Assembly: GCA_905182715.1 (NCBI GenBank)
Contig: CAJJCP010000020.1
Span: 319-64,318, forward strand
DNA length: 64,000 bases
Source: an uncultured Candidatus Poseidoniales archaeon
GTDB taxonomy: Archaea; Thermoplasmatota; Poseidoniia; Poseidoniales; Poseidoniaceae
Direction: 5' to 3'
In this document: piece by piece, positions 1-64,000 of the stretch
How positions within the stretch are numbered: the stretch's first letter is position 1
How the letters are laid out: each line of letters opens with the position of its first letter
The notes under the pieces: model-generated
Databases searched by the model: none
What the model saw: only the letters and a program-made list of their open reading frames with translations
What the model was told of the DNA's origin: nothing
Made by a program: the position numbers and the translations under genes

Positions 1-519
1 TCGAACTCTTTCTCTGACGAGCGTGAAACTGCGCCCAATCATTTCTTTTGCTATTGAATTTGATACATTCTCTTGATTGTTATCATGTAATACCATTTTT
101 GTTCCATCCCTTGGCAAAAGCCCTTCTCGATCAACAACTTGCATGATAGTTTCTCCCGGTTTAGGGATGAGTTTATGCAATTCTTGATCAAGAGTACGGA
201 CGGTGAGATGTGCAATCATAGGTATCTCATCAAGATCGATTCCTTCGTCCCAATCGTCATCAAATTCAATACCTGCTCCACCAGCTACTTTCGCAACCCC
301 GACGTAAATCGTTGAATCACGATGGCCGGCAGCGTTACTATCTGAGATCACTGAACCCGTCGCATCATAGATGTCGAACTGACCTTTCGGTGCGAGTTTT
401 AGATCTTGAACCGCTTGCTTCAGAATGGCATTTTGAGGTACTTCGACCCGTTGTTTCTGGGATTGATCGAGGGTATTGGCTACAGTCAGTGGTATCATTT
501 TGTTTTGCATATTTTTCAT
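1..519 (-). CDS. Ubiquitin-like (beta-grasp-like) candidate with internal Gly-Gly; 3' end leaves the window
   Basis: Minus-strand open frame absent from the ORF track because it runs off the left edge. ATG at 519 (in-frame ATG at 510) follows a GGAG. The first 81 aa (MKNMQNKMIPLTV..DSTIYVGVAKVAGG) have Ub/ThiS/SAMP-like length and end in GG (nt 277-282). An acidic linker (AGIEFDDDWDEGIDLDE) and a further domain follow. Confidence 0.4.
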   Translation of the reverse strand, partial: MKNMQNKMIPLTVANTLDQSQKQRVEVPQNAILKQAVQDLKLAPKGQFDIYDATGSVISDSNAAGHRDSTIYVGVAKVAGGAGIEFDDDWDEGIDLDEIPMIAHLTVRTLDQELHKLIPKPGETIMQVVDREGLLPRDGTKMVLHDNNQENVSNSIAKEMIGRSFTLVRERVR

Positions 520-596
520 CTCCGTTTTGTCTTCAAACTATACTTTTGTCAAGGTGTCTTATTTCTGTTAAATTTGGTAAGGGTTCAATATAATAC

Positions 597-728
597 TCAC
601 TCTTTCTTATCTTTCAAAGCGGTGTTCATGATCCCGAACCCAGGAATGATTTCCGTGGGTCCGTCTTTACTGTATGAGTTAGCAAATGCTTCTCTCATAC
701 TCTGTGCAAATGTTATTTCTTTACTCAT
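597..728 (-). CDS. 43-aa mini-protein, repeat copy 1
   Basis: ATG at 728 after the repeated GGAG leader. Sequence MSKEITFAQSMREAFANSYSKDGPTEIIPGFGIMNTALKDKKE, stop TGA at 597-599. Below the ORF-track size cutoff. Confidence 0.35.
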   Translation of the reverse strand: MSKEITFAQSMREAFANSYSKDGPTEIIPGFGIMNTALKDKKE

Positions 729-815
729 ATCTTTTCATCTCCGTTTTGTCTTCAAACTATACTTTTGTCAAGGTGTCTTATTTCTGTTAAATTTGGTAAG
801 GGTTCAATATAATAC

Positions 816-947
816 TCACTCTTTCTTATCTTTCAAAGCGGTGTTCATGATCCCGAACCCAGGAATGATTTCCGTGGGTCCGTCTTTACTGTATGAGTTA
901 GCAAATTGCGTTCTCATACTCTGTGCGAATGATTTATCTTTACTCAT
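816..947 (-). CDS. 43-aa mini-protein, repeat copy 2
   Basis: Paralog of 597-728: MSKDKSFAQSMRTQFANSYSKDGPTEIIPGFGIMNTALKDKKE. It has the same leader. All amino-acid differences lie in residues 4-14. Confidence 0.35.
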   Translation of the reverse strand: MSKDKSFAQSMRTQFANSYSKDGPTEIIPGFGIMNTALKDKKE

Positions 948-1022
948 ATCTTTTCATCTCCGTTTTGTCTTCAAACTATACTTTTGTCAAGGTGTCTTAT
1001 TTCTGTTAAATTTGGTAAGGGT

Positions 1023-1445
1023 TCAATATAATTCAGAGTCGATGCTTTCTCCTGTTTGTGAACAAAACAGTTTGTATGAATCTGATTGTCTATCACGGTG
1101 TGCAAAAATCAGCTTTCCATATTTTTGATGCTGATGAACGAGAATTCGAGTTCTCCAAGAAATGTATAATGCTTGTACTAAAATTGTCAATCCAGTAAGG
1201 TACACAATGCAATACGTAATTGGTTTCAGTGATTGAAACACTTTATCCGCCACAGAGATATGATTCTCGAGGTTCATCACCTCGTCGACGGTATGCGGAA
1301 AAATACTCTGTGAAACAACTTCTGAAGTAAATTCAGATTTAATTTCATGTCGATGTGCAGTTAAAGTAAATTCTATGATTTTTATTCCCTCTTTGCACTC
1401 AACTTGAATTGGGTTAGGGATTACTCGATTATCATAAATCATCAA
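1023..1445 (-). CDS. Hypothetical protein with one predicted TM helix
   Basis: 140-aa ORF co-oriented with the cassette. Hydrophobic stretch ITYCIVYLTGLTILVQALYISW. Its start overlaps the end of the 60-aa ORF. Confidence 0.35.
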   Translation of the reverse strand: MMIYDNRVIPNPIQVECKEGIKIIEFTLTAHRHEIKSEFTSEVVSQSIFPHTVDEVMNLENHISVADKVFQSLKPITYCIVYLTGLTILVQALYISWRTRILVHQHQKYGKLIFAHRDRQSDSYKLFCSQTGESIDSELY

Positions 1446-1614
1446 ACATGCACCTTTCCTGTATGTTTCGTAAGTCCCCTGGTCGTTTGAACATGATTTT
1501 CCTCTTCACAGAATGCTCTCCATGCGATTTTATTCTTTTTACGTTTATTTCTAAGAGTAGGATTGATCCATTGTTTCGTTCTAATTCTACGGGATGTGCG
1601 CGACATTGTATCAC
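1432..1614 (-). CDS. Hypothetical small basic protein
   Basis: 60-aa ORF preceded by an AT-rich intergenic region (1615-1720). A competing plus-strand ORF (1448-1675) exists. Confidence 0.2.
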   Translation of the reverse strand: MIQCRAHPVELERNNGSILLLEINVKRIKSHGEHSVKRKIMFKRPGDLRNIQERCMFDDL

Positions 1615-1720
1615 TCTCTATCTTTTATCCTTCCCAAGAGAATATAAATTTAACAAATTTAATAATATGTTATGAACAAGTAAGATTGTTATATTTCTTT
1701 ATCTACTTTCAATACTAAAT

Positions 1721-2473
1721 TTACTTCCAAAGTTGCTCAAGAACCTCAAACGGAACAAAAAACCAAAAAACCAAAATAACTCCTGCGGTGAAAAAGAGGT
1801 ATACGGATAGAAATTCTAGTAAAGTCGCGATCAATTTAAATAAAAGCGCCATTGCTAAAAATAGAATGCATATACCGATTATTGGAAAAACAGTAACATA
1901 AATTATCCAAACTACACCCTCAGTTATCGACGACGAATAATGCAGCTGCTCCAACAACCATCCGCAAAAAAAGATTAATCCGGTGAAGAGATAGGATGCA
2001 AGAACTAAGGGGCCGTCCGACCAGTCATACAACCAGTCCTCCAAAAAACAAACAACCAGATGAAAGACTATCAACGTACCACCATAGATCACTATATCCA
2101 TTGTAAGGGAAGGGCCAAGAATGTAGTTTACTCCCAAAAAGAGTAAATAGATTACTCCCAAAAAGAGTACAATGGACTTACATCGCCATAAAAAAGAAAT
2201 GATGCTTTTTCTTATTGTTATGGGCAATAGAATATCGTTTCTTGAAACTGATTGGCGGTTATAATCTCTCAAATGGATTTGAGCACGTTTATGGTGCTCA
2301 CAAGACCAATGATCATGGTTAGATGAAAAACAGATACTACATCTTTTCCTTTTTTCCACTTGAATGTGAGGTTTATCTTTCACTTGAATGTGAGGTTTGA
2401 CAGGAAAGGACTGAAGTGGTCCACTTCCTTGATAGTCATTAACAAGATCTAAAATATTTATTCCTTCGTCCAT
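1721..2473 (-). CDS. CCHC zinc-knuckle protein fused to a polytopic membrane domain
   Basis: CSICFSSNHDHWSC fits CX2CX4HX4C exactly (aa 45-58, nt 2300-2341). It is followed by about 5-6 hydrophobic helices. Two internal 24-bp tandem duplications are present (KPHIQVKD/KPHIQVEK and LLFLGVIY/LLFLGVNY). Confidence 0.6.
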   Translation of the reverse strand: MDEGINILDLVNDYQGSGPLQSFPVKPHIQVKDKPHIQVEKRKRCSICFSSNHDHWSCEHHKRAQIHLRDYNRQSVSRNDILLPITIRKSIISFLWRCKSIVLFLGVIYLLFLGVNYILGPSLTMDIVIYGGTLIVFHLVVCFLEDWLYDWSDGPLVLASYLFTGLIFFCGWLLEQLHYSSSITEGVVWIIYVTVFPIIGICILFLAMALLFKLIATLLEFLSVYLFFTAGVILVFWFFVPFEVLEQLWK

Positions 2474-2546
2474 AATTTCACTTCACAATGCTTCTGCAGT
2501 TCCTCAATCGATAAGAACGAAGAGAATTTGTTAAATTTAAGAAAAT

Positions 2547-2735
2547 CTAAGCAGGTGGATGGGAATATGAAAGAAGGTAATGTCCACATTCACACTGGGG
2601 CAAGGAAACTCCAGTGAACACAAAACGTGCACGATAAGCACTGACGTCCACGGGAACTTTCCGGCCGCATCTGCAAATTATTATGGAAATCCATTTTCCT
2701 TGAGATTCGACTTCATCATCAATCCAGAGCCTCAT
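2547..2735 (-). CDS. Small Zn-ribbon-like protein
   Basis: 62 aa with CRCG..(24 aa)..CECG. Its ATG overlaps the stop of the upstream E1-like gene in an ATGA (2732-2735), suggesting translational coupling. Confidence 0.5.
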   Translation of the reverse strand: MRLWIDDEVESQGKWISIIICRCGRKVPVDVSAYRARFVFTGVSLPQCECGHYLLSYSHPPA

Positions 2736-4288
2736 TCAATACCCTCCGATGTGGAATCAAGTTGAACGTCCGAATCGGTGGGTTTCGGCGACCAAAGAGC
2801 TTTTTCAAGTTGTTGAACTCCGCTTTTCCGATTCAACTCTCCGTCCGAAAGATTGCAGTATACTTCATTATAGCGTGCATTCCAATTCACTGAACCAATA
2901 CTGGAATACTTCTGACCAGTCAAGCGTTGAAGGGCTGAAATAGCTTGGAGTGAGCCAACAAATGCGTTGGTAATCGCAAGTGAGGAAAGGGGGACTTCTC
3001 CATCTTCTTGACATGAATATACGACCTGATCACGTGCGACTGAAGGGCCGTAGAATTCGACAAGGTTGGTCGTTGAAAACTCTGTATACTGCGCGAATAA
3101 CCCCGTGATTCCGCCATTGACATATGGCTGGTTTTTTCGTGCAGCAATTAAATCTGCAAGAACGCGAGGACGCATAGCATCAAGGCACCCAAGTATTGCA
3201 TCTGTTTGTTCGAGTTGAGTGCGGATTTCATCATCCTTCAACACTTTATACTGTCGAAGGATGATATCTTCAGAGTCTGAAAGTAAATCGTCAAGAGTGA
3301 ATCCTTCGCTACTACTGGTTTCGAGCGAGGGCTGCGGAGGTTGGAGAAGGCCGTCATGAAGTTCATAAGCGATAGAAATTTTGGCATCTGGAAGGTTTCG
3401 ATTCAACCAGTCTTTAGCGGCTTCAATTTTCGGCCTTCCAATATCTGATTCAGAAAAAATAACTTGTCGATTGAGATTATGACGTTCAACTTCCATGTCT
3501 TTATCAAAAACAAGAAGTTGTATGTCGTTAAAATCCGAATTTTTTAATCCATTGACAATGGAATGAAGTGCCCACGTACCGAGACCTCCCGCACCAACGA
3601 CGGTTAGATGGCCTGAGGGGGGGGTTTTTGGTTCTGGGAGCGTAAATCGCATGATTGGAAATTTGGGATGTATATTTTCATCTCCCCCAGATACCTGAAG
3701 TTTCTTGAGAAGTTCTTGCACCAAAGGAGTTTCATCATCCAAACGCATCAATACTCGCTTATGCCCGGTTCCATCGTTTACTGGACGGATGTTAATGTGA
3801 GAATCGATTCCTTCAAGTTGAAAGTCAAGATGATTGATACTACCTTTCATCGAAGGTTCGTTCACACGAACATTCACTGAAACCGATACCTTTGGTACAT
3901 CTACTGGAGTGTAACAATTTGCTCGACGGAAAATTTCGCTCCATATCAAGCACGCAGAAATAGTTGCCAGCGAAGGTTCAAACATCGGATGTGCAGATTT
4001 CTGACAAGGTGTTCCATCGAGAAATACGCCTTCTTGGCCATAGGATACAAAAAGCTTGGAAGCATCATTTTTAAATCCACCAGCAAGTGGTTTCTTGACC
4101 CAGGCAATTGTAAAATCAGGATCTGCAGAGGAGTATGGGAACGATTGAATTCCGAGTTGTTGAGCAATTTGTATCATTGCATCCTTAAACAGTGAAGGAC
4201 TTGAATCGGCATCCTCGAACGTTACTTTAAGAGATTCTAAAATATCCTGATGAACAAGACCTCGTTGACGGCTAAATATATCGCTCAT
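2732..4288 (-). CDS. E1-like (ThiF/MoeB/Uba-type) adenylating enzyme, paralog 2; degenerate N-terminal ThiF-like half plus active C-terminal half
   Basis: C-terminal half has VVGAGGLGTW (nucleotide loop), FDKDMEVERHNLNRQ, GRPKIEAA, CLDAMRPRV and a candidate Cys in YSCQEDG. The N-terminus starts with the ThiF-like FSRQRGLV but has no G-loop. The ATG at 4288 forms an ATGA overlap with the upstream AAA gene stop. Confidence 0.8.
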   Translation of the reverse strand: MSDIFSRQRGLVHQDILESLKVTFEDADSSPSLFKDAMIQIAQQLGIQSFPYSSADPDFTIAWVKKPLAGGFKNDASKLFVSYGQEGVFLDGTPCQKSAHPMFEPSLATISACLIWSEIFRRANCYTPVDVPKVSVSVNVRVNEPSMKGSINHLDFQLEGIDSHINIRPVNDGTGHKRVLMRLDDETPLVQELLKKLQVSGGDENIHPKFPIMRFTLPEPKTPPSGHLTVVGAGGLGTWALHSIVNGLKNSDFNDIQLLVFDKDMEVERHNLNRQVIFSESDIGRPKIEAAKDWLNRNLPDAKISIAYELHDGLLQPPQPSLETSSSEGFTLDDLLSDSEDIILRQYKVLKDDEIRTQLEQTDAILGCLDAMRPRVLADLIAARKNQPYVNGGITGLFAQYTEFSTTNLVEFYGPSVARDQVVYSCQEDGEVPLSSLAITNAFVGSLQAISALQRLTGQKYSSIGSVNWNARYNEVYCNLSDGELNRKSGVQQLEKALWSPKPTDSDVQLDSTSEGIE

Positions 4289-5412
4289 AGTATCACCCAA
4301 TCGTCTTCATCATCCTGTTCTTCGGACCATTCTTCGAGTTTTTCTTCATTTACATGAACGGGTGCAACGGTCCGAAAAAGATGCCTTGACGCTTGGAGGC
4401 CGTGTTCCAAGTCTTCAGTTTTCAAACACACTTCTGTTTTTTCTTCAATGCATCGTCGAGCTGAACAGTGTTTGATTTGGTCAACGAACCCTTTCAATTC
4501 GGCTCCAGTGACCTTATCCCTAAGTCGGTTTGAAGCAGCAATCCATTCTTGATTGGATATCGTCGATGGAATAGTACCGATTTGCATCTGAAAAAATTCA
4601 TAGAAGAGATCATTTGTAAGGGCACCAACCTCAATGCTCTGATTAAAACGCCCTGGACGAAGAAAAGCATCGTCAATTAATTCGGCTTTATTGGTTGAGG
4701 CCATGAGGTAGATGCCATCGGAAGGCTTCAATCCATCCATCATTGTCAAGAGTTGGGCAACGACAGAACTTGAGTGTTGACTTCCCTCTGAACTATCGCG
4801 GTTTCGCCCTATTGCATCGAATTCGTCAAAAAAGAGAACGACTGGTGCAAGTTCTTCCGCCCGCTGAAACATTTCACGAACAGCGCGTTCACTTTCTCCG
4901 ACCCACTTTGACAAGAAATCTGGGCCCGATACTGCCATAAATTGTACATTGGCTAAACTTGCAGCAGCCCTTCCCAACATGGTTTTCCCTGTCCCAGGTG
5001 GGCCGTGAAGTAGAACTCCACCTGAACAAGAAAGGCCCAATGAATCATAGATTTCGGGATTGTTAATTGGATGTACAAGATGATCGATTAACTCCTTTTT
5101 GGCATCTTGGTGGCCAATAACAGAATCCATTTCGATTCGCCCCATTGTTGCAGGACGTCGTGCTTGTGACGCCCATGGAGTAAATTTGAGAAATGCTTCT
5201 TCAAAATCTTCGGTACAAATACGCAAATCTTCAAGTTCATCTTCAGTGTCCTTACCGGGCTCTTTGGCTTGGCCGCCAAGATCGGCGAAGTCCTTCGCCA
5301 CTCGCATGTCGGCACAAATTCGCAATATCTGCTCCCGTGCATCCAACGGTTTTCTTCGACCAATCAGAAAGAGAAACTTCTTCCAATGGCATGTTTTTTG
5401 AATGGATTTCAA
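4285..5412 (-). CDS. Cdc48/VCP-like AAA+ ATPase, D1 lid/linker plus D2 fragment
   Basis: D2 Walker A LLHGPPGTGKTML and Walker B VLFFDEFDAIG. From residue 36 (MRVAKDF..DLRICTEDFEEAF..) it reads as the D1-D2 linker that continues ORF 5252-6481 in another frame. Confidence 0.75.
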   Translation of the reverse strand: MKSIQKTCHWKKFLFLIGRRKPLDAREQILRICADMRVAKDFADLGGQAKEPGKDTEDELEDLRICTEDFEEAFLKFTPWASQARRPATMGRIEMDSVIGHQDAKKELIDHLVHPINNPEIYDSLGLSCSGGVLLHGPPGTGKTMLGRAAASLANVQFMAVSGPDFLSKWVGESERAVREMFQRAEELAPVVLFFDEFDAIGRNRDSSEGSQHSSSVVAQLLTMMDGLKPSDGIYLMASTNKAELIDDAFLRPGRFNQSIEVGALTNDLFYEFFQMQIGTIPSTISNQEWIAASNRLRDKVTGAELKGFVDQIKHCSARRCIEEKTEVCLKTEDLEHGLQASRHLFRTVAPVHVNEEKLEEWSEEQDDEDDWVIL

Positions 5413-6481
5413 GAATACGCTCTCGGCCTTTTACATCTGGATACGGTACGTGAATGCGCCGGTCAAAACGTCCGGCACGAAGCAGTGCAGGATCAATTGT
5501 TTCGAGTAAATTTGTTGAACCAACAACGAGAACTTGGCCTCGATCTTCAAATCCATCCATTTGAATGAGGAGTTCCGTGAGTATTCGCTTTTCCAACTCC
5601 CCACTGCTGTTTTTCCGATCACCCGCAATGGCATCGATTTCGTCGATATAGATGACCGATGGGGCTTGTCGCTTTGCCTCCGCAAATTTTTCACGGAGTG
5701 CTGATTCGGAAGCGCCGTAATGAGCGCTTACAATTTCTGGTCCGCTGATACAAATGAAATTGCATTGTGCCTCACGTGCAAGAGCGCGTGCAAGGAGAGT
5801 TTTTCCAACTCCTGGAGGCCCATAAAGGAGAATTCCTCGCGGTGGTTCTTGACCTGATTTGACATAAATTTCAGGATGGATCAGAGGTACAACTGCAATT
5901 TCCTTAATCGCTTCAATCGTCTCATCAAGACCACCAATATCGTCAAAAGATACGGCGGGAACCTCAATAATTGAACGACGTGACTTTTTCCCAAGGATTT
6001 CAATTTCCGTGTTTGGAGTGAGCCAGCCGTGTTGAGGGCGGCATCGAGTTACTTGAAGTTCGAGTGGTTCTCCGAGTACAGAGACGGTGAAATGGTCATC
6101 TTTTGAAAGATAGATGTCGCGGATGGCTGCTTGAACATGTGGGATCTCCTCTGGCTGAAGTGGACGAGCAGTTGGTTGGAGCCGTACTTTGACAAAGGCT
6201 TGGGCATCAATTTGAGCAAGTTCTACCTTTTCTCCTAGTTGAATTTGAACATTGATTCGGGTAGTGGAACCGATACCGATAGAATCGTATGGGATATTGG
6301 GATCGAGTCTTAGGAATGCCACTGTCGAATTCTTCTCGCCAATAATTCGAAGAGGGGAGCGGCTTTGGAAACCGTTCTCATCAGCTGCTTGTGTATTCAT
6401 ATACACGTCATTTCCAACGCCACCTCGGTGGGTCTCATGGTCAAGTGGGGCAATACAGGTAAATTCAGTCATCGTAATCAT
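5252..6481 (-). CDS. Cdc48/VCP-like AAA+ ATPase, N-domain plus D1 fragment
   Basis: N-terminal Cdc48-N-like region (STTRINVQIQLGEKVEL..VSFDDIGGLDE). D1 Walker A LLYGPPGVGKTLLA and Walker B VIYIDEIDAI. The frame ends just after GADIANLCRHA, where D1 should continue. Confidence 0.8.
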   Translation of the reverse strand: MITMTEFTCIAPLDHETHRGGVGNDVYMNTQAADENGFQSRSPLRIIGEKNSTVAFLRLDPNIPYDSIGIGSTTRINVQIQLGEKVELAQIDAQAFVKVRLQPTARPLQPEEIPHVQAAIRDIYLSKDDHFTVSVLGEPLELQVTRCRPQHGWLTPNTEIEILGKKSRRSIIEVPAVSFDDIGGLDETIEAIKEIAVVPLIHPEIYVKSGQEPPRGILLYGPPGVGKTLLARALAREAQCNFICISGPEIVSAHYGASESALREKFAEAKRQAPSVIYIDEIDAIAGDRKNSSGELEKRILTELLIQMDGFEDRGQVLVVGSTNLLETIDPALLRAGRFDRRIHVPYPDVKGRERILEIHSKNMPLEEVSLSDWSKKTVGCTGADIANLCRHASGEGLRRSWRPSQRAR

Positions 6482-6517
6482 TCCATCTAATAATTTAGTC
6501 GAGTAAGTGTTTTTTTG

Positions 6518-8065
6518 TTAAATATGATATTTACAAGGTTCATCAAACCATGGGGGCTGAGTCGGTGAAGACTTCTCCAGTTCTCCTTCATACCATGTGG
6601 CTCGGAAATTTGGAAGATTCGTATCTGGGTGGAGGTTGATAATCGCCATGAGAGCCATCATCGCTCCAACCCAAGCTGTTGAAGTGACGATTGAAGCGAT
6701 GGGGCGAATTCCTTCTTCGGTACAAGAAATCACTTCGGTAGAACGTGCGCTTTCCCTCCCATAACGACAAACCATGCAACCGTTTTGATCGAAAGTTTCA
6801 ACCACGCCATGATACGCTTCAGTGGCTCCATTAATCATGAGACTACCGTTGTTAATCGCCGCTTCATTCAATATTGTTCGAGCGATCATATTGTCAAGGC
6901 ATGCAAGATAGACTCGACTGCTTTTCAATGCATCACCTAACGGTGAAGGCTCAAGGCCTAAGTCGTCAAAATCATCATTTTCATCTGTAAGACTTTCCGA
7001 AATTAAATGGTGCGGGTTCAGATATTCAAAATAAGACTTTACTTGATTCAGCGGGTTCAATTCTCGGAGTCGTTCGGAGGCTGTTGAAGCTTTTACACAA
7101 CCGAGGTGTTGTTCATTGTAGAGCACTTGCCGGTTCAGATTGTGAAGTTCAATTTCGGGGTCCCCGTCTACAATATGGAACGTTCCTTCCTTCATCTGTT
7201 CGAAAAGAAGCGGTGCACTCCAACTACCGAGCCCACCTGCGCCTAAAATCACAAGTTCATGCCCGACAAGTTCCCACGAGGAATCGAGGGGATGGTTTGG
7301 TTCATGCCATGCAATAAGTCCGATGTCTTCTGAAACTGAGAGGCCTGTTTGAGAAGGTTGCATGGTTCGTGAAAGAAAGTCAAAAACATTCTGATCCGGC
7401 TGTTGGGATGGGCGGTATCGAGCAAGGGTCGCATTTCCGTCACTGGTTAATTGTACGTCAACAAGTGTCCCATCGATGCCAAAGATGTGGCTCCGAACCT
7501 CTTCCAAATCCGTTGATTCCACTCGGCAGGTGACTGTAAACCAGGCATCGCTGATTTTCATTTGAGCCATACAATCTACATCGCGAAGCAGTTGTTGCAG
7601 CATTGTAGCAGCAACAGTAACCCGCATTGAAGGGGTGAGAATGTGCCCTGATGATACCGTTTTTTGAACAAGGAATTCTCGAGAAATCATTGCCCGGGGA
7701 CCATGAGCGAAACCATAGAGGTTTACTTTTTCAGTTTGTTCTGATGGATTTAAGCAGAGGTGATAATCATAATTGTCCCCTTCTACTTCAGTTGTTGATG
7801 AAAACACCTTCCGATGTATTGGACTCAATCGCTCCCAATCACTCCACAACTTTGCATCTGGATAAGCAAGTTTCCAAAACACAGAGTTCGGTGGATGCTG
7901 CGGCTTTACGATTCCAATACATCCGGATTGTTGGCCAATGCCCAATTGAGAAAGGAGAACAACAAGGTCGCTGACACCTCCGGAGCTCCCTGAAACAAGA
8001 ATTTTCAGTTCGGAGAGCCGGTTCTGATTGACGAGGCCTCGTTGTCGAAGAAATATATCATTCAT
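6518..8065 (-). CDS. E1-like (ThiF/MoeB/Uba-type) adenylating enzyme, paralog 1; degenerate N-terminal ThiF-like half plus active C-terminal half
   Basis: ILGAGGLGSW, VDGDPEIELHNLNRQ, GCVKASTA, CLDNMIART, CMVCRYG and SCTEEG. N-terminal half: FLRQRGLVNQ..ILVSGSSGGV (degenerate G-loop). Likely ATG at 8065 (MNDIF); the ORF track starts at a GTG at 8074. Confidence 0.8.
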   Translation of the reverse strand: MNDIFLRQRGLVNQNRLSELKILVSGSSGGVSDLVVLLSQLGIGQQSGCIGIVKPQHPPNSVFWKLAYPDAKLWSDWERLSPIHRKVFSSTTEVEGDNYDYHLCLNPSEQTEKVNLYGFAHGPRAMISREFLVQKTVSSGHILTPSMRVTVAATMLQQLLRDVDCMAQMKISDAWFTVTCRVESTDLEEVRSHIFGIDGTLVDVQLTSDGNATLARYRPSQQPDQNVFDFLSRTMQPSQTGLSVSEDIGLIAWHEPNHPLDSSWELVGHELVILGAGGLGSWSAPLLFEQMKEGTFHIVDGDPEIELHNLNRQVLYNEQHLGCVKASTASERLRELNPLNQVKSYFEYLNPHHLISESLTDENDDFDDLGLEPSPLGDALKSSRVYLACLDNMIARTILNEAAINNGSLMINGATEAYHGVVETFDQNGCMVCRYGRESARSTEVISCTEEGIRPIASIVTSTAWVGAMMALMAIINLHPDTNLPNFRATWYEGELEKSSPTQPPWFDEPCKYHI

Positions 8066-8076
8066 CACAATCACCG

Positions 8077-8608
8077 TTAACGAGCTTCATCCAATGGATT
8101 CGGATTCTTCAACACATCTTCGACATGATGCAATAGAAAACCTAACTTTTCTTTCTCTGTTCGACAGCCGATAAAACTCTCGCTGAAACCAGCCCTGTAC
8201 AAAGGCACAAATCTCCATTTCAGGCAAGATACTGTATCTCCCTTTTCGAAAGATATTTTCATGCTCAATATTTTCACACTTGGGCGATAGCACAAACACC
8301 TGTGGAGTTTCTGCAAAGGAACGGGAATCAATGAGAAGCTGGTAGTTCACTACGCTTTGATCACGACTCGAAACAACACCTTGAAGGTTTACAACAAAAG
8401 CGCCAATTGTATTTTTTGTACTGTGTTTACTGCTAAAGTTCAGCGAAGGGTACATCGTCATTTTGAAACGGTTAAACACTGCTTTGGACAAACTTGAACC
8501 CGAGCACACTCGAAGAGGCACTTTGTATTCACCTGGCTTGCAGTCATTAATTTGTTCAACTCCAGCCGACATGCGGAGGAAGTCCCCATTGTCCATCATA
8601 AATCCCAT
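8077..8608 (-). pseudogene. E2/UBC-like protein, duplicate copy A, frame-disrupted
   Basis: The core (GEYKV..EHENIF..EMEIC) has the same amino-acid sequence as copy B. Two 1-nt deletions just after the candidate catalytic Cys move the conserved tail (GFSESF..VLKNPNPLDEAR) into ORF 8077-8331. The N-terminus is remodelled by indels. Confidence 0.55.
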
Positions 8609-9360
8609 ATTTTTTCTCGTTCATTTTGCTCACTCATCTTTTGAATCTATCAAGTCGTTCGGATTTTATTAAATTTGACATGAAGAGTGGCTTTTTGGCG
8701 TACCCTCAGCACCGATTAAGACGAGCTTCATCCAATGGATTCGGATTCTTCAACACATCTTCGACATGATGCAATAGAAAACCTAACTTTTCTTTCTCTG
8801 TTCGACAGCCGATAAAACTCTCGCTGAAACCAGGCCCTGTACTAAGGCCACAAATCTCCATTTCAGGCAAGATACTGTATCTCCCTTTTCGAAAGATATT
8901 TTCATGCTCAATATTTTCACACTTGGGCGATAGCACAAACACCTGTGGAGTTTCTGCAAAGGAACGGGAATCAATGAGAAGCTGGTAGTTCACTACGCTT
9001 TGATCACGACTCGAAACAACACCTTGAAGGTTTACAACAAAAGCGCCAATTGTATTTTTTGTACTGTGTTTACTGCTAAAGTTCAGCGAAGGGTACATCG
9101 TCATTTTGAAACGGTTAAACACTGCTTTGGACAAACTTGAACCCGAGCACACTCGAAGAGGCACTTTGTATTCACCCGGCATTCCCTGGCCGGAATTTGT
9201 TCGTCTCCAGCCGACGATGCGGAGGAGGTCCCCATTTCCATCATAAATCCCGTATGTTTCTCTCGTTGCATTTGTGCTCACTTCATCGTTTGAATCTTTC
9301 GAGTCGTAATCGGATTTTCATTAAATTTGACATGAAGGAGTGGCTTTTTGCCGTACCCTC
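8081..9360. repeat. Tandem duplication of about 630-640 bp (E2-like gene plus the 3' end of the gene upstream of it)
   Basis: 8081-8707 is homologous to 8722-9360. The central coding core encodes the same amino acids in both copies. The flanks carry substitutions and indels. Confidence 0.85.
8706..9281 (-). CDS. E2/UBC-like protein, copy B (intact)
   Basis: FAETPQVFVLSP..IEHENIF(x13)EICG..LLHHVEDVLKNPNPLDEA resembles the E2 pattern PPxVxF..HPN..C..LLxxPNPxxP. The HxN-to-Cys loop is longer than in canonical E2s (15 intervening residues). Confidence 0.6.
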   Translation of the reverse strand: MSTNATRETYGIYDGNGDLLRIVGWRRTNSGQGMPGEYKVPLRVCSGSSLSKAVFNRFKMTMYPSLNFSSKHSTKNTIGAFVVNLQGVVSSRDQSVVNYQLLIDSRSFAETPQVFVLSPKCENIEHENIFRKGRYSILPEMEICGLSTGPGFSESFIGCRTEKEKLGFLLHHVEDVLKNPNPLDEARLNRC

Positions 9361-10252
9361 GACGATAATCAAGATACGCTTCTTTGCCAGCAGGTGTTGC
9401 GAGCGAAATTGGAGCAACGACCCACCGGCCTTTTACAGTCACCGTGGAAAGGCCTGGTTGAACGATGACGAAAGTGCATCCGAATAGGCGATTCTCGGAT
9501 GCTGGATGTTGTACAGTTCAGCCGATTCTCCCGCTCTCTGGAAGTTTGCAATGAAGAGATGTTGTCCATCACGATAATGCGGGAGGTTCACCAACGCTGG
9601 TGAATTCTTCGACCTGCGTCGCGAACCCGAACTCCCATCCCATGTTGGCCCCTTCTTTGGCAGGCGATTACCCGTGCAATGAGATGCACGTTGCCACCAC
9701 TCCAGCTGGGCTGGCGTCACACTTCCTTTGAAGATACTCTGGCCGACTTTAAGCGTAGAAGGGGTTTTCAAGGCTACATTGGGCTAGTTTGTTATTTTTC
9801 GCGCTGTTGCTGCTCTGTGGCTTGCTCTGTGGCTTGCTCTGTGGCTTGCTCTGTGGCTTGAAATTTATTTGGGACTGGGCTGAGGTCTGGGCGGAAAACT
9901 GCGACTCCCCTGTTACCAGCCACAGTTTGTATCGTACTGCACAGCATCCCCAAAAACCTCGAATCAAGATCGAAGGGTCGGATGATTGGTAGGGCACCCG
10001 GATGTCATTCTTGTCCAGTCTTGGGAGTCAAAGAGAGAGACTGTCGTTACCTTCGAGAGGCGCGCGGGCGAACACAAGGTCGCCATCTCATATATGGCTT
10101 ATTGCCCGTGCGAAAGCGGTACGCGTACGAAAGAACGATTCTTGCTGTTTTCGTTGAGTGACGAATACATTCGCATATTCGCCGACTTCAATCCCGGGAA
10201 TGAGTAGTTTGGTACCCTCCGCTTAGGCGCTCAGAACCCACAAAGGGTCTCG
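9290..10252 (-). pseudogene. Degraded or ambiguous coding remnant
   Basis: No long clean ORF. One minus-strand frame is open from about 10215 to 9749 except for two in-frame TGAs (10088-10090, 10028-10030) and has no canonical start. At least one further frame change near 9490 leads into ..VTVKGRWVVAPISLATPAGKEAYLDYRRGYGKKPLLHVKFNENP.., which ends at about 9285. Confidence 0.3.
9811..9858. repeat. 12-bp perfect tandem repeat x4 (tgctctgtggct)
   Basis: Read directly from the sequence. It encodes (LLCG)n on the plus strand or (KPQS)n on the minus strand. Confidence 0.9.
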
Positions 10253-10510
10253 TTAGCCGTTTGCTTCACCCCATACCGATTCGACCTGTTTCAGCATCCC
10301 CATGCGGATCTTTATGAGGGGCAGTCTCCTATTGTTTGGTGATTCAGTGCATTTCCGTGGGCATCCATTGCATATCGCAAACTCCCATCGCGCGGGTAGA
10401 AGCCCCGATCGAGTCATGGCTTCAAGTACAGTAGAACTTTCATCCACAAGAACGCGTGTTGAAATGGTCTCGTTTGAACCGAGAATAAATTCAACTTCTC
10501 GGAGACCCAT
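10253..10510 (-). CDS. Small protein ending in Gly; beta-grasp-like N-terminus plus a Cys cluster (tentative)
   Basis: 85 aa: VEFILGSNETISTRVLVDESSTVLEAMTRSGL, then CNGCPRKC, with C-terminus ..WGEANG. It is the first gene of the minus-strand cassette. Confidence 0.35.
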   Translation of the reverse strand: MGLREVEFILGSNETISTRVLVDESSTVLEAMTRSGLLPARWEFAICNGCPRKCTESPNNRRLPLIKIRMGMLKQVESVWGEANG

Positions 10511-10616
10511 GGTTTGTGAGATTTTTTGACCGAGATATCATCTGATTTGTGCTAGATTTAATCAAATATTCCGTTGCGCGCAGTGACTAAATATCATAGT
10601 GAAGGGTGGTCTTAGC
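10511..10616. promoter_or_regulatory. Divergent intergenic region between the two accessory gene blocks
   Basis: AT-rich with TATA-like elements (tttaatcaaatatt, taaatatcat). GGTGG lies 8 nt before the ATG at 10617. Confidence 0.25.
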
Positions 10617-11918
10617 ATGCAATTATGTCTCGTAGAATTTACTCGCAAATGCACGACGGGAGTTTTTTTCACGAAGTTCATCGATGCAGTATCAAAGCAC
10701 GAGATTGAAGAAATTGTTCTTTTCCAACCTACAGACCAAGTTTGCCTTCCTCTTCGCGAAGAATTGGAAGCTAAATTCCCAAAAGCAACTCTCCGCTCTG
10801 AGCAACTTGAACCAATCTCAACTGACATGGTTATCCATGAGATGATGCAGCAACCATGGAACTTATTGCGGCAGATCCTTTCTAAACTTGACGAAGGGCA
10901 GGAGTCGCTGTTTGTTCTTGGTCGTGGCGCAAGTCTGCTTCAGCACATGATGTGGCTTAGCGCGGAAATCCGGGGATGTAAAACGATTTCAATCGACGCA
11001 CCAGATGTCGAACTCTTTCATATCGGCACTTCAGAAGTAAATACAGAGATTGCAAGCACGACCCTCGGGGCATTTGTCAGCCTTCATGCACAGGAAATTA
11101 ATGAAAACATTACGGGTAAAAACGGCTGGTTCAGTGCGAATGATATTTCTCAGTTACCTGGAGCTGTTGCTTCGGGAATAAATGCTGCAACACAACTCCC
11201 TTTGAAAAAAGGATATTTGCTCAAAGAAGAGACACAATCCGGCAATACAGTGTATAAATTAACTCCAAAGGGTTGGCACTCCTGCTCTAAAAGCTTCACA
11301 GAAGCGAGAGGGGTTGAAGATGAAGATTTGAAAGAATTATTGATTTCGTTTTCCCGTCAAATTCCAAGTATTCAGATTGGCAATGGTCAAACTGCGGAAA
11401 CCCCTCTGCTAACTTCGCAAATTTCAGGCGCAGGCATTCACGATGGATTGCTTGTCGTTCTCCAAAGAATAGACGATTCGATTGAAGGGAATCATGTGAT
11501 GACACTTGATGATGCGTGTGATTTTTTCACGGAACCGGGTCTTTTAGGAGATTTACGAGCCGCAAAGGAAATATTACGCCAAAGGTGTGAGTACGATTCT
11601 GTTGATGTGAAAAATCATCTCGTCGTCATCAATCCAGTTTACGATGAAGAGTTTCAATTGCTCTTCTCAAACAACCTTTTCGCTGCTCTTGCTGATTTTG
11701 AAAAGGAATATGGGCGACATAACTGGAATTTTGACATCACCAGTCCGCTGAATCAAATCAAAGCCACTGTGTCTTCTTTTTCAAACGCAAGTAACGCTTC
11801 AACATACTTTATCCTCAAACCGAGAGGAGAAAAAGGAGTTGTTTTTGAGAAAGTCGAACGTTCTCGGCACCCCCGCTATGCTCACAAACTCTCTGTTCCA
11901 AACTCGGAGTGCTCTTGA
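10617..11918 (+). CDS. Hypothetical regulator/sensor with Rossmann-like modules and a winged-helix motif
   Basis: LFVLGRGASLLQHMMWLSAEIRGCKTISID (CARF/Rossmann-like, tentative) and GNTVYKLTPKGW (wHTH wing). The reading appears to continue in other frames up to 12286. Confidence 0.4.
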   Translation: MQLCLVEFTRKCTTGVFFTKFIDAVSKHEIEEIVLFQPTDQVCLPLREELEAKFPKATLRSEQLEPISTDMVIHEMMQQPWNLLRQILSKLDEGQESLFVLGRGASLLQHMMWLSAEIRGCKTISIDAPDVELFHIGTSEVNTEIASTTLGAFVSLHAQEINENITGKNGWFSANDISQLPGAVASGINAATQLPLKKGYLLKEETQSGNTVYKLTPKGWHSCSKSFTEARGVEDEDLKELLISFSRQIPSIQIGNGQTAETPLLTSQISGAGIHDGLLVVLQRIDDSIEGNHVMTLDDACDFFTEPGLLGDLRAAKEILRQRCEYDSVDVKNHLVVINPVYDEEFQLLFSNNLFAALADFEKEYGRHNWNFDITSPLNQIKATVSSFSNASNASTYFILKPRGEKGVVFEKVERSRHPRYAHKLSVPNSECS

Positions 11919-12019
11919 GGTCTTGAAAAAGAAACCCGCTGATGGGTATGGCAACATTCTTGTTGCACTCATGCTCCTTGAAAATGTAAAATCTAAGAAA
12001 GAATTGAAGAATCTTCCGT

Positions 12020-12286
12020 TTGATGATGTCGAAGAAGATGATTTGGATGGTGTCGAATGGACTGAGGTCGTTACTTTTGTGCAAGGATCTGAAATGCCCA
12101 TATGACCTCAGCAAAGGTATTATTTCCGGCAGCCAAACTCGGATGAAAGAGCTCATTCAATCAAAACTTGTACGCCGTCATGTCTCTGATGAAGGCTCAT
12201 CGAAAATGCGTTTCGCCCTCACCAATGAAGGCTACCTTGTTGCAAGTCAGTTGTATGACGTTCTTAAGCAGGAGGGGATGGCATGA
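12020..12286 (+). CDS. Winged-helix DNA-binding segment, possibly the C-terminus of the 10617 gene after frame breaks
   Basis: SGSQTRMKELIQSKLVRRHV..MRFALTNEGYLVA is wHTH-like. The ATGA overlap at 12283 couples it to the next gene. Confidence 0.4.
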   Translation: MMMSKKMIWMVSNGLRSLLLCKDLKCPYDLSKGIISGSQTRMKELIQSKLVRRHVSDEGSSKMRFALTNEGYLVASQLYDVLKQEGMA

Positions 12287-12609
12287 CTGAGTTTACTGTT
12301 GACGATTTGCGTAAATTTCACGAACGCGAGGGCGAGGATGCAAATCTCGTCTGCCCCCATTGTGGCCCCGTTTTTACTCTAGTCGATGGAGAGGCAGAAC
12401 TACGTTTGAGGGGTTTTATTAAACATCAGTCATCTCAATCAGACGAAATGTACCTTCTCGCAAAATTTGGAATATGTGTTGGATACCATACTGGCATAGA
12501 GAATATTTCGCCCTATGGAGTTCCAGTCATTCGAGAGGATGACTATTCCCCTAAGCTCGAACGCGCCCCACTCACCCCCGAAGAACTTGCTATTTTCGAT
12601 GAAAAATAG
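12283..12609 (+). CDS. Hypothetical protein
   Basis: 108-aa ORF, start coupled to the preceding gene (ATGA). One CPHCG motif only. Confidence 0.45.
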   Translation: MTEFTVDDLRKFHEREGEDANLVCPHCGPVFTLVDGEAELRLRGFIKHQSSQSDEMYLLAKFGICVGYHTGIENISPYGVPVIREDDYSPKLERAPLTPEELAIFDEK

Positions 12610-12680
12610 ACGCTCCTGCGCGAGTCACACAACCAAGCCCTGAGAAGAAAAATCTTGTCAAAACGAGTGCAACTGCTGCT

Positions 12681-13466
12681 TTGGGAGATTATTTGTATGA
12701 ATTGGATCCACCCTATGTTTTTGAACAATTCATGTCGACTTGGCAGGAAGAAGATGATAACGAAAATCTCGAAAAACTGAATGCACCCAATGAATGGTTT
12801 GATTGTCTATGGCCGTTCATTAAGGATACGTTGGACGTCAAGAAAGAGGCCACAATTAAAGAAAACCTACTCATCACAATTTACCTTCACAAAACTACTG
12901 AAATGAGGCACATAGAGCCACTATGGCTGTTCTGGAAACGGTTTGGAATGGGGAAAAGAGCTCTTGAAAGGGCTATAGCCTCATTCCCCGCTGGATTACC
13001 GAGCCACTTTCAAGACCTTTTCACGAAAATTGAACGTGATTATGAACCTGACCGCTCAACCATCGAATCACTCGTCAATACCCTCGTACTGGATAAAATA
13101 TGCCCGCCAATGAATGGCTCAGAAATGCAAGGGTTCATTCAAAATGCGACGGATTTCCTTGGGAAAATGAAAAGAGCACCTTACGGGAATTTGAGTTGTT
13201 ATGAATTTTTAATTTCGGAGCCCCTTATCGCTGATTCAATGGCAATTGGCGGTCAGACTCTGCCTCATGCAGGAATTATCGAACTCGTTTGCATCTATGC
13301 AACCATGAGACAAAAAACCAGTTCCGCGGATGAGTTTCTAAGAACGGTATTCCCGAGTGAGGCGGGGCCGTTGTGGGAAAATGTACTTTCAAAACATGGG
13401 AAAAAAATCGGAATCGCCAAAACCATCAATTCCCTAATAACTCATATCGAAAAGAACGCGCAATGA
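12681..13466 (+). CDS. Hypothetical protein
   Basis: 261-aa ORF within the co-oriented island. No motif recognised. Confidence 0.5.
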   Translation: MGDYLYELDPPYVFEQFMSTWQEEDDNENLEKLNAPNEWFDCLWPFIKDTLDVKKEATIKENLLITIYLHKTTEMRHIEPLWLFWKRFGMGKRALERAIASFPAGLPSHFQDLFTKIERDYEPDRSTIESLVNTLVLDKICPPMNGSEMQGFIQNATDFLGKMKRAPYGNLSCYEFLISEPLIADSMAIGGQTLPHAGIIELVCIYATMRQKTSSADEFLRTVFPSEAGPLWENVLSKHGKKIGIAKTINSLITHIEKNAQ

Positions 13467-14836
13467 ATAATACAAATGGAAGTGAGATTGTGGACGAGGG
13501 GATTGTTGAAAATACTCGAAAATACATATTCGACCCTAGAAACAATTTACCCCCTCATGAAATTGAAAACTTGACCCCTTACATGCAAAAGCAAAAAACC
13601 ATAGAAACACTGGAAGAAAAAGGTCACTTTCGAGAGATTGAAGGTGAGATAGGTCCACTGCAAAATATTATCCGATCACCGCCTCATGGTTTATCCAGCA
13701 AAACTAAATTGTGTAGGAGATTATATCTTTTTCTAGATGTGAATTTCAGTATAGCAAAGGGAGATGAGCCAATAAAATCATATGAAAGTTCGTTTAAGGA
13801 CCTCGTTCAAGACAGAATCCAACGGGCCTCATGGAATACAGATGAATCAGATTACGATATCGAGTTGCGAACTCTAAGCGAAGACGCTGATGTCAGCAGT
13901 GAACAATGGAGATCGATCACAATGAGATTAGCCGATCTAACCCCCGGTTCACGATTGTTCGTGTTTGACAATAAAGAAGAGATAAACGATGTTAATGATG
14001 TTGAGGATTTACTTTTATCAAATCATATAAAACTTAGAGAACTCAATGATAAAATTGGAGTGAAGCATGGACCTCTCGAAATGCTGGGCCTCTTCTCAAA
14101 TTCGTTACAACAGGCCTTTAGCAATCCTGAAATGTTTAGAGAGTTTAAGGAAAAAGTAGAAGGAAAAACCGAAGTTATAATCCTCCCCACTTCTTTGAAA
14201 CCAATGAATACAAAACTCCATTTTGAGCGTGCTGGCATTATTGAAGCATTAGTTGCCTCCCACAAAATCGGCGGCGAATATGTCGAATGGATTGATTCAT
14301 GTCTCGAAAAGGTGTTCAAACGAATCAACTCGCATGAAAAACCATTCACTAAGAAGCATGTGGCCATATCCACGAGTACCTTTGTCTCGAAAATTTTTTC
14401 ATCGCCTAGCCGAGAAAAAAAACCTGTAAACCTGGATTCTGAACCGCTAGGTAAAAATAGAATTCAGTGCAGTATTTCAAAAATTAATTCAGTCATCATG
14501 GCTGAAGGTCATGAGAGATTAAATTATTCATGCTGCTCAGATATTCAAAAAGCAATTACGGAGCTGGTTCACCGATCTATGACTTACATTAACACATTGT
14601 TTGAAAAAGAAAGTCAATTCCGCGCAATTATCTTTGCATCTGTAATTAACATGAACGAGGAGATTCGTGGTAGTCTCCATAAAGGCCCAGAAAATGAATT
14701 AACATCTGAAAGCAAAAATACAACAGTCGAAAGTCGAATTAAACAAATGTGGAGCAATTTATCCTCGCTGGATTCAAAGAACATTTGTGGAATACAAACC
14801 ATGACTGCCAAACGTGGACAAGTGGCAAACCCGTGA
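13463..14836 (+). CDS. Hypothetical protein
   Basis: Likely start MNNTNGS at 13463, forming an ATGA overlap with the upstream stop. The ORF track extends to 13373. Confidence 0.5.
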   Translation: MNNTNGSEIVDEGIVENTRKYIFDPRNNLPPHEIENLTPYMQKQKTIETLEEKGHFREIEGEIGPLQNIIRSPPHGLSSKTKLCRRLYLFLDVNFSIAKGDEPIKSYESSFKDLVQDRIQRASWNTDESDYDIELRTLSEDADVSSEQWRSITMRLADLTPGSRLFVFDNKEEINDVNDVEDLLLSNHIKLRELNDKIGVKHGPLEMLGLFSNSLQQAFSNPEMFREFKEKVEGKTEVIILPTSLKPMNTKLHFERAGIIEALVASHKIGGEYVEWIDSCLEKVFKRINSHEKPFTKKHVAISTSTFVSKIFSSPSREKKPVNLDSEPLGKNRIQCSISKINSVIMAEGHERLNYSCCSDIQKAITELVHRSMTYINTLFEKESQFRAIIFASVINMNEEIRGSLHKGPENELTSESKNTTVESRIKQMWSNLSSLDSKNICGIQTMTAKRGQVANP

Positions 14837-15356
14837 GGGAGCAATACTGAACGGGTGGAAGGAGACCTGCAAGTCTTGGGAGTTTAAGGCAAGGAGTAAA
14901 AGTTCGAGGCAAATTAAACAAATTCTTGGAATGATTCTCGAAGATGATGCAGATATCGAACAAATCATAAAGGATTGGAAAGGTTTTCTTGAACAGTTCA
15001 AGAAGAGTGAAGTGAGGGAAAAGAAATACGGATATGGAGCGCTCAGTGAAGTGCCCAAATACGGTTTGTTTTTACTTTCCCAAGGCGTATGTGAACCTCT
15101 TCGTGAGTTATTTGCTGAAACCAAAAAGGTGACGCATGGCGATTTATTTTTATTGAATAAAATTCCCGGAATGGATCTTAATTTTAGACGACTTTACATT
15201 GATATCAAAGATAAGAGGTATATACCTGCAAGTAAGGCTTACGAGATTATAAAGAAGTTAAATGACGCGCTAATCGATTGTAATTGGGAAAATGACGAAT
15301 CGGAAGAAATTTCTATTGACCCAAGTACAGAACCTCTCGAATGGTGGAGTGATTAA
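14814..15356 (+). CDS. Hypothetical protein
   Basis: 180-aa ORF. It overlaps the upstream gene by 23 nt. Confidence 0.45.
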   Translation: MDKWQTREGAILNGWKETCKSWEFKARSKSSRQIKQILGMILEDDADIEQIIKDWKGFLEQFKKSEVREKKYGYGALSEVPKYGLFLLSQGVCEPLRELFAETKKVTHGDLFLLNKIPGMDLNFRRLYIDIKDKRYIPASKAYEIIKKLNDALIDCNWENDESEEISIDPSTEPLEWWSD

Positions 15357-15357
15357 T

Positions 15358-18300
15358 GTGGAAATAGATTGGGATGATGCGCGCAAATTAGCGCACGAAG
15401 GAATCCAAAAAAACCACTTGAGTCATAGTTTAATTCAGCGAATACCGATGGATTCCAAGGTCGTGGAACAATTAGATGGAATCTGGATTAGGAAAAGAAA
15501 AAAGCAGCGGAGTAATCGCGACTCGAATGATAAAGAAATTTTCCCATTTGCTGAAACTATAGCTAAGATTCTCAACCATACATCTGACGGAACCTCTAGG
15601 AATTTCATATTAACTGGGGCCCCATCTGCAGGAAAAACAACTGAACTCAATGTGATAGCAGGAGAATTGATTAAACAGTGGAGTGAAGATTCTCGAAAAA
15701 TAATTCACTTTTGTTCAATTCAGAATACTTCAATATCACACGCTAAAATAAATTCGAAACAAGAATTGTGGAACCTCATAATGGAAAGTCATTCATCGAA
15801 GTATTGGGCTCGGAATGATCTAACCATTTCTGAATTCCTTAAGTGGCATAGCATTAACGATTTACAGCCAGTTCTGTTTGTCGATACGATAGATTTACTC
15901 ACCTATGGTTCGAACCAGTTCGGTTCTGATGGAGAGGGGGGTATTGCACAGTATTGGAATTCGATAATGGATGAACTCGATGCTGAAGAATTTGTGAAAC
16001 CGACAATTATCTGGAGTTCACGCACTGTCGAATGGGGTATATTACAGAAACAAATTAGGAATCCAAATTCAGTAAAGGAAATAAAACTACAACCCATAAG
16101 TCCCGATGAACTACGGAGTAAAGGGCTTGTAGAAAGGGTTGCAGAAGAAAAGAAAGCCGAACAAAATCTCTATTTTTTGAGGCACATACAGCAGTCATTT
16201 CCTATTTTAGCAGGGTATGCGATTCAAAAACTTCTTCATGAAAATACAATTGAAGAACTAAATAAGATGCTTAACAAAGTTATAGCTGAAGAAGATATTC
16301 ACCCGGCTAAGAAACAAAGTCCAATCCCATGGATTATGGCTGCAGTTAATCGAGAATTTGCAACCGATGTTCTCTATCGGTGTCTCGTCTCGTCTCTCTG
16401 CGAAAAAGTTGAACGTAGATTTGACAAAAAAAGGTATAGCCAAGAATATATTAAGTCCATTTGGGAAGGTTTTGTAGAGATCGAATTTTATGAAGCAGCC
16501 CTTCCGCGGTTCAATGTCGGTAGGCGAATTCAAGTTCAATTCGACTTAACCGATTTCGAAGAGCCACATGTGAAAGATATCGTAAATGAATTGCTATTTT
16601 TAGCAATTCGAACTGGAATCTTAAAGAAAAGTGCGAACGATGTTTATGAGATGGGGCACCAATTATTTGCAGAATACTGCGTATATAAAATTGGGACGAA
16701 TAATGATAATATAAATGATGCAGATACACAAAATACATTACGTGGTTTTCCTTCAATATGGCTGAGGCTCTTTGACCAACAAGATTCACAAGTGCTGGAA
16801 GATGATGAAGACTTGAAAGAAAGACTTTTGGAAGCCAAAAATTGGCTTTATCCTTTTGCAGTATTCAATAGAGCTTTACCAATGTTCCAGGACGAAACCA
16901 ATCTCCCCGATGAATGGATGAACCTCATTGAAATGGCAACTTACTATTCACAAACACGTAAACACGATGAAATACCGGATTATGATGTTGATTCGTTTCA
17001 TTGGTTAAATGAAGAAAAAACTAATCTATTAAATGACAATAGATTTTCAGAAAAACCACTTCTCATCAATGGACCACCCGGTGTTGGGAAATCACATATT
17101 TCTTTTATTTGGGCTGACCAAAGGGCTTTCAAAAATGCAGGAGCAAAATGGATTCCGGTTCAAGATGGAGAGGGAGGGAAAAATGATTTTATTCGAAAGG
17201 ACGTGAGAGATAAAAATCCTGTAAAAGCCATGTTCATGACATTGAATCGAAATTTAATCGAGCAACAAAATAAAAGAATAAAGCAATATTATCAAGGAAG
17301 CATCAATCCATTGAATTGGCAAACTGTCGATATTGAAACATATCTTCAAGATATGTGCAAAATTATAGGTATTAAATGGAAAAAACTCGAGTATTCAAAG
17401 TTTGAAGAAGCATTTCATGAAAACCGAATTAAACAGCGGAATAATAGCTTACTGAATGAGGTCCGGAAAAAATCTATTCCTGCGCTATGGCTTGAATATC
17501 AAGTGAATTTCATAGATCCTGATGGAGTCAAAAAAGAGACGGACTCATACAGAGGGGGGCGTTCTGATTTGTTTACTACAAATGAAAAAGATCATATGGA
17601 AGCGTTTGCTAAATACTGTCAAAGTGAATTCACCAAATATCTATCTATTCCTGAAATCGCAGGAGTTATTTCCAATCGAATTCTAGAAATTGAAAACTCC
17701 GATTCTCGAAGGGATAAGGAAAGAATTCTAACAATGAAATCTGATATTCTTGTTCTTGATGAAGTGCAAGATCTCACGTCCCCTATGCTCTCATTGCTAC
17801 TTCTAATGCACAAAGGTGAATTAGGAAGTATTTTCATGTGCGGCGATGATGAGCAAACACTTCTGTTTTCTCCATTTGACTGGAAAAATACCTTCCAAAA
17901 AATCAACGCTTTCTTCCATAAAAAGTCTCAAATATACCCGTCATCATGGCAACTTAAGAGGTTACTAGCGCCTAAGTGGAAATCTGCTGCATCAGATGAT
18001 TTAAACAATTTACTCGTTGTAGAAAGAAATGTTGAACCGATTGTAGATTTTATTGCAGATTCATGGAACACAAGTATTTCACAATTGGTTCGGCCTGATT
18101 CTGAACCTACGACAGGAGCAGGTGCCGTTAAAGCTGGCAAAAAAGCAAAAAACAAAGGGGAAGTTCTTGATAAGACTGGACAGATGTATGGAGTTTATCA
18201 ACGGAAAATTGATCCCACAAGTTTGATACAACTCTGTAAAGATATTTCGGGTTCTACACAAGATGCGGCAGTGGTGTTTCCAGATGAAATTCTTCGTGAT

Positions 18301-19131
18301 TACTTTTATGTAGAACTGGCAAAAGAAGGGATTGATCTCCCGCTTTACACTACTTCCGATGTCAAAGGATTAGAGTATCCGATGGTATTACCAATTTCTC
18401 CATGGTCAATGAATCTCGAAAAAATAAACAGCCATCTGCCTTCATCAATGAATACACTGAGTGAAATAGAAGACTATATGCAAAAATCAGACTCAAACAT
18501 TAACCGCAAAGAAATTATCAAACACATTGCAAAACAACGAAAACGCTTTGCAAACATCATTATTTCTCGTGCAGAGAATTTGTTAGTAGTTCTAAATCTA
18601 GACGATGAATCACTCTCTAAAGAACATAAAATTTTGGATTTCAAAACTCCTGAATCATTCCCTCAGAAGGAAAAGATGGAAATTAATTTTTCCGCTTGGA
18701 CCGATGACCTTGACACAAGAATGGACTCTCAAAAACAAGAATCAGGTCCAAAAACTATCAAATTAAAGTCAGCAGATTCGCTTATTTACCGGCTCTGTAC
18801 AATGATTGACTCTGCAAATCAACAAGGCAATATGAAGCAGATCTCGATGCAAGCAAGACACATTGTAAACGCTCTCACACAGCAGTTGGGGGCAGAGGAA
18901 AAATTCAACCAGTCTGAAATAAAAAATTACACTCTTCCATTTGTTTTAATTGGAAGGTTGGCAAGCAGAAATCTAACAAAAAGCCAGGTAAAGTATCTGC
19001 TCACCATGATTCACGAACATTGGGGTGAAGGAAACTCAATTCAAACTTGGATTAAAGATAAACAAAAAGAAGTTCATATATCAAAGAATGAATATTTAAA
19101 GATTCCATTTGGTGTCTATGATACATTATAG
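15358..19131 (+). CDS. Large two-P-loop protein: N-terminal STAND/AAA-like NTPase plus C-terminal UvrD/Rep-like SF1 helicase
   Basis: P-loop 1 LTGAPSAGKTT with VLFVDTIDLL. P-loop 2 INGPPGVGKSH with ILVLDEVQDL, MCGDDEQT, DVKGLEYPMV and ISRAENLLVV (SF1 motifs I, II, III, V, VI). Probable GTG start at 15358, 2 nt after the upstream stop. Confidence 0.7.
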   Translation: MEIDWDDARKLAHEGIQKNHLSHSLIQRIPMDSKVVEQLDGIWIRKRKKQRSNRDSNDKEIFPFAETIAKILNHTSDGTSRNFILTGAPSAGKTTELNVIAGELIKQWSEDSRKIIHFCSIQNTSISHAKINSKQELWNLIMESHSSKYWARNDLTISEFLKWHSINDLQPVLFVDTIDLLTYGSNQFGSDGEGGIAQYWNSIMDELDAEEFVKPTIIWSSRTVEWGILQKQIRNPNSVKEIKLQPISPDELRSKGLVERVAEEKKAEQNLYFLRHIQQSFPILAGYAIQKLLHENTIEELNKMLNKVIAEEDIHPAKKQSPIPWIMAAVNREFATDVLYRCLVSSLCEKVERRFDKKRYSQEYIKSIWEGFVEIEFYEAALPRFNVGRRIQVQFDLTDFEEPHVKDIVNELLFLAIRTGILKKSANDVYEMGHQLFAEYCVYKIGTNNDNINDADTQNTLRGFPSIWLRLFDQQDSQVLEDDEDLKERLLEAKNWLYPFAVFNRALPMFQDETNLPDEWMNLIEMATYYSQTRKHDEIPDYDVDSFHWLNEEKTNLLNDNRFSEKPLLINGPPGVGKSHISFIWADQRAFKNAGAKWIPVQDGEGGKNDFIRKDVRDKNPVKAMFMTLNRNLIEQQNKRIKQYYQGSINPLNWQTVDIETYLQDMCKIIGIKWKKLEYSKFEEAFHENRIKQRNNSLLNEVRKKSIPALWLEYQVNFIDPDGVKKETDSYRGGRSDLFTTNEKDHMEAFAKYCQSEFTKYLSIPEIAGVISNRILEIENSDSRRDKERILTMKSDILVLDEVQDLTSPMLSLLLLMHKGELGSIFMCGDDEQTLLFSPFDWKNTFQKINAFFHKKSQIYPSSWQLKRLLAPKWKSAASDDLNNLLVVERNVEPIVDFIADSWNTSISQLVRPDSEPTTGAGAVKAGKKAKNKGEVLDKTGQMYGVYQRKIDPTSLIQLCKDISGSTQDAAVVFPDEILRDYFYVELAKEGIDLPLYTTSDVKGLEYPMVLPISPWSMNLEKINSHLPSSMNTLSEIEDYMQKSDSNINRKEIIKHIAKQRKRFANIIISRAENLLVVLNLDDESLSKEHKILDFKTPESFPQKEKMEINFSAWTDDLDTRMDSQKQESGPKTIKLKSADSLIYRLCTMIDSANQQGNMKQISMQARHIVNALTQQLGAEEKFNQSEIKNYTLPFVLIGRLASRNLTKSQVKYLLTMIHEHWGEGNSIQTWIKDKQKEVHISKNEYLKIPFGVYDTL

Positions 19132-19143
19132 CAGCATTCACCA

Positions 19144-20493
19144 GTGGACATATGGTTCATTAATAGTGAATACTATTTCTTAGAAAATCTAGAAGATATT
19201 TCACCGGCTCAGAGAACAATTCAATGGTTTCTTCAAGACATATTCTTAGAGAACTTATCTGATAAAGAAGATGGTGTGAAGGAATGGATTTTAACATTCG
19301 AAAAACTTAATTTACAGGATTTTACGGTTAGTTTACTACTATCGGATGATGATGCAGAATTAAGAGTGATGAACCCGGATTTCTCGTCATTTGACCTCTT
19401 AATTGATAAAGAAAGAAAGAAGGAAAAGCAGTCGGCAAAGGAGTTCTCAGTAAATTCCGAAGGGCGTTCTCGTTTCTGGAAAAAAGGAATTGAACTTCTT
19501 GAAGAGCCGATTATGGATTATGATTCGAAGGAGAAAACAGGGTTTAATCATAAAGAGAGAAGAGAATTTTTGAAGCAGATGATTAGAGAATCCAAGGCAT
19601 TGCCAAATTCTAACAAATCCTTCCTCAAATTCTTTCATAAGCTCAGCATGAATGTTCTCGAATTCACCATTGACTCTTTGCAAGATAAGAAAGCCGAGTC
19701 TGGTGAAGAGGATGCTGTCAAGGAGTTGAATGGCGACATAAAAACTATACTCCAGGGATACTTGAAGTTTGATGGGTTGGGAGACAATAAACCACTCGCC
19801 TTGAAGCGGAAGTCGTATGAGGTAATAGCGAAAGTGTTGTTGTCGAATCCTTCTCTGTTTCACGATGTAGTTTCAAGGAATCCTCTCGATCTCTTTCATA
19901 AAATAGATCACGCCAAAACCTTTGAAGCGCCCTTTATTCTTCAAAGTCAACTCACTATGTACAAGTTGGTCAATATTCTGGAATTTGAGCATTCTCAAAA
20001 AAGATTAATCGTTGGGAATAAGTTGGACAGTGACAATTTCCTGGCAAAATACGTTCTCGACCTCATCTCCAAACTCGTATCAAAAGAGGTATCTGAAAAG
20101 GGTGAATTTACGGTTGAAACATACTTTTCGAATCAAATATTTAAAAACGATTTGACCACAGGTACGACTTCAAAGAACCTGTTTGATGCGAGAGGTTTTC
20201 CGAGGAGTTTCGCAGATGTATTTTCCAACTTAACATCACAGGAGAGTAACTCTAAATCACCGGGAGTGCGAAAATATGCCCCTCTCAAAGAAATAATTAT
20301 CGATTCAATGGGCCTCTCCCAAATACAGAAAATAGTTTTCACATTTTACCGAAATATATATGAGAACTTTCACAATAAGGAGATAGAGTATCACTATACA
20401 CCGAATGCAGCGAAAAAAGGCCATGATTGCAAATTTCGAGATTCTAAAAAAGGAACTTGCAGATTTAAAATTGGGAAAACTAAAATCAAATGA
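19144..20493 (+). CDS. Hypothetical protein
   Basis: 449-aa ORF. The last ~27 aa (KKGHDCKFRDSKKGTCRFKIGKTKIK) look non-native and follow an A6 run at 20413-20418. Confidence 0.5.
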   Translation: MDIWFINSEYYFLENLEDISPAQRTIQWFLQDIFLENLSDKEDGVKEWILTFEKLNLQDFTVSLLLSDDDAELRVMNPDFSSFDLLIDKERKKEKQSAKEFSVNSEGRSRFWKKGIELLEEPIMDYDSKEKTGFNHKERREFLKQMIRESKALPNSNKSFLKFFHKLSMNVLEFTIDSLQDKKAESGEEDAVKELNGDIKTILQGYLKFDGLGDNKPLALKRKSYEVIAKVLLSNPSLFHDVVSRNPLDLFHKIDHAKTFEAPFILQSQLTMYKLVNILEFEHSQKRLIVGNKLDSDNFLAKYVLDLISKLVSKEVSEKGEFTVETYFSNQIFKNDLTTGTTSKNLFDARGFPRSFADVFSNLTSQESNSKSPGVRKYAPLKEIIIDSMGLSQIQKIVFTFYRNIYENFHNKEIEYHYTPNAAKKGHDCKFRDSKKGTCRFKIGKTKIK

Positions 20494-20512
20494 AAATATA
20501 TTCACAAAAGAG

Positions 20513-21475
20513 ATGGTGTTCAAAATACTCAATATTCCAAAATTCAAATCTAATGTTGGCGATATAATGTTTCAAAGAACAATAGAAGAAGATCCAGCAT
20601 TCACTTGGCTTGAAGCATTTGGAGGAGACTTAGGAATCAGCAGGTTACTCGGTTCGTTTAAAGACGATTATAGCAAATATGATTTCAAAGAAGAGGTATT
20701 AAGCGAAATGCAGAACATAAAACTGGATTGTTATCACTTTGATAGAATACATGCATTAAAGGGACTCAATACTGAAGTAGTCAAGAAATTAAGAAAAGAT
20801 CATATCCTCGGAAACATTTCTAATAGTGATTGGCGAAAAATGACTGTTAAAGAAAGTGTAAACGTTAACAAAGGTTGGCGTATTAACAGTATGGATATAT
20901 CTTGCTTTAAGTATGGAGAGTTCAATTTACAAAGTTTAGTGATGTTATATTCGTCGTTAAACGAAATCAGAGGGAATTGGTTGGAAGGTATTACTAAACT
21001 ACAGCAAAACCCAAGAAAAATCTTGACTAAATCTGAACATTTGAGTTCACACATACCCGGGAATTTTGGTGAAACGCAGAGCGATTGGCACTCGCCTGAA
21101 CTCAAACGCTTGGCGGATAAGTTCGATGATGAAAATAAGAAAGAACAACTGATTGAATCACTAAAGCTTGTTGTAAATAAAATGACTGAACCACGTTATT
21201 TCCTCTCGATGATTTTACAAAATTTCACCACCTTAACGAGGAATACCAAAACAGCCACAGGATGGTCAACCCTCAGCAACCATTTCTTTTCAGAGGCCAG
21301 CGCGAATCCCAAATGGTTCTCTTCGTTACCATCGGACATCAAAAAAGGAGTTCATTACTACACTTTCCAAAAATGTGTACTTGAACAATGCTCGAAGAAA
21401 TATATTGGAAAAGAAAGGGATTTTTTACAGGTAGAACTGATAAAATCGATGAATCAGGTAAGAAATGGTCAGTGA
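20513..21475 (+). CDS. Hypothetical protein, possibly fused to the 19144 gene
   Basis: ATG at 20513. The ORF-track frame is open from 20405 and reads plausibly (AMIANFEILKKELADLKLGKL) immediately after the A6 run. Confidence 0.45.
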   Translation: MVFKILNIPKFKSNVGDIMFQRTIEEDPAFTWLEAFGGDLGISRLLGSFKDDYSKYDFKEEVLSEMQNIKLDCYHFDRIHALKGLNTEVVKKLRKDHILGNISNSDWRKMTVKESVNVNKGWRINSMDISCFKYGEFNLQSLVMLYSSLNEIRGNWLEGITKLQQNPRKILTKSEHLSSHIPGNFGETQSDWHSPELKRLADKFDDENKKEQLIESLKLVVNKMTEPRYFLSMILQNFTTLTRNTKTATGWSTLSNHFFSEASANPKWFSSLPSDIKKGVHYYTFQKCVLEQCSKKYIGKERDFLQVELIKSMNQVRNGQ

Positions 21476-21740
21476 TGGAGACCATCTTCTGGTGTTTGGT
21501 GGAAACGGTGTTTCGATTATAGAAGCTCGAACAAATTCACATCAAAACCTCAAGATGATTTCAATGCCACTTCTTACTGGTGGAACCATTTCTCCAGATT
21601 ATATATGGCTCACTACAGATGGCGAAGGAGTGTATGGATACGAAAATAATCCTCAATATACTGAAATTGAACGCGTATCCATTCGATATGCAGACTCAAC
21701 CGCTGTGCATGAACCATCCAGTTCGGAGTCCTCTTGCTAA
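21465..21740 (+). CDS. Hypothetical small protein or fragment
   Basis: 91 aa. Start overlaps the upstream stop. DGDHLLVFGGNG and IWLTTDGEGVYGY resemble beta-propeller blade motifs. It overlaps the start of the aminotransferase. Confidence 0.25.
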   Translation: MVSDGDHLLVFGGNGVSIIEARTNSHQNLKMISMPLLTGGTISPDYIWLTTDGEGVYGYENNPQYTEIERVSIRYADSTAVHEPSSSESSC

Positions 21741-22906
21741 ACACTGGGGCCTTGATTCACAATGTGTCTTTCTCAACCACGGCTCATTCGGTGCTACACC
21801 ATTTGCAATACGAGAAGAACAACGCAAGTGGCAAGATCTGCTTGAAGAAGAACCTGTACGGTTTTACGAAGATTTGGCCATGGGACTTCATGGAGAACTC
21901 TCGCAAAGCACTCGCCGAAATGCTGCATTGCGATGCCGAAGACTTGGCAATAATTGAAAATGCAACAACCGGCGTGAACACAATTTTACGTTCCCTCGTC
22001 TTCAATGAAGGTGATGAAATTCTGGTCCCTGACCATGCCTATCAGGCTTGTCGAAACACGGTTGACTTCGTTGCGAACGCTGGGGTGCGAAAGTCGTCAC
22101 AGTCGAGATTCCATTCCCAATAGAAGGGCCTCAAGTGGCGCTTGAAGCCATCATGGCCGGTGTCAGTGACCGTACCGTTTTGGCCATGATCGATACCGTC
22201 ACAAGTCCAACAGGTCTTGTGATGCCGTTTGAAGAATTGGTGCACCAACTCGAATCAAAGGGGGTCGCCGTGATGCTCGATGCTGCACATGGCATCGGGA
22301 TGGTCCCGCTCTCTCTCGATGAATTAGGCGCATCGTACACAACCAGTAATTGCCACAAATGGCTGTGTGCTCCAAAGGGTTCTGCATTCCTCCATGTTCG
22401 CAAAGATCTGCAACACCTCATCCATCCACTTACCATCAGTCACGGTATGTCGTTTCCGTTAGGCGATACTACGCGCTTCCGGCACGAATTTGATTGGACC
22501 GGAACCAGAGATATTTCTGCAGCTTGTTCGATTCCAGCAACCATTGAGTACATGGCCAATATGGTTGAGGGAGGCTGGCCAGCCATTATGAAACAGAATC
22601 ACGATTTGGTCATTGAAGGCCGTAGAATCCTCTGTGAGCGACTTGGCATTGAAGTGCCGTGCCCAGAAGATATGATTGCGTGTATTGCCACCTTAGCGCT
22701 CCCTGATGGAGGCAAGTGGCGGCATTCCATTGCATGAGCCTGACCCGTTACACAAGGTCTTGCAAGACAAGTATGGCATCCAAGTTCCTGTCTGGTCGTG
22801 GGAATCACCCAAAGGCCGCTACATCCGCATCTCTGCCCAGTTGTACAACCACGTCGATGAGTATCACTATCTCGCTGATGCGCTTGCTTCCGAATTAAAT
22901 CTCTAA
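21709..22906 (+). pseudogene. PLP-dependent aminotransferase class V (isopenicillin-N-epimerase/cysteine-desulfurase-like) with three frame breaks
   Basis: LNHGSFGATP, ENATTGVN, VTSPTG and SNCHKWLCAPKGSAFL (PLP Lys) are spread over four ORFs in alternating frames. The breaks lie near 21875, 22075 and 22705. Confidence 0.7.
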
Positions 22907-23261
22907 TCAAAAGGTGAGAACTTTTTCACTGTCTTGCACCCATGCTGAACATTCAGCCATGGTCGAGAATTGCGCGCCTTCGTAGTATGGCTGGCCCTTG
23001 AGTACGCCGCAACGGCTCTGACAGGTCCCACAGACCTTGACTGGAACGCCTTTGGCAATCAGTTCCTTGGTCATCGCCACCATGTCCTCAATACCTTCAG
23101 GAGGTTCGATTCCATCACGCGCTAAGTCCACGCTATCGTTCATCAAAAAGATTCGGACTTCTGCTCCGTCACTCATTCAGTTGCCGAGCCAATCGCAATG
23201 CATTCCACGTCACATCCGTTCCGTCGTAGGGCTGTTGATTCAAGATGAGCATAATCGCCAT
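22907..23261 (-). CDS. DsrE/DsrF-like sulfur-relay family protein, interrupted by one frame break
   Basis: N-terminal fragment MAIMLILNQQPYDGTDVTWNALRLARQLN (23169-23261) and C-terminal fragment GAEVRIFLMNDSVDLAR..VKVCGTCQSRCG (22907-23176) together give the family pattern. The frame change is near 23170-23176. Confidence 0.5.
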
Positions 23262-23360
23262 AGAACTTCCAATACAAGCCGGTGTTTGAAGGCAACGATG
23301 ATGTGAAAATGGGAGAAAAGGAAAACATGAGTTGAAAAGGAGGAGTTGGGACCAGCAATC

Positions 23361-26300
23361 ATGAAGGTCACCTTTGCAGATTTTGCTCGGTGGCTCATCC
23401 CTCATCGGAAAAAGGTACACGTTGCCGTTTTTCTTCTTACTATCTTGATGATTCCAGGTGTCTTAACCGCACTCCAACCCATTGACATGGAATCCTATGA
23501 AATGGATTCACCTGAACTTGAAGCACAAGCGATTATCGATGATGAGTTTGCAAATTCCGAAATTATTCTTGGTTTTTTGGTTTCAGCACGTGATCCCGCC
23601 AAAGTTCCAGCACTCGAAGATTGGACACCTGTGGCTCGAATGAGTGACGGTGCACCGGATTATTCATCTCTGCCTAGTGCAACTGAAATGCTTGACGCTG
23701 GAGAGCCTTGGGAAGGAATCTATGCTCCAACTGCAGGCATCATGAATCTCACATTACTCAGAGAGATCGATGCTAAAGTGAATATGGTGCAAGACCATCC
23801 AATGGGTAAAGCAATGATACCACTGGTCAACGACGTGACTGGTAACCAAGCTCCTGGGGCCATTTCGCTTTCTGACCACTTCCGTGGGTTCATGAACGGC
23901 ACTTCCATTCTCACACAACCTGGCCTTACCACGCTAGGTGTGGTCACAGAACCACCGACAAATTGGACCGACTGTGGCGTATTGGACTGTCTTGAATTCG
24001 ATGATGAGAACATCACACAACAACACATCGACATGGCTGCGTCTCGTATGGCTGATGCTTCGAACAATAACTTCCTTCGCTGGCTTTCGATTGACCGCGG
24101 ATTTGTAGCTGACATGAATGCCTTGCAAACCGGACCGGTTGGTGGCTCGTTGAACGGCGATGGGACATGGGAGAATGCCTTCTATGCAAATGGACGCTGG
24201 TCCGCTTCCTCGACCTGGTTACTTGTTCAATTTGACCGAGGCGTTCTCGAAGATATGGGTTGGGAAATGATTTGGAAAGATGCTTTGCAAGAAAGGAGTA
24301 TCGACTTCTCAGAGGATGGTGTCAAAATAGGCGGATATCGAATTGCCGATGGCTCGCTTGTACTCCATCCACCTCAGTACACAGAAGAATACTGTCTTGA
24401 AATGAAGAAAGAAGGGACGGGCTGTTCCACAGAATGGTCCTACATGGATTTGGAAGGGCATCTTCGTTCAAACGATCGAACCACCATCACCTTACTGCTT
24501 GGACAAGGCGTCAATGTTGAAGTCAATCGTGAGTTGCAAGCGAGCTCTGGATTGGTCTTGTTGATGGGAATCGCCATTATCGGACTGCTCTATGTGAGTT
24601 TGCGCAGAGTTTCTGATGTTCTCATCGTCATGTTTGCTCTTGGAACCGCCTTGATATGGATGCAGGGAATGATTGGGCATTTCTCAAGCCTCACCTCTCT
24701 GTTTGGGTTTTCACTCATCTCTCGTTCTCAATTCTCAAATCTTCTTCCGATTCTTGTTCTCGCGCTTGGAATTGATGACTCCCTTCACGCGCTGCATCGT
24801 TACAAAGAGGAACGTATCAACGGTCGTGAACCTCGAATTGCCGCTGAAATCACATTACAACGTGTTGGACGGGCCATCCTTCTCACAACACTGACAACTA
24901 TGGCTGCATTTGCAGCGAATATCTTCAGCGATATTGCAGTACTTCGCTCGTTTGGAATTGAAGCGGGATTAGGTATTCTGGCTGCGTTTATGCTCACCGG
25001 TTTATGGGTTCCATTGATTCGTTTATCAGTTGATGAATGGCTTGTAAAGCGTAATAAGAGCATTGAAGAAAGAAAAAATATAACTCACCTCGTTCCGAAA
25101 GAATGGCTCGAATCGGTTGCCTTGAATTCGGGGACTTTCCGTAAATCAGTGCTCATTGCTGGCGTGGCTTTCTTGCTCACCATCCCCGCTGCATGGGGTA
25201 TGGCTCAATTAGAAGGTGACTTTGCGATCGAAGACTTCTTGGATGAACGTTCTGATTTTGCCATTGGAGTCTCTGAAATATCTCAACGGTTTGCCAATGA
25301 AGGAGAACCTGCAAATCTGTTAATCGAAGGAGATGTGCTCGACCCTGAAGTGTTTGCGGCCATCGATATATTCCGTCAAAACATGGATGAACTCCCCGAA
25401 GGTGTTCCTGATAAAATCACTCGCCAACCCGATGGGACAATCGATATTTTGGCTCTGGATGAAATGGTTCTTGCTGCCCAAGGTTCAATGGTTCTGGACC
25501 CTACTCCATTCGAAGAGGCTGGTTGGATTGTCAATGAAACTGGCCATGGCATGAACTGTTCAACGGCTGGCAATGGTCCTTTAATGGACCTCACCGACCG
25601 AGATTGTCTTGCCTTCTTTTTCGGATTCCTTTCACTCAACGGCGTGCCTGGAATTGGTCCGATTCCAGACATCCCTCCAAGCATTGTTGGGCTTTACATT
25701 TCACCAGAGGTCGAACTGGACCCGAGTCAACCTTGGCTCGATGTCACCGGTGAACCTGCTGAGTACGACCGAATGCTCATTCGATTTGGAATGACCGCCC
25801 CTGAAGATTTCCCCGGGATGGCGAAAGGAATGAAAGAGGTATGGCGAGACCTCACTCCATTTACCAATCTCTCAACCGGTGACCAGTATGATGAAGGTAA
25901 GGAAAGTGACGATAAACCCCTGACTTGGGTGATGCCAACCGGTCGCCCAGTGACCCGCTACGTAGCCTCAACGACAATGCAAGGTGAAATGCAATCTTCA
26001 CTAGGACTCGGATCTCTGTTTGTCTTCATCACACTCTCTCTTGGCTTCCGTTCCTTCAAGCAAGCTACTGTTACCTTGGTCCCTATTCTCTTGGTTGTGG
26101 TTTGGCTGTATGGCCTGATGTATATGGCTGGCTCGTCGCTCAACATTGTTACCGTCACCATTGCAACCATTTCGTTAGGTGTCGGTATCGATTACTGTAT
26201 CCACGTTACTGAGAGGTATAGGGAAGGTCGGGAGTCGGGCGAAACTCACGAGGAAGCTTTGATTGGAATCGGTGGCGCCTGCGGATTGGCTCTCATCGGA

Positions 26301-26477
26301 AGTGCTGCTTCTGACATTGCTGGATTTAGCGTCATCGCACTCTCTCCAATGGGCTTATTCACCAACTTTGGAATCTTCTCGGCGGCTATGATTGCGTTCT
26401 CACTGGTTGCAAGCCTTGTCTTAACAACCGCAGCATTAGGGCTCATTTCAAAACCTCCGCCCAAAGAGGTCGCGTAA
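23361..26477 (+). CDS. RND-superfamily exporter (MMPL/HpnN-like, two 6-TM bundles)
   Basis: LALGIDDSLHALHRYKEER and LGVGIDYCIHVTERYREG are the MMPL/SSD-type repeat motifs. The protein has large extracytoplasmic loops and about 1040 aa. Confidence 0.75.
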   Translation: MKVTFADFARWLIPHRKKVHVAVFLLTILMIPGVLTALQPIDMESYEMDSPELEAQAIIDDEFANSEIILGFLVSARDPAKVPALEDWTPVARMSDGAPDYSSLPSATEMLDAGEPWEGIYAPTAGIMNLTLLREIDAKVNMVQDHPMGKAMIPLVNDVTGNQAPGAISLSDHFRGFMNGTSILTQPGLTTLGVVTEPPTNWTDCGVLDCLEFDDENITQQHIDMAASRMADASNNNFLRWLSIDRGFVADMNALQTGPVGGSLNGDGTWENAFYANGRWSASSTWLLVQFDRGVLEDMGWEMIWKDALQERSIDFSEDGVKIGGYRIADGSLVLHPPQYTEEYCLEMKKEGTGCSTEWSYMDLEGHLRSNDRTTITLLLGQGVNVEVNRELQASSGLVLLMGIAIIGLLYVSLRRVSDVLIVMFALGTALIWMQGMIGHFSSLTSLFGFSLISRSQFSNLLPILVLALGIDDSLHALHRYKEERINGREPRIAAEITLQRVGRAILLTTLTTMAAFAANIFSDIAVLRSFGIEAGLGILAAFMLTGLWVPLIRLSVDEWLVKRNKSIEERKNITHLVPKEWLESVALNSGTFRKSVLIAGVAFLLTIPAAWGMAQLEGDFAIEDFLDERSDFAIGVSEISQRFANEGEPANLLIEGDVLDPEVFAAIDIFRQNMDELPEGVPDKITRQPDGTIDILALDEMVLAAQGSMVLDPTPFEEAGWIVNETGHGMNCSTAGNGPLMDLTDRDCLAFFFGFLSLNGVPGIGPIPDIPPSIVGLYISPEVELDPSQPWLDVTGEPAEYDRMLIRFGMTAPEDFPGMAKGMKEVWRDLTPFTNLSTGDQYDEGKESDDKPLTWVMPTGRPVTRYVASTTMQGEMQSSLGLGSLFVFITLSLGFRSFKQATVTLVPILLVVVWLYGLMYMAGSSLNIVTVTIATISLGVGIDYCIHVTERYREGRESGETHEEALIGIGGACGLALIGSAASDIAGFSVIALSPMGLFTNFGIFSAAMIAFSLVASLVLTTAALGLISKPPPKEVA

Positions 26478-26956
26478 TGGACATTCGCCGGCTCGAGTCG
26501 AAAGATGTGACTGCAGCCTGGCAAATCAACGAACAAGGCCTACCTGGGACCGGACAAATATCTCCTGGGGAAATGGCTGACCTTTTTTCTCTTTCAGAAC
26601 TCCCAATTGGAGTATTTGATGGTGACGAAATGCTTGGTTTCGTACTCTGCCTCACTCCTCGAACACGATATGCAAGCCTCAACTATGCATGGTTCAACCA
26701 GCGATATCAAGAATTTCTGTACGTCGATCGTATTGCTGTAGCCCTCGAACATAGAGGCAGAGGTATTGGTTCACTCCTGTATGGGCAAGTGATTGAACAT
26801 GGGGTAAACCTCCAGTTCCCCGTTACGGCTGAAGTCAACCTCACGCCTCCAAACCCCGGGTCAATTCGGTTTCATGAACGGCATAGATTCTCAGAAGTCG
26901 GCGTCTTTCATCAAGGAAAGAAGTCTGTGACGATGATGTTGCGCCCAGTGGAATAA
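26477..26956 (+). CDS. GNAT family N-acetyltransferase
   Basis: YVDRIAVALEHRGRGIGSLLY is the acetyl-CoA binding motif A. ATGA-type overlap with the upstream stop. Confidence 0.7.
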   Translation: MDIRRLESKDVTAAWQINEQGLPGTGQISPGEMADLFSLSELPIGVFDGDEMLGFVLCLTPRTRYASLNYAWFNQRYQEFLYVDRIAVALEHRGRGIGSLLYGQVIEHGVNLQFPVTAEVNLTPPNPGSIRFHERHRFSEVGVFHQGKKSVTMMLRPVE

Positions 26957-27012
26957 AACCCTTTAGCAATAAACTCAGTATTGTTTAAGACCAAAGGTCT
27001 CAACCGAGTCTT

Positions 27013-27462
27013 GTGGATGAAAAAGTAGACGCTCCGAAAGTGTCTCCGCCCCAGAGTATTATCATCCAATCTTCGAACTCTGACAATGTAAACGATACGA
27101 GCACTTTCAGCACTTTCCCTGGCGCTGAAGAGCAGTATGGCAACAATAAGATCATTGTTCCAGTCGACGAGAAACCCCCCAAAGAACTCCTTGGGAGTTC
27201 ATTGCTCTTGATTATCATCTCGACGGTCGGGTTCTTTTTCATAGATTCAGGATTCATTGATGATGATTTCTTGTGCTGCCTTGTGTGTAATGGCAACTCC
27301 ATCGGCCTCGTATTATTAGGCACATACAGTGCCCAATATGGAAAATGGGAACGGACTGTTGGGGCAAAATTCTCCTCAGTTGTTTCTGTTACTGGGGCTG
27401 TATTGATGTACATTGTTGCAGCTATATTGTTCGCATTATGGCTGCTCTTCGCAACATATTGA
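27013..27462 (+). CDS. Hypothetical membrane protein
   Basis: 149 aa with 3 hydrophobic helices. A competing antisense ORF (27000-27413) looks less protein-like. Confidence 0.35.
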   Translation: MDEKVDAPKVSPPQSIIIQSSNSDNVNDTSTFSTFPGAEEQYGNNKIIVPVDEKPPKELLGSSLLLIIISTVGFFFIDSGFIDDDFLCCLVCNGNSIGLVLLGTYSAQYGKWERTVGAKFSSVVSVTGAVLMYIVAAILFALWLLFATY

Positions 27463-27562
27463 GGATGAGGAAGCGCTTTTCAAGCACCGGTGTATTCATC
27501 AATGAGCGAGCATACGGAGCAACTGCAGTCTTAGGGGTTGGCCCCGAGAAAGTGGTGATTGG

Positions 27563-29314
27563 ATGTCGAATGAAAACCCCGATGAAAACGAAACTGAAGA
27601 AGATTGGATGAAATATGCCAATGCTGGATTTGGACAAACTGATTATTCGCTTTGGGACGAGAACAGTGCTGTTGAACAGCCAAAAGATGAGGTTGAAGAA
27701 GACGGTTCATTGGATTCACCCGACCAACTTGGCACCCACATGGAAGAGATTCCTCGAGCACCATCTCCTGCAGGTCACAAGCACCTGGTCCGAATGGGTA
27801 CATGCGACCATTGCATCGGGCGCTTGGGTGGGAAGAAGCGGTTTGAACAAAGCATCGAAGAATCTGGAATTGAAATTCGTTCAGCAGTTCTTGGACGCGA
27901 CTCGCACTTAGCAAGTGCACGTGAAGAAGAACCACTGTGCCCGTTTTGTGAAAATTTATATGAAGAATCCGAATTACTTGCTGATATCATTTATGACTCG
28001 ATATCTCCTTACGAACTCTCACGCCTACAACTCGGTGCGCGAATTCCTAAAGATCAAATCGAAGAAGAGGAAGAGATGAGAAAACGACACGGCGCCGGTG
28101 GCTCTGATGCACTCAAAAGTGGACTTGTCAATGCCATTGCTCAACACCTAAACAAGCGATTAGAAGGGGTACTCTTGGTGAATGATAAGCCCCAGGTATT
28201 AGCACTCATCGATGTGCTCACACTCACGGTTGAACTCGATATTCGGGCACATTATCTCTACGGACGCTACATAAAACTCGAACGAGGAATCCCCCAAACT
28301 CGCTGGCCATGCCGAGCGTGCAAAGGACGCGGCTGTGAACGCTGTGACCAAACCGGACTTCAATACAAAAAGAGTGTTCAAGACCTCATCGGCAATCCTT
28401 TGCTCGGAATATTTCAATCCAAAGAACACGCCTTTCACGGCATGGGTCGCGAAGATATCGATGTTCGTTGTATGGGCCGAGGACGGCCTTTTGTTATCGA
28501 AATGAAAGAACCAATGACTCGTTCTGTCGATGTGATTGAAGCGATGAAAACAATCAACGATGCGGCCGATGGTAGCATCATCATTACTGGACTGCGGGAT
28601 TCGAATCGAAGTGAAGTTGTCCGCGTCAAGGATACGCCGGCAGAAAAATCCTACACCATTCGTTTCCGCCTGATGCCTTTGAGTGAAGCCGAATTGGCTG
28701 TTCTAACTGCTCCAGTTGACTTAACACATATTGATGTCCAGGAACGTGGCGGAAAAGGAAAGAAGCAATCGTCAAAACGAAAGCGACGAGGTGACAGAAA
28801 GAACGACCACACCAAACCTCTTCCAACCGTTATCGACGTCCCTGAAGCGCCGGATGAAGCAACACTGAAGGCAATGAAGAAACCGGAATTAGTGGCGATG
28901 GCTGAAGAGTTGAAACTCGTCAAAACAGGAACGAAACCTGTGTTAATTGAACGCATCCTTGCCTCTGGACCTCCTGCACCAACCTATCTTGATTTACCAG
29001 AGAACGATTCGATTTTGGAAACGATTGCTAAACTCGCCGGTGTAAAATTGGCTCAACGCACCCCTGAACGTGTCGCTCATCGACGAGCTGATTTGATTCG
29101 TCGAAGAACGGTCTTTGAAACTTCGAAACCAATCATCGATACGATGGAAGACGGAGTCCGTGAAATTGAGTTTACACTTCGATGTGAATCTGGGACATAC
29201 GTCAAAGAAACTGTCCATGGCGATGGAGGTCGGACACAACCAAGTTTGTCTTCACTGATCCAAGCCAAATGTGATGTTCTTTGGCTCGATGTTGGCGACA
29301 TTCATGCGGATTAA
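27563..29314 (+). CDS. pus10: tRNA pseudouridine synthase Pus10 with a basic/SAP-like insertion
   Basis: N-terminal Zn module CDHCIGR..CPFCEN, GREDIDVRCMGRGRPFV, QRTPERVAHRRADL and GTYVKE..HGD. At 583 aa it is longer than the roughly 430 aa I recall for archaeal Pus10. Confidence 0.75.
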   Translation: MSNENPDENETEEDWMKYANAGFGQTDYSLWDENSAVEQPKDEVEEDGSLDSPDQLGTHMEEIPRAPSPAGHKHLVRMGTCDHCIGRLGGKKRFEQSIEESGIEIRSAVLGRDSHLASAREEEPLCPFCENLYEESELLADIIYDSISPYELSRLQLGARIPKDQIEEEEEMRKRHGAGGSDALKSGLVNAIAQHLNKRLEGVLLVNDKPQVLALIDVLTLTVELDIRAHYLYGRYIKLERGIPQTRWPCRACKGRGCERCDQTGLQYKKSVQDLIGNPLLGIFQSKEHAFHGMGREDIDVRCMGRGRPFVIEMKEPMTRSVDVIEAMKTINDAADGSIIITGLRDSNRSEVVRVKDTPAEKSYTIRFRLMPLSEAELAVLTAPVDLTHIDVQERGGKGKKQSSKRKRRGDRKNDHTKPLPTVIDVPEAPDEATLKAMKKPELVAMAEELKLVKTGTKPVLIERILASGPPAPTYLDLPENDSILETIAKLAGVKLAQRTPERVAHRRADLIRRRTVFETSKPIIDTMEDGVREIEFTLRCESGTYVKETVHGDGGRTQPSLSSLIQAKCDVLWLDVGDIHAD

Positions 29315-29457
29315 GGCTGGATTTGGCCTCTTCACTTTGCTTTTTTGATATTTTTTCCGGTCCAAACTCCGTCGCGGTGCTTATATGGGAAGGGTAGGTC
29401 GCCAAAATGCTCGGAAGTTGCGTTTCTGCACACTCGGGCAAAGAGGAGGCGACCAAC

Positions 29458-29748
29458 ATGAAACGATCCAAGGGACTGCGAGTCGGAACACGAAGTATTC
29501 TACGTCGCCGTAAGAATGAACGCAGCCGAATTAACATCAGCCGCGTCATGCATGAATATCAAGAAGGCGACCGTGTTGCTATCGTTTTAGACGGTGGACA
29601 GCAAATGGGTATGCCTCACCGCCGTTTCAACGGACGAACTGGATTCATCGAAAAGCGACAAGGTGTGGCTTGGGTTGTTGCTGTCAAAGACGGTAACATG
29701 GCAAAAACGGTCATTGCTCGTCCTGAGCATCTTCGACCACTTGAATGA
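29458..29748 (+). CDS. rpl21e: 50S ribosomal protein L21e
   Basis: MKRSKGLRVGTRS..FQEGD-type..HRRFNGRTG. GGAGG lies upstream of the ATG at 29458. Conserved archaeal L21e-RpoF-DUF655-KsgA neighbourhood. Confidence 0.8.
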   Translation: MKRSKGLRVGTRSILRRRKNERSRINISRVMHEYQEGDRVAIVLDGGQQMGMPHRRFNGRTGFIEKRQGVAWVVAVKDGNMAKTVIARPEHLRPLE

Positions 29749-29757
29749 GGAATTACT

Positions 29758-30123
29758 ATGACTGAAGAAGAGCGTTTCGTAGACTTTGCTACTGTTCGAA
29801 CCTTGTTGTTGGATGCTGAAAAGCGCCGCAAGAACCTCACCTATGAGCAAAAGGCTGCTCTTCAACACGCTGAATGGGCTGCAAGTGATGCTCGTAATGG
29901 ATACAAGACCGATCCTAAAGTGTTCCAAGAAATGAAAGACGCTCTCAGTGAAGTTGAATGTCTTTCTAGTCACCATGATTTGGCTGCAAAGTTGGCTGAA
30001 TTGATGCCATTCTATCCAAACGATGTCAAGGCTGTTTTCGCTTCAAAAAGAATCACGAATGTAAGTGATGAAGATGTTACAACAATTCTAGAACTCGTTC
30101 GTCAACATGTTGGCGTCGAATGA
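29758..30123 (+). CDS. rpoF: DNA-directed RNA polymerase subunit Rpo4/F
   Basis: 121 aa and position in the conserved archaeal cluster. The helical HRDC-like sequence is consistent with Rpo4. Confidence 0.6.
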   Translation: MTEEERFVDFATVRTLLLDAEKRRKNLTYEQKAALQHAEWAASDARNGYKTDPKVFQEMKDALSEVECLSSHHDLAAKLAELMPFYPNDVKAVFASKRITNVSDEDVTTILELVRQHVGVE

Positions 30124-30150
30124 GACTTCCCCCCCCTGAGGTGATTTGAT

Positions 30151-30936
30151 ATGACCGGTGCTCAACGTGACCGTAACATTAAGATTGGTTCTGGTAAGAA
30201 AAAATCTACATCTTCGAATGAATCGACTGGCTGGTCCAGACCTGCTGAAGGACGACGTGAAAGTGCTCCTGTGCAGAAAAGGTCACCACCCCCAAGCGCA
30301 TCGCCACGTCGAAACAATGACAACCGCCGAGGCAATTCTAACAAGCAAGGTGCTCGCCAAGGTAATCGCTCACCTCGGCCACAGCAAGATTCTCCATTGA
30401 TGGAAGAACAGTGGGCTCGAGTCATTGACCACGACCTGACCAACAATGTTGTTGTCGCAGTCAGTGAATCAAAATTATTGCTGTGCCGCTTGAAACCAAA
30501 GGCAGGTATCGACCAATTGTTGGTAACTGCACGCGTTTACATCGGAGACGATTCATCCAAGCGAGCACACATCGCACAGGTACTCGGAATGACCAATCTT
30601 GGCCGTTTAGCAAACCACATTCGAGCTGATCTTCCCTTGGTTGTCCAAATCTTTATCGAAGAAAATGAAAAGCATTTCATTGCTGCTTTCTTTAACGTGG
30701 CTGGAAACATGTCGCTCAAGCAACATGCCTTCGAACTGCTCCAGGGTGTTGGAAACAAAAAGGCCATGCAAATGGTAGAAGCCCGTGGTTCAAGCGGGTT
30801 TGAATCTCTTGCTGGACTCAATGAAGCGTGCAATATCGATGCTGGTGAATTACTAGCAAAGCGATTCTTATCTGAGCTGGATGACCGAAATATCCAACCA
30901 CGATTGCTTGACCTGCTCTTGCCGGTGAAGGCATGA
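30151..30936 (+). CDS. DUF655-type nucleic-acid-binding protein (OB + HhH) with an R/S/P-rich N-terminal extension
   Basis: Position between rpoF and ksgA. HAFELLQGVGNKKAMQMVEAR is HhH-like. Confidence 0.55.
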   Translation: MTGAQRDRNIKIGSGKKKSTSSNESTGWSRPAEGRRESAPVQKRSPPPSASPRRNNDNRRGNSNKQGARQGNRSPRPQQDSPLMEEQWARVIDHDLTNNVVVAVSESKLLLCRLKPKAGIDQLLVTARVYIGDDSSKRAHIAQVLGMTNLGRLANHIRADLPLVVQIFIEENEKHFIAAFFNVAGNMSLKQHAFELLQGVGNKKAMQMVEARGSSGFESLAGLNEACNIDAGELLAKRFLSELDDRNIQPRLLDLLLPVKA

Positions 30937-31808
30937 GGGGCGCCCGTTGGTTGATTGATAGCCTACGCGATAAGTTGCCTTTCGACAAATCATTAGGCCA
31001 GCATTTCTTAGTGAATGATGAACTCATTGCTCGGGCAATAGAATTGGGCGGCGTTACCTCCGAAGATCATGTTTTAGAAATTGGCCCAGGTCCTGGAGTA
31101 CTTACTGAAGCATTATTGTCAACAGGTTGCAAAGTAACTGCAATTGAAATCGATAGTGTTGCAGTGATTCACTTGAATGAAGCCTTTGGCCCGGAACAAC
31201 AGACTGAGCAATTCACATTAATCGAAGGAGACGCATTAAAGGTAAAATGGCCTGATTCTATCACGAAAGTTGTCGCCAATATACCCTATCAAATCTCGTC
31301 TCCACTGGTTGACGAACTTACTCGGTACCTCCGCAATCCAAGAACCAGTGTCTTGGAAAAGGTCGTGTTATTGGTACAGGAAGAGTTTGCTGAACGCTTG
31401 GTAATGGAATATGAAAGTGATGTTGGTTCACTTGGCATGACGGTTGCATTGGACTGGGACAGTGAAATTGAAGAAAAAATTGCACCGCATAATTTCAGCC
31501 CAATGCCAAAGGTCAATTCGTGCTATATCTCCATGGAGCCACATGATGAAGAATGGGCTTGTGATGCCCGATTGGTTCGCCAAATGATTCACCTTGCCTT
31601 TGATCAACGCAGGAAAAAATTACGCTCGACACTGAAGAATGTGCCGCGGCGTTTAGGTCGAGTAAAGGGGTGGCATGCTGGACGGTGGAAACAAGCTTTT
31701 GCCGCACATCTTGAAGATGACCGAATGGACCTTCGCCCCGATGAACTCGAACTTGATGACTGGGTTGAACTGTGCACCTCCTTCAGTGATTTCGCTTTCG
31801 AATCATAA
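30933..31808 (+). CDS. rsmA: 16S rRNA (adenine-N6,N6)-dimethyltransferase KsgA/Dim1
   Basis: LGQHFL, VLEIGPGPGVLT (SAM motif I) and ANIPYQISSP. ATGA overlap with the upstream gene. Confidence 0.85.
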   Translation: MRGARWLIDSLRDKLPFDKSLGQHFLVNDELIARAIELGGVTSEDHVLEIGPGPGVLTEALLSTGCKVTAIEIDSVAVIHLNEAFGPEQQTEQFTLIEGDALKVKWPDSITKVVANIPYQISSPLVDELTRYLRNPRTSVLEKVVLLVQEEFAERLVMEYESDVGSLGMTVALDWDSEIEEKIAPHNFSPMPKVNSCYISMEPHDEEWACDARLVRQMIHLAFDQRRKKLRSTLKNVPRRLGRVKGWHAGRWKQAFAAHLEDDRMDLRPDELELDDWVELCTSFSDFAFES

Positions 31809-31905
31809 GTTCATAAGGGGTCAAATGTAGATATTATCCTACACCGAGTGGGGAGAGCCTTTTCTTAGGAGGGTCTCCTCGCATAGACTCGTCGGAGGGG
31901 ATGCT

Positions 31906-32997
31906 ATGGCCAAGAAGGACACATATCTTGCTTTATTACGTCGTGGTATCGACGAAACAACTGCCCAGCAGTTAGCCGATTCAGGGCTAAAAATTGGCGA
32001 TTTGAAGAAAATCGACAAAGACATGCTGATTGAAAACTATGGCTTGAAAGCAGATATTGCTGATGGTGTTATTTCTATTATCTCCGCCGGACCACAAAGT
32101 CACGGAAAAGAACGTTATCTCTCAAAGATTCTTGCACCTGAAAAGAAGCAAGAGTCCAAAATTGAAGAAATAAAATTCCAACGCAAGCAAAAGGATGTTC
32201 TGACTGAACTTGCAGAACAAAAAGAACGACTAAAGATTGCTAAAGTTGAGTCATTCCGTGCAAAGAAACTCATCATGAATCGACTTGGTAAAACGGTTGA
32301 ATTGATTGTCAAACTCGAAAACAACCTTCATGATGAAGGCAAAGACGACCAGAAAGTGAAGATTCGAGACCAACTGGAAACCCGTGGCCTTGAAGCAGCA
32401 CGTGACCACGAAATGTTGGATCTTGAAGGAACTCCTCAAGACATCGTTGATTTCCGCCGTAACCACGTCCCTGCCCTCATTTTCCATGCATGCCCTACAT
32501 GTGGCGATGAGTTGGACCCGCGTCAATCACGAGACAAAGACCGCCCTCAAGATTGGGCTTTTATCTGCTGGGAATGTGAAAACAGTTTCACTCCTGTGCT
32601 TTCCGACCTCGTTGAAGAGCGCCTATCCAACGGTACACGAATCATGATTGAGGAAGATAAGCGACCTCGTAACCCTGTGCCTCCAAAGCCGGCTTCGATG
32701 GACTTCTCAAGTGTCAATGAATTGATCCGCAAGGATTTGGAAGCCACTGGCGCAACTGCTGATGAGATGGTAAAGGCCGTCGAAGAAGGTGGACTCACTG
32801 GTGGACTCACCGACATTAACGACTGGATTGACCAGATACTTGCTGCAAAGAATTACATCCAAGCTCAAGAAGACCGAGAAGACTTCATTCTCCGAACGGG
32901 TGCTGGAGCAACGAAATTCAACAAGTGGATGAAGAAGGCTGGATTATACTTCAACAAACAAACCGGCCGCTGGACGCGCCACAAGGATATGCGCTGA
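31906..32997 (+). CDS. Hypothetical protein with HhH-like N-terminus and a Zn ribbon
   Basis: CPTCGDEL..CWECEN, plus a central coiled-coil K/E-rich region. Confidence 0.45.
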   Translation: MAKKDTYLALLRRGIDETTAQQLADSGLKIGDLKKIDKDMLIENYGLKADIADGVISIISAGPQSHGKERYLSKILAPEKKQESKIEEIKFQRKQKDVLTELAEQKERLKIAKVESFRAKKLIMNRLGKTVELIVKLENNLHDEGKDDQKVKIRDQLETRGLEAARDHEMLDLEGTPQDIVDFRRNHVPALIFHACPTCGDELDPRQSRDKDRPQDWAFICWECENSFTPVLSDLVEERLSNGTRIMIEEDKRPRNPVPPKPASMDFSSVNELIRKDLEATGATADEMVKAVEEGGLTGGLTDINDWIDQILAAKNYIQAQEDREDFILRTGAGATKFNKWMKKAGLYFNKQTGRWTRHKDMR

Positions 32998-33006
32998 GGT
33001 GGTACC

Positions 33007-33345
33007 ATGTCCGCCCATGCGGTAACTGCCGAAGAAATCCCAAAAACCGAATCTGTCCGCAAGGTTGTACGATTCTTAAAAGGAGCAAACCTCCTTGGAC
33101 AAGCGCCGTATGTTCCTGGAAATACACTGGTAGAGCATGCTGAAGATGCTGATGTTACAATTCCAACAAATTGTACTTCTGGCACCTGTGGTACGTGCAT
33201 GGTCACCCTCCTCTATGGTGAAATCCCGTTACCTGAAATCCTACCACCTGGACTTGATGATTACTTAGTCGGCGAATGTGCACGTCTTGCTTGTATCGGC
33301 GTGCCTCATGGAGATGTTGATGTCGATATTCGACCACCGTTGTAG
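33007..33345 (+). CDS. 2Fe-2S ferredoxin (plant-type fold)
   Basis: CTSGTCGTCMV plus a distal CARLAC. 112 aa. Confidence 0.65.
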   Translation: MSAHAVTAEEIPKTESVRKVVRFLKGANLLGQAPYVPGNTLVEHAEDADVTIPTNCTSGTCGTCMVTLLYGEIPLPEILPPGLDDYLVGECARLACIGVPHGDVDVDIRPPL

Positions 33346-33356
33346 GATGGGGACGC

Positions 33357-33548
33357 ATGATGTTCAATTGGCAAACCAGCGATTGGATTATTTTTTTCGT
33401 TGATATTATCGCAATCTTGATTGTCATACGATTCCTATCTTGGAAGGTAAATCACAAATTGGAAGAAGTCGAACAGCGGCAAAAATTCGAGATACGGCAA
33501 AGGAAGTTGAACCGTGCAAACCGGCCTTCTACCTCGGAAGAAGAATGA
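33357..33548 (+). CDS. Small membrane protein
   Basis: 63 aa with one TM (IIFFVDIIAILIVIRFL) and a basic tail. Confidence 0.35.
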   Translation: MMFNWQTSDWIIFFVDIIAILIVIRFLSWKVNHKLEEVEQRQKFEIRQRKLNRANRPSTSEEE

Positions 33549-33581
33549 AAACATCAACAAAGATGAGCGGCACGGGCAGTC

Positions 33582-34583
33582 ATGGCCGAATTACGTTTAC
33601 AAACTGCGAAGTCCGGCTTGATAGAACGTGATAAATACCAATTAAACAGCGTACAGAAGACCATTCAAGACGAAGGTTTAGCATGGCTCGATATTCTTCG
33701 CCCAGATGATGAAGTTCGTCAATTTTTACTCGAAAGAATGGACTTTGACGAATTGGCTGTTGAAGACGTATTCGGGCCTGCGGATACAACTGCTCAGAAG
33801 TTCAAAAACCACCGATTTATCGTCATCAATGCCCGTGATGCAGACAATCAATTGGATACTGAACCTGTTGCAATCTTCATCAAAGAGAATTTGATTATTA
33901 CGGTTCGGCACTACAGCATTCCTGCATTGAAGAAATTCCGTTTCCGATTTAAGAAGGCTGATGAAGAAGATTTGGCATTGGGTATTGATTTCTTGCTTTA
34001 TGAGTTGCTCGATGCGATTGCTGACGATTGGACGCCGATTTTGAACTCCTATTCACGGCAATTAGACCTCCTGGAATTCCAAGTGTTTGATCCAAGTAAA
34101 AAGTACGACAATGTCCTTGAAAGTATACACGATTTGAAACGGCATCTTCGCGAATCAAGCAAATCAATTGAATCCTTGAATACGGTAACTGTGCGATTAC
34201 TCAAACCCAACGAGCGGTTAATTGGCTCTGGTGCTGAACGCTATTTCTCTGACTTAAACCAACTCTCTGTTGCTCTTGTAAAGCGTGCTAAGAACTATTC
34301 TTCTGGTGCAACTTCAGCCCGAGATTCGTATCTCAGTAACATCAGTATGCAACTCGCTGAATCAAATGCACAACTGACCGAAGTCATGACTACATTGACG
34401 ATCATTGGTGCGATTATGCTGCCGTTGACTCTTATTGCCGGCATCTTTGGAATGAATAATGAAGATTTGCCACTCGAACAGGTGGGTGGTTTTTGGGGAA
34501 TCATTACCATCATGGTGGTCTTTGCTTGCTTAATGCTGACGTTCTTTTGGCGCCGTGGCTGGTTAAAGACCTATGAAGAATAA
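33582..34583 (+). CDS. corA: CorA family Mg2+/Co2+ transporter
   Basis: GIFGMNNEDLP (GMN motif) between two C-terminal TM helices. 333 aa. Confidence 0.85.
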   Translation: MAELRLQTAKSGLIERDKYQLNSVQKTIQDEGLAWLDILRPDDEVRQFLLERMDFDELAVEDVFGPADTTAQKFKNHRFIVINARDADNQLDTEPVAIFIKENLIITVRHYSIPALKKFRFRFKKADEEDLALGIDFLLYELLDAIADDWTPILNSYSRQLDLLEFQVFDPSKKYDNVLESIHDLKRHLRESSKSIESLNTVTVRLLKPNERLIGSGAERYFSDLNQLSVALVKRAKNYSSGATSARDSYLSNISMQLAESNAQLTEVMTTLTIIGAIMLPLTLIAGIFGMNNEDLPLEQVGGFWGIITIMVVFACLMLTFFWRRGWLKTYEE

Positions 34584-34623
34584 TCGCACAGTGTTCAAGA
34601 ACCGTGGACTCTCCTTTTGATAC

Positions 34624-35886
34624 ATGACCGGTCGAGGTGAAGTCACAACAGGACCTCTCCCCATTGGGCAATTTGTACAACTGGTCAAGCAAACGGTGGT
34701 TCGAGACCCTCTCTTCAATAATCAAGCTTTGAAGGGAGAAGTCACTCAGTGGAAGCAGTATGCAAGCGGTCACACCTATTTCTCTCTACGAGACCAGGAT
34801 GGGCAAATGCGAGCCGTCATTTGGAAAGGACGGTGTGCCATTGACCCGAGTATCAAAGAAGGCAGTGAAGTCGTCATCATAGCCAGTATTGACTTGTATG
34901 TTCGACGAGGTGAGATTCAACTCAATGTCGAACGTATCGAACCTGTCAGTGTGCTCGGAGAACTTGAAAAAACCAAACGATTACTCGTCGAACAATTGAG
35001 AAAGGAAGGGGAACTTGACAGATTAAGACAACCAATTCCAGCCCTCCCAAGACATATTGCCATCATTACTGGAGCCGGCTCCGCAGCACTCGCTGACATG
35101 CAGCGATTGATTGAGAACCGGTGGCCAGGATTACGTCGTACGGTGATTGGCGTATTGGTACAAGGGCCTCGAGCAACTGAAGAAATTGTACGAGGCCTTG
35201 CTGCTGCCCGTCGACTTTCTAATCCAGAGGTTGCCAAAAGACGAGGTGAACCTCCTGTCGACTTGGTGATTGTTGGTCGGGGCGGTGGGTCTCCAGAAGA
35301 TTTGTGGGCCTTCAATCTCGAACCTGTGGCTCGAGCAATTATTGCCAGCCCCGTACCAATCGTTTCTGCAGTTGGCCATGAATCAGATGTATTGGTCTCT
35401 GATTTAGTTGCTGACTTACGTGCATCGACGCCCTCCGACGCCATAGAGCGCGTTGTACCCGTCTTACCTGAACTGCATTATTTGCTGGATGAATACGAAG
35501 AGCGATTGGGTGTTGCCTCTCGTCGTCAGATCCATGACAGTAGACAACGCTTGAGTATTCTTCACGCCCGTTTGCGGGTTGCACCGATGGCAGGATTAAA
35601 TCGAGCTAAAGCGAATGTTTTGACCCTTTCATCACGAATCAAAGTCTCAACACAACGGATTCTCGGTCTTCAATCAACCCGATTAGCACATTTTGAGGCT
35701 TCACTTTCCGCCATACATCCACAACGGGTCCTCGAACGAGGTTATTCGATGACGCAAACTTCCGATGGAACTGTTCTGAGTAGCGTCGATGGGCTGAACA
35801 TTGGACAGAACATTATACTCAATTTCGCAGATGGTTCTGCTGATGCAGAAATTAAGAAAACACAACTCAATGAGGGGACGAAATGA
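34624..35886 (+). CDS. xseA: Exodeoxyribonuclease VII large subunit
   Basis: N-terminal OB (GEVTQWKQYASGHTYFSLRD), IAIITGAGSAALAD, RGGGSPEDLW and SAVGHESD. Confidence 0.85.
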   Translation: MTGRGEVTTGPLPIGQFVQLVKQTVVRDPLFNNQALKGEVTQWKQYASGHTYFSLRDQDGQMRAVIWKGRCAIDPSIKEGSEVVIIASIDLYVRRGEIQLNVERIEPVSVLGELEKTKRLLVEQLRKEGELDRLRQPIPALPRHIAIITGAGSAALADMQRLIENRWPGLRRTVIGVLVQGPRATEEIVRGLAAARRLSNPEVAKRRGEPPVDLVIVGRGGGSPEDLWAFNLEPVARAIIASPVPIVSAVGHESDVLVSDLVADLRASTPSDAIERVVPVLPELHYLLDEYEERLGVASRRQIHDSRQRLSILHARLRVAPMAGLNRAKANVLTLSSRIKVSTQRILGLQSTRLAHFEASLSAIHPQRVLERGYSMTQTSDGTVLSSVDGLNIGQNIILNFADGSADAEIKKTQLNEGTK

Positions 35887-36107
35887 CTGATAAAATACCG
35901 ACATATACTGAAGCAACACAACGATTAGAAGCAATTGTAGCAATGCTCGAACGCGGTGGAATGGGCCTTGATGAAACATTGAAACTCTATGAAGAAGGAG
36001 CCGATTTACTCCGTCTCTGTAAAACAGAATTGGCCACTGCTGAAGGGAAACTCAATGAATTGCAATTGGATGAAATTGAAACGCAGCTCCAGACAGAAGA
36101 ACAGTAA
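35883..36107 (+). CDS. xseB: Exodeoxyribonuclease VII small subunit
   Basis: 74 aa with LE.IV..LE.G...LDE.L.LYEEG. ATGA-coupled to xseA. Confidence 0.8.
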   Translation: MTDKIPTYTEATQRLEAIVAMLERGGMGLDETLKLYEEGADLLRLCKTELATAEGKLNELQLDEIETQLQTEEQ

Positions 36108-36140
36108 AGCAAAGCAACCAGAGCCACATGAGGTGCGACG

Positions 36141-36443
36141 ATGAATGAGAAGCAAGTCCAATCGGTTCAACGCCGTATCTTTCGAACATTCAAGTCATGG
36201 AAAGACCCACATACCGATGTTGCTTTAGCAGACACTCAACAAATCCAAGGAATTGAGATATCACCCAATGGAGAAGTTCAACTCGCCATCACACCTCAAC
36301 GCCCACATTGCCCGTGTTGTTTATTCGATTTGAGAGATTTACGAGAAAAAATCGCCGCTACCAAAGGCGTAACTGCTGTGAGGCTACGCGTCATTGGCGT
36401 TCCTGCGGCAGAGCGTTGGACTCGCGTACTCAATCCGCAGTGA
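36141..36443 (+). CDS. DUF59/MIP18-like metal-sulfur cluster assembly family protein (tentative)
   Basis: 100 aa, DPHTDVALADTQQIQGIEI..V.L..TPQRPHCP pattern. Confidence 0.45.
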   Translation: MNEKQVQSVQRRIFRTFKSWKDPHTDVALADTQQIQGIEISPNGEVQLAITPQRPHCPCCLFDLRDLREKIAATKGVTAVRLRVIGVPAAERWTRVLNPQ

Positions 36444-37269
36444 CGCGCTTTCGCAAGAGAAGAAAGGCTGGTAAAGACCAGCCAAAGACCGCGATGAACC
36501 AAGCGGCAAGTGAACCAAGAACCACGCCCCAAGCCGGGAGTGAATACATGGCAACCAGTGCATAGATGGCAACACTGGCTCCACCCATTGCCATTGGACC
36601 TGCAGCGCCCTGGGGCACTGTAGGGCCTTGTGCAAGCCACAAAGCGACCATACTGGTCAAGAAGATTGCAGGGAATACAGCAGCCAGGCCCGCTACAAAC
36701 GGCTGCCCTTGTGCAGACAGCCAAACCGCCGCTCCAATCGCACATGCAGCAGCGCTGCCCCTGAGAACTAAGACTGTGCGAGCAACAGGTTGCTTTCCCT
36801 TTGGCGTCGGTTGAACTTTCCAATTCATAGCGATGGCGAGGAGAATGAGAAGGGCAAGTCCGAGGAAACCGAGTTGCCAAGTCGTCATACCATTATCCAA
36901 AGAATATTCGACACCTTCGAGCATCAACAGTCCGAATACGAACCAAACAAACAAAGCTGTAATCGTTGTGAGAAGCAAAGGATGTTTTTGGTGTTCCAGT
37001 TTTACCGGAAGATAGACCCATACTGCAAGGAAGATTCCATTGATGAGCATTCCAAGCGGGATAATGGATAAACTCTGATTCAACAGTTCTTGATCACCTG
37101 CAAGAGAGATACCTGCAGCGGCTGGAACAATGGTTGAGGGCATGGTCCCAAGTAATCCTCCAGTAAGGCCGCCCCAGCGTTCTATTGCCAGTGTAACGAG
37201 TACAGCGATAATACCTGCGACAAGCGCTGAAACAATCACGGAGGATGATAGCATAGTTCGACCTCCCAC
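36430..37269 (-). CDS. Polytopic membrane protein
   Basis: 279 aa, about 8 hydrophobic helices, Gly/Ala-rich. No specific motif recognised. Confidence 0.55.
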   Translation of the reverse strand: MGGRTMLSSSVIVSALVAGIIAVLVTLAIERWGGLTGGLLGTMPSTIVPAAAGISLAGDQELLNQSLSIIPLGMLINGIFLAVWVYLPVKLEHQKHPLLLTTITALFVWFVFGLLMLEGVEYSLDNGMTTWQLGFLGLALLILLAIAMNWKVQPTPKGKQPVARTVLVLRGSAAACAIGAAVWLSAQGQPFVAGLAAVFPAIFLTSMVALWLAQGPTVPQGAAGPMAMGGASVAIYALVAMYSLPAWGVVLGSLAAWFIAVFGWSLPAFLLLRKRVTAD

Positions 37270-37327
37270 TTTCTGTACCTATCATTACCGTATCACTGAA
37301 AGAACTGCTCTTCCAGTGGAATCATGG

Positions 37328-38116
37328 TCAAGCAAACGGGTCGAGGTGAACAATTTGTTCAACATCAATTCGCTTGTAGCCTCGCTCTCGTGCATTTTCT
37401 GCTGCTTTACTCAGCATTGCTCTCATCCAACCCAGTGACATCAGCGTTTTCATTTTACTAATCGATTCGATAAAGTGAACTGGATTGCCACCGAATTGAG
37501 CATTGCTTCGGATATCTGATTCCAATTGCTCAACGACCATGTAATAGGTTTCGAGTAACTCTTCGACTGCATCCTTCGTCACTGGCATTTTAGCATGCGT
37601 TTTTGCAAGCGAAAGAAGTGCTGACTCTGTCAAAATACCGCCGCCTTGGCTCACAACAAAGTCCTCGGTTTGTGCAACTTCTTGATGCCCTTCATCTTCT
37701 TCATCGAGTACAATATTCATGCCCGTAATGGCAATCTCCAAATGCCGAGGTTTGATTGTGGCTACCCTGTCTTTTTCAGCAGCGACTTCTGCGTGCTTAA
37801 TCACGGTCGAGAGATGCTTTTCAATATGAGATATACCTGCTTGAACGGCTGCAGAACCAACCGACTCTACTGCATCGATTTCATCGATCATCAATTCGCG
37901 AGTACGGTTGTAATTGAGGCGGGTTCGGAACGGATCATCGAGCGTCTTTCGCTCAGGGTCTTGCGAAAGGGTAGCGGCTTCCATTTCAGGCACAAAGCGA
38001 GCAAGTTCTTTGCAGACTAAATCTACTAATTGCTCTTTTACAGCCCCTGCAAGGCGCATTTCAGTAAAATTTGATGCAACTGCACCAATGTGACCGGTCG
38101 AGTAAGGCTTTGCCAT
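37328..38116 (-). CDS. Protein with two histone-fold-like segments (DUF1931-like, tentative)
   Basis: HIEKHLSTVIKHAEVAAEKDRVATIKPRHLEIAI and AMLSKAAENARERGYKRIDVEQIV resemble histone-fold alpha2-L2-alpha3 ends. Likely ATG at 38116. Confidence 0.35.
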   Translation of the reverse strand: MAKPYSTGHIGAVASNFTEMRLAGAVKEQLVDLVCKELARFVPEMEAATLSQDPERKTLDDPFRTRLNYNRTRELMIDEIDAVESVGSAAVQAGISHIEKHLSTVIKHAEVAAEKDRVATIKPRHLEIAITGMNIVLDEEDEGHQEVAQTEDFVVSQGGGILTESALLSLAKTHAKMPVTKDAVEELLETYYMVVEQLESDIRSNAQFGGNPVHFIESISKMKTLMSLGWMRAMLSKAAENARERGYKRIDVEQIVHLDPFA

Positions 38117-38167
38117 ACAAACATCACAACGCTGACATATCTTGAACACTATGGTTGAAAAATTTGC

Positions 38168-38431
38168 TTATTCAACCAAACCATCGCCACGACTCATCGC
38201 TTGCGACATCTCCCATGCATGCAAGCACTCATGGCCGCCTAAGAAGCCACCAGCCTCTCGACTTGGGCCGATGAATTCTGATGCACAAAATTGGCAAAAC
38301 ACTGAGACAATTGGCTCATTGTAATAGGTTCCCTTCGGAGTTTTTCTTTCCGGGATCCTCTTGCCCACATCTTCATGGGTCCAGCCTTCCATCTTTTCAC
38401 AAATATTTTCTTCTGTTTGTTCTTGTGTCAT
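38168..38431 (-). CDS. Hypothetical small Cys/His-containing protein
   Basis: Likely start MTQEQ at 38431, 2 nt after the upstream stop. FCQFCASEF..GGHECLHAW. Confidence 0.4.
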   Translation of the reverse strand: MTQEQTEENICEKMEGWTHEDVGKRIPERKTPKGTYYNEPIVSVFCQFCASEFIGPSREAGGFLGGHECLHAWEMSQAMSRGDGLVE

Positions 38432-38433
38432 CC

Positions 38434-39690
38434 TTACCACTCCGTTAGCCAAGGCCAAGCGCCATCAGCAGTCACTGGGCGCATTCCCTCTTCGTCTCGA
38501 ATCCAAGTATCTTCACTTCCAATGCTGCCTTCCGAATAAACCACTTTGGGCTCAATGGCCATTGTTCCTCCAACCGGCAATGGCCGGTCAAATCCTGCTG
38601 CAACAACTGGAGATTCATCCAACTGAAGTCCAACTGAATGGCCGAGGAATCGACTTTGGTCGGGGCTCATCCCCATCAGATTATCTTGATACCCAAGTTC
38701 GACAGCGAGTGCATATGCTTCATTCCAAGCATCTTCGCAGGTATCACCTCGGTCAAGTACATCGACGACGGTATCCTTGACGGCCAACATATCTTCGAGC
38801 CGTTGGTGCCATTGTTCAGATAAGGTACCTGCAACAAACATCCGGGTCATATCAACAATGTAACCACGATGGGCATGGACCAAGTCGACTAAAACCGGTT
38901 CGTTGGATTTGATTCGGCGGAAACCTGAACCCATGCCTGAAAGAGGGTGGGCGCCGGTTCCACCTACAGCAGAATCGAAGAAAGAAGGAATGCCACCTGC
39001 CCGACCAGAAACGATCACGCCACGGTCGCATTGAAGTGGGAATCGGCGCATGTGTACATTTCCTCCAAAGCCTTCTGAACGGCTGACTGCTTCGGCTGCG
39101 GCAACTAATTCGAGTTCGCTAATACCCTCTCCTCCAACAGCTTCAACTGCTTCGAACATTCGAATTTGAATTTCTGCTGCTGCGTCCATTTGCTCCATCT
39201 CCCAAGGAGACTTTATTTCTCGTTGGAGGTGAATGAGAGGGGTCGCATCTGGGCATGTCCCCATTTCACTGAAGACTTTGACAAAGCGTTCTGAATAGGT
39301 CGCTGGTATTTCTCCAAATTGAAGGCCTGGTGCTGAAGTCACGCCACGTTGACGGAGTGTTTCAACCAAGTGCGCCATACGTGGAAAGGCAAGAATCTCA
39401 TGAGGGGCATCATCGCCCCCTCCTTCGAATTGAGCACGCTGTAAAGACCGCCGTACAAATAACACGGCTTGGTTATTTTCAGAACCGTGAGCAGGAATGA
39501 ACATTGAAGCATTTTGCCGACCGCCCGCGTAGTAGTAAAGGTCCACTGGGTGTTGAATGAAAGCGCCTGAGAGTCCTGCATCTGCTAAGTATTCTCCTAA
39601 GCGATGTTGACGATTGGCCAATTCGGAAACTGGAACTCTCCAGTCTTCGCCATCGGGACCAGCGAGGTCAGCCTCATTCCAACCGCTCAT
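38434..39690 (-). CDS. M24 family Xaa-Pro aminopeptidase/creatinase-like
   Basis: VDLVHAHRGYIVDMTR, GHSVGLQLDESP and MAIEPKV (pita-bread metal ligand pattern). Start taken at the ATG at 39690; the TTG at 39756 would overlap the methyltransferase. Confidence 0.7.
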   Translation of the reverse strand: MSGWNEADLAGPDGEDWRVPVSELANRQHRLGEYLADAGLSGAFIQHPVDLYYYAGGRQNASMFIPAHGSENNQAVLFVRRSLQRAQFEGGGDDAPHEILAFPRMAHLVETLRQRGVTSAPGLQFGEIPATYSERFVKVFSEMGTCPDATPLIHLQREIKSPWEMEQMDAAAEIQIRMFEAVEAVGGEGISELELVAAAEAVSRSEGFGGNVHMRRFPLQCDRGVIVSGRAGGIPSFFDSAVGGTGAHPLSGMGSGFRRIKSNEPVLVDLVHAHRGYIVDMTRMFVAGTLSEQWHQRLEDMLAVKDTVVDVLDRGDTCEDAWNEAYALAVELGYQDNLMGMSPDQSRFLGHSVGLQLDESPVVAAGFDRPLPVGGTMAIEPKVVYSEGSIGSEDTWIRDEEGMRPVTADGAWPWLTEW

Positions 39691-39728
39691 GATTGAAGGG
39701 TAATGGCGGTCGTTCAAAACGACTCCGC

Positions 39729-40685
39729 TTAAACTTCGATAATCGGTGCAGTCCAAGCCTCAGTATCGTCAAGGCGTTTTTGAGCTATTTCGCAGTACTC
39801 CTCGGAAAGATCGACACCGATGTATGTTCGGCCAGTCATCTTTGCAGCCACACAAGTCGAGCCTGAACCATTGAAAGGGTCAAGTACGATATCGCCGGCA
39901 AAAGAATACATCTCTATGCAGCGTTTTGGCAGTTCAACTGGGAACGGTGCAGGGTGATTGACACGTGAAGCACGCTCGGTTGGGAATGACCAAATCGATT
40001 TGGTATGATGGATGAAATCATCACGAGGGATGGTATCGATTCGGCCTTCTGCGCGTTCGGATTTATCACGCATGAGTTTGTAATTTCCTTTCGAGAACAC
40101 AAGGAGATATTCATGCACATCTCGGAGACAAGGATTACTCGCACTTTGGAATGAACCCCAAGCGCATGAGGAACCAGCACTTGCTGATTTATCCCAAATG
40201 ATTTCTCCTCGCATCAAAAAGCCGAGTTGATTCATCATGATGTTGATGTGGCTGGAGAGTGGAATGTACGGTTTGCGACCGAGGTTTGCCACATTGATGA
40301 TCATACGGCCACCGGGTGCAAGAACTCGATAGCACTCCGCAAAAACATCATACAATAATTCGAGATATTCGCTCAGAGAAAGGTCTTCATCGTAGGCTTT
40401 ACTGGCATTGTAGGGCGGTGAAGTCACCACCAGTTGAACACAGTTATCGGGTAAATCTAAGTTTCTTGAATCGCCTGCAATCAACGTATTAGCAAGCGTT
40501 GGTGGCAATTCTTGCTGAGGTCCAACTTCACGGCTTGAGACAATTCCGTCGTAGAGTCGACTTCCGTAGTATACCGACGCATCATGACCTTCTCTCTTCG
40601 ATACGCCGAAGGAAGAAGTGCTGGTACCAGCACGCCTGCGAGGCCCCTTGAGGGATTCATCCTCTACGGGTTCCTCTTGCGCCAT
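39729..40685 (-). CDS. DNA methyltransferase, beta class (N6-adenine or N4-cytosine)
   Basis: Motif [10 protein letters not shown] lies N-terminal to motif [16 protein letters not shown] (order IV..I). No restriction-enzyme partner is recognisable nearby. Confidence 0.8.
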
Positions 40686-40825
40686 CCTTTGAGAGCGAAC
40701 TTTACGGCTTTATCACCTTTCGCGCCATCGACATGTGTGAGACGCGCGATTGGTGACTTTCAGAAAAAAACCACAGGTGCTTTAGAACCGTTGGAATCAA
40801 AAACCGAAAGCATCTGGTATGTTCA

Positions 40826-42085
40826 ATGCCGAGTGTCTTGACCCTCGACAATGTCAATGTTGACAACATGACTGTTTTGGTTCGTGTCGACATCAATTGT
40901 CCCCTCCTGCCTGGCACCAAATCATTCCTCGACATCACACGTATTCGGGCTATTGTGCCTACATTGAATCGTTTGACCGGTGCTAAAGTTGTGCTTCTTG
41001 CACACCAATCTCGGCCTGGAAAAAACGATTTCACTTCCACGCTTGGCCACTCTCGTGAACTTGGGCGACTTCTTGGACGGCCAGTCCAATGGGTCGATGA
41101 CCTTGCAGGTGAAAAGGCGATGAAGGCCATTGAAGCATTAGAGTGTGGAGAAGTCTTGATGTTGAACAACGTGCGAATGTACGATGAAGAGATCAAAACC
41201 AAAGGCGATTTCAATACACATTCTGAAACAGTAATGGTTCAGAACCTCGCAAGTGTAGCGGATGTATTCGTCTACGATGCCTTTGCATGTGCTCATCGCA
41301 GTACACCTTCCGGCGTTGGTTTTACTTACTTGATTCCATGTGTTGCAGGTGAATTAATGAAAAACGAAATGAATCAACTCGACCGAGCATTGGAAAATCC
41401 TACTCGCCCCTGTATTGCCGTGTTAGGAGGAATCAAAGTGGATGATTCTATTCTCGTGGCAGACAATATGCTTCGAAACAACATATGCGATGAATTCTGG
41501 CCAACTGGTGGCGTCGCTAACTTACTCTTGGAACTCTCCGGCGTGGAGATTGGAGCAACGAACCATGACTTCTTGGTCAATGAATTAGGAAAAATGTGGC
41601 ACCAAACCGTTGAAACTGCTAAATCATTGCTGAGTGACTTTGGCGAGAAAATACGCCTACCGGTCGATGTTGCGGCAAACATAGAAGATAACCGAGTCGA
41701 CCTAAAAGTCTCCGAACTTCCAATTGATGCACCGATTTTTGACCTTGGTATTCAATCGATTCGAAACCTTTCCGCAGCGATTAAATCTGCTGGAACGGTT
41801 CACCTCAATGGCCCAGCAGGTGTATTTGAACTACCTGATTTTGCTTTTGGGACCGTCGAGATGTTGAATGCATGCGCTGAAACTGAAGGATATGTGGTGG
41901 TTGGCGGAGGCCATACTGCTACACTCATCGCCAAGCATGGACTCGCTAAGAAAATGGGTCACCTTTCAACTGGTGGAGGTGCATGCTTGGATTATATTGC
42001 TGGTAAAACACTCCCTGCTGTAGCGAGTCTTGAGGCCAGTGCAGAAGCATTTACGCTCAATATCGCCCGAAGTGTCGACCAGTAA
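40826..42085 (+). CDS. pgk: Phosphoglycerate kinase (archaeal type)
   Basis: VRVDINCP, LLAHQSRPG, YDAFACAHR, VLGGIKVDD and STGGGA. Confidence 0.85.
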   Translation: MPSVLTLDNVNVDNMTVLVRVDINCPLLPGTKSFLDITRIRAIVPTLNRLTGAKVVLLAHQSRPGKNDFTSTLGHSRELGRLLGRPVQWVDDLAGEKAMKAIEALECGEVLMLNNVRMYDEEIKTKGDFNTHSETVMVQNLASVADVFVYDAFACAHRSTPSGVGFTYLIPCVAGELMKNEMNQLDRALENPTRPCIAVLGGIKVDDSILVADNMLRNNICDEFWPTGGVANLLLELSGVEIGATNHDFLVNELGKMWHQTVETAKSLLSDFGEKIRLPVDVAANIEDNRVDLKVSELPIDAPIFDLGIQSIRNLSAAIKSAGTVHLNGPAGVFELPDFAFGTVEMLNACAETEGYVVVGGGHTATLIAKHGLAKKMGHLSTGGGACLDYIAGKTLPAVASLEASAEAFTLNIARSVDQ

Positions 42086-42087
42086 AG

Positions 42088-42160
42088 AGCCACTGGGGAG
42101 ATTCGAACTCCCGACCTCCTGATTACGAATCAGGTGCTATACCAGCTAAGCCACAGTGGC
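42088..42160 (-). tRNA. tRNA-Thr (anticodon CGU)
   Basis: Hand-folded cloverleaf. Acceptor GCCACTG/CAGTGGC, anticodon stem CCTGA/TCAGG with loop TTCGTAA, T-loop GGGAGTTCGAATCTCCC. No encoded CCA. It starts 3 nt after the pgk stop. Confidence 0.85.
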
Positions 42161-42238
42161 GCAATTCTTGCGCCGCATCGAATGGACATAAGTGAAACGG
42201 TTGAAAGTCTTCATGAGGGTTGAGCCTAACCGAAGTTC

Positions 42239-43498
42239 ATGGCCGATGACTTGAGTGTACGGTATCGCAACGCGATACTGTATGATGAAAGCGGTCACAA
42301 GCATGTCGGAGATGTACTTCTGCACGACGATGGGCAATGGTCCGCGTCAAAAGGAGACGAAGATGTTCAACACGATCTTGACGGTTCAGGGAGACTCATT
42401 ACTCGGAGTTTACAAAATTGGCATACTCATTTGGCAATGCAACTGAACGCTCGAGATTTTAGTGATGGTTTTCCATTACATCGTTGGTTAAACGAAGCGG
42501 TTTTCCCAACTGAAGCGCGATTGAACCCTGAATATGTTCGAGTCGGCGCACAAGCCGCTGCTGCAGAAATGATTCGAACAGGTTCCTCGTTTGCTGCTGA
42601 TATGTACTTCTATCCTGCAGTTACTGGAAAAGTACTCGCAGATGCTGGACTACGTGGCTTAGTCGGCGGCCCTGTCAGTGATGCGGCACTCCCATCACAT
42701 CCGGATGCTGCATCTGCTTTGGATGAACTCGATTCAATGCTCCAACAACAAAAAGTTGAGGATAAAATTCAATATGCAATTGCGACCCATTCGGTCTATC
42801 TTTGCAGTGAAGAAACGTTGCGAAGAGCGTCAGAACTCGCTGAAAAAAGAAATGCTCGCCTTCACATTCATGTGAGCGAAACTCGAAAAGAAATTGCTGA
42901 TTGTCATGAAAAAACAGGACTCTATCCCGTAGAATACCTCGACAGTCTCGACTTTTTCAAACCAGGAACGGTGTGTGCTCACGCTTCTTGGGTCAAGAAA
43001 AATGAAATTCGAATGTTAGCAGAACATGAAGTTACTGCAGTTCATTGCCCTTCATCCAACATGAAAATTGCTTGTGGAGGTACGATGTCCTTACCTGCAT
43101 ACAATGATGCTGGTGTCGATGTCCGAATTGGCACCGATGGTGCTGCTTCTTCAGGGAGTGGCTTGGATATGCTTGCAGAAGCACGTCTTGCTGCATTGGT
43201 TCAACGCCATGACCACTGGGATGCAACTCTGCTTCCAGCGGCAGATGTCTTTTCCATGGCCACCAAAGGCAGTTCGGATTGGGCAGTATGGAATCTCGAT
43301 GATATTCGAATGAGGCCGTTAGGACGGTCTGGAAATCGCCATCTTGCGAACCTCATTTTCAACGGAGCTGATTGTATGGACTTGTGGGTTGACGGTCAAG
43401 CACTCAGAATGAACGGTAGTACACAAACCATCGATGAGGAATCGGCTTGGAAAGAATTGGACCAAGCAGTCAATACCTATTACGAAGGCGTCGAATGA
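42239..43498 (+). CDS. Amidohydrolase, MTA/SAH deaminase (MtaD)-like
   Basis: NWHTHLAM (HxH), HIHVSET, HCP and GTDGAAS are metal and catalytic motifs of the chlorohydrolase/deaminase family. Confidence 0.7.
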   Translation: MADDLSVRYRNAILYDESGHKHVGDVLLHDDGQWSASKGDEDVQHDLDGSGRLITRSLQNWHTHLAMQLNARDFSDGFPLHRWLNEAVFPTEARLNPEYVRVGAQAAAAEMIRTGSSFAADMYFYPAVTGKVLADAGLRGLVGGPVSDAALPSHPDAASALDELDSMLQQQKVEDKIQYAIATHSVYLCSEETLRRASELAEKRNARLHIHVSETRKEIADCHEKTGLYPVEYLDSLDFFKPGTVCAHASWVKKNEIRMLAEHEVTAVHCPSSNMKIACGGTMSLPAYNDAGVDVRIGTDGAASSGSGLDMLAEARLAALVQRHDHWDATLLPAADVFSMATKGSSDWAVWNLDDIRMRPLGRSGNRHLANLIFNGADCMDLWVDGQALRMNGSTQTIDEESAWKELDQAVNTYYEGVE

Positions 43499-44047
43499 TT
43501 ACTTCATTCGGGATAAGGCCAAACCGCCGATCCCAAATAAGAAGCTAAACAAATACATCGGGAATGAAGCGGAGAGTTTGACTTCATACTCAATATTCAA
43601 TTCCGTTCCAGCCGGAAGAGTTCCCGATTTCGTTCCGATTCCAGTGTAGTAATCGCCAGAAACGACATGCCATTGTGCGCCGGTTGAACCGTCGATAGAA
43701 GTTGTTTCATATCCTGAATCACCGTATTGGCACGTTTGGCTACCTGAACCCGATTGGAGGAAAGCGCCTCCATTTGCCCGGATGCCATCGCATTGATCTT
43801 TCTTTGATTCGTTTGCAATCACCAAAAAGATGTCATCTCGGTCCCAGGTGATGGAAGTATCTGCGCTGACAAAAAGCCCTACAGGGTTTTGTGGTAATGC
43901 CTCCTCTGAAAAGAACACATAACCTTCGATATTTGGGGTTGGAATATCTTCAACTTGACCTTCGATTGTATACCCTATCGTCCCGAACACGATGATGAAA
44001 AGGGCGAAGCACGCCATTACATATCCAACTGCTTTTCTTTGAGCCAA
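43499..44047 (-). CDS. Hypothetical extracytoplasmic protein with N- and C-terminal TM anchors
   Basis: 182 aa with hydrophobic N-terminus (CFALFIIVFGTIG) and C-terminus (MYLFSFLFGIGGLAL). Confidence 0.45.
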   Translation of the reverse strand: MAQRKAVGYVMACFALFIIVFGTIGYTIEGQVEDIPTPNIEGYVFFSEEALPQNPVGLFVSADTSITWDRDDIFLVIANESKKDQCDGIRANGGAFLQSGSGSQTCQYGDSGYETTSIDGSTGAQWHVVSGDYYTGIGTKSGTLPAGTELNIEYEVKLSASFPMYLFSFLFGIGGLALSRMK

Positions 44048-44058
44048 CTTGAATCACC

Positions 44059-45219
44059 TCACATTTGATAGAACGCGAGGGCGAGTATCACATAACATGC
44101 GAGTAACATCGCGCCTTCAAGCCAATTTGATTTACCATCGCTCATGATCGAATTAGCGACCAGAACTGAAATGAATGTAGCAGCCGTTTCAAGAAGTCCG
44201 AATTCTAATGTAAGTCCCACGCCAAGGAACCAAGCAAACAAAACCATGACAGGAGCGACAAACAAAGCGATTTGTACACTGCTGCCGATGGCAATAGCGA
44301 TTGAAAGGTCCATCTTATCTTTACCAGCAACAATAACGGCTGTGAAATGTTCAGCAGCATTACCGAAGAAAGGCAGTAGGATAACCCCGATGAAAAGTTC
44401 TGGCAAATGCCACTTGTCAACGGCAACTTCGAGACTATGAACCAAAATGTGAGCCATCCATCCAACGAGAATCGTCGAGAGGAGCAGCAGAACCCATGCA
44501 TCTTTAATGGTCATGTGCGGATCTTCGTGGGCACCATGTCCTGCTTCAGTTGCAAAAACATCGATGTGGGTTTTAAGTTGGAACAAAAGTGCCAAACCGT
44601 AGATAATTAACAAAACAATGGCAGTATAATGAGAAAGTTTTGCCACATCGCCAATTGAACCACCCGAATGATGAACTGCGCTTGGAATAATCAAAGCCAC
44701 AATCGCAAGTAACAACAGCGATCCATTCATTTGCCCTGCATCTTGGCTGAACAACTGAACTTTGTGGTTTAATCCACCCCAGACCATTGCAAGTCCAAGA
44801 ACCAACAAGAGATTTCCAAGGATCGAGCCAATCAAAGATGCCTGCGTTACCGTAATCATGGTTTCTGCAATCTCTGGATTTTGAGATGCGGTGTACAAAG
44901 CGAGGCCAGCAATAATCATTTCAACAGCATTTCCAAACGTGGCATTGAGAAGACCACCAACGGCCTCACCGGTTCGTAAAGCAATCTCTTCAGTGGCTTT
45001 ACCCATGAGGAAAGCCAAAGGCATAATTGCAATCATTGAGAACACAAAGGCAAGTGCGCCCTGATGCGTAAAATTTGCGTAGAGAGCGACTGGAATGGCC
45101 AAAAGGAGGAGGTTCAATTTGTTCTTCCTTGGGTCAAAAGATGCCAGCAGATGATCCATTGCTTCTTCAATATCTTCGGTCAAATTATCTGAACTGTCAA
45201 CGGCATTCGATTCCGACAT
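44059..45219 (-). CDS. Ca2+/H+ antiporter (CaCA/CAX family)
   Basis: Alpha-repeat motifs GNAVEMI and GNAAEHF. About 11 TM helices. Confidence 0.8.
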   Translation of the reverse strand: MSESNAVDSSDNLTEDIEEAMDHLLASFDPRKNKLNLLLLAIPVALYANFTHQGALAFVFSMIAIMPLAFLMGKATEEIALRTGEAVGGLLNATFGNAVEMIIAGLALYTASQNPEIAETMITVTQASLIGSILGNLLLVLGLAMVWGGLNHKVQLFSQDAGQMNGSLLLLAIVALIIPSAVHHSGGSIGDVAKLSHYTAIVLLIIYGLALLFQLKTHIDVFATEAGHGAHEDPHMTIKDAWVLLLLSTILVGWMAHILVHSLEVAVDKWHLPELFIGVILLPFFGNAAEHFTAVIVAGKDKMDLSIAIAIGSSVQIALFVAPVMVLFAWFLGVGLTLEFGLLETAATFISVLVANSIMSDGKSNWLEGAMLLACYVILALAFYQM

Positions 45220-45268
45220 GTTTTGGTCGAGGGAGGTTCACCCCTTGACTTCACCGCTTCGATGAACT

Positions 45269-48200
45269 TCAATCGTCGCTCTTTTTACGACCAACTGCAC
45301 GTCGCTTAGGCGCCTTTCGAGGGGCTGCACGACGACCAACTGCACGCTTCTTAGTAACAGGCTTTTCTTCCTCTTCCTCTTCTTCGTCATCGTCATCGTA
45401 TTCGCCCCAATCAATGCCGTCATCATCATCATCTTCTTCGATGACGATTTCAGGGACGTCCTTCTTTCGGCGTGTTTTGCGAGAAACAGTATTCACTGCA
45501 AAGGGATCTTCTTCTTCCTCCGGTTCTTTTTCTTCTTGCGGTTCTTTGACTTCTTCCTCTGCAGGCTTTTCATCCGATTTACCACTGGTATCCGTTACGC
45601 CAGCCATATCCAGGTCTTGCGAAGTGCCGATGAACTCTGACATCCAATCTTCATCTTCGTCTTCATCATCGCCACCCTTCTTCTTCTTTGGACCACTCAT
45701 GCTGGTTTGTATAACCATCAACATAACAATTAATGTGAGGACGAAAATTCCTGAAAGAATCCATACAAGGATGTAAGGTGGGTCGGTCATTGAAGGATTG
45801 ACGACCACCGGTTCTGGCTCAGGTTGGAGAGATTCTACATAGTTGCATGAGGTTGTGCCATCAAGTCGGTTTCTACATTCATCGACAACAAAAATCACAC
45901 TAGCAGAGCGTTCGTTTCCTGCTGAATCGATTGCGCGGACAAAGACTGCATGTTGGCCAGGTAAGAAGTTACCAGCCGAGAAGTCAAGGTCGAGAACAAC
46001 TGAACTGTTATCGCCATTTAGATTGGTGACGGATGTCGCTTCAGTCCATGGCGTTGATACCGATTGGCCAGTTCCGTAATTATAGGTGAATTTGTATTGG
46101 AATGAATCAATTCGAACATCGTCGACGGCACCGGCAAGAACTTGCACGTCGCTACCATAGAGATATTTCGAGTTCGCATCGGAACTTGATGAAGGTGAAT
46201 AGATGGTCACTTGGGGTGGTACGGCGTCAACAGCTCGGTCAGTCCAAATTTGGGTGACTTGATTGTTTGCCAAATCTTCCATTTGAACTTCAAAAGTCAT
46301 GTCACCAGCGATCGTTGAAGTTGTGATGAAGAAGTCAAGTTGGTAGACTGGCCCTCTATCTGGGTTTCCAGCGTTCTCTTGAACCAAAGCCATTTCTTTA
46401 GAACCACTTGAGATGTCACCACCATTTACGGTCGTGATGTTGATCATTGGACTTATGTCGAGGTATTCATCAAACTCAATTTGGACTTTGTAATCGCCTG
46501 CAACCAGAGAAGGGCTGGTGAACGCCTCATTGTTTTCATTGATGAGAAGCAGAGTTCCTTGAGGGGCTCGTGTATCCTCTGTTACTTTGATTGCATTAGA
46601 GTTGATTCCGGAGTAGGTTTCAGGATTACTGTTCCCCCACTTATCGGTAATAATCACTGCATACCAGACCTCTCGGTCGACATCCTCAGGGACATCAAGT
46701 TGGCGGAAAAATGTATTTTGCTCGGAAGCTCCTGCATTGATATTGTCAATAGCCAGTTCCCAACCTTCAGCATGAATGGAACTTATCTCGCTTTCATCTT
46801 CGCCAAATGGTTCGCCATAGTGGCGCCAAACTTGGTAGATCTCGCCAGTTTCTTCACCAGCGTTAAACCATTCTAATCTGACTTTATTGAGGTGGCCTAT
46901 TGATTCAACAACTTTCATTCGTGCTGGAAGAGGTGAAGTAGTGTCTTCTTTGTTATCTTCGGTTATTTGGAAGACATTTTGATTCAAACGCTTGTCCATG
47001 TAGGTTCCAGTAATATGGCCATAGAGAGCTTCAGTGGTTACAAAGTAAAACGGTTGTTGGCCGGTCAAACCTTCAGGTAATTGGACGTCGAAATATCCAA
47101 CACCGTCACTTGCGGAGCCAATCCAATTGAGAGACCCGTTGAAACTGGCCCATTCTCCGCCAGTAACTCGGTATCCAGCGGACCAAATGTGATAGCGCTC
47201 ACCTTCAACTCCAAGTTGATCGGTCCACGTGACTCGTGTAGTTTGATTGCCAATAAATTCTGCATAGACATCAGAGGGTTCTGCAATCCATGGAGAGAAG
47301 GCGTCTTCTTGCACTGCATCAGAACAAGCGTTCAGCGAGATGTCGGTATTGAATACATCGTACAAATCAACGGTGACGATACAATAGTATGCAAAGCCCA
47401 TACGTCCAGTAGGCACTTCATAGGAAAAGGACTCAACACCTTCTGAGATCGTTGCGAGATATTGAACATCAGAACGAAGCGTAGAATTAAACGCTGTACC
47501 AGACATGTAGATTCGATACGATTCGCCATTTTCACCAGGTACATCATTCCATGAAACGGTTGTTGTTCCACCACCATCATTTGGTTCTGCGTCAAACATT
47601 GCATACATGGAGTTCACTTGCGCTGGAGGCATGTTATCTTCAAAAATTGGAGAAGTCATTGCATTGTTTGAAAGGAAACGGACATCTTTGTAGTCAGCGC
47701 CTGGAGCGATCCAATTTGGAAGTAAGTAGGTGACTGAATAATACGCATCGCGGTCTGTTTGGTCTGGTACCGTCTCAATATGAGTCGAATCACCAGCATC
47801 AAGTATAGCCACCGGAATTTCAGACAGCATCATGTTCGCCCCATTTGCACGGGTGACGGGGTATGATGTTCTGTAAAGATGGATTTGGTATGCATCGTCT
47901 CCTGTTTCTGGGAGGATAGGGAACAAATCGTTATAATTGACCCACTGTAATGTTGTTTCACTTGTTTCAGGGTCATATGAACCAATGATGTTGTAAGGTG
48001 TACGAATAGGTGTTGTTTGTTCAAGCACTGGGTCTTCAATCAGAGAAGCACCGGCATCCAAGTTGAATAATTCAGTTCCATTTCCAAGCGTTGTAGTTAC
48101 TGCATAGTAGAAACTGTCGTTTTCGCCAGGCGAAACGAGAAAGGAGGTGGTGTGTGGGGCGACTGTACCATTCAGTCCTCGGCATTTGAATGCATCATTA

Positions 48201-48559
48201 AGAACCTCAGCAGAGGAACATGCTGTGATTCCAGTTTCGAAAGGCGTCAAACTTGTGATGCTTGTGGAATTGATGGTATCGCTTGATCGATACACATTGT
48301 AGGTCGCTGAAAAGAGCCCTTGAATTTCTGAGCCATCGATATCGATGTTTCTCCACGACACCGAAGTGGTCTCGGAGATTGGGTCAAAAAAAGCAGTGAT
48401 ATCTTGAGCCTGTAAATCAACAGCATCTCCGATATCTTCGGCAGATACCGGCGTGAGTGGCGCCAATGCTAGAAGCATACAAAACACAAGGAAAAGTGCT
48501 TTTCTCTTGCCGTCATTACCGAGCAAATTGTCTGTCATCAATTCACTTGTCACATGCAA
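45269..48559 (-). CDS. Giant secreted surface protein with repeated beta-sandwich (FN3/Ig-like) modules, a C-terminal TM and a highly charged cytoplasmic tail
   Basis: Signal-like N-terminus, recurring W..V..E..Y.IY/W modules, TM YILVWILSGIFVLTLIVMLMVI, and a tail rich in D/E and K/R runs. Confidence 0.65.
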   Translation of the reverse strand: MHVTSELMTDNLLGNDGKRKALFLVFCMLLALAPLTPVSAEDIGDAVDLQAQDITAFFDPISETTSVSWRNIDIDGSEIQGLFSATYNVYRSSDTINSTSITSLTPFETGITACSSAEVLNDAFKCRGLNGTVAPHTTSFLVSPGENDSFYYAVTTTLGNGTELFNLDAGASLIEDPVLEQTTPIRTPYNIIGSYDPETSETTLQWVNYNDLFPILPETGDDAYQIHLYRTSYPVTRANGANMMLSEIPVAILDAGDSTHIETVPDQTDRDAYYSVTYLLPNWIAPGADYKDVRFLSNNAMTSPIFEDNMPPAQVNSMYAMFDAEPNDGGGTTTVSWNDVPGENGESYRIYMSGTAFNSTLRSDVQYLATISEGVESFSYEVPTGRMGFAYYCIVTVDLYDVFNTDISLNACSDAVQEDAFSPWIAEPSDVYAEFIGNQTTRVTWTDQLGVEGERYHIWSAGYRVTGGEWASFNGSLNWIGSASDGVGYFDVQLPEGLTGQQPFYFVTTEALYGHITGTYMDKRLNQNVFQITEDNKEDTTSPLPARMKVVESIGHLNKVRLEWFNAGEETGEIYQVWRHYGEPFGEDESEISSIHAEGWELAIDNINAGASEQNTFFRQLDVPEDVDREVWYAVIITDKWGNSNPETYSGINSNAIKVTEDTRAPQGTLLLINENNEAFTSPSLVAGDYKVQIEFDEYLDISPMINITTVNGGDISSGSKEMALVQENAGNPDRGPVYQLDFFITTSTIAGDMTFEVQMEDLANNQVTQIWTDRAVDAVPPQVTIYSPSSSSDANSKYLYGSDVQVLAGAVDDVRIDSFQYKFTYNYGTGQSVSTPWTEATSVTNLNGDNSSVVLDLDFSAGNFLPGQHAVFVRAIDSAGNERSASVIFVVDECRNRLDGTTSCNYVESLQPEPEPVVVNPSMTDPPYILVWILSGIFVLTLIVMLMVIQTSMSGPKKKKGGDDEDEDEDWMSEFIGTSQDLDMAGVTDTSGKSDEKPAEEEVKEPQEEKEPEEEEDPFAVNTVSRKTRRKKDVPEIVIEEDDDDDGIDWGEYDDDDEEEEEEEKPVTKKRAVGRRAAPRKAPKRRAVGRKKSDD

Positions 48560-48637
48560 CGGTTATGAGCATGTCGCATATTCATTCGCTAAACAAGGGT
48601 TTCAACACACCCCTACGGGGTGACCACAAGGCCGAGA

Positions 48638-49354
48638 TTACTCGTCTTCAGAAGCCTGATTTGGTTGAGGTAACGGGTCTTCAGAATCAATACGGGAAAT
48701 CTCGCTTTTAGCCTGTTGAAAACGGACAAGGAAAGTCCACAGACCGCCAAATGCAGAAATCAATACAATCACGCTCATCGGGTTGATAGGGATGTGATCA
48801 AGAATTCCGGGGAACATGCCAAAATCTTCAACACCAGTGTGGATGAAAATACCTGTGAGGAAAATAGCCACAATCGAAAGAATTGTTCGGTCTGCTCTGG
48901 AAAAACCGCGGTAGTTGCGGGAGCCTGCGACTGCTTGGGCTTGAGTACCCATATATGAGCCAAGTAAAGTGAGCCAAGCAGCAACGAAACCAAGCGTAAA
49001 ATCACCAACGAAAACTGAACCGGAGATACAAAGAATCCAAACAGCATCCAATAAACGGTCAAAGGTGTGATCAAGATAGTCTCCCCATCGAGTCACGTTA
49101 CCGTATTTTCGTGCCAAAGGACCGTCTAAACCGTCCAAAACCATGGCCATGATGATCAAGAGGCCCCCTCCAAACAACATGTTTGCCCCGTACGCTGAAT
49201 CATCTGCGGTCAAAACGGCGAGTCCGCCGAGTATTCCAATCGGGAGCGCTACCCATGTTACTGTGGATGGTTTCACGTTTGAAAGCGAACCCAGAATTGG
49301 ATCTAAAATGTCTTCCCACGCACTCCGTAGTTTCTCTAAAGCCATGATTCTCAA
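48638..49354 (-). CDS. CDP-alcohol phosphatidyltransferase (archaeal polar-lipid headgroup synthase)
   Basis: DGLDGPLARKYGNVTRWGDYLDHTFDRLLD matches D(x)2DG(x)2AR..G(x)3D(x)3D. Confidence 0.8.
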   Translation of the reverse strand: MRIMALEKLRSAWEDILDPILGSLSNVKPSTVTWVALPIGILGGLAVLTADDSAYGANMLFGGGLLIIMAMVLDGLDGPLARKYGNVTRWGDYLDHTFDRLLDAVWILCISGSVFVGDFTLGFVAAWLTLLGSYMGTQAQAVAGSRNYRGFSRADRTILSIVAIFLTGIFIHTGVEDFGMFPGILDHIPINPMSVIVLISAFGGLWTFLVRFQQAKSEISRIDSEDPLPQPNQASEDE

Positions 49355-49414
49355 ACTCCTGCCGTGACCGAGGGGTGTTTGTTGTTGCGGTTGTCAGTGA
49401 GCAAAATGAGGGGT

Positions 49415-49948
49415 TTACATCCATCCAATCGCTTGCGAACTCGCCTCTGCAAGTGGGAGAGAGGGGCACTTCTTTTCTAGCCATTCAACAATCTGAGATT
49501 GCATTTCTTCAATTGATAATGAAGTGCTATCAAGTTCTAAAAGAGGGGCTTCTATTTCAAATTCTAAAAGTTCAGACCAGGTTCCAGAAAGTAATTCCCA
49601 TTCAACATTAGCTGCTATTTTCGATTGTGAATAGGCCCTTGACTCTAATCGTTGTTTCAATTGAACCGGATTACAACGTAAAACGACGATAGCGTCGACT
49701 TCAAGGAGATGAGATAAATGACCATCGATAAAAGTCACGCCATCTGCTTCATTCTGCCATTTTTCGGCCAAAAGGTGAATGTCGAGAGGGGCCGAATCAT
49801 CGGTCGTATCAACTGCATCCAAACACCCGTATTGCTCTGCTAATTCTTGCAAAGAGAGTACTGTAAAGGACGCTCCTAACGCTTCGCAAAGCGTTGTCTT
49901 ACCTGTGCCTGGCGTCCCCGTGATTGCGATGCTAACTCGTTGGTCCAT
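49415..49948 (-). CDS. Fap7/AK6-type adenylate kinase/NTPase
   Basis: IAITGTPGTGKTTLCEAL P-loop, about 177 aa. ATG at 49948; the ORF track begins at a TTG at 49981. Confidence 0.6.
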   Translation of the reverse strand: MDQRVSIAITGTPGTGKTTLCEALGASFTVLSLQELAEQYGCLDAVDTTDDSAPLDIHLLAEKWQNEADGVTFIDGHLSHLLEVDAIVVLRCNPVQLKQRLESRAYSQSKIAANVEWELLSGTWSELLEFEIEAPLLELDSTSLSIEEMQSQIVEWLEKKCPSLPLAEASSQAIGWM

Positions 49949-50085
49949 GTATCCCCATGAACTCAGCCAAATAAACGCCAAGGCTTAATTTTTGAACAGA
50001 GGAATGATTCGTAAAGGGTTTTATCTTAGCCGAAGCGAACTTACAAAGGCATGATAGGTCATCACTCACAGCAGTGAATGTCGCC

Positions 50086-50835
50086 ATGTTTGGAATGAAT
50101 GACCCCGCTCAAACTCTGCTTCAATTGGAGCGGTATATCGAGGACGGGCGAATGGAAATGTCAGAGGTCATGGCAACTCAATTCACCGAGATGTTCCTTT
50201 CACAGAAAAAGAGAACTGCAGATGCCCAAATTATGTTGGTGAAAGGTTTACGAATTCTTTGTGATGTTTTTTTGGCCCGAGGTAAACTTCAACGAGCGAT
50301 AGCAAGCGTGAAGACACTTCATCGAGAACGAAAGAAATTGATTCGCCTCCTCACGAAATCGGCTCCACATTTGCTCGAAAAGATGACTGCTCCGGCCGAA
50401 GATTATCGCCGTGCTGGTAAAATTTATGCCACCGCCGGAAAAAATGGAGCTGCTATGAAGGCCTTTTCCAAATGTGAAAAACTGTCACCCGGCCATGTTG
50501 CCAGTGCAATGGAGGCGTGTACGCTGCTCGGATTCGATAAAAAGCGTGTCAATCGATTCTTGAATACCATTCAAGCAGCCGGGCCAGTGATTTTGTCAAG
50601 TGGTCACTTTCAATTACAACCGCCGCATTTGCCTGAAGCCGACGCTCACGAAGTAATGGCAATCTTACAATCTGCAGTTGAGGCTGGAATCGGCTCAACC
50701 GATGTTTGTCAAAGAGAGGTCTCTCGTATCTCCGAAGAAATCGGTGCAATAGAACGCGGAGAAGCAGCGGCAAACGCTCGATTGCAAGCAGCAATGGATC
50801 TGTTAAAACCTCAACACGACTACTACAAGTATTGA
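50086..50835 (+). CDS. Hypothetical helical protein
   Basis: About 249-aa ORF. No motif recognised. Confidence 0.45.
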   Translation: MFGMNDPAQTLLQLERYIEDGRMEMSEVMATQFTEMFLSQKKRTADAQIMLVKGLRILCDVFLARGKLQRAIASVKTLHRERKKLIRLLTKSAPHLLEKMTAPAEDYRRAGKIYATAGKNGAAMKAFSKCEKLSPGHVASAMEACTLLGFDKKRVNRFLNTIQAAGPVILSSGHFQLQPPHLPEADAHEVMAILQSAVEAGIGSTDVCQREVSRISEEIGAIERGEAAANARLQAAMDLLKPQHDYYKY

Positions 50836-50838
50836 GCA

Positions 50839-50916
50839 TGGTAACGAGAGATGGATTTGAACCATCGATCTCCGGGTTATGAGCCCGACGGGATATCCAG
50901 ACTACCCCACCTCGTT
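50839..50916 (-). tRNA. Initiator tRNA-Met (anticodon CAU), CCA encoded
   Basis: Hand-folded. A1:U72 pair, three G:C pairs closing the anticodon stem (GGG/CCC), loop CTCATAA, T-arm GATGGTTCAAATCCATC, and 3' ACCA present in the DNA. Confidence 0.8.
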
Positions 50917-51030
50917 ATATCCTTGGCTGAACTCATCCCGTTCTTCAATGCACCGATGGCACTCGCAAGCAATATGAAGGAGAAACATGGCTGTTTTTCT
51001 CATTAAAGAATGAATATCGGCATTGGATTG

Positions 51031-51888
51031 ATGAAGAAGAAGCGCGTGTCTCAACATATGCGGGCACGCTTCTCAATCCCGACCTTACTGTGCACACTGC
51101 TGATTTGTGCATCTTTTGCAGGTTGCATAGGTGATGAAGAAGAGAGTGGCAAAGACAGTGCAATCGATTTCGTCGTATACTATGAAACAACCTCTGGAGT
51201 AATTGAGGAAGTCATGCAAAATGATCAACAGGTATCTGAAACTGGAGTTGAAGTTAAGTTTGATTTTTCTTACACAAAATCCTCGGCCGGTGAAATGGTC
51301 ACGTTCTACTACATTCCTGGTGATGGCTCCAGTATGATTGAAAATAATGCGGCAGAAAACGGTGAAATAACCTACACCTATCTTACCCACGGCTTGTTCT
51401 CTGCCGCCATTGGTGCCATCGATGACCAAGAAAATGAATACTTCGAAAACATCACCATCCGTATCGACAAAAGAATCACATGGTCTCAAACAAATACAGC
51501 CAGCCCGGATTCGATGAATATTGAAACAACTCCGGACTGTGATTGTGGGGCACCAGAGCAAATCAAAATCGATTCAACAGTGGCGAATCCTGAAAACGGA
51601 CAGTTCAGTCCTTTTCAAGGCCAAACGGTTACAGTGACCTGGAGATTACTCAATTCAACTGATGCCGTTGCTACAGAATCTGCACCGGAACAAATTGGCG
51701 ATGGCCAAGATGCGAATTGGATGTATAATCAATACTTCATCGAACCCGGAACTTGGAAACTTGAAGTCGATGTCACGGCTGAAGGAGACCGTGATGAACA
51801 AGTCAGCGTCGACCACACTGTAACCATCGCTTATGTCGCTGATGAAAGCATCCCTAATCCGATGACTGCGCCTGAAGCAGAAGAGTGA
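51031..51888 (+). CDS. Secreted lipobox-type acidic protein
   Basis: MKKKRVSQHMRARFSIPTLLCTLLICASFAGC is a signal/lipobox-like sequence. The mature part is Asp/Glu/Thr-rich and looks beta-rich. Confidence 0.5.
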   Translation: MKKKRVSQHMRARFSIPTLLCTLLICASFAGCIGDEEESGKDSAIDFVVYYETTSGVIEEVMQNDQQVSETGVEVKFDFSYTKSSAGEMVTFYYIPGDGSSMIENNAAENGEITYTYLTHGLFSAAIGAIDDQENEYFENITIRIDKRITWSQTNTASPDSMNIETTPDCDCGAPEQIKIDSTVANPENGQFSPFQGQTVTVTWRLLNSTDAVATESAPEQIGDGQDANWMYNQYFIEPGTWKLEVDVTAEGDRDEQVSVDHTVTIAYVADESIPNPMTAPEAEE

Positions 51889-52068
51889 AAAGCGACTCGG
51901 AATCTTCACTTTCCGTTTTGCGAAAAGTGAACTTGAAGTGAATTGAAACTATTCAGTAAGGCGTTTAGAAGTCATGGTATACTCCTTGTTGAGGCGATAT
52001 TTTTTCGCGCCCTCATTCTGTCTTTGATATACCCTTGGCATACCAGGATGGGTTGGAAGTGAACAAAT

Positions 52069-53106
52069 ATGGCAGCCAAATCGAAGAAAGCAGCAAAACT
52101 GAAAATTGAAAACAATGAAGACCCTAAGGAAGAAGCACCTGTATTGATGCCACCTGAAGAGGATGTACCCGAGCCCCTCATTGAAGACCTCCCAGGCGTT
52201 GGTCCAGCAACAGCAGAGAAACTCCGTGAAGCTGGATTTGACGATCTACTTGCACTTGCAGTCATGTCTCCAGGAGACCTCGCAGACCAAGCTGAACTTG
52301 GTGAAGCAGTTGCAACAAAAATTATTGGTGGAGCCAAGAAGATGGCAAACATTGGCGGTTTCCTCTCTGGTGGCGCTCTCTTAGAGCGACGACGAGAAGT
52401 TCTCAAACTCTCGGCAAAGGTTCAATCGATTGATGACTTACTCGGTGGCGGTTTTGAAACCCAAGCACTTGTTGAAGTCTACGGAGCATTTGGTAGTGGA
52501 AAAACCCAAATCGGTCATCAGTTGGCTGTGAATTGTACGCTTCCTTTAGAAGAAGGTGGCTTTGATGGCGACATTTTCTACATTGATACCGAGGATACAT
52601 TCCGTCCGGAGCGCATCACCCAGATGGCGCGTGGACACGGACTCGACCCTGAACAAGTTCTCAGTCGAATCCACGTTGCCCGTGCATACAACTCCGCTCA
52701 CCAGATGCTCTTGGTCGATGAAATCAAGAGAATGAGTAAAGGCCTCAATGTCAAGATGATCATTGTTGATTCTCTTACAAGCCACTTCCGAGCTGAATAT
52801 ATCGGTCGTGGAATGCTTGCAAACCGCCAACAAAAACTCAATCGGCATCTCAAGGATTTGAAGCAACTTGCAGATATTAACAACGCCCTTGTCCTTGTCA
52901 CCAACCAAGTTCATTCGAAGCCTGACGCAATGTGGGGCGACCCGACAAAGCCGATCGGTGGCCACATTCTTGCTCACGCATCAACCTTCAGACTTTACCT
53001 GCGTAAAGCAAAGGGTGGACGACGAATTGCTCGATTGGTCGATTCTCCAAACTTGCCTGATGGCGAGTGTGTGTATCAAGTCACTGAAGAAGGTCTTCGA
53101 GACTGA
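52069..53106 (+). CDS. radA: DNA repair and recombination protein RadA
   Basis: Hh[18 protein letters not shown], Walker [10 protein letters not shown] and Walker [17 protein letters not shown]-rich N-terminal extension. Confidence 0.9.
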
Positions 53107-53114
53107 GCGGTGTG

Positions 53115-54326
53115 ATGAAAAAACCCCTAAAAACCGCTTGTTTAGCCGTCGAGAGCGGCGGCACATTCAAGGTCACTTGGGTAAGCATGACGCTCATGCG
53201 ACACTTGATTGAACGTGTATTGGAACTCACAGAAGCTGAAACATCAAGTCCAGCACCTACTGCTCCACCTCTTGGTGAAGGCAGTGAAGTCGAACTACAG
53301 GCGTTATTGGAATCTCTCCAACCTCGCATTCGTGTCTACGGCGTTGGCGGGGCAGGTTGCAATGCAATCGGTCGACTTTCCGAAGAAGGTTTGTTTGAAA
53401 ATTCCTATGTTACAGGGTATGCCATTAATACGGATGCTCAAGCCTTACTCATGTCACCAATTGAAGAAAAAGTCTTGATTGGAAGAACTGCACGTGGACG
53501 AGGTGCTGGTGGAGATCCTACCAAAGGTGAAGCAGCGGCGCTTGAATCCGAGTTGGCACTACGGCGAATAACAAATGATACTCAACTTGCAATTATCACT
53601 GCAGGAATGGGTGGAGGTTCAGGAACCGGTGCTGCTGGCCAAATCGCTCGACTCGCAAAACAACAAGGTGCGATGACGATTGCTGTCGTGACTTACCCCT
53701 TCCAATCCGAAGGTGCCCTAAGGAAGCAAAATGCCGAATGGGGCCTTGAACGATTGCGAGAACATTGTGATACAATTCTAGTGATTCCTAACGAACGTTT
53801 GTTAGAAATTGAAGGTGTCAAGGATTTGCCTATTTCCAGTGCATTTAGAGTCGGAGATGAATTACTTGTTCGCTCAATTACCGGTGTAGCAGAATTGCTC
53901 ACCATCGATGGCATGGTAAACCTCGACTTTGAAGATCTTCGTTCGGTCATCAACTTCGGAAGTGGAGTTGCAATGATTGGATTAGGCGCTGCTTCTGGGC
54001 CTGGACGTGCTGAAGCCGCAACTATGGAGGCGTTACATTCACCACTCCTCGACATCGATACTTCAGATGCGCGTGGTGCGCTCATCAATGTGGTTGGTGG
54101 AGCGAATCTGACCCTTGGGGAGGCGGAACGTTGTGCTAAAATCATCAAAGACCAAATTTCACCTCATGCTCAAATCATTTGGGGCGCTGCGGTAAAAGAA
54201 GAACTCGAAGAAGAAATCCGAGTCATGCTCGTCTTAACCGGCGTGAAAAGTGAACAAATTCATGGTGCCAGTGAAAATAGACAACTGCGTGCCTTGCGCA
54301 ATCAGCAAATCGAATTCGTAAACTGA
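53115..54326 (+). CDS. ftsZ: Cell division GTPase FtsZ
   Basis: GVGGAGCNAI and the tubulin signature AGMGGGSGTGAAGQIA. The exact start is uncertain. Confidence 0.85.
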   Translation: MKKPLKTACLAVESGGTFKVTWVSMTLMRHLIERVLELTEAETSSPAPTAPPLGEGSEVELQALLESLQPRIRVYGVGGAGCNAIGRLSEEGLFENSYVTGYAINTDAQALLMSPIEEKVLIGRTARGRGAGGDPTKGEAAALESELALRRITNDTQLAIITAGMGGGSGTGAAGQIARLAKQQGAMTIAVVTYPFQSEGALRKQNAEWGLERLREHCDTILVIPNERLLEIEGVKDLPISSAFRVGDELLVRSITGVAELLTIDGMVNLDFEDLRSVINFGSGVAMIGLGAASGPGRAEAATMEALHSPLLDIDTSDARGALINVVGGANLTLGEAERCAKIIKDQISPHAQIIWGAAVKEELEEEIRVMLVLTGVKSEQIHGASENRQLRALRNQQIEFVN

Positions 54327-54945
54327 TTACTTTACCACAACATAAAGGCAAACCAGGATGGCGATTAGCCCTCCGAGAATGAGTGAAAAGTCAGTGAGTG
54401 AATAGGATTGGTCAACATCAGGTTGGATCAAAGTTCCTTCAAAACTCGAGCCTGGGATTGTGACTCCATATGAGTTCCAAGCATCCCCCATGGAATTTCC
54501 ATTCCCGTTAACTGCGTTTCCAAAAACTATGAATTCAACGCTTGAAGTATTGTCTTGAGGAGAAATCCAAGTGAAATTCCAAGCCCGTTGAGCATTTCCT
54601 TCACCCGTATGTGTCCAGCCGTCTTCGAGTTCTTGGGTATGATTTACGTTGACAAACTCAATTTCACCCGCACTCACCAAGAGGCGAAAGCCACCTTGTG
54701 AAGAGTTCGTTTGAATGGCAACATCGCTTTCAACAACGAGTGTGAGTGTGGAAGGTTTCATTGCTTTCAAAAGATGTTGGAAGGCCAACGAGGTAGGAGT
54801 TCGTACTGTTTGAGGCACCCCCGTGACACAGACATCCATCGTTGGCGCTTTCTCCAACTCCGGTTGGAAAGCTTTGGCTTGAAGAGAAGCCAAGAGACGA
54901 TACCAGAAGTAAAAGTAAAACGTAATGCAGCCGACTGAACCTCAT
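54327..54945 (-). CDS. Secreted, C-terminally anchored beta-sandwich-like protein, interrupted by one frame break
   Basis: The signal peptide (MRFSRLHYVLLLLLVSSLG) and GCLCHGG lie in ORF 54730-54999. The remainder and the C-terminal TM lie in ORF 54327-54893. Removing one c near 54750 gives ..NETFTLTLVVESD.. Confidence 0.45.
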
Positions 54946-55106
54946 GTTTACCCAAAGAGAAGCCATGGTAGGGCTCATATGACTTTTTCCATACACCATA
55001 CACTTATTGTTTGATAATCTATCGGCTTATTGAGTGGTTTTTACGTATAAGAAAAAAACATTCTTTCATGTAGTAGGACTGGCAAGTTCATGTTGGAAGT
55101 GGAACT

Positions 55107-55781
55107 GTGCAATCATGGGATACTGTTGAAGAAGTCGAAGAAGAAATGGATATTTTTGCTGAACTTGGTGCTGTTCAAACAGTGGCATCTCCCGTACAAT
55201 CAATCAATGCTACGAACAGTTTGACATTGGGCGACGATCCACTTGCAGCCTTTATGGAAGATGAAGAGGAAGGCACCTTGATTGCTGACTCTCTTTTTGG
55301 ACTTGAAGATGAACCTGAAGGTGCGTTTGAATTCATTTCAGAGCCTGAAGTTCCTGTTGAGAACACATCTGGCCCATTGATCGAAGAAGCAGTACATGCT
55401 ACGCCTCAAAACCTCTCCAACGAAGTCATCACTGAATTGCTCGAAGTTCTGGTCAAAACTGAACTCAATTCTCGAAATGAACGTGGAGAAAACTGGTTGT
55501 CGGGACTCTCTGCAGATGCTGTCGCTAAGATTGAATCTGCGAAAGTGGTCAAACAACAAGAAGCGTACCATCTCTCTCTCGTCATCGATATGGTAGGCAC
55601 CGGTCAAGTTCGGCCGTTTGCAACTGTACTTTCTACCGGCGAAGGTGTTTTGCCAGTATCCCCCCCATCGCACCTCTCTCAATCGTGGCATCCGTTGTAC
55701 AACGCACTACGTGACTTGTTGCTTCAAGCGATGAATTCACTTTCAAAAGTGAATGTTGTTGTAGGAAAAGCAGCGATTTAA
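55107..55781 (+). CDS. Hypothetical acidic protein
   Basis: 224-aa ORF with a very acidic N-terminal half. Confidence 0.4.
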   Translation: MQSWDTVEEVEEEMDIFAELGAVQTVASPVQSINATNSLTLGDDPLAAFMEDEEEGTLIADSLFGLEDEPEGAFEFISEPEVPVENTSGPLIEEAVHATPQNLSNEVITELLEVLVKTELNSRNERGENWLSGLSADAVAKIESAKVVKQQEAYHLSLVIDMVGTGQVRPFATVLSTGEGVLPVSPPSHLSQSWHPLYNALRDLLLQAMNSLSKVNVVVGKAAI

Positions 55782-56161
55782 TTGCTGTGAACAACTACGC
55801 TCGAAGTCATCTTGACTTCGGTAAACATGTTTGAAACACTGCAGTATTTCTCGTGACTTTTTGCTACGATTCGCTCGAGAAGTTTTTCTGGAATATCTCC
55901 CTCAACGTGGTAGATCATTTCCACTGTTTCAAAAACGCGTGGAGTCGTTTCCGCTCGGGTACTGTCGAGTTCGACCCAGGCTTTGGTAAATTGACGATCT
56001 TTGAGGCCGACAATAACATCGACGAGAGAGCAGGCTCCTATCATTTGAAGGGTGACTTGCATTGGTGAAGGCCCGTCTTCCCAGTCCATTTCCAAGCTCT
56101 GCTGATTAGAATTTGTGCATAAAAGCCCGTTTCCTCCGGTCCACTCCACTCGCCCTTGCAT
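55778..56161 (-). CDS. OsmC/Ohr family peroxiredoxin-like protein
   Basis: 127 aa with two conserved-position Cys (IGACSLVD, KYCSVSN). Confidence 0.65.
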   Translation of the reverse strand: MQGRVEWTGGNGLLCTNSNQQSLEMDWEDGPSPMQVTLQMIGACSLVDVIVGLKDRQFTKAWVELDSTRAETTPRVFETVEMIYHVEGDIPEKLLERIVAKSHEKYCSVSNMFTEVKMTSSVVVHSN

Positions 56162-56219
56162 GGAGGTCCGTGGGGCGGTTCATTCTTGAAGGGGATGCAT
56201 CTGCGTCAGTTTGATTGCC

Positions 56220-57446
56220 ATGGCAGGAACCCCAGTAACATTAGACAACGGTAAACTCATAGTTCCAAATGACCCAATAATTCACTTCATCGAAGGAGAT
56301 GGAATTGGAATTGATATTTCTCCTGTCATGATGAAAGTCGTTGATGCTGCTGTTTCAAAATCATATAGTGGAAACAAAGGTATTGTCTGGTCTGAAGTTC
56401 TTGCCGGTGAAAAAGCATTCAATGCAACTGGTGAATGGCTACCTCAAGCAACATTAGATGCAATCCGTTCTGGTCTCATCTCGATTAAAGGGCCTTTAAC
56501 AACACCTGTAGGTGGAGGAATTCGTTCATTGAATGTTGCTCTACGACAAAAACTCGACTTGTACGCTTGTGTTCGACCTGTGCGCTGGTATGAAGGAACT
56601 CCTTCCCCAGTCAAATCTCCTGGTGATGTTGACATGATTATTTTCAGAGAAAACAGCGAAGACGTGTATGCCGGTATTGAATGGGAAGCAGGGAGTGCTG
56701 AAGTCAAGAAAGTGATCGATTTCTTACAGAATGAGATGGGCGTCGATAAAATTCGATTCCCAAACACTTCAGGAATTGGTATCAAACCGATTTCGCAAGA
56801 AGGAACTGCACGTATTGTAAGAGCAGCTCTTCAACACGCCGTCGATACCGATAAGGAAAGTGTAACCATTGTTCACAAAGGCAATATCATGAAGTTCACC
56901 GAAGGTGGATTCCGCGATTGGGGTTATTCAATTGCTAAGGATGAATTTGGAGCAACTGAACTCGATGGTGGACCATGGTGCACCTTTGAAAATCCAAACA
57001 CTGGCAAGACTATTCTCGTAAAGGACGTCATTGCGGACGCAATGTTACAGCAAATCATTACTCGACCTGCTGAATATTCGGTCTTGACAACCATGAACCT
57101 GAACGGCGATTACATCTCGGATGCATTGGCTGCACAAGTTGGTGGAATTGGTATTGCGCCAGGTGCGAACCTCAACTACGAAACTGGAATTTCTATCTTT
57201 GAAGCGACCCACGGTACTGCTCCAAAATACACAGGACAAAACAAAGTGAATCCAGGTTCACTTATTCTCTCTGCAGAAATGATGCTCCGCCACATGGGCT
57301 GGATTGAAGCCGCAGATTTGATTGTCAAGGGTATGGAAGGAGCAATCTCTGCAAAAACTGTCACCTACGACTTTGAGCGTTTGATGGACGATGCAATACT
57401 TCTCTCATGCAGCGCCTTTGGCGATGCAATGATTGCTCATATGTGA
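56220..57446 (+). CDS. icd: Isocitrate dehydrogenase (NADP-type)
   Basis: [19 protein letters not shown] and the [25 protein letters not shown] signature. Confidence 0.85.
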
Positions 57447-57450
57447 GTAC

Positions 57451-59409
57451 TCACTTGAGCCAAGCGTTGAGTGACCGACTATTTTTGGCAATTCCAAAGC
57501 CAAATTGTTCTTCGAAAGCACGGGCAACGAGTGTGAAATCACCATCTCGGGTTGCAATCAATACTGTCCCGAGGTCTTGCAGGGACTGGTTAGCAAGTTG
57601 TGAGGCAATACGCATCAATGTTCGATCCGGTGCTTCTGGATAGATATCACGGCCTTCGAGTACAGTACGAATTGGTTCTCCACGGGTCCGCTTCATAGCA
57701 GTAATTTCTTCGTAAATCTCAGTTGATTCAAGTAAGAACTTTTCAATCATATCTTTCGTATCTTCCGAGCCTGTTTCGGATTCAATTTCCAAGTCAAGAG
57801 GACTCCAAGTGTTGTAATCCTTGAGGACATCATTAACCAACTTCGTGATGGTCTTAGCGCTGAAAATGTCATCAAGTAATTCTGGCGAAACTAAAGCATC
57901 GTCGAATCGGCCCTTAAGTTGATTAATTCCGGAAGCGATACCGGTTAATTCTTGCTTAACGATATCGGGCAACCACAGTTGTAACTTCTTATCTTTCGCC
58001 TTACTGAGGAGGATTTTATGGAAACTTCCTTGGCCTTGAATGTCGAGACTAATTTCACCAACGAGGTGTAATTTTTCGGAGATTCGTCCGATTAAAGCAT
58101 CGACGAGAATATTGGTATCAACAATAACCAATGGAACAAGAGAGAGATTACGGAGATAACGACGAGAGGCGTTTGGAATTTGAGATTTATTAACAGAGAA
58201 AAGAGAAAGTTCAGCCTGTTGTAAACTTCGAATTTCAGTCTCGTTGAAATATGCACTGTTTTGGGCACGTTCAAGGAACATTAAACCGTCAACAGGACGA
58301 ACTTTTGCGGCTTCACTTGCGAGCGAGTAGACTTCATCTGTTGATGGAGAGCCGAATTGCATCAACTGGTTAAATCGCGTATCGAACGTATTCTTTTGTC
58401 GACGGCGGTTCTTATGCAACGAGTTTGTTGCAGCGGTAACTCTTCCACAAAATGGATCTGTTGGAAGTGGTCGTGGGTGCTCGTGCGGATAGGTTTTGAG
58501 CATGTCTAAATCGTCTTCTGCATGGTAGACTCTCATGACTTCAACCATTTCGCCTTGCTCATTTTCTTCCATTTCCATTTTAGTTCGTTTGACAAACTCT
58601 TTCAATAAACGGGTTGCTGAATTGGTATCTTTCGATTTGGCGGTGTGTGAAACCCGTAGATACAATTGGAACCGTTGGGTAATCGCACTCTTGAGAGCTG
58701 GTTGTGCATCGAGGAGTTCAACTGCTTCTCGCCATTGCTCAGCGAATGCCAAATGAATGAGGGCTTTACGATACAAGGTGAGTGAATGTTCGTAATCAAA
58801 TTCTTCATGATCTCCTGCTTTACGATAGTCACGGGCTGCGTTCAACTCTTCTTGGTTTGATGCGTAAACTGCCGCTCGAGCAAGTGTGTGCCATGGAGAT
58901 AAAGCGTCATGATTTTGATACCAGCGAACGAGTGATGGTAGTCCGATATCATGTTCTAAAACCAAATGACGTACACTGTGAATCATGCCCGTTGGAATGA
59001 GAGGATTGCCCAGCAATGAGTTGAGCGTCTCGATATGCTCTGCATCCGAATTCCCATGTTGAAGCATTAAAGCCACATGATTGAGTCGCAATGTTGCAAT
59101 AACAGCATTGAACAGAACACGTTCCATAACGGTGAGTTCTGCTGACGCAATACTTTGTTCAAGATTTGAAAGGTGGGTTGATGATGCGATTCCACTGCCG
59201 CCATCTCTGAGTGCTTGTCGAATCGGTCCAAAAGCTAGAAGCCCTTGTTTATCGAGTACTGTGGTAAGACGGTCGTCTTCGATATTTTCACCTTCGAACA
59301 GCATAAGCAGTGCTTCGGATGTGGACGAGAAAGAGTCAGGTGCATCGATGCTATGAACTTCCGATAGAGCAGATCTTCGGGCTGCTCGGACTTTCGATCC
59401 AAAGTTCAT
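57451..59409 (-). CDS. Large helical-repeat protein with a C-terminal PIN-domain nuclease
   Basis: LVIVDTNILVDAL .. VLIATRDGDF are the PIN acidic motifs. About 450 aa of helical (TPR-like) sequence lie upstream. The start is uncertain (59409 or 59442). Confidence 0.6.
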   Translation of the reverse strand: MNFGSKVRAARRSALSEVHSIDAPDSFSSTSEALLMLFEGENIEDDRLTTVLDKQGLLAFGPIRQALRDGGSGIASSTHLSNLEQSIASAELTVMERVLFNAVIATLRLNHVALMLQHGNSDAEHIETLNSLLGNPLIPTGMIHSVRHLVLEHDIGLPSLVRWYQNHDALSPWHTLARAAVYASNQEELNAARDYRKAGDHEEFDYEHSLTLYRKALIHLAFAEQWREAVELLDAQPALKSAITQRFQLYLRVSHTAKSKDTNSATRLLKEFVKRTKMEMEENEQGEMVEVMRVYHAEDDLDMLKTYPHEHPRPLPTDPFCGRVTAATNSLHKNRRRQKNTFDTRFNQLMQFGSPSTDEVYSLASEAAKVRPVDGLMFLERAQNSAYFNETEIRSLQQAELSLFSVNKSQIPNASRRYLRNLSLVPLVIVDTNILVDALIGRISEKLHLVGEISLDIQGQGSFHKILLSKAKDKKLQLWLPDIVKQELTGIASGINQLKGRFDDALVSPELLDDIFSAKTITKLVNDVLKDYNTWSPLDLEIESETGSEDTKDMIEKFLLESTEIYEEITAMKRTRGEPIRTVLEGRDIYPEAPDRTLMRIASQLANQSLQDLGTVLIATRDGDFTLVARAFEEQFGFGIAKNSRSLNAWLK

Positions 59410-60856
59410 TATTACTTCCTGCATCAAGGAGATGAGATACAAGTAGGGTTTCGTAAGGGTGGGAAATTGGAACTAAATCATTGGATGTAACCATGTGCGC
59501 TAGGAGATTTAGTTCCATACTTTGCGTATAGATGTCAATGAGAAGTGGGAAGACGCTTTCCCAGGCTTCGCTTGATTCATGCGAGAGATTCTTTGCGGCC
59601 ATCGAACGGATATGCAAGGGTAATGATTTCATTTGAATCAATGCCACCAGTGACCCATCATCCAATATTGGGATTTGTTCAAGGAGCCATTGGTCAATTA
59701 CATCACCTGACAGTTCCGAGAGCAAAGGTGCTAATGTTGACAACTCAGTATGGTGGTCGAGCTTCAAACTCGTTAGAAGTTGAATTGTTTCTTCGGACTT
59801 ACCTTCTTTGTGAAGTGCGTTCAACCTCCACCACATAATTTTCTCCATTTGAACAGCATTCGTTGTATGTTCTCGAAGTAATTCGAGTCCTTCAGCGAGT
59901 TGCTTCGAAGAAAGTTTTGCTGCTGCATCAGGAGGATTCTCCCAAGCCAGAAGTTGACGCGCTGCTGCCAATGAATGGTTTCCTTTGGCGGTTCGCGACT
60001 TCTTCCAGTCCAACACTTTACCTTGGCGAAGCATATGGAGGTCATTGAGTTGTTCAGCCAATTCTGCATCGATCTCTTTGAGACGTTCGAGAGATTCTGT
60101 AGGGTCTTTGCCAGATGCTAAAGCTAACAGTACACTCAATGCTGAGGCTTGTCCTTCAAGTTGATAGAGAACTTCTGCAGGATGTAATTGTCTTCCCGAG
60201 GAAAGTTGTGAAACAATATTTCGCAGTGCTACTTGAGATTCTGCATCTGTAACGGTAACTGATATCGCCTCAATAGCCGCAATCAAGTCCTCGGTGTTCA
60301 GGGGATTGATGAATGCCAAATCCAATTTGACCTTCTTACCGGCTTTGGCCTTGGTGACTTTTGCTTTCGGGAAAGCTGCGAATTGACCGAGAACTGCTGT
60401 TCGTTGGGCAAGGTCAAGCCAAACTGGATGAACACCCTTTTCCAAACATGTTTCGCGCAATGATTTCTCAGTGGTTTCCCATTCTTCTTCCCACTCTTCT
60501 TTGTTGAGAAGTTTGTGAACCATCAAAACTGCAAGACGATAAGCAGAACTGTAATCAGAAGGAAGAAGCATTTCTACAGCCGATGGGAGTGAATCCATTG
60601 GACCTGAAGAGCCACGGCCTCCACGACGGTTTCTACCACGCCCACCTGATGGTCGGCGACGAGTTGGTGAATCTGATTCTTCTTCATCAGCCGCAGGAAG
60701 TTCAGTCTCGGCAAGGGCCAAAAGAAGGATTGGGCGCCAAGGTTTCTCGAGGAGTTGCCAATCAGCAGTTTTCACCACTAAAGACTGACGTCGAGGTTTT
60801 GTGACGTTGGTTTTGAAAGCAACTTCAAGACAATTTGACATATGGCTCTCTTGCAA
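59351..60856 (-). CDS. Hypothetical helical protein with an RG-rich segment
   Basis: 501-aa ORF with RRRPSGGRGRNRRGGRGSSG. Its 3' end overlaps the PIN gene by about 59-92 nt. Confidence 0.45.
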   Translation of the reverse strand: MQESHMSNCLEVAFKTNVTKPRRQSLVVKTADWQLLEKPWRPILLLALAETELPAADEEESDSPTRRRPSGGRGRNRRGGRGSSGPMDSLPSAVEMLLPSDYSSAYRLAVLMVHKLLNKEEWEEEWETTEKSLRETCLEKGVHPVWLDLAQRTAVLGQFAAFPKAKVTKAKAGKKVKLDLAFINPLNTEDLIAAIEAISVTVTDAESQVALRNIVSQLSSGRQLHPAEVLYQLEGQASALSVLLALASGKDPTESLERLKEIDAELAEQLNDLHMLRQGKVLDWKKSRTAKGNHSLAAARQLLAWENPPDAAAKLSSKQLAEGLELLREHTTNAVQMEKIMWWRLNALHKEGKSEETIQLLTSLKLDHHTELSTLAPLLSELSGDVIDQWLLEQIPILDDGSLVALIQMKSLPLHIRSMAAKNLSHESSEAWESVFPLLIDIYTQSMELNLLAHMVTSNDLVPISHPYETLLVSHLLDAGSNNELWIESPSSPKICSIGSS

Positions 60857-61000
60857 TGCTCCCCCTCCTCTTCCAATGGCTCAACCTACCCTCCTTCAAT
60901 CCACCGGAAGCGACATCTAGAACTCAAATCGGTTCGATTCCTTCAGAAGTCTGCGAACATCCTTGAACAAAGAACACTTGGAGGCGAATGGAGGAATGAG

Positions 61001-61468
61001 ATGGATATCGTTCGTATCGTAGTTTTATTGCTCCATCCTTTACTTGCAACAGGGTTGCTTGGTTGGATTTGGTGGCAGTATTCTTGGCGCAGAAAAAGCC
61101 ATGAACTCCAAGGAGAGTCTCGGAAAAAAGCACTCTCACAGCATGAAAAATATGGTAACCGATTGATTTGGTCTGCATTCTTCGTCATTTGTGTTGCTTT
61201 TTTGAGCCGTGCATTTATTGGATGGAGGGAAAATGAAAGTATTCTCGCCTCACTCGTCCCCCAAAGTCTCCACGGATTTATGGGTCCAATCGGTTTTGTT
61301 TTGCTCTTTCTACTTGCACGCATGGGTCGTCGAGCCCGTGATGCTCGAAACGAAGGTGAAAAATTTGCTCACCACGCATTGAAACATGGACGGGCTGCCG
61401 ACCTTATTGTGGTCTTGGCCTTCCTGCATGCCTTCTTGGGGTTCTTGTACATTTTCACCGTGCTATGA
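61001..61468 (+). CDS. Membrane protein (4 TM, DUF4079-like, tentative)
   Basis: ATG at 61001 preceded by GGAGG. The region upstream in the ORF-track frame looks non-coding. Confidence 0.45.
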   Translation: MDIVRIVVLLLHPLLATGLLGWIWWQYSWRRKSHELQGESRKKALSQHEKYGNRLIWSAFFVICVAFLSRAFIGWRENESILASLVPQSLHGFMGPIGFVLLFLLARMGRRARDARNEGEKFAHHALKHGRAADLIVVLAFLHAFLGFLYIFTVL

Positions 61469-61470
61469 AC

Positions 61471-62523
61471 TCACTTTATGGCAAGTTCTTCACTTCGGTT
61501 TCTCCACATGTTAAGCCATGTCTCGAGATTTGAATCGACTCCAGGTGCTTGAATACGACAACCGCAGGCATTCGCATGACCTCCACCCGTTGGATCCATT
61601 GCAGTTGCTAATCGTGACAAATCGTATCGACCTTGGCCATTTTCGAGAAATGAATTCGCATAGAAACTTGCCGAAAGCGCAGGACGGTTTGGGGTTTCAA
61701 TCGAACCGTCAGCATAACCGTGAATGATGCAGCATGCGTCTGCTCTCTCTCCAGCCCATGCAGTGACTAAGTAACCGTTTGAACGAACTCCTTTCTCATC
61801 CATACGGCAAACTGCAAGGCGGTCAATGATTTCGGTATGTTGCTCAACAACTGCTTGTGCTGCTTTACGTTCATGCCGGGCCCTCTCAATATGAGGTGAT
61901 ATTTTGGAATCTTGCAACACTTCATTCAAACTCGAACCTTGAGAAAGTAAGGTGAGAACATGGTGCATGTGTTCTGATTCCCGAAGTGAAAGCGAACGGG
62001 CGAGTTGGAGGATTGGGCCATCTTCAATGAATTCCTCACGGGTGATTTGGCCTGAATCAAGTGCATCGACTACCGGCATTATTTCTTCGAGGTGAGAGAG
62101 GTCGATATAGGGGCTCAAGACATCATAGGCAAGGCGTGCAGCAGAGGGTGTTGCTTCCCAATGGCAGGTTCCTCCATTCAGAATAAACTGCGCTTCCTCT
62201 TCTTCATTCGGGCGATTCGTTTGGTGGTGATCTAAATACCAACCGCATTCCGGGTGAAAGGGTAAATCCACCATTGCAGTGGAACGATCAACCAGTGCAT
62301 CGATAGCCCCTGAACGGACCAATGCTGCATGAGCGAAATGAACTTCCGCATCAGGGTTCGCTGCTTTAAGTACTGCTGCAGCACAAAGTCCGTCGAGGTC
62401 TGAATCAGCGATAATTCGACGAAACTCTGGCAATCCTGCTCTTTTCAATGGTGACGGAGAAGGAGGCATAACGCGATGGGGGGGTACGCTCGTCAAGAAG
62501 GTTTTTGGAGAACATTTCGCCAC
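61471..62523 (-). CDS. DHH/DHHA1 family phosphoesterase
   Basis: IADSDLDGLCAA (DHH motif I/II-like) and GGGHANACG (DHHA1 GGGH). Confidence 0.65.
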   Translation of the reverse strand: MAKCSPKTFLTSVPPHRVMPPSPSPLKRAGLPEFRRIIADSDLDGLCAAAVLKAANPDAEVHFAHAALVRSGAIDALVDRSTAMVDLPFHPECGWYLDHHQTNRPNEEEEAQFILNGGTCHWEATPSAARLAYDVLSPYIDLSHLEEIMPVVDALDSGQITREEFIEDGPILQLARSLSLRESEHMHHVLTLLSQGSSLNEVLQDSKISPHIERARHERKAAQAVVEQHTEIIDRLAVCRMDEKGVRSNGYLVTAWAGERADACCIIHGYADGSIETPNRPALSASFYANSFLENGQGRYDLSRLATAMDPTGGGHANACGCRIQAPGVDSNLETWLNMWRNRSEELAIK

Positions 62524-62557
62524 AATTGACTTGACCTATTGTTGTTCTGCTCATAGC

Positions 62558-62968
62558 ATGGAGACCTCGTGTGGCATCGTTTTGGTCAATTATGGGACAA
62601 TTCTTCTCCTCCAATACCCGCAAGGTCACTGGGATTTCCCAAAAGGGCATGTCGAAGAAAGTGATGACGACCATCATGCTACGGCTCGGCGCGAACTTGG
62701 AGAGGAGACTGGAATTAATGAAATTGAATTTGTTCAGGGTTTTGTTGAACGAAGTGAATATTCTTACTGGCATAAGGGTCGTAAACGAACGAAGCAGGTC
62801 TACTGGTATTTGGCAGAGACAGAACGCATTAGTGTCACACTGTCACATGAGCATCAAGGTCACATGTGGCTGGATTGGGAACAAGCGAATGAACAACTCA
62901 CGCATGAAGAAACGCGGAGTATTCTCGAAAACGCACACCGTCATATGATTTCTCTTGGCAAGGAATGA
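62558..62968 (+). CDS. Nudix hydrolase
   Basis: Nudix box GHWDFPKGHVEESDDDHHATARRELGEETGI. Confidence 0.8.
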   Translation: METSCGIVLVNYGTILLLQYPQGHWDFPKGHVEESDDDHHATARRELGEETGINEIEFVQGFVERSEYSYWHKGRKRTKQVYWYLAETERISVTLSHEHQGHMWLDWEQANEQLTHEETRSILENAHRHMISLGKE

Positions 62969-62969
62969 T

Positions 62970-63665
62970 TCAAATTTGCTTGAATTCTTCATCGTTTTGA
63001 TTTAATTTCCGAATCAATGCCCCAACGCCAGTTTCTGGACCTCTATGTCCGAGTGGCATCCAAAGAGATTCATCATTCCCGAGTCCCAAACAAACCCAGC
63101 GTCCGAAAACAAAGAACCAATCTGAGAGACGGTTGATATAGACGAGGACAAGGGGCCGAACTGCATCTTTACCTTCCGATTCTGCAAGACGAAGAACCGT
63201 ACGTTCGAGGCGCCGAGTAACGGTGCGAGTAAGGTGAATCACCGCCTCTGGACCTTCCCCCGAGGGGAGAATGAAACTGGTCAGTGGTTCGAGTTGTTCA
63301 AGCCATGCATCCATTTCATCAACCAAGACCGATGCTTGGTTCTCATTCAAAACAACCATTCCCTCTGGTATTTTTGACGGTGGACATGCCAGTTCAGCGC
63401 CAAGGTCAAAAAGTTCGCTTTGGATTCGAGGAAGGGCTTGATTCGCAATCGATTGAAGGCGTTGAACAGTGGAACGGTTGCCTCCATCCTCGTGTTGTGG
63501 GAGACGTGAAATTTCCATTAGACACATTCCAAGAAGTGCGTTGAGTTCATCGCATGTACCAACTGCTTCAAGACGCGGGTCAGCTTTTGAACGTCGGGAA
63601 CCATCGACGAGTGAAGTTTGACCTTCATCTCCTGTACCTGTGTAAACTCGTGTAATGCGTACCAT
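62970..63665 (-). CDS. ATP:cob(I)alamin adenosyltransferase, PduO type
   Basis: RVYTGTGDEGQTSL .. VGTCDELNALLG are family hallmarks. Confidence 0.75.
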   Translation of the reverse strand: MVRITRVYTGTGDEGQTSLVDGSRRSKADPRLEAVGTCDELNALLGMCLMEISRLPQHEDGGNRSTVQRLQSIANQALPRIQSELFDLGAELACPPSKIPEGMVVLNENQASVLVDEMDAWLEQLEPLTSFILPSGEGPEAVIHLTRTVTRRLERTVLRLAESEGKDAVRPLVLVYINRLSDWFFVFGRWVCLGLGNDESLWMPLGHRGPETGVGALIRKLNQNDEEFKQI

Positions 63666-63689
63666 GACTCTGCCTCAGGCAACCCCAAG

Positions 63690-64000
63690 TCATGCTTCTA
63701 TGAGTGGTTTTCGGGCGAGAAAACTTGCATCGATTGGGTGATACCATTCAATATCTTCTTCACCAAAGCGCCATGAATACAATGCCAGATGCTGATCAAC
63801 AACTCCGTACCATTCTAATCGGCCAGGCTCTAGGCAAGCGATTCGCGTCCCAGTCGCTTCAACTCTTGATGTCACGCTTTGCCAATGGGTAACAAGTTGC
63901 GCCAATTGTTCAGCGACTTCAACAACATGTTCGCTTTCCGCTTCGAGAGATTCAAGTAAGACTTCCAGTTCTTCGGTAAGGTCGTGAGCCTCGTCGCTCA
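63690..64000 (-). CDS. Hypothetical protein, 5' end outside the window
   Basis: The frame stays open from 63690 to the right edge (..SDEAHDLTEELEVLLESLEAESEHVVEVAEQLAQLVTHW..). Confidence 0.4.
   Translation of the reverse strand, partial: SDEAHDLTEELEVLLESLEAESEHVVEVAEQLAQLVTHWQSVTSRVEATGTRIACLEPGRLEWYGVVDQHLALYSWRFGEEDIEWYHPIDASFLARKPLIEA

What the first reader, a model, noticed from the sequence alone, without database searches (positions are those of the whole stretch)
1..10510. Ubiquitin-like conjugation cassette with two fused-tandem E1s, duplicated E2, a dedicated Cdc48-type unfoldase and Gly/Gly-Gly beta-grasp candidates
Nearly every gene on the minus strand here fits one theme. In transcription order they are: an 85-aa protein ending in Gly (10253-10510) and a decayed gene. 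Then come two E2/UBC-like genes (HxN..C..LLxxPNP), E1-like paralog 1, an N-D1-D2 Cdc48/VCP-like ATPase and E1-like paralog 2. These are followed by an ATGA-coupled CxCG..CxCG Zn-ribbon protein, a CCHC zinc-knuckle membrane protein and small ORFs. Last comes a protein whose first 81 aa look like a Ubl ending in GG (1-519). E1 plus E2 plus Ubl with its own Cdc48 resembles a eukaryote-style tag-then-unfold module. It differs from the sets I know for archaeal SAMP/UbaA, Caldiarchaeum-type E1-E2-RING-Rpn11, CBASS Cap2/Cap3 and Bil/Bub operons. No JAB/DUB or RING domain is recognisable in the window. Either could lie beyond the left edge, or the Zn-ribbon or zinc-knuckle proteins could serve as an adaptor/E3. 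The location in a hypervariable, duplication-rich accessory region suggests a conflict/defence role or dedicated substrate targeting rather than sulfur-carrier chemistry.
Basis: partly seen in the sequence, partly recalled or inferred. Interest (0 to 1): 0.9.

Follow-up and report, generated by a model that had tools for sequence, protein, structure and literature searches.

The report
Archaeal ubiquitin-like tagging cassette with unfoldase
A marine Poseidoniales archaeon carries a partly damaged copy of a conserved, apparently undescribed gene cluster encoding ubiquitin-like tags, two activating enzymes, conjugating enzymes, a tag-cleaving protease and its own Cdc48 unfolding motor, a prokaryotic parallel to the eukaryotic 'tag, then unfold' machinery.

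Summary

**Components confirmed**
- Both ~520-aa proteins carry a ThiF/E1 adenylation domain.
- The 191-aa protein models as a UBC-like E2 and is tandemly duplicated.
- The AAA protein is a full N-D1-D2 Cdc48/VAT relative.
- The edge ORF models as two tandem ubiquitin-like β-grasp domains. Its best fold matches are linear di-ubiquitin, at E 3e-8.

- The 'missing' JAB protease is the C-terminal part of the edge ORF (Ubl1-GG–Ubl2-GG–JAB). It lies just beyond the left edge.
- The 85-aa 'Ubl ending in Gly' is the N-terminal fragment of a decayed 361–375-aa gene.
- Cdc48 and the second E2 copy are frameshifted in this record only.
- 'Tandem ThiF' E1s are not shown. The N-terminal halves are a rare family-specific domain.

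**Distribution**
- The core E2–E1a–Cdc48–E1b is conserved in 24 of 24 testable Poseidoniales/Thermoplasmatota contigs.
- A related Ubl–E1–E2–E2–JAB–JAB–Cdc48 cluster occurs in Actinoplanes and Dactylosporangium.
- I found no description of this system in the literature held.

**Verdict:** a new variant of prokaryotic ubiquitin-like conjugation systems, closest to Bub and Bil, with a dedicated unfoldase. Its biological role is unresolved.

The parts
277..498 (-). Ubl1: 74-aa ubiquitin-like β-grasp ending in VAKVAGG (residues 8-81 of the edge ORF, whose start codon is at 519)
   Evidence: The AF2 model shows ββαββ(α)β with pLDDT 76-88. Foldseek best hits are linear di-/tetra-ubiquitin and ISG15 at E 3e-8. 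The GG end is invariant in the 31 distinct Ubl1 sequences the motif search extracted from the 47 homologues (2 failed the pattern). It is the best-conserved small part, 69% identical where E1a is 46%.
1..276 (-). Acidic linker (214-276) and Ubl2 (1-213), a second β-grasp. The ORF runs off the left edge and continues into a JAB/MPN+ protease and a coiled coil in relatives.
   Evidence: The Ubl2 model has pLDDT 83-95. Both domains align to di-ubiquitin. Ubl1 and Ubl2 match by hhalign at 96%. The L001, L007, L012 and L013 orthologues continue ...PGG-JAB, with Pfam JAB at 29.7 bits (above the gathering score) and an HTHPDIGIFLSGID motif.
513..1032 (-). 219-bp tandem repeat. An 82-nt leader is present three times, in front of two 43-aa ORFs (597-728, 816-947) and of the Ubl1 gene.
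   Evidence: Its role is unknown. Metagenome assemblies break here.
1023..1445 (-). 140-aa ORF belonging to a 151-aa family; unknown function
   Evidence: Conserved in L001, L003, L009 and L012. No Pfam match.
1442..1606 (-). 54-aa highly basic small ORF
   Evidence: Homologous ORFs are present in 7 loci, including the L007, L023 and L024 lineages.
1721..2473 (-). 250-aa membrane protein with an N-terminal CX2CX4HX4C zinc knuckle
   Evidence: Sequence read. Conserved in L001, L003, L012 and L013. No family match.
2547..2735 (-). 62-aa CxCG...CxCG zinc-ribbon-like protein, translationally coupled to E1b by an ATGA overlap
   Evidence: Coordinates. Conserved directly after E1b in 9 loci. No family match.
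2732..4288 (-). E1b: E1-like adenylating enzyme, made of a family-specific N-domain (~230 aa) and a ThiF domain
   Evidence: Pfam ThiF 8.1e-24 over residues 231-466. It has GAGGLG, HNLNRQ, CLD and SCQEDG motifs. Its N-half is homologous to the E1a N-half, hhalign 97.7%. The middle segment is 17% diverged from L001 while the flanks differ by about 0-1%.
4285..6481 (-). Cdc48/VAT-like N-D1-D2 AAA+ ATPase, split here by a frameshift at 5257-5282
   Evidence: Two AAA domains plus weak CDC48_N and CDC48_2 matches. The intact orthologue matches TIGR01243 at 2e-158 and VAT at 5e-144. Deletions mapped. Intact in 10 of 10 sister contigs. The tail is acidic and ends in WVIL, with no HbYX motif.
6518..8065 (-). 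E1a: E1-like adenylating enzyme, made of a family-specific N-domain (~260 aa) and a ThiF domain
   Evidence: Pfam ThiF 7.6e-33 over residues 273-480. Invariant G277/G279/G282, D302, D304, NLNRQ, K327, D393, CxxC and S449-C450. Scores fall below all NCBIfam equivalog cut-offs.
8077..8608 (-). E2A copy 2: a tandem duplicate, frameshifted in this record
   Evidence: 99% identical cores. 1-nt indels at 8193, 8207 and 8588. Copy number varies between strains, one or two.
8706..9281 (-). E2A copy 1: UBC-like E2 with an HxN motif, a Cys after a β-hairpin insert, and an NPNP tail. Its N-terminal ~45 aa look like a remnant of Ubl1.
   Evidence: Alignment. AF2 model. Foldseek hits to UBC9, UBE2L6, Atg3, UBE2G2 and UFC1. 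Homologous to a second family, E2B, by hhalign at 96%. Relatives carry a full Ubl1-GG-E2A fusion.
9310..10510 (-). Decayed gene of the 'X361' family (an N-terminal Ubl2-like β-grasp plus an unknown domain). The 85-aa ORF at 10253-10510 is its first fragment.
   Evidence: Compared with the intact 361-aa L001 gene there are about 45 small insertions and 10-17% mismatches. The family is present in 13 loci with an invariant PRDG motif. BLASTP to Ubl2 gives 3e-05.
10587..13466 (+). Two divergently transcribed, co-conserved genes: a 563-aa family with wHTH-like segments and a 394-aa family with an N-terminal CxxC ribbon. Both are fragmented here.
   Evidence: They co-occur with the cassette in 6-7 loci, including lineages at 45% identity. 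No Pfam match. There is a weak MarR-type match in the PDB profile search. Whether they belong to the system is inferred.

Best explanation
The region is one strain's partly degraded copy of a multi-gene ubiquitin-like protein conjugation and deconjugation system. The system is coupled to a dedicated Cdc48/VAT-type unfoldase and is conserved across Poseidoniales (Marine Group II archaea).

**Proposed mechanism**
1. The modifier Ubl1, and probably Ubl2, is made as a precursor fused through a Gly-Gly junction to the JAB/MPN+ metalloprotease. In other lineages it is fused to the E2s instead.
2. The JAB domain cuts after GG and frees the Ubl C-terminus.
3. An E1-like enzyme adenylates that C-terminus and takes it onto the crossover-loop Cys (SCTEEG in E1a, SCQEDG in E1b). 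E1a and E1b may each serve one Ubl, or may act as a heterodimer.
4. The Ubl passes to the Cys of the UBC-like E2 and then to target proteins.
5. The co-translated Cdc48-like hexamer engages and unfolds or extracts the tagged proteins, while the JAB enzyme recycles the tag.

**Shown here**
- Domain identities and folds.
- Intact catalytic motifs.
- GG junctions.
- Tight operon coupling and its conservation.

**Inferred**
- Every biochemical step.
- The identity of the targets.
- Whether the biological role is defence/conflict (my slight preference, about 0.45) or dedicated proteostasis or membrane extraction.
For: **Folds and domains**
- The Ubl1-Ubl2 model matches linear di-ubiquitin, polyubiquitin and ISG15: E 3e-8, 86 hits at E<=1e-3, both domains aligned.
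- The E2 model gives 42 E2-type folds among the top 50 hits.
- ThiF domains are present with all adenylation residues invariant.
- The ATPase is a full-length Cdc48/VAT relative with Walker A/B in both rings and aromatic pore loops (HYG, KWVG).
- JAB scores above the Pfam gathering score and has an intact E...HxHx7Sx2D motif in orthologues.

**GG junctions**
- GG is invariant at the end of Ubl1 in fusions to JAB, E2A and E2B, in 31 distinct sequences.
- PGG follows Ubl2 in front of JAB.
- The actinomycete Ubl ends in GG or in GG plus 2-6 residues.
- There is experimental precedent: a JAB domain cleaves a Ubl-E2 fusion in Type I Bub.

**Conservation**
- E1a is followed by Cdc48 in 24 of 24 GTDB contigs long enough to test.
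- The Cdc48 stop overlaps the E1b start.
- The order X361-E2A-E1a-Cdc48-E1b-...-Ubl-JAB is kept down to 32% E1 identity.
- Ubl1 and JAB are the most conserved parts, at 69-70% against 46% for E1a.
- A related Ubl-E1-E2-E2-JAB-JAB-Cdc48 cluster occurs in Actinoplanes and Dactylosporangium.

**Against sulfur chemistry**
- There are no MoaE, ThiG or rhodanese neighbours.
- Both E1s score far below the ThiF, MoeB and UbaA cut-offs.
Against: - No biochemical data exist.
- The E2 fold match is modest (best E 0.012, TM 0.44-0.52) and no sequence profile links it to UQ_con.
- The putative catalytic Cys is replaced by Ser in a few members, which keep a Cys three residues on.
- No E3 or RING is recognisable.
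- Cdc48 lacks the HbYX proteasome-docking motif.
- In this window the cassette is damaged: Cdc48, E2 copy 2 and X361 are disrupted. This genome's copy may therefore be non-functional, or the record may carry consensus errors.
- The link between conjugation and Cdc48 is by gene neighbourhood only.
Confidence: 0.72

Rival explanations
1. The β-grasp domains are not conjugated. They act as UBX/UBL-type adaptor domains that tether the E2-like and JAB proteins to the Cdc48 N-domain or to the E1s. On this reading the cassette is a Cdc48 cofactor set, and the E1-like enzymes catalyse some other adenylation.
For: - In most lineages Ubl1 is always found fused to other proteins, never free.
- The X361 protein carries a Ubl2-like domain without a GG end.
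- The Cdc48 tail and the Ubl1-Ubl2 linker share an acidic-Trp motif that could mediate non-covalent binding.
Against: - The invariant GG exactly at every Ubl1 junction, the free GG-ended Ubl in actinomycetes and the presence of an MPN+ protease, an E1 with a crossover Cys and an E2 with Cys are all unexplained by a purely adaptor role.
- UBX domains have no GG requirement (from established knowledge).
Confidence: 0.1
2. A peptide or natural-product modification system. The ThiF-type enzymes with an N-terminal substrate-binding domain would act like PaaA or MccB on small peptides encoded nearby, such as the duplicated 43-aa ORFs.
For: - The best PDB sequence hit of E1a is PaaA (2.5e-10), and MccB also appears in the list.
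- Both of those enzymes have N-terminal peptide-binding domains in front of ThiF (my own knowledge).
- Small conserved ORFs lie in the locus.
Against: - The hits cover only the generic ThiF core.
- The N-domain matches nothing in the PDB.
- The system contains Ubl, E2-like, JAB and Cdc48 parts that RiPP pathways do not need.
- The 43-aa ORF is not conserved beyond the closest strains.
Confidence: 0.05
3. Sulfur-carrier chemistry (MoaD/ThiS/SAMP-type) for cofactor or tRNA thiolation, as the public annotation 'molybdopterin/thiamine biosynthesis adenylyltransferase' implies.
For: - ThiF, MoeB and UbaA are the top NCBIfam families by E-value.
- The Ubl ends in GG as MoaD and ThiS do.
- Sources name the E1 in this way.
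Against: - All scores are far below the curated cut-offs, for example ThiF 95 bits against 275 and UbaA 50 against 450.
- No MoaE, ThiG, ThiH, rhodanese or NcsA-type neighbours occur in any locus.
- The Ubl's fold matches are ubiquitin and ISG15 rather than MoaD or ThiS.
- The constant partners are E2, JAB and Cdc48.
Confidence: 0.03
4. In this particular genome the cassette is a non-functional relic: a pseudogenised accessory island.
For: - Cdc48 is frameshifted, E2 copy 2 is frameshifted, and X361 carries about 45 indels.
- Neighbouring + strand genes are fragmented.
- Ten sister contigs are intact.
Against: - E1a, E1b, E2 copy 1, the Zn ribbon, the TM protein and the Ubl genes are intact and nearly identical to those of intact strains.
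- The roughly 45:2 excess of insertions, confined to one stretch, is unusual for natural decay and may be a consensus or assembly artefact of this record.
- This explanation concerns the state of the copy, not what the system is, so it is compatible with the best explanation.
Confidence: 0.5

Closest known systems
Type I Bub (6E.1) bacterial ubiquitination-like operons (BubAB Ubl-E2 fusion, BubCD JAB-E1 fusion, BubE)
   Same: - The Ubl is made as a fusion with a Gly junction to an E2-like domain (in relatives L007, L013-L017 and P0160-type proteins), and a JAB peptidase is available to free it.
- PolyUbl proteins with 1-3 β-grasp domains occur.
- No recognisable E3 is present.
   Different: - Here JAB is fused to the Ubls, not to the E1.
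- No DUF6527/BubE is present.
- E1 and E2 keep conserved Cys residues, whereas Bub works through Ser oxyesters.
- There are two E1 paralogues with a ~250-aa N-domain, two E2 families and a Cdc48-type ATPase.
- PADLOC and Pfam models do not recognise the E2 or Ubl.
Bil (BilABCD) antiphage Ubl conjugation systems
   Same: The Ubl, E2, JAB and E1 gene set; the JAB pre-processes the Ubl; Type I BilA has two β-grasp domains; there is no E3.
   Different: - BilD is IAD-AAD-CYS, with a mobile Cys domain. Here the Cys sits in the crossover loop and there is no CYS domain.
- The BilD model hits E1b at only 14.8 bits.
- Bil has no AAA+ partner.
Caldiarchaeum/Asgard-type archaeal ubiquitin operons (Ub, E1, E2, RING E3, Rpn11)
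   Same: An archaeal setting; a ubiquitin-like fold with a GG end and a C-terminal extension removed by an MPN+ protease (my own knowledge, plus the abstract of PMC6043591).
   Different: - No RING is present.
- The Ubl and E2 are not recognised by the Pfam ubiquitin or UQ_con models.
- The E1 architecture differs.
- A Cdc48 gene lies inside the operon.
Haloarchaeal SAMP/UbaA sampylation with Cdc48a and proteasome
   Same: Archaeal Ubl modification that is functionally linked to a Cdc48 ATPase (abstracts of PMC4895103 and PMC10470531).
   Different: - SAMP/UbaA is E2-independent, doubles as a sulfur carrier, and its genes are dispersed.
- The UbaA equivalog model scores 50 bits against a cut-off of 450.
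Eukaryotic ubiquitin-Cdc48/p97 axis and the 26S lid/base (Rpn11 above an AAA+ ring)
   Same: The same logical parts list: a GG-ended ubiquitin-fold tag made as poly- or fusion precursors, an E1, a UBC-fold E2, an MPN+ deubiquitinase and an N-D1-D2 unfoldase. p97, Cdc48 and VAT are the best PDB matches.
   Different: - There are no Ufd1/Npl4, UBX or RING/HECT components.
- There is no HbYX motif.
- All relationships other than Cdc48 are at fold level only.
- Any functional coupling is inferred.
Thermoplasma VAT / archaeal housekeeping Cdc48
   Same: N-D1-D2 architecture; the best PDB hit is VAT at 5e-144.
   Different: - It scores 529 bits against the TIGR01243 cut-off of 803, so it is a divergent paralogue.
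- Its tail is acidic and ends in W-V-[IV]-[PL] instead of HbYX.
- It is always embedded between two E1 genes.

Membership tests
UBC/E2 superfamily | Match to the Pfam UQ_con profile or to E2 sequences in the PDB | tested here: not met
   No Pfam family at E<=1. phmmer and profile searches against the PDB return no E2.
UBC/E2 superfamily | UBC α/β fold | tested here: met
   The AF2 model has pLDDT 77.3 and pTM 0.70. In Foldseek against the PDB, 42 of the top 50 hits are E2, UEV, Atg3 or UFC1, with probability up to 1.0. The best E-value is 0.012 and TM 0.44-0.52, so support is moderate.
UBC/E2 superfamily | HPN-type motif followed by a catalytic Cys | tested here: inconclusive
   H125 and N127 are invariant and C143 is present in at least 90% of members. 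2 of 27 have Ser there with a Cys at +3, as do P0172 and P0181. The Cys is conserved in the L008 and actinomycete E2s. Catalysis was not tested.
E1/ThiF/MoeB adenylating superfamily | ThiF domain above the Pfam gathering score, with nucleotide-binding and Arg/Asp/Lys catalytic residues | tested here: met
   114.1 and 84.5 bits against a threshold of 28.1. The invariant set is GxGxxG, D302, D304, NLNRQ, K327 and D393.
ThiF, MoeB or UbaA proper (sulfur-carrier E1s) | Score above the NCBIfam equivalog cut-off | tested here: not met
   ThiF 94.9 against 275; MoeB 74 against 449; UbaA 50.3 against 450.
Canonical eukaryote/Bil-type E1 (IAD-AAD-CYS, with or without UFD) | N-terminal inactive adenylation (ThiF-like) domain | tested here: inconclusive
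   - hhalign of the N-half against the C-half gives probability 0.3%.
- The N-half profile finds nothing in the PDB.
- Among 1.84 billion representative proteins it finds only 78, all at the N-termini of E1-like proteins.
- The first ~45 residues do mimic the ThiF start (RQxGLxxQ...hhhSG), and R9 and Q10 are invariant.
- No structure prediction was run.
Canonical eukaryote/Bil-type E1 (IAD-AAD-CYS, with or without UFD) | Inserted catalytic-cysteine domain and a C-terminal ubiquitin-fold domain | tested here: not met
   The conserved Cys lies in a short crossover-loop motif (SCTEEG), as in MoeB and ThiF. Only about 40 residues follow the ThiF domain.
Cdc48/p97/VAT | N-D1-D2 architecture with two AAA modules | tested here: met
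   TIGR01243 covers residues 21-723 at E 2e-158, although 529 bits is below the curated 803. Two Pfam AAA domains plus weak CDC48_N and CDC48_2 matches. VAT at 5e-144.
Cdc48/p97/VAT | C-terminal HbYX motif for 20S docking (archaeal Cdc48) | tested here: not met
   The tails end in ...DDWVIL, DDWVIP or DDWVVP, or are unrelated. None has Hb-Y-X.
JAB/MPN+ (JAMM) metalloproteases | JAB domain with the E...HxHx7Sx2D motif | tested here: met
   This was tested in orthologues, because the domain lies outside the window. Pfam JAB scores 29.7 bits against 22.5 in L007. HTHPDIGIFLSGID and an upstream EMGG are present in L001, L003, L007 and L008.
Ubiquitin-like β-grasp modifiers | β-grasp fold with a C-terminal Gly-Gly | tested here: met
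   Model topology and Foldseek. GG is invariant at the end of Ubl1. PGG ends Ubl2 in the JAB fusions. No Pfam ubiquitin or ThiS match.
Type I Bub (6E.1) | Ubl-E2 fusion, JAB-E1 fusion, DUF6527 (BubE) and Ser-based catalysis | tested here: not met
   The Ubl-E2 fusion is present in relatives only. JAB is not fused to the E1. No DUF6527 was found among the cassette proteins scanned. Cys residues are retained.
Known anti-phage defence systems (PADLOC-DB 2.0) | Significant match of the system's proteins to defence-system models | tested here: not met
   Only weak generic hits to the ThiF core of Cap2 'E1-E2' models, BilD at 14.8 bits, generic JAB and AAA (IetA). There is nothing for the E2, Ubl-E2B, X361, TM or Zn-ribbon proteins.

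The most novel reading that the evidence does not exclude
Poseidoniales archaea and some actinomycetes possess a self-contained 'tag, unfold, untag' machine. A ubiquitin-fold modifier is released from poly-Ubl/enzyme precursors by its own MPN+ protease and is conjugated by a non-canonical two-domain E1 and a UBC-fold E2. The E1 is either an IAD-AAD pseudo-dimer or has an Atg7-like N-terminal domain that recruits the E2. The conjugates are then recognised and threaded by a dedicated Cdc48 paralogue, possibly through its acidic W-x-x-[LP] tail binding the Ubl. This would be an independent or ancestral prokaryotic version of the ubiquitin-Cdc48/proteasome-lid logic, existing outside the Asgard/TACK lineage that is usually invoked for its origin.
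Probability: 0.35. Interest if true: 0.9.

Novelty: new variant of a known kind. Interest (0 to 1): 0.72.

Why it matters
- Prokaryotic E1/E2/JAB/Ubl systems (Bil, Bub, CBASS Cap2/3, the Caldiarchaeum operon) are known. None of the papers I could search couples them in one operon to a Cdc48-type unfoldase.
- This cluster does so in one of the most abundant archaeal groups of the surface ocean, and in a related form in actinomycetes.
- If the coupling is functional, it makes directly testable how Ubl tagging became linked to AAA+ unfolding, a defining feature of eukaryotic proteostasis, using a compact set of about 8 genes.
- It also reassigns a protein family currently annotated as 'molybdopterin/thiamine biosynthesis adenylyltransferase', together with several 'hypothetical proteins'.
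- It provides new E2, Ubl and E1 N-domain families that current profile libraries miss.

Tried and rejected
**Tandem ThiF in the E1s**
- hhalign of the N-half against the C-half was negative, including permissive settings.
- The N-half profile against the PDB was negative.
- The N-half profile against 1.84 billion representative proteins gave 78 hits, all E1 N-termini and none on a ThiF domain.
- The claim is not supported by sequence. The fold is still unknown because both structure-prediction jobs went to the E2 and the Ubl.

**Sequence-level links**
- Searches linking the E2 to known E2s found nothing.

**Other cassette proteins**
- Pfam, NCBIfam and PADLOC gave nothing for X361, the 563- and 394-aa neighbours, E2B, the Zn ribbon and the TM protein.
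- PDB profile searches for X361 and the 563-aa family gave only spurious or weak hits: a C-type lectin segment and a MarR wHTH at E 0.048.

**Other origins**
- A scan of IMG/VR viral contigs found no relatives, so a viral origin is rejected.
- Rfam found nothing in 1-13000.

**Extending the window leftward**
- Exact look-ups of this record's own proteins failed or returned only sister contigs.

**Literature**
- Searches for a prior description found nothing relevant.
- The Marine Group II entry in Grau-Bové et al. concerns a different set of components, UCH and RING.
- Mentions of a 'CDC48-like ATPase' in the Aravind-lab papers concern PVC secretion.

**Rejected readings**
- Sulfur-carrier and RiPP readings were considered and rejected (see the rival explanations).

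Full report
**Source and state of annotation**

Homologues of the E1-like protein are named 'uncultured Poseidoniia archaeon', Thermoplasmatota and Euryarchaeota MAGs, and come largely from Tara and other marine metagenomes. A scan of GTDB species genomes places full-length relatives almost only in Poseidoniales, Poseidoniaceae and Thalassarchaeaceae MAGs and SAGs. The window is therefore from a Marine Group II archaeon.

Public sources call the E1 'molybdopterin/thiamine biosynthesis adenylyltransferase' and the E2-like protein 'hypothetical protein'.

**Observation check**

*E1-like proteins*
- Pfam finds a ThiF domain in both ~520-aa proteins, but only in their C-terminal halves: residues 273-480 at 7.6e-33 and residues 231-466 at 8.1e-24.
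- In an alignment of 30 relatives down to 28% identity, the whole adenylation signature is invariant: GxGxxG, D302, D304, NLNRQ, K327 and D393. So are a CxxC pair and an S-C-T/Q-E-E/D-G motif at the crossover-loop position, where MoeB and ThiF carry their reactive Cys (the MoeB/ThiF comparison also rests on the alignment).
- E1a and E1b are paralogues, 29% identical in the ThiF half. Their N-terminal halves are also homologous to each other (hhalign 97.7%).

*The N-terminal half of the E1s*
- That half could not be shown to be a second ThiF domain. hhalign against the C-half gives probability 0.3%.
- A profile of it finds nothing in the PDB.
- Among 1.84 billion representative proteins it finds only 78, every one matching at the N-terminus of an E1-sized protein.
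- It does begin with a ThiF-like RQxGLxxQ..L...hhhSG segment, and R9 and Q10 are invariant.
- From memory, in MoeB and the NEDD8 E1 this N-terminal Arg completes the partner's ATP site. That is a lead for an IAD-like pseudo-dimer, not a test.

*E2-like protein*
- It has no Pfam, NCBIfam, PADLOC or PDB sequence match.
- An AF2 model built on 27 sequences has pLDDT 77 and pTM 0.70. Its order of elements is helix, β-meander, HxN loop, β-hairpin carrying the Cys, then a long helix.
- In Foldseek, 42 of the top 50 PDB hits are E2, UEV, Atg3 or UFC1 structures. The best is UBC9 at E 0.012, probability 1.0.
- H125 and N127 are invariant and C143 is nearly so.
- The gene is tandemly duplicated with a 643-bp unit and 99% identical cores. 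Copy number is one or two in sister strains.

*AAA protein*
- It is a full N-D1-D2 Cdc48/VAT relative. TIGR01243 matches at 2e-158 over residues 21-723, below the family cut-off. The best PDB hit is Thermoplasma VAT at 5e-144, followed by p97 and Cdc48.

*Edge ORF*
- It was modelled with an 18-row alignment (pLDDT 79).
- It consists of two ββαββ(α)β domains joined by a disordered acidic linker.
- Foldseek's best matches are linear di- and tetra-ubiquitin, polyubiquitin and ISG15, at E 3e-8, with 86 hits at E<=1e-3 and about 180 aligned columns spanning both domains.

1. **The JAB protease is not absent.** It is the continuation of the edge ORF.
   - In contigs of the same species (97% nucleotide identity) and in lineages at 70%, 45% and 32% E1 identity, the protein reads Ubl1-GG, acidic linker, Ubl2-PGG, JAB/MPN+, coiled coil.
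   - Pfam JAB scores 29.7 bits, above its threshold, and the HTHPDIGIFLSGID motif is present.
2. **The 85-aa 'protein ending in Gly' is a gene fragment.** It is the first piece of a 361-375-aa gene, which I call X361.
   - Intact X361 has an N-terminal Ubl2-like domain with an invariant PRDG motif, followed by an unknown domain.
   - In this record the gene carries about 45 small insertions and 10-17% mismatches.
3. **Cdc48 is split here.** Deletions of 2+2+1 nt at 5257-5282 lie in the D1-D2 linker. The second E2 copy has 1-nt indels.
   - All ten other contigs that encode the identical E1a have intact Cdc48 (730-733 aa) and intact X361.
   - The excess of insertions confined to one stretch looks more like a consensus artefact than natural decay, but I cannot decide this without reads.

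**Conservation**

I built HMMs of each part and mapped them on 60 loci.

- E1a is followed directly by Cdc48 in 24 of 24 GTDB contigs long enough to tell. E1b follows, with its start overlapping the Cdc48 stop, wherever the contig continues.
- The order X361, E2A, E1a, Cdc48, E1b, small Zn ribbon, variable genes, then the Ubl fusions and JAB holds down to 32% E1 identity.
- Ubl1 appears as an N-terminal fusion, always ending in GG, to three partners:
  - JAB;
  - E2A;
  - a second E2-like family, E2B, which is homologous to E2A by hhalign at 96% with the Cys aligned.
- In the window lineage E2A keeps only a degenerate remnant of Ubl1, and E2B is missing. A sister strain, L009, has Ubl1-E2B where the window has a repeat followed by Ubl1-Ubl2-JAB.
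- Ubl1 and JAB are the most constrained parts, at 69-70% identity where E1a is 46%.
- Two divergently transcribed genes (the 563- and 394-aa families) and several small or membrane proteins are co-conserved.
- No relatives occur in IMG/VR viral contigs.
- Actinoplanes and Dactylosporangium genomes carry Ubl (ending in GG, or GG plus 2-6 residues), an E1 with the same two-domain build, two E2s, two JABs and a 700-aa Cdc48-like ATPase.
- Anaerolineae and Aminicenantes relatives have E2-E1-JAB without Cdc48.

**Most likely mechanism**

The steps below are inferred. The parts themselves are shown.

1. JAB cleaves after GG, releasing Ubl1 and probably Ubl2 from the precursor. This has been demonstrated for the JAB domain and Ubl-E2 fusion of Type I Bub.
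2. E1a and/or E1b adenylate the Ubl and take it onto the crossover Cys.
3. The UBC-like E2 takes it onto its Cys and passes it to targets.
4. The Cdc48 paralogue unfolds or extracts the conjugates, and JAB recycles the tag.

Points bearing on step 4:
- Both Cdc48 rings have Walker A/B motifs and aromatic pore loops (read).
- The ATPase lacks an HbYX tail. It ends instead in an acidic run plus W-V-[IV]-[PL], which is WVIL in this lineage and resembles a LIR-type WxxL. A similar acidic-Trp motif occurs in the Ubl1-Ubl2 linker.
- I note this as a possible Ubl-binding element, but it is speculative.

The biological role is open.
- For a conflict or defence role:
  - strain-level copy-number change;
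  - insertion of unrelated genes;
  - mosaic recombination, with 17% divergence in the middle of E1b between near-identical flanks;
  - a hypervariable Ubl2;
  - gene decay;
  - a giant P-loop NTPase next door.
- Against it:
  - the broad, apparently vertical conservation in Poseidoniales;
  - the absence of any PADLOC match.

**Comparison with known systems**

- The closest are Type I Bub and Bil. Shared features are Ubl, E2, JAB and E1, JAB pre-processing, polyUbl or Ubl-E2 fusions, and no E3.
- It is not a member of either family. JAB is not fused to the E1, there is no DUF6527, Cys rather than Ser is retained, there is no CYS domain in the E1, and the family models do not match.
- It is not the Caldiarchaeum type, because it has no RING and no UQ_con or ubiquitin Pfam matches.
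- It is not SAMP/UbaA, because an E2 is present and it scores far below the UbaA cut-off.
- None of the papers retrieved describes an operon that joins E1/E2/JAB/Ubl to a Cdc48-type ATPase. The 2006 census of prokaryotic Ub-like operons does not mention AAA proteins at all.
- The held library lacks most subscription-journal papers, so prior description cannot be excluded.

**Verdict**

This is a real, conserved and apparently undescribed variant of prokaryotic ubiquitin-like conjugation systems with a dedicated unfoldase. The copy in this window is damaged. Confidence in the conjugation reading is about 0.7, and confidence that Cdc48 acts on the conjugates is about 0.35-0.45.

Noticed in passing
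window 513-1032: A 219-bp tandem repeat. An 82-nt leader occurs three times at 100% identity, in front of two copies of a 43-aa ORF (597-728 and 816-947, minus strand) and in front of the Ubl1-Ubl2-JAB gene. Metagenome assemblies of the same species break or carry N-gaps here.
   Followed up: partly
window 3000-3999 (middle of E1b), compared with L001: This stretch shows 16.9% mismatches with no indels, while the flanks are 0-1% diverged. The same mosaic pattern appears at 9200-12999, which suggests recombination between strains.
   Followed up: partly
window 9190-10560: Relative to the intact gene in L001 there are about 45 small insertions against 2 deletions. This insertion bias is confined to one stretch and is specific to this record. 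It is either a pseudogene or a consensus artefact.
   Followed up: partly
window 9811-9860: A 12-nt tandem repeat (TGCTCTGTGGCT x4.2). It encodes KPQS repeats in the variable linker of the X361 protein. Sister strains have KPQN/KPQT repeats at the same place.
   Followed up: no
window 10587-13466 (+): Two divergently transcribed genes accompany the cassette in 6-7 loci across lineages: a 563-aa family with wHTH-like segments and a 394-aa family with a CxxC ribbon. They may be regulators. Both are fragmented in the window.
   Followed up: partly
window 13373-21475 (+): A low-GC (37-38%) block encodes a 630-aa protein and a 2121-aa P-loop NTPase (AAA_19 / NPHP3_N / STAND-like hits). In this record frameshifts split it into 5 ORFs. 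It is linked to the cassette only in the closest strains.
   Followed up: no
L040 8900-15850; L042; L044 (Dactylosporangium, Actinoplanes): A bacterial cluster of Ubl(GG), an E1 with the same N-domain, E2, E2, TM-JAB, JAB and a 700-aa Cdc48-like ATPase. Walker B of D1 reads DD rather than DE.
   Followed up: partly
L001 13740-13783, and the equivalent position in L007, L012, L013, L018, L020, L023 and L024: The Cdc48 paralogue ends in an acidic run plus W-V-[IV]-[PL], with no HbYX motif. The Ubl1-Ubl2 linker carries a similar DDDW motif.
   Followed up: no
L003 8222-10913 (also L004-L006, L060, L061): Some strains carry five extra genes between the 62-aa Zn-ribbon gene and the 250-aa TM gene. 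They are a 197-aa paralogue of the TM protein, a 210-aa protein, a TFIIS-type Zn ribbon, a thymidylate-kinase-like protein and a PQ-loop protein.
   Followed up: no
window 1442-1606 (-): A 54-aa, very basic small ORF that is conserved in 7 loci of the cassette.
   Followed up: no
L025 (Gammaproteobacteria MAG), L031 (Acidiferrobacter MAG): These contigs carry the archaeal-type cassette but are labelled as bacterial MAGs, so they are probably mis-binned.
   Followed up: no

Follow-up and report, generated by a model that had tools for sequence, protein, structure and literature searches.

The window (the whole stretch of 64,000 nt that was analyzed) comes from an archaeon of the Poseidoniales (Marine Group II), and its left edge cuts through a minus-strand ORF that ran for 173 stop-free codons over positions 1–519 and was open at that edge (Table 1). 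The sequence-only reading had claimed this ORF, and our translation reproduced its quoted sequence exactly over residues 1–81; the ORF was absent from the ORF list because ORFs that run off the end of the source go unlisted. A search of the protein database returned 47 matching proteins (best E-value 1.6e-71), and metagenome contigs matched all 173 residues with 97% amino acid identity. Thus, the edge ORF is genuine coding sequence and not a chance reading frame. Its true start is probably Met4 (ATG at 508–510) and not the ATG at 517–519, since Met4 aligns with the Met that is invariant in homologs and a GGAG stands 9 nt before it. The gene belongs to a cluster known to date chiefly from Poseidoniales; its other genes encode two E1-like proteins, E2-like proteins, a Cdc48-like ATPase and a neighbouring Ubl1-Ubl2-JAB paralog.

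Table 1 Positions of the cluster's features in the window
Feature	Position	Strand	Description and basis
Partial CDS of the probable Ubl1-linker-Ubl2-E2-like fusion	1..519	-	First 173 codons; translation and homologs
Ubl2, predicted second beta-grasp domain	1..216	-	aa 102-173; AlphaFold2, Foldseek
Acidic linker, predicted disordered	217..276	-	aa 82-101, AGIEFDDDWDEGIDLDEIPM; translation and AlphaFold2
Ubl1, predicted ubiquitin-like beta-grasp module	277..510	-	aa 4-81, end ...YVGVAKVAGG; AlphaFold2, Foldseek, alignment A1
Gly80-Gly81 codons, proposed processing/activation site	277..282	-	GG invariance in homologs
Leader cassette, copy 1, of the edge gene	513..594	-	Exact 82-nt repeat; GGAG and first two codons
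Leader cassette, copy 2, ahead of 43-aa ORF 597-728	732..813	-	Exact 82-nt repeat
Leader cassette, copy 3, ahead of 43-aa ORF 816-947	951..1032	-	Exact 82-nt repeat
E1-like protein b, 522 aa	2732..4300	-	ThiF domain aa 231-466, PF00899 E 8e-24
Cdc48-like double-AAA ATPase with Cdc48 N-domain	4285..6481	-	Split by a frame change near 5260-5276
E1-like protein a, 518 aa	6518..8074	-	ThiF domain aa 273-480, PF00899 E 8e-33
Class C E2-like tandem duplicate, frameshifted	8074..8614	-	Copy of the class C E2-like gene
Class C E2-like protein, 191 aa	8706..9281	-	Degenerate N-terminal remnant (...RVCSGS) replacing Ubl1; alignments A4, A6

Domains of the edge gene and its partners

AlphaFold2 predicted two beta-grasps in the edge ORF. 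Ubl1 had the secondary structure b-b-a-b-h-b over residues 8–76 (pLDDT 73–87), Ubl2 formed a beta-grasp over residues 105–169 (pLDDT 85–93), and residues 77–101 (AKVAGG and the acidic linker) were predicted to be disordered (pLDDT <50). The best PDB matches of the two-Ubl model in Foldseek were linear di-ubiquitin (top), polyubiquitin and ISG15 (E-values from 5e-8). Ubl1 alone, taken from a second model, lay at approximately 3 Å rmsd from ubiquitin, NEDD8 and Caldiarchaeum ubiquitin, with a target TM of approximately 0.6 for ubiquitin and NEDD8. By predicted fold, both domains fall in the structural superfamily of ubiquitin-like beta-grasp modifiers. The window edge truncates Ubl2 approximately 8 residues short of its ...RAGAGG end, the position of which was taken from the ortholog L025.

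Sequence searches placed Ubl1 in no named family, and a family assignment by sequence was dropped. Ubl1 had no Pfam match at E ≤ 0.01 (PF00240 and PF02597 included) and none in NCBIfam, and a PDB sequence search with its profile gave no hit, the best E-value being 0.53 to an unrelated protein. The Ubl1 profile also matched Ubl2 as a second stretch, and a bacterial Ubl matched Ubl2 with an E-value of 2e-4.

Alignment A1 contained 28 invariant columns across Ubl1, and the diglycine at the end of Ubl1 was present in all 27 of its sequences. When all fetched loci were considered, 90 of 91 Ubl1 copies ended in GG, the single exception being CGGG. Ubl1 therefore carries the conserved C-terminal diglycine of beta-grasp modifiers. 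In the edge ORF, AGIEFDDDWDEGIDLDE directly followed Gly80-Gly81; the linker varied in sequence and length among homologs, and certain Ubl2 domains terminated in AG or DAG, not GG. Most of what had been proposed from the letters alone agreed with these results: an internal GG followed by an acidic linker and more protein, a beta-grasp within residues 9–81, a possible second one after residue 97, and a GG that homologs should conserve. The reading as a ThiS/MoaD/SAMP/Ub pattern stood for the ubiquitin-like fold and the GG, but the fold was like that of ubiquitin and not of ThiS/MoaD, and no family could be named by sequence. The two alternatives offered, a Ubl fusion and a multi-Ubl protein, were both true, since relatives joined two Ubls to an E2-like partner.

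Partners after the GG were varied. An acidic linker and Ubl2 followed in 45 copies and an E2-like domain directly in 43 copies; JAB followed directly in P0059 and P0063, and further architectures were found elsewhere. Four arrangements were distinguished, namely linker plus Ubl2, an E2-like domain (two classes), an Rpn11-type JAB, and a stop or short tail in distant relatives. The last of these, free-standing Ubls, ended at GG or at GG plus 5–10 aa: P0106, which adjoins an E1-like gene, ended in ...EGG-stop, and P0107 in ...IEGG plus 10 aa.

The remainder of the edge gene was read from two relatives on metagenome contigs (L025 and L047). These were 97% identical to the window in amino acids and 95–97% in nucleotides through the last window codon (Ubl2, 99%), and in both the frame ran on through AGAGG and a class B domain before it ended at a stop, with a total of 317 aa. 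The full gene thus probably encodes Ubl1-linker-Ubl2-(AGAGG)-E2-like domain, approximately 317 aa, with approximately 144 codons past the window edge; its C-terminal part is read from these relatives because the window ends before the E2-like domain.

It is very unlikely that the window gene is instead a JAB fusion of approximately 555 aa (Ubl1-Ubl2-JAB-coiled coil). Residues 1–100 of the window were identical to the L026 JAB fusion, but the window Ubl2 was 99% identical to that of L025 and L047 (class B) and 53% identical to the JAB-fusion Ubl2. The first full-length relative, on the syntenic SAG contig L005, was a 554-aa JAB fusion 75% identical to the fragment; however, the L005 gene that follows the 151-aa gene and a small ORF was a class B fusion, with the JAB fusion next. 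The same order was found in L047 and L026, where the JAB fusion adjoins the window-type gene. An initial reading of the window gene as the 554-aa Ubl1-Ubl2-JAB fusion, based on L005 and a frameshifted L002 gene, was rejected on the class B continuation of L025 and L047.

The domain after Ubl2 resembled a divergent UBC/E2 domain, with a Cys-x-Gly conserved in at least 90% of classes B and C. In hhalign, class B aligned with class C (99.1%, E-value 1e-18, 128 columns), and class C aligned with five canonical UBC E2s at 89.5% and 93.9% over 51–61 columns. This alignment placed the conserved Cys over the catalytic Cys and NPNPDD over the E2 motif PNPDDP. Class C carried H-x-N-I, and class B carried neither H-x-N-I nor an HPN motif. 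No direct hhalign profile match to E2s was obtained for class B or for both classes combined, Pfam matched neither class, and PDB profile searches gave only noise. Ubiquitin dominated the two Foldseek searches with a Ubl1-class C model, and no E2 was among the matches listed. The AlphaFold2 model of P0012 contained a helix, four strands, a Cys loop and two helices (pLDDT 85).

A homogenized leader and Ubl1 cassette

The 82-nt leader (Table 1) is probably a promoter and 5′ UTR, and in many relatives it also preceded further small genes at this locus. Together with Ubl1, it formed a cassette that is homogenized among paralogs, with 99–100% identity in DNA. Leader, Ubl1 and linker of the window were identical to those of the L026 paralog at 357 of 360 nt. 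In gapped alignments, nucleotide identity to this paralog was 99.3% in Ubl1 plus linker and 60% in Ubl2, whereas the corresponding values for the ortholog L025 were 94% and 97%. The three Ubl1 copies of L006 were 100% identical over 234 nt and upstream, and unlike after the GG. Non-homologous partners begin after the GG or linker, so the break in identity at this position is no proof of a functional boundary. Ubl1 copies in L001 and L002 had diverged to 65–77% identity; therefore, one identical mature product is not universal. Metagenome-assembled genomes break at the locus because the cassette is repeated.

E1-like, Cdc48-like and JAB genes of the cluster

Both E1-like proteins contained a ThiF adenylation domain, preceded in protein b by an N-terminal extension of approximately 230 aa. 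The best PDB matches of protein b, the position of which was kept in L001–L006, were MoeB, UBA3, SAE2 and Uba1, and protein a matched PaaA, ThiF, Uba4, SAE2 and UBA5. The best NCBIfam matches of the two proteins (ThiF, MoeB and UbaA) were all below threshold. No JAB or E2 domain was found in either protein, and a reading of their N-terminal halves as inactive adenylation domains was dropped for want of Pfam support.

A diglycine end beside ThiF-family adenylating enzymes would also suit a ThiS/MoaD/SAMP-type sulfur carrier for cofactor or tRNA thiolation, but we consider this role for Ubl1 extremely unlikely. Rhodanese, MoaE, ThiG and cysteine desulfurase were all missing from the cluster, which has E2-like, Rpn11-type JAB and Cdc48-like genes; in addition, the best Foldseek matches were ubiquitin-family modifiers, and PF02597 gave no match.

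The JAB paralog, which lies outside the window, consisted of the leader, Ubl1 and linker cassette, a Ubl2, an Rpn11-type JAB (MPN+) metalloprotease and a coiled-coil tail. Its PF01398 score was 29.6 bits (cut-off 22.5), and the E...HxH...S..D motif (LEMGG and GWIHTHPxxxIFLSGxD) was invariant in the 7 seq­uences compared. By this zinc-site motif and PF01398, the paralog is assigned to the JAB/MPN+ (JAMM) family, and its best PDB matches were Rpn11, CSN5 and AMSH. No zinc-finger or RING was found in the small Cys-rich ORFs of the cluster. PADLOC reported only generic E1, JAB and AAA domains and called no defence system.

The Cdc48-like ATPase of the window was 80% identical, across two frames, to an intact 729-aa L005 protein and scored 496 bits against TIGR01243, under the cut-off. 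Frame disruptions affected this gene, one E2-like copy (the tandem duplicate) and a 301-aa homolog that is spread over three frames, all within approximately 6 kb upstream. In addition, the intact class C protein of the window had Ser at the position of the relatives' Cys that aligns with the catalytic Cys of E2s. These defects could mean that the window cluster is a decaying remnant or an error-prone assembly and that the edge ORF stands outside a working system. We regard this as unlikely, because the edge ORF, both E1-like genes and the leader cassettes were intact, the edge ORF was 97% identical to intact genes elsewhere with mostly conservative changes, and relatives carried intact versions of all cluster genes.

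A high-GC bacterial operon headed by P0107 encoded an E1, two E2-like proteins, two JAB proteins and a double-AAA ATPase, all unfused. Each part of this operon was homologous to the archaeal cluster.

Proposed maturation and comparison with known systems

We consider it fairly probable that the edge ORF represents the N-terminal 173 residues of a Ubl1-linker-Ubl2-E2-like fusion of approximately 317 aa and that this fusion is a precursor of the cluster's Ubl pathway. Maturation by proteolysis at the internal GG is plausible, because a JAB Ubl-fusion paralog lies next door, two E1-like genes are adjacent and free-standing relatives end near the GG. The Ubl fusions would then be pro-proteins, which the JAB paralog would cut after the Ubl1 diglycine, and perhaps after that of Ubl2, to give free Ubl and enzyme domain in equal amounts. 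An E1-like enzyme would adenylate the freed Gly-Gly carboxylate, and the Ubl would pass to the Cys of the E2-like domains for conjugation to target proteins. We infer that the Cdc48-like ATPase of the cluster would recognize and unfold the conjugates, with the JAB enzyme recycling the Ubl.

Permanent Ubl domains exist in proteins such as USP14/Ubp6, Rad23 and parkin, and the Ubls studied here could likewise be uncleaved adaptors through which the E2-like and JAB enzymes bind the Cdc48-like ATPase or the E1-like proteins, the GG being a structural relic. Ubl1 was always N-terminal to an enzyme domain in the archaeal loci, with essentially no free-standing gene; the AG or DAG ends of some Ubl2 domains and the constant presence of the Cdc48-like ATPase with its N-domain, a typical Ubl/UBX receptor, fit the same explanation. 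We nevertheless judge permanent adaptors to be somewhat unlikely. The GG was kept almost without exception although the linker after it varied freely, and the two E1-like enzymes were conserved; E1 enzymes act on a free C-terminal carboxylate. Conservation of a DUB-type JAB protease, and the ends of free-standing distant homologs at or just after the GG in equivalent operons, also argue against adaptors.

In eukaryotes, a deubiquitinase frees ubiquitin from its precursors before E1 activation. As in eukaryotic polyubiquitin and UBA52/RPS27A, a GG-ending ubiquitin-fold module was encoded only as the N-terminus of fusions, and near-identical copies of the module occurred in several genes, as in the concerted evolution of eukaryotic ubiquitin genes. 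The differences are that the partners here are the system's own E2-like and JAB enzymes and not ribosomal proteins, that the host is an archaeon, that the Ubl has no detectable sequence similarity to ubiquitin, and that cleavage is inferred.

Prokaryotic relatives of ubiquitination include sulfur carriers, sampylation, the Caldiarchaeum/Asgard operons, and bacterial CBASS, Bil and Bub defence. The Bil system (BilABCD) has a free-standing Ubl, an E2, a JAB and one E1, the architecture of which is IAD-AAD-CYS. The cluster has candidates for these four activities, but its Ubl is fused, it has two E1-like proteins and a Cdc48-like ATPase is added.

The operon of Caldiarchaeum subterraneum and Asgard type encodes Ub, E1, E2, a small RING E3 and an Rpn11-like protein that trims the C-terminal extension of pro-ubiquitin (PMC3082918, PMC5654768). 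It likewise joins an archaeal ubiquitin-fold modifier to E1-like, E2-like and Rpn11-type JAB proteins, and the Caldiarchaeum Rpn11 homolog and ubiquitin were among our structural and sequence matches. However, its modifier is free-standing and is ubiquitin by sequence, and the operon has one E1, a RING E3 and no Cdc48 (PMC3082918, PMC5654768), whereas the present cluster has an orphan-sequence modifier fused to enzymes, two E1-like proteins, a dedicated Cdc48-like ATPase and no detected RING.

Bacterial polyUbl ("6e") and Bub operons contain tandem Ubls, in some cases joined to an E2-like UBC-fold domain, with JAB and E1-like proteins (Iyer et al. 2006, PMC1779556; PMC11601596, PMC11601603), and thus resemble the cluster in tandem Ubls, E2-like fusion and the association of JAB with E1-like proteins. 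Bub operons fuse JAB or E2 to E1, use Ser/Tyr oxyester chemistry and have no Cdc48-like ATPase (PMC11601596, PMC11601603). The features that define Bub (JAB-E1 or E2-E1 fusion, Ser/His E2 chemistry) were not found here: the E1-like proteins were separate, without JAB or E2, the E2-like domains kept their Cys, and JAB was fused to Ubls. The models of polyUbl/Bub systems in PADLOC and NCBIfam gave no match.

The Haloferax SAMP/UbaA/HvJAMM1 system combines a diglycine Ubl, an E1-like activator, a JAMM that cleaves linear Ubl fusions and a link to Cdc48 and the proteasome (PMC2948915, PMC4895103). It works without an E2, and its ThiS/MoaD-family modifiers have a dual role as sulfur carriers (PMC2948915, PMC4895103), whereas the present cluster has E2-like domains as integral parts and its Ubl fold best matches ubiquitin.

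A full-text literature search found no description of this cluster, and none of the systems described in that literature joined a modifier made solely as N-terminal fusions to the system's E2-like and JAB enzymes, a repeated leader and Ubl cassette that stays identical among paralogs, two E1-like proteins and a dedicated Cdc48-like unfoldase. For one Marine Group II SAG, only UCH DUB and RING domains are listed (Grau-Bove et al., PMC4327156). The Ubl sequence family goes unrecognized by annotation pipelines. We see an even chance that the cluster is an undescribed conjugation-and-unfolding system of Marine Group II archaea, which is unfused in some high-GC bacteria and the archaeal tag of which is made only as pro-proteins, joined to the system's E2s and deubiquitinase, from a homogenized cassette; its E2-like enzymes would be minimal and of two classes. 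If so, prokaryotes would have an independent counterpart to the ubiquitin-fusion genes and the ubiquitin-Cdc48 axis of eukaryotes. If both processing and conjugation take place, an archaeal group that ranks among the most abundant in the surface ocean would possess a eukaryote-like precursor-DUB-E1-E2-Cdc48 logic, and the system would offer a tractable route to why ubiquitin genes are fusions.

The domain order also has eukaryotic parallels: tandem beta-grasps occur in ISG15 and FAT10, and the JAB paralog, like USP14/Ubp6, places a Ubl N-terminal to a deubiquitinase-type domain. The USP14 Ubl has no GG and is uncleaved. In ISG15 and FAT10 the conjugatable GG is found only in the C-terminal domain, whereas in the edge protein the invariant GG closes the first domain, with more protein after it.

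The edge gene and its two ubiquitin-like domains

The open reading frame at the left edge of the window is a genuine coding sequence, because it was matched by 47 proteins in a collection of 5.8 billion (E down to 1.6e-71) and by metagenome contigs at 97% identity across all 173 residues. Residues 1-81 as given by the sequence-only reading matched our translation exactly, with Gly80-Gly81 followed by AGIEFDDDWDEGIDLDE. The reported gap in the ORF track was real, and its sole cause was that the track leaves out ORFs running off an end. The gene start is more likely M4 than the first ATG of the frame, because M4 is conserved as Met in homologs and its ATG lies 9 nt downstream of GGAG. The organism names of close relatives were all Poseidoniales, Poseidoniaceae, Poseidonia, or older Marine Group II archaea labels.

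AlphaFold2, given an alignment whose C-terminal part was covered by true full-length relatives only, predicted a b-b-a-b-h-b domain at residues 8-76 (Ubl1, pLDDT 73-87), a disordered segment at residues 77-101 comprising AKVAGG and the acidic linker (pLDDT <50), and, at residues 105-169, a further domain with this topology (Ubl2, pLDDT 85-93). A beta-grasp is thus predicted in both places where one had been suspected, residues 9-81 and the region after residue 97. The best Foldseek matches in the PDB were linear di-ubiquitin, polyubiquitin, ISG15, and other tandem di-Ubl structures (E from 5e-8), in keeping with the earlier suggestion of a multi-Ubl protein. Ubl1 alone, modeled from the related protein P0012, superposed on ubiquitin, NEDD8, Bacteroides BfUbb, and Caldiarchaeum ubiquitin at ~3 A rmsd (target-normalised TM ~0.6). 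At the sequence level, the edge protein matched no Pfam family, PDB chain, or NCBIfam model. The Ubl1 family is small: its profile, run exhaustively with HMMER against 1.84 billion representative proteins, returned only 67 at E ≤ 0.001.

The diglycine and the domains that follow it

The module MIPLTVANTL...YVGVAKVAGG (~78 residues) had 28 invariant columns, and both glycines were among them in 27 of 27 aligned homologs. Across all fetched loci, 90 of the 91 Ubl1 copies (66 distinct protein sequences) had GG at the aligned position and the remaining copy had CGGG; conservation of the GG, on which the sequence-only reading depended, therefore holds. The sequences directly past the GG fell into mutually unrelated classes: an acidic linker and second Ubl (45 copies), a class B or class C E2-like domain (43 copies), or a JAB (Rpn11-type JAMM) domain (P0059 and P0063).

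In the syntenic contig L005, from a single-cell genome (Ca. Poseidoniales AG-333-I22), a relative of 554 aa shares 75% identity with the window fragment and consists of Ubl1, acidic linker, Ubl2 (ending ...RIPGGG), JAB/MPN+, and a ~200-residue coiled coil. The closest relatives, contigs L025 and L047, matched the window through its final codon (97% amino-acid and 95-97% nucleotide identity) and continued from ...RERVR into AGAGGIPRERMNELKVEYPS...HWICHG...INHIQNLLNA-stop, a class B domain that completes a protein of 317 residues, as the alternative of a Ubl fusion had anticipated. The window Ubl2 was 99% identical to that of L025 vs. just 53% (gapped) to that of the JAB fusion of contig L026, which speaks against an L005-type JAB fusion and points to the edge gene being probably an ortholog of the 317-aa Ubl1-Ubl2-class B fusion. 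The DNA of Ubl1 and linker was 99.3% identical to L026 and 94% to L025 (gapped comparison), and the JAB fusion would be a paralog with a common 5′ cassette. The JAMM motif (LEMGG; GWIHTHPxxxIFLSGxD) was invariant in all seven Ubl-JAB fusions compared, and the best PDB matches of these proteins were Rpn11, CSN5, AMSH, and the Caldiarchaeum Rpn11 homolog.

Beyond the window edge, the order in L047 and L026 was Ubl1-Ubl2-B, leader with 43-aa ORF, two small Cys-rich ORFs, and leader with Ubl1-Ubl2-JAB; L005 had the same order, but its class B fusion lacked Ubl2. The small, very Cys-rich ORFs (~67 and 91 aa; L026 253-453 and 737-1009, L047 1030-1230 and 1514-1786) thus lie between the E2-like and JAB fusion genes, each preceded by the leader cassette, and matched no family. 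Their counterparts would fall just left of the window.

Classes B and C aligned as homologs from end to end (hhalign 99.1%, E 1e-18, 128 columns), with a common Cys-x-Gly conserved in at least 90% of sequences. Class C is a probable E2-like domain: its profile matched canonical UBC E2 cores, represented by five sequences, at 89.5% and 93.9% probability, aligning H-x-N-I on HPNI, the conserved Cys on the catalytic Cys, and NPNPDD on PNPDDP. Class B had no direct profile match to these E2s and would be E2-like transitively, through class C. The AlphaFold2 model of a Ubl1-class C protein (pLDDT 85) had the order helix, four strands, Cys loop, two helices; its Foldseek matches listed were filled by ubiquitin and included no E2.

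The gene cluster and the proposed processing of the fusions

Upstream of the edge gene on the same strand lie, in outward order, two 43-aa ORFs, ORFs of 140 aa, 250 aa (Cys-rich/transmembrane), and 62 aa (Cys-rich), the genes for a 522-aa E1-like protein, a Cdc48-like double-AAA ATPase, and another E1-like protein (518 aa), and two tandem class C E2-like genes. The core order Ubl fusions/E1/Cdc48/E1/Ubl-JAB recurred in six related contigs (L001-L006), most cleanly in L006, where class B, class C, and JAB fusions all begin with the same Ubl1.

Features of the cluster and of the related bacterial operon (window positions unless stated)
Feature	Position	Strand	Remark
Edge ORF	1-519	-	173 codons without stop, ATG 517-519, runs off left window edge
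82-nt leader, three copies	513-594, 732-813, 951-1032	-	No mismatch, period 219
Tandem 43-aa ORFs	597-728, 816-947	-	88% identical to each other
250-aa ORF	1721-2473	-	Cys/His-rich N-terminus, hydrophobic C-terminal half
62-aa CxC…CxC ORF	2547-2735	-	Between E1-like gene E1b and small genes
Cdc48-like ATPase	4285-6481	-	Two overlapping ORFs, frame change near 5260-5276
Tandem class C E2-like genes	8074-8614, 8706-9281	-	One copy frameshifted
Homolog of 301-aa L005 protein	within 9340-10303	-	Scattered over three reading frames
85-aa ORF	10253-10510	-	Just upstream of 301-aa homolog
Bacterial operon	L069 8001-14901 (GCA_035507815.1, contig DATJNT010000013.1)		Free-standing Ubl is P0107

E1 enzymes adenylate a free C-terminal carboxylate, as is established for the ThiF/E1 family, so an internal GG could not be activated without cleavage. 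The cluster retains two E1-like genes, an Rpn11-type protease, and an invariant GG in a segment predicted to be disordered. On the simplest reading, the Ubl fusions are precursors that the JAB paralog would cut after the GG. Once released, the Ubl would be activated, transferred to the Cys of the E2-like domains, and conjugated to target proteins, on which the Cdc48-like ATPase would act. The main rival, that the Ubl domains remain attached as docking modules, accounts for their constant N-terminal position but leaves the invariant GG, the E1s, and the free-standing relatives unexplained. A role of Ubl1 as sulfur carrier is unlikely because the cluster has no sulfur-transfer partner.

These free-standing relatives are distant Ubl1-family members, each with a small gene of its own. 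P0106 (73 aa) terminates in ...TVEGG-stop and is followed by a gene that begins with the RQ.GLVNQ motif also present in the E1-like proteins of the window. The operon headed by P0107 (85 aa; ...IEGG plus 10 residues) comes from a bacterial MAG with 70% GC, probably of Actinomycetota to judge from neighboring genes. This operon encodes an E1-like protein (607 aa), two ~140-aa E2-like proteins, a membrane JAB, a second JAB, and a double-AAA ATPase, each matching its counterpart in the archaeal cluster. The archaeal cluster is thus the fused form of a more widespread kind of operon, one whose Ubl is an independent polypeptide with its GG near the terminus. We found no paper describing the bacterial operon, nor a description of the archaeal cluster in full-text literature searches.

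The precursor logic proposed here (with cleavage inferred) and the concerted evolution resemble eukaryotic ubiquitin fusion genes, although the fusion partner differs and the sequences are unrelated. The Caldiarchaeum/Asgard ubiquitin operon is likewise archaeal with Rpn11-like maturation, which would also apply to the window cluster, but has a free recognisable ubiquitin and a RING E3 and lacks Cdc48. Sampylation is archaeal but E2-independent, whereas the window cluster has E2-like domains. Bacterial polyUbl/Bub operons similarly have tandem Ubls, at times fused to an E2-like domain (Iyer et al. 2006; PMC11601596), but in these operons JAB or E2 is joined to E1, the chemistry runs through oxyesters, and Cdc48 is absent.

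The leader cassette and the state of the window copy

The three Ubl1 copies of L006 showed no difference across 234 nt and were 99-100% identical in the 90 nt upstream, with similarity lost past the GG codons. Copies within L003 and within L005 were 99.1% identical, vs. 57-85% between genomes; L001 and L002 were exceptions, their own copies having diverged to 65-77%. Each 82-nt leader in the window ends ...AACGGAGATGAAAA right before a gene start, and its last ~65 nt preceded many small genes of the locus in related contigs (up to six copies in L055). The repeat looks like a common promoter/leader cassette whose copies are homogenised by recombination. In many Poseidoniales MAG contigs (L007, L008, L013, L014, L018, and L020-L024) an end falls within Ubl1, as expected of an exact repeat; the multi-copy cassette evidently breaks short-read assemblies here.

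The 43-aa ORF family had no Pfam match and was conserved, with copies 81-98% identical in L025, L026, and L047 and 52-57% in L046. The 250-aa ORF contains 24-nt direct repeats (2124-2169 and 2354-2398), and its analog in L005 is a Cys-rich/transmembrane protein of 221 aa. Pfam gave no support for a RING or zinc-finger role of the 250-aa and 62-aa ORFs.

The Cdc48-like gene is one intact gene (718-729 aa) in relatives. Its frame change in the window lies inside a variable linker and is not a simple homopolymer slip; the split could reflect a real pseudogene or an assembly error. The intact class C copy has Ser in place of the Cys found in 25 of 26 relatives, which aligns with the E2 catalytic Cys; the position of Ubl1…VAGG in relatives is taken in this copy by a degenerate remnant (…YGIYDGNGDLL…RVCSGS). 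A '…SGLLPARW…' stretch in the 85-aa ORF resembles the GLxPRDG motif of Ubl2 domains, and this ORF may be another decayed Ubl2-like domain. The disruptions spare the edge ORF, the leaders, and the two E1-like genes; either this population's cluster is decaying or the assembly contains indel errors.

The cluster could serve housekeeping proteolysis or, like Bil, Bub, and CBASS, antiviral defence; for the cluster, PADLOC returned generic domain matches only, and most ORFs nearby are uncharacterised. The adjoining interval (10599-21475, + strand) could be a variable or defence-type island, though nothing known matched it. It contains large ORFs of 439, 261, 487, 449, and 356 aa, none with a Pfam match, and a 1279-aa protein with several P-loop/AAA-like segments.

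Follow-up and report, generated by a model that had tools for sequence, protein, structure and literature searches.

A single chain in which an inactive N-terminal adenylation domain is followed by an active C-terminal one is already known from BilD, the E1 of bacterial Bil (bacterial ISG15-like) anti-phage operons (PDB 8TYZ, 8TZ0; Chambers et al., doi 10.1101/2023.09.26.559546) and the sole prokaryotic case described so far. Arg9 of the BilD inactive domain is used at the ATP site (doi 10.1101/2023.09.26.559546), and its operons further supply an E2, a JAB peptidase and beta-grasp Ubls whose C-termini have to be processed. Bub (6E/DUF6527) and Type II CBASS Cap2 systems likewise combine Ubl, E2, E1 and JAB modules in various fusions, with a peptidase that frees the Ubl (doi 10.1101/2024.11.21.623953); Bub enzymes have no catalytic cysteines and form oxyester intermediates (doi 10.1101/2024.11.21.623953), and Cap2 is an E2-E1 fusion that homodimerizes. 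Inactive/active pseudo-dimers with one catalytic site are also found in Uba1, UBA6, UBA7, NAE1-UBA3 and SAE1-SAE2, whereas MoeB, ThiF, UbaA, Uba4 and Uba5 are proteins of ~250-400 aa whose dimers pair two identical active domains. UbaA-dependent sampylation in Haloferax has a functional link to Cdc48 and proteasomes (PMC4895103).

We analyzed a 64,000 nucleotide stretch of DNA (the window) that encodes two E1-like proteins, E1-A and E1-B. We consider it likely that both are paralogous, self-contained E1-type enzymes of Marine Group II (Poseidoniales), each joining an inactive N-domain to an active C-domain; this degree of confidence applies to the best explanation as a whole, mechanism included, and its structural basis is a set of predicted models. 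The features of the locus are as follows.

1..510, minus strand: start of a tandem beta-grasp (di-Ubl) gene, from translation, extending beyond the window
1721..2473, minus strand: ORF for a membrane protein, 250 aa, with an N-terminal CCHC zinc knuckle (CSICFSSNHDHWSC)
2547..2735, minus strand: ORF for a zinc-ribbon-like protein, 62 aa, CxCG...CxCG; its start overlaps the E1-B stop
2732..4288, minus strand: E1-B ('paralog 2'), single-chain E1-like enzyme, ORF of 518 aa from ATG 4288
about 2732-3625, minus strand: E1-B active domain, from the Pfam ThiF match at residues 231-466
about 3626-4288, minus strand: putative E1-B inactive domain, from homology to the E1-A N-terminal half
4285..6481, minus strand: Cdc48-like double AAA+ ATPase (N domain, D1, D2), Pfam AAA twice
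6518..8065, minus strand: E1-A ('paralog 1'), single-chain E1-like enzyme, ORF of 515 aa from ATG 8065
6518..7306, minus strand: E1-A active adenylation domain, residues 257-518, from invariant columns and ThiF, MoeB and PaaA matches
7307..8065, minus strand: predicted E1-A inactive adenylation domain, residues 1-256, from AlphaFold2 and Foldseek; RQRGL, SGSSGG
8087..8608, minus strand: E2-like candidate copy 2, 173 aa, tandem duplicate with a frameshifted C-terminal part
8706..9281, minus strand: E2-like candidate copy 1, 191 aa, motif PQVF..P...HENIF...EICG
9337..10510, minus strand: disrupted homolog, from tblastn, of a conserved protein (361-375 aa) whose N-terminus is beta-grasp-like

Both E1 ORFs are intact, at the coordinates given by an earlier reading of this DNA (the sequence-only reading), and flank the Cdc48-like gene on the same strand. 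The ATG at 8065 is the E1-A start used in conspecific contigs; an alternative is GTG 8074 (ORF 6518-8074, 518 aa), and for E1-B it is TTG 4300 (ORF 2732-4300, 522 aa). The two proteins align by BLASTP over nearly their full length (23% identity, E 5e-26), which bears out the earlier claim of two paralogous single-chain E1s around a Cdc48 gene. At E <= 0.001 the E1-A and E1-B families comprise 160 and 124 database matches, respectively, and a protein 100% identical to E1-A (P0001) is present on at least 23 metagenome contigs. G+C content of the cluster flanks is low, 0.37-0.38 against 0.45-0.49 elsewhere.

All of the motifs quoted in the sequence-only reading (FLRQRGLV / FSRQRGLV, SGSSGG, GAGGLG, D.D, NLNRQ, K, CLD, SCTEEG / SCQEDG, CMVC) are present, and they are invariant or almost so across the two families. 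Pfam ThiF matches the C-terminal half alone, at 273-480 in E1-A (E 7.6e-33) and 231-466 in E1-B (E 8.1e-24); the best sequence matches of these halves are ThiF, MoeB and Uba4, with a PaaA match for E1-A, and the two E1s reach at best 94.9 and 64.5 bits on NCBIfam models with cut-offs of 159-647. The ATP motifs of E1-A are G278xGxxG283, D303/D305, N312LNRQ316, K328 and D394, and the invariant positions of the E1-B family are G236xGGxG241, D266, D268, H274NLNRQV, K291, D374, R379, S429 and C430, such that GxGxxG, D.D, NLNRQ, K, D and SC.E.G are invariant in both families. PADLOC matches are weak and restricted to the nucleotide-binding motif; the BilD model fits E1-B at 231-301 only (E 2.1e-3) and does not match E1-A, and the E1-E2 models fit the adenylation motif region only.

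The N-terminal half adds ~230-260 aa. It begins with the pattern RQ.GL..Q..L...V..G, which is a ThiF start, and R10 (codon 8045-8047, within the RQRGL motif), Q11, G13 and Q17 of E1-A are kept in at least 90% of its family, as are R11 and Q12 of E1-B. In E1-A this half has a degenerate glycine loop, SGSSGG, and alignment finds none of the D.D, NLNRQ, K and CLD motifs. Pfam, PADLOC and PDB sequence searches with it gave no match, nor did its profile match that of the C-terminal half (HHalign probability 0.2%). The structure prediction and comparison proposed in the sequence-only reading were run, giving AlphaFold2 models of pLDDT 92.6 for the E1-A N-half alone and of pLDDT 90.2 and pTM 0.91 for the full-length protein. 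The top 50 Foldseek matches of the isolated N-half in the PDB are all E1/ThiF-superfamily adenylation domains (Uba5, Uba4, Atg7, SAE1, APPBP1, MccB, MoeB, ThiF; E 1.6e-5 to 8e-4, probability >=0.93 and mostly 1.00), including the inactive subunits SAE1 (1y8q_A, 9qn5_A) and APPBP1 (1yov_A), with no E2 among them; as superpositions these matches are moderate (TM 0.35-0.44, rmsd 5.5-6.5 A). The full-length model resembles UBA7, BilD, UBA6 and Uba1 over about 600-690 columns, best UBA7 8oif_A (688 columns, TMq 0.56, E 1.7e-16), and BilD 8tyz_A over 608 columns (TMq 0.53, TMt 0.54, ~12% sequence identity in the structural alignment); a TMq of 0.53-0.56 is at least what the C-half alone could yield.

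A bridge at the sequence level is provided by L038, a full-length bacterial relative whose N-half gives plain-sequence matches to Uba1, ThiF, SAE1 and the inactive domain of UBA7 (E 1e-7 to 1e-4). HHalign shows the N-halves of the two families to be homologous to each other (probability 98.5%, E 2.5e-15), so the fold assignment extends to E1-B. As three independent lines, the predicted models, the L038 bridge and this homology support the interpretation of each chain as a Uba1-like pseudo-dimer, with a degenerate ThiF-like N-half and an active ThiF C-half. The 80-100 aa 'insert' of the sequence-only reading is no linker but the second part of the N-terminal domain, and the uniqueness among prokaryotes that it implied is contradicted by BilD, which has the same architecture.

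The cysteine of SCTEEG / SCQEDG is invariant in the crossover loop (E1-A C451, codon 6722-6724; E1-B C430, codon 3011-3013). C430 aligns with the Cys of MoeB 'TCVEAG', and both cysteines appear to occupy the position of MoeB C187. The loop around C451 is predicted to be mobile, because model pLDDT falls below 50 at 452-454. This part of the earlier proposal of candidate catalytic cysteines stands; its other candidate, CMVC (C433/C436), reads as a zinc ligand pair and not as a catalytic Cys, half of a MoeB/BilD-type structural zinc site completed by C514/H517 near the C-terminus, with all four residues kept in at least 90% of the E1-A family. The zinc site is absent from the window's E1-B, where NLVE replaces CxxC; the motif was lost in the clade of this protein and is retained in distant E1-B relatives. 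E1-A and E1-B lack the mobile helical domain of ~80 aa that interrupts the crossover loop of BilD and bears its catalytic Cys: no insertion occurs at the crossover loop in the E1-A model or in the E1-A/E1-B alignments, and the putative catalytic Cys lies in a short loop, 14 residues beyond the CxxC (C436 to C451). Nor does the E1-A model contain an FCCH/SCCH Cys domain or a C-terminal UFD, the chain ending 38 residues beyond the last helix of the active domain. Compared with eukaryotic E1s of about 1,000 aa, these proteins, about half as long at 515-518 aa, do without FCCH/SCCH, a four-helix bundle and a ubiquitin-fold domain for E2 recruitment, and their putative catalytic Cys is inside the adenylation domain; the missing UFD is shared with BilD. 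The ATP motifs, the crossover-loop Cys and, in E1-A, the CxxC-type zinc site are shared with MoeB, ThiF, UbaA, Uba4 and Uba5, the difference being a degenerate copy fused in cis.

A frameshift that maps between 5259 and 5282 breaks the window's Cdc48-like gene into two ORFs (409 and 375 aa). L082-L085, contigs that encode an identical E1-A, carry an unbroken gene of 730-733 aa, and in the unbroken conspecific genes its stop and the start of E1-B share 4 nt. Pfam finds AAA twice and AAA_lid_3, with weak CDC48_N and CDC48_2. The ATPase is a divergent member of the Cdc48/p97/VAT group, because an ortholog scores 492.8 bits on TIGR01243, under the cut-off of 802.65. Further frameshifts in this assembly affect one E2-like copy and several neighboring genes, so that in the form sequenced the locus may be non-functional. 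Downstream, the 62-aa CxCG...CxCG gene is retained after E1-B in L002 and L085, its product being without a match in sequence family searches, and the 250-aa membrane protein gene is 100% identical to its counterpart in L083; in the L001 ortholog the CCHC knuckles number two or three.

The E2-like candidate gene is directly upstream of E1-A in every locus compared. Its product has no Pfam or PDB sequence match, to an E2 or otherwise, and can be aligned with the E2-like genes that the bacterial E1-E2-JAB operons L038 and L034 carry. A beta-grasp remnant (..VPLRVCSG) precedes the E2-like motif in copy 1, and the L003 ortholog is a Ubl(..VAGG)-E2-like fusion, paralleling BubAB (doi 10.1101/2024.11.21.623953). 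The two copies lie in direct repeats (8080-8614 and 8721-9259) of 99% identity, 641-645 nt apart; L082, L084 and L085 carry both unbroken (183 and 182 aa). Next to them, a 361-aa protein of L083 matches 9337..10510 by tblastn in two frames; an 85-aa ORF (10253-10510) is the sole part still open, and the N-terminus resembles the 304-aa protein of L001 and the 361-aa protein of L082.

The first module of the di-Ubl gene ends in ..YVGVAKVAGG and the second starts ~20 residues on. Orthologs have the form Ubl-Ubl-X, where X is an E2-like domain in L001 (315 aa) and L004 (298 aa) and a JAB peptidase in L003 (547 aa) and L082. The JAB gene of the cluster is either the one truncated at the start of the window or one located beyond it. 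In one lineage a natural Ubl(..ARIAGG)-E1-A fusion occurs (P0096), its Ubl 36% identical to the cluster's (E 1e-15), which favors dedicated Ubl activation; Ubl-GG modules of related loci are fused to E2-like and JAB proteins too. The order E2-like, E1-A, Cdc48, E1-B, JAB gene is kept in relatives down to 30% identity, and bacterial relatives are found in E1, E2-like, JAB (+Ubl) operons. The gene content recalls that of BilD operons, with the E2-like protein as a candidate E2, and differs in the archaeal host, the pair of paralogs that each locus carries on either side of a Cdc48-like ATPase gene, the large size of the JAB protein (511-551 aa) and the fusion of Ubl modules to E2-like, JAB and even E1 proteins. 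Bub and Cap2 systems include neither Cdc48 nor two E1s, and the locus differs from Bub in its invariant loop Cys and in the absence of a DUF6527 protease.

A defense role is the alternative that we weigh most seriously: it is possible, if on balance doubtful, that the architecture is as described and the cluster is an antiviral module of the Bil, Bub or CBASS-Cap2 kind, not a housekeeping system of Ubl-Cdc48 turnover. Anti-phage systems are the closest characterized relatives that share this E1 architecture, the E2-like gene has undergone tandem duplication, the flanks have the low G+C given above, and the cluster adjoins a divergent operon for a ~2,100-aa protein with faint AAA_19 / NPHP3_N matches. 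Against this, synteny is kept across the two Poseidoniales families, Poseidoniaceae and Thalassarchaeaceae, the L003 cluster lies near HisRS and FtsZ, and the PADLOC matches do not extend past the nucleotide-binding motif. An obligate E1-A/E1-B heterocomplex, in which one chain does the catalysis, its partner regulates or acts as a scaffold, and the whole may dock on the Cdc48 hexamer, would fit the constant co-occurrence of the two genes around Cdc48 and the lost zinc site and more reduced N-half of the window's E1-B. We think it unlikely, since adenylation residues and loop Cys are invariant in both families, which argues that both are catalytic, the pseudo-partner domain predicted in each chain already fills the usual dimer interface, and two extra genes separate the E1 genes in L004.

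Activation of MoaD/ThiS-type sulfur carriers for cofactor synthesis or tRNA thiolation, as by MoeB, ThiF and Uba4, might be suggested in place of protein conjugation by the best matches of the C-halves and by the loop Cys at the MoeB/ThiF position, but is very improbable: every NCBIfam score is far under its family cut-off, a rhodanese domain is absent, and the neighbors are Cdc48, a JAB peptidase, an E2-like protein and fused Ubl-GG modules, with no cofactor-biosynthesis genes. It is extremely improbable that the N-half is not ThiF-derived, being an E2-like (Cap2-type) or unrelated domain whose likeness is an artefact of modeling. Such a view could draw on the lack of Pfam, PADLOC and PDB sequence matches, on the negative HHalign comparison of the two halves, and on the former annotation of the BilD N-terminus as 'E2 family C' (doi 10.1101/2023.09.26.559546), but it conflicts with the 50 of 50 adenylation domains among the Foldseek matches, with the L038 bridge and with the ThiF start at the N-terminus. 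The Cap2-like E2 module that the sequence-only reading offered as its alternative was rejected on the absence of any E2 from those 50.

For the two self-contained E1-type enzymes that we favor, the observed paralogy, domain architecture, motif conservation, synteny and Ubl fusions are accompanied by a mechanism in which we infer all catalytic steps, which partners belong together and what Cdc48 does. The N-domain, without nucleotide-binding motifs, would pack on the C-terminal ThiF/MoeB-type domain and replace the second subunit of a MoeB/ThiF homodimer, its N-terminal Arg (R10 / R11, in RQ.GL) reaching the ATP site of the active domain as predicted from BilD. The active domain would adenylate the C-terminal Gly-Gly of a beta-grasp Ubl from the same cluster, and the crossover-loop Cys (C451 / C430) would accept the Ubl as a thioester with no separate Cys domain and hand it to the small E2-like protein from the gene immediately upstream of E1-A. 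The large JAB peptidase would release Ubls from fusion precursors and undo conjugation, and conjugates would be acted on by the Cdc48-like ATPase encoded between the E1 genes, a link to Cdc48/p97-type unfoldases that eukaryotic E1s also have and that gene neighborhood suggests here. Most likely the two E1s would serve two different Ubl modules.

We found no published description of these two archaeal E1s. What sets them apart from BilD is their archaeal (Poseidoniales) host, their duplication and their lack of the helical Cys domain; they are further distinguished by doing without a UFD, by an operon link to Cdc48, and by neighboring beta-grasp-GG modules joined to E2-like or JAB proteins and, in one lineage, to E1-A itself.

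The first 10.5 kb of the window is occupied by a tight cluster of minus-strand genes (from an ORF listing), in which the genes for two E1 proteins, E1-A and E1-B, flank a gene for a Cdc48-like ATPase; the span singled out by the sequence-only reading runs exactly from the stop codon of E1-B to the ATG of E1-A.

Genes of the minus-strand cluster
9337-10510, minus: broken gene with a beta-grasp-like N-terminus
8706-9281 and 8087-8608, minus: small candidate E2-like gene, two tandem copies
6518-8065, minus: E1-A
4285-6481, minus: Cdc48-like double AAA+ ATPase
2732-4288, minus: E1-B
2547-2735, minus: 62-aa zinc-ribbon-like protein (CxCG...CxCG), its start overlapping the E1-B stop
1721-2473, minus: 250-aa multi-pass membrane protein with a retroviral-type CCHC zinc knuckle (CX2CX4HX4C)
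Minus: gene for a 140-aa protein, then a 219-bp tandem repeat
Running off the window at position 1, minus: tandem beta-grasp gene, start only

The E2-like gene is duplicated in tandem (8080-8614 versus 8721-9259, 99% identity, 641-645 nt apart), and the duplication is real in the population: the conspecific contigs L082, L084 and L085 have two intact copies (183 and 182 aa), and L083 has a single one. The 250-aa membrane protein and the 62-aa zinc-ribbon-like protein, neither of which has a family match, adjoin E1-B in close relatives too, and could be substrate-recognition or E3-like components; the ortholog of the former in the related locus L001 has two or three CCHC knuckles. The 219-bp tandem repeat (508-1032; 2.4 copies, 97% matches) is intergenic, between the gene for the 140-aa protein and that for the tandem ubiquitin-like beta-grasp modules (Ubls). 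A perfect 12-bp repeat (9811-9860; 4.2 copies), TGCTCTGTGGCT, lies inside the broken homolog of a 361-aa gene, and is read on the minus strand as KPQS repeats.

On the plus strand, a divergent operon (10599-21475) encodes conserved proteins of about 563, 394, 630 and 2,100 aa, for which no family matches were found except faint ones to AAA_19 / NPHP3_N on the largest. Close relatives (L001, L082, L083) carry it together with their E1 clusters, and it could be a functional partner or a piece of a variable island. The G+C content is 0.37-0.38 over 14-22 kb, against 0.45-0.49 elsewhere in the window.

Both E1 genes are intact. In this assembly frameshifts affect Cdc48 and one of the E2-like copies, as well as the 361-aa gene and genes of the divergent operon (10.6-21.5 kb). 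The shift in the Cdc48-like gene, at 5259-5282, leaves two ORFs, of 409 and 375 aa; on its two sides the protein shows 100% and 98.8% identity to an intact ortholog of 733 aa, and the gene is whole in contigs of other samples whose E1-A is identical. Compared with their intact orthologs, nearly all long genes between 9337 and 21475 carry one or two frameshifts: those homologous to the genes for the 361-, 563-, 394- and 630-aa proteins and, going by its split ORFs, the one for the roughly 2,100-aa protein. Flanking protein identities are 100% in the 630-aa gene and 83-94% in the 563- and 394-aa genes. This region is 96% identical to L082 in DNA, with 77 gap positions in 8.8 kb, and genes further along the window look intact. 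The flank identity in the Cdc48 and 630-aa genes (98.8-100%) and the intact conspecific contigs from other samples make assembly indel errors, or else lesions of very recent date, the more likely source of the frameshifts, and disfavor an old or decaying pseudogene cluster.

E1-A and E1-B align over nearly their full length (23% identity, E 5e-26), bearing out the paralogy proposed in the sequence-only reading, and every motif quoted there is found in them. Their families comprise 160 (E1-A) and 124 (E1-B) database hits, nearly all of 500-550 aa. Pfam ThiF matches (E 7.6e-33 for E1-A, 8.1e-24 for E1-B) are confined to the C-terminal active adenylation parts (C-halves), and PDB sequence searches with the full proteins likewise matched the C-halves alone (PaaA, ThiF, Uba4, MoeB, UBA3, SAE2, Uba5). 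Invariant in both family alignments are the GxGxxG loop, two Asp after strand 2, NLNRQ, a Lys, the Asp of 'CLD' and the Ser-Cys of SC(T/Q)E(E/D)G. The candidate catalytic residue, C451 in E1-A and C430 in E1-B, aligns with the Cys of MoeB 'TCVEAG'; in the E1-A model C451 falls in a loop of such low confidence (pLDDT <50 at 452-454) that the loop is presumably mobile. The CMVC motif of E1-A, also put forward as catalytic, we reassign to half of a zinc site, because conservation of its two cysteines (C433, C436) goes together with that of C514 and H517, right at the C-terminal end, and a site of this type has precedents in BilD, the E1 of bacterial Bil anti-phage operons (doi 10.1101/2023.09.26.559546), in MoeB, and in the SUMO and NEDD8 E1s. 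The zinc motif is lost in the window's E1-B clade, while CMVC/CMLC is kept in distant E1-B relatives. The active domain is interrupted by an acidic insertion of low confidence (E1-A residues about 355-378, window about 6941-7012, pLDDT 51-72; E1-B about 316-366), which lies past the strand that follows the lysine helix and ahead of the helix leading to 'CLD'. The insertion varies among family members, is longer in E1-B than in E1-A, and may act as a docking loop.

The N-terminal inactive parts (N-halves) have no match in the Pfam, PADLOC or NCBIfam libraries; all matches are on the C-half, below family cut-offs. Alignment of N-half and C-half profiles from the family alignment (HHalign) likewise gives no signal (probability 0.2%), and internal duplication is not demonstrable from the family's sequences alone. 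All structures discussed here are predictions, E1-A being the modelled protein and the fold of E1-B being carried over by N-half homology. A full-length AlphaFold model of E1-A, built from an 86-sequence alignment, reached pLDDT 90.2 and pTM 0.91, and single-chain or paired E1s rank top in its Foldseek comparison with the PDB, where the best TMq (0.53-0.56) is at least the value attainable by the C-half alone (about 270 of 518 residues).

Foldseek matches of the full-length E1-A model in the PDB
UBA7 (8oif_A): 688 columns, TMq 0.56
BilD (8tyz_A / 8tz0): about 600 columns, TMq 0.51-0.53, TMt 0.52-0.54
UBA6 and Uba1 (several PDB chains): 616-660 columns, TMq 0.42-0.47
ThiF (1zud): 242 columns, one half only covered

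Modelled alone, the N-half of E1-A (residues 1-256; pLDDT 92.6) returns E1/ThiF-superfamily adenylation domains as all 50 of its top 50 PDB matches, including Uba5 (E 1.6e-5, TMq 0.42), Uba4, Atg7, MccB, MoeB and ThiF, as well as the inactive subunits SAE1 and APPBP1 and the N-terminal part of Uba1, UBA6 and UBA7. The TM scores are only moderate (0.35-0.44), as expected of a degenerate domain. Full-length bacterial relatives were found in a scan of one genome per species, and the N-half of one of them, from an Anaerolineaceae MAG (L038), matches Uba1 (both domains), UBA7 (inactive domain), ThiF and SAE1 by plain phmmer (E 1e-7 to 1e-4); the start of this protein aligns with the start of E1-A. 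Between the E1-A and E1-B families the N-halves are homologous (HHalign 98.5%, E 2.5e-15, 193 columns), E1-B being a further reduced version. Neither family has ATP/Mg motifs in its N-halves, and both have a nearly invariant RQ.GL..Q motif at the N-half start, whose arginine (R10 in E1-A, R11 in E1-B) probably corresponds in position to the Arg that a partner subunit or inactive domain contributes to the active site of MoeB, eukaryotic E1s and BilD (Arg9; doi 10.1101/2023.09.26.559546). These structure matches and sequence support uphold the proposal of a degenerate and an active ThiF half in one chain, and lead us to reject the alternative raised with it, a Cap2-like E2 module, since no E2 fold appears among the 50 best PDB matches of the isolated N-half model.

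Both E1 families occur in Marine Group II, that is, in Poseidoniales of both Poseidoniaceae and Thalassarchaeaceae, also labelled 'Thermoplasmatota' (source names, genome titles). A few E1-family contigs assigned in ocean MAG sets to Gammaproteobacteria or Legionellales are most likely mis-binned, as their sequences sit inside the archaeal family. An exhaustive phmmer search of 1.84 billion representatives, using the N-half of E1-A as query, recovered only 27 proteins, mostly same-family members or fragments; a few weak matches aside, these included neither a stand-alone inactive subunit nor a new architecture. The bacterial E1s are full-length relatives of the archaeal pair (25% identity), lack a helical Cys domain, and belong to simpler operons without Cdc48 or a second E1: E2-like, E1 (544 aa), JAB peptidase and Ubl (..YQGG plus 14 residues) in L038 (1134-4225), and E1 (612 aa), E2-like and a large JAB (669 aa) in an Aminicenantes MAG (L034, 736-5005). 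They are matched only weakly by the PADLOC BilD model and may constitute an undescribed bacterial sister group.

The order E2-like, E1-A, Cdc48, E1-B is kept in relatives as distant as about 30% identity, and a JAB of 511-551 aa follows a few genes beyond; the most distant locus examined (L004) has two extra genes between Cdc48 and E1-B. The cluster is rich in Gly-Gly-ending beta-grasp modules (..(V/I)(A/I)GG) fused to the pathway's own proteins, in combinations that differ by lineage (L003 9319-9996, 16260-16748, 19336-20979; L004 18347-19243; L001 17694-18641; and the related protein P0096).

Ubl fusions in related loci
Ubl-E2-like: L003, 225 aa
Ubl-Ubl-E2-like-type domain: L001, 315 aa; L004, 298 aa
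Ubl-Ubl-JAB: L003, 547 aa
Ubl(..ARIAGG)-E1-A, one lineage: P0096, 644 aa, the Ubl joined directly to the RQLGLV start of an E1-A protein

The P0096 Ubl is 36% identical to the cluster's first Ubl (E 1e-15), and its fusion to E1-A is the strongest evidence in our analysis that E1-A activates this Ubl type. In the E2-like proteins of the window's clade (182-191 aa) the Ubl is reduced to a remnant, with ..VPLRVCSG/RSG replacing GG. The E2-like protein has a conserved motif, H-E/V-N-I ... E-I/L-C; single-sequence and profile searches found no match for it in the PDB, and its homolog search returned close relatives only.

To the architecture, conservation, synteny and fusions observed we add an inferred chemistry, partner assignment and role for Cdc48. 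Each E1 is most likely a self-contained pseudo-dimer, its dead N-domain standing in for the second MoeB-type subunit and supplying an arginine finger; the C-domain would adenylate the terminal glycine of a Ubl, which the loop Cys would accept as a thioester and pass to the E2-like protein. JAB would free Ubls from fusion precursors and deconjugate, and Cdc48 would process Ubl conjugates. Two E1s serving two Ubl types is the likeliest reason for the duplication, although we give it slightly less than an even chance; that the pair instead forms an obligate E1-A/E1-B complex strikes us as quite improbable.

In its fullest form, which we put forward tentatively and regard as doubtful, one conserved cluster in Poseidoniales, which lie outside the Asgard/TACK lineages, would encode a complete eukaryote-style pathway from Ubl through E1 and E2 to Cdc48, with two orthogonal single-chain pseudo-dimeric E1s, each paired with a separate beta-grasp modifier, and with pathway enzymes carrying fused Ubl precursors, serving cellular protein turnover and not phage defence. 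A defence role like that of Bil, to which the nature of the known relatives, the neighbouring giant NTPase operon and the low-G+C flanks all point, is possible but unlikely, given that synteny is kept across both Poseidoniales families and that the neighbours in L003 are housekeeping genes. Activation of a sulfur carrier is unlikely in view of the gene context and the sub-threshold family scores.

A fused or paired inactive/active adenylation module is a hallmark of canonical eukaryotic E1s, and to our knowledge this design was thought absent from prokaryotes before BilD (2023-24). BilD is the closest known enzyme, and has in common with E1-A and E1-B an inactive domain fused to an active one, an arginine at the start of the chain, the zinc site (in E1-A), the absence of a UFD, and partner genes for JAB, Ubls and an E2 (here a candidate E2-like protein). 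However, its defining helical Cys domain of roughly 80 aa is absent from E1-A and E1-B and its sequence model does not match them, and we therefore do not file them as BilD family members. Canonical eukaryotic E1s carry FCCH/SCCH domains and a UFD, all of which E1-A and E1-B lack, whereas MoeB, ThiF and UbaA lack the dead domain that E1-A and E1-B have in addition. E1-A and E1-B are thus hybrids of a canonical-type pseudo-dimer and a non-canonical loop cysteine, archaeal, duplicated and operon-linked to Cdc48. We found no published description of this E1-Cdc48 cluster in the searchable literature, which on ubiquitin or E1 in these archaea (Poseidoniales, Marine Group II) yielded only a 2015 survey noting RING and UCH domains in the single-cell genome of one MGII archaeon.

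A pseudo-dimer E1 in one of the most abundant marine archaeal groups widens the known distribution of this architecture, here in a duplicated design that dispenses with the Cys domain and UFD and shares one operon with a Cdc48-like unfoldase. Such a minimal form, which combines a canonical pseudo-dimer with a non-canonical loop Cys, bears on the assembly of eukaryotic E1s. With two E1s, E2-like proteins, JAB, Cdc48 and several Ubl-GG modules, the cluster is a compact testable system for asking how E1-Ubl specificity originates after duplication and whether Ubl-directed Cdc48 unfolding predates eukaryotes. If the proposed pathway is true, the fused inactive-active E1 and the coupling of Ubl to Cdc48 would have been present in archaea independently of, or before, eukaryotes.
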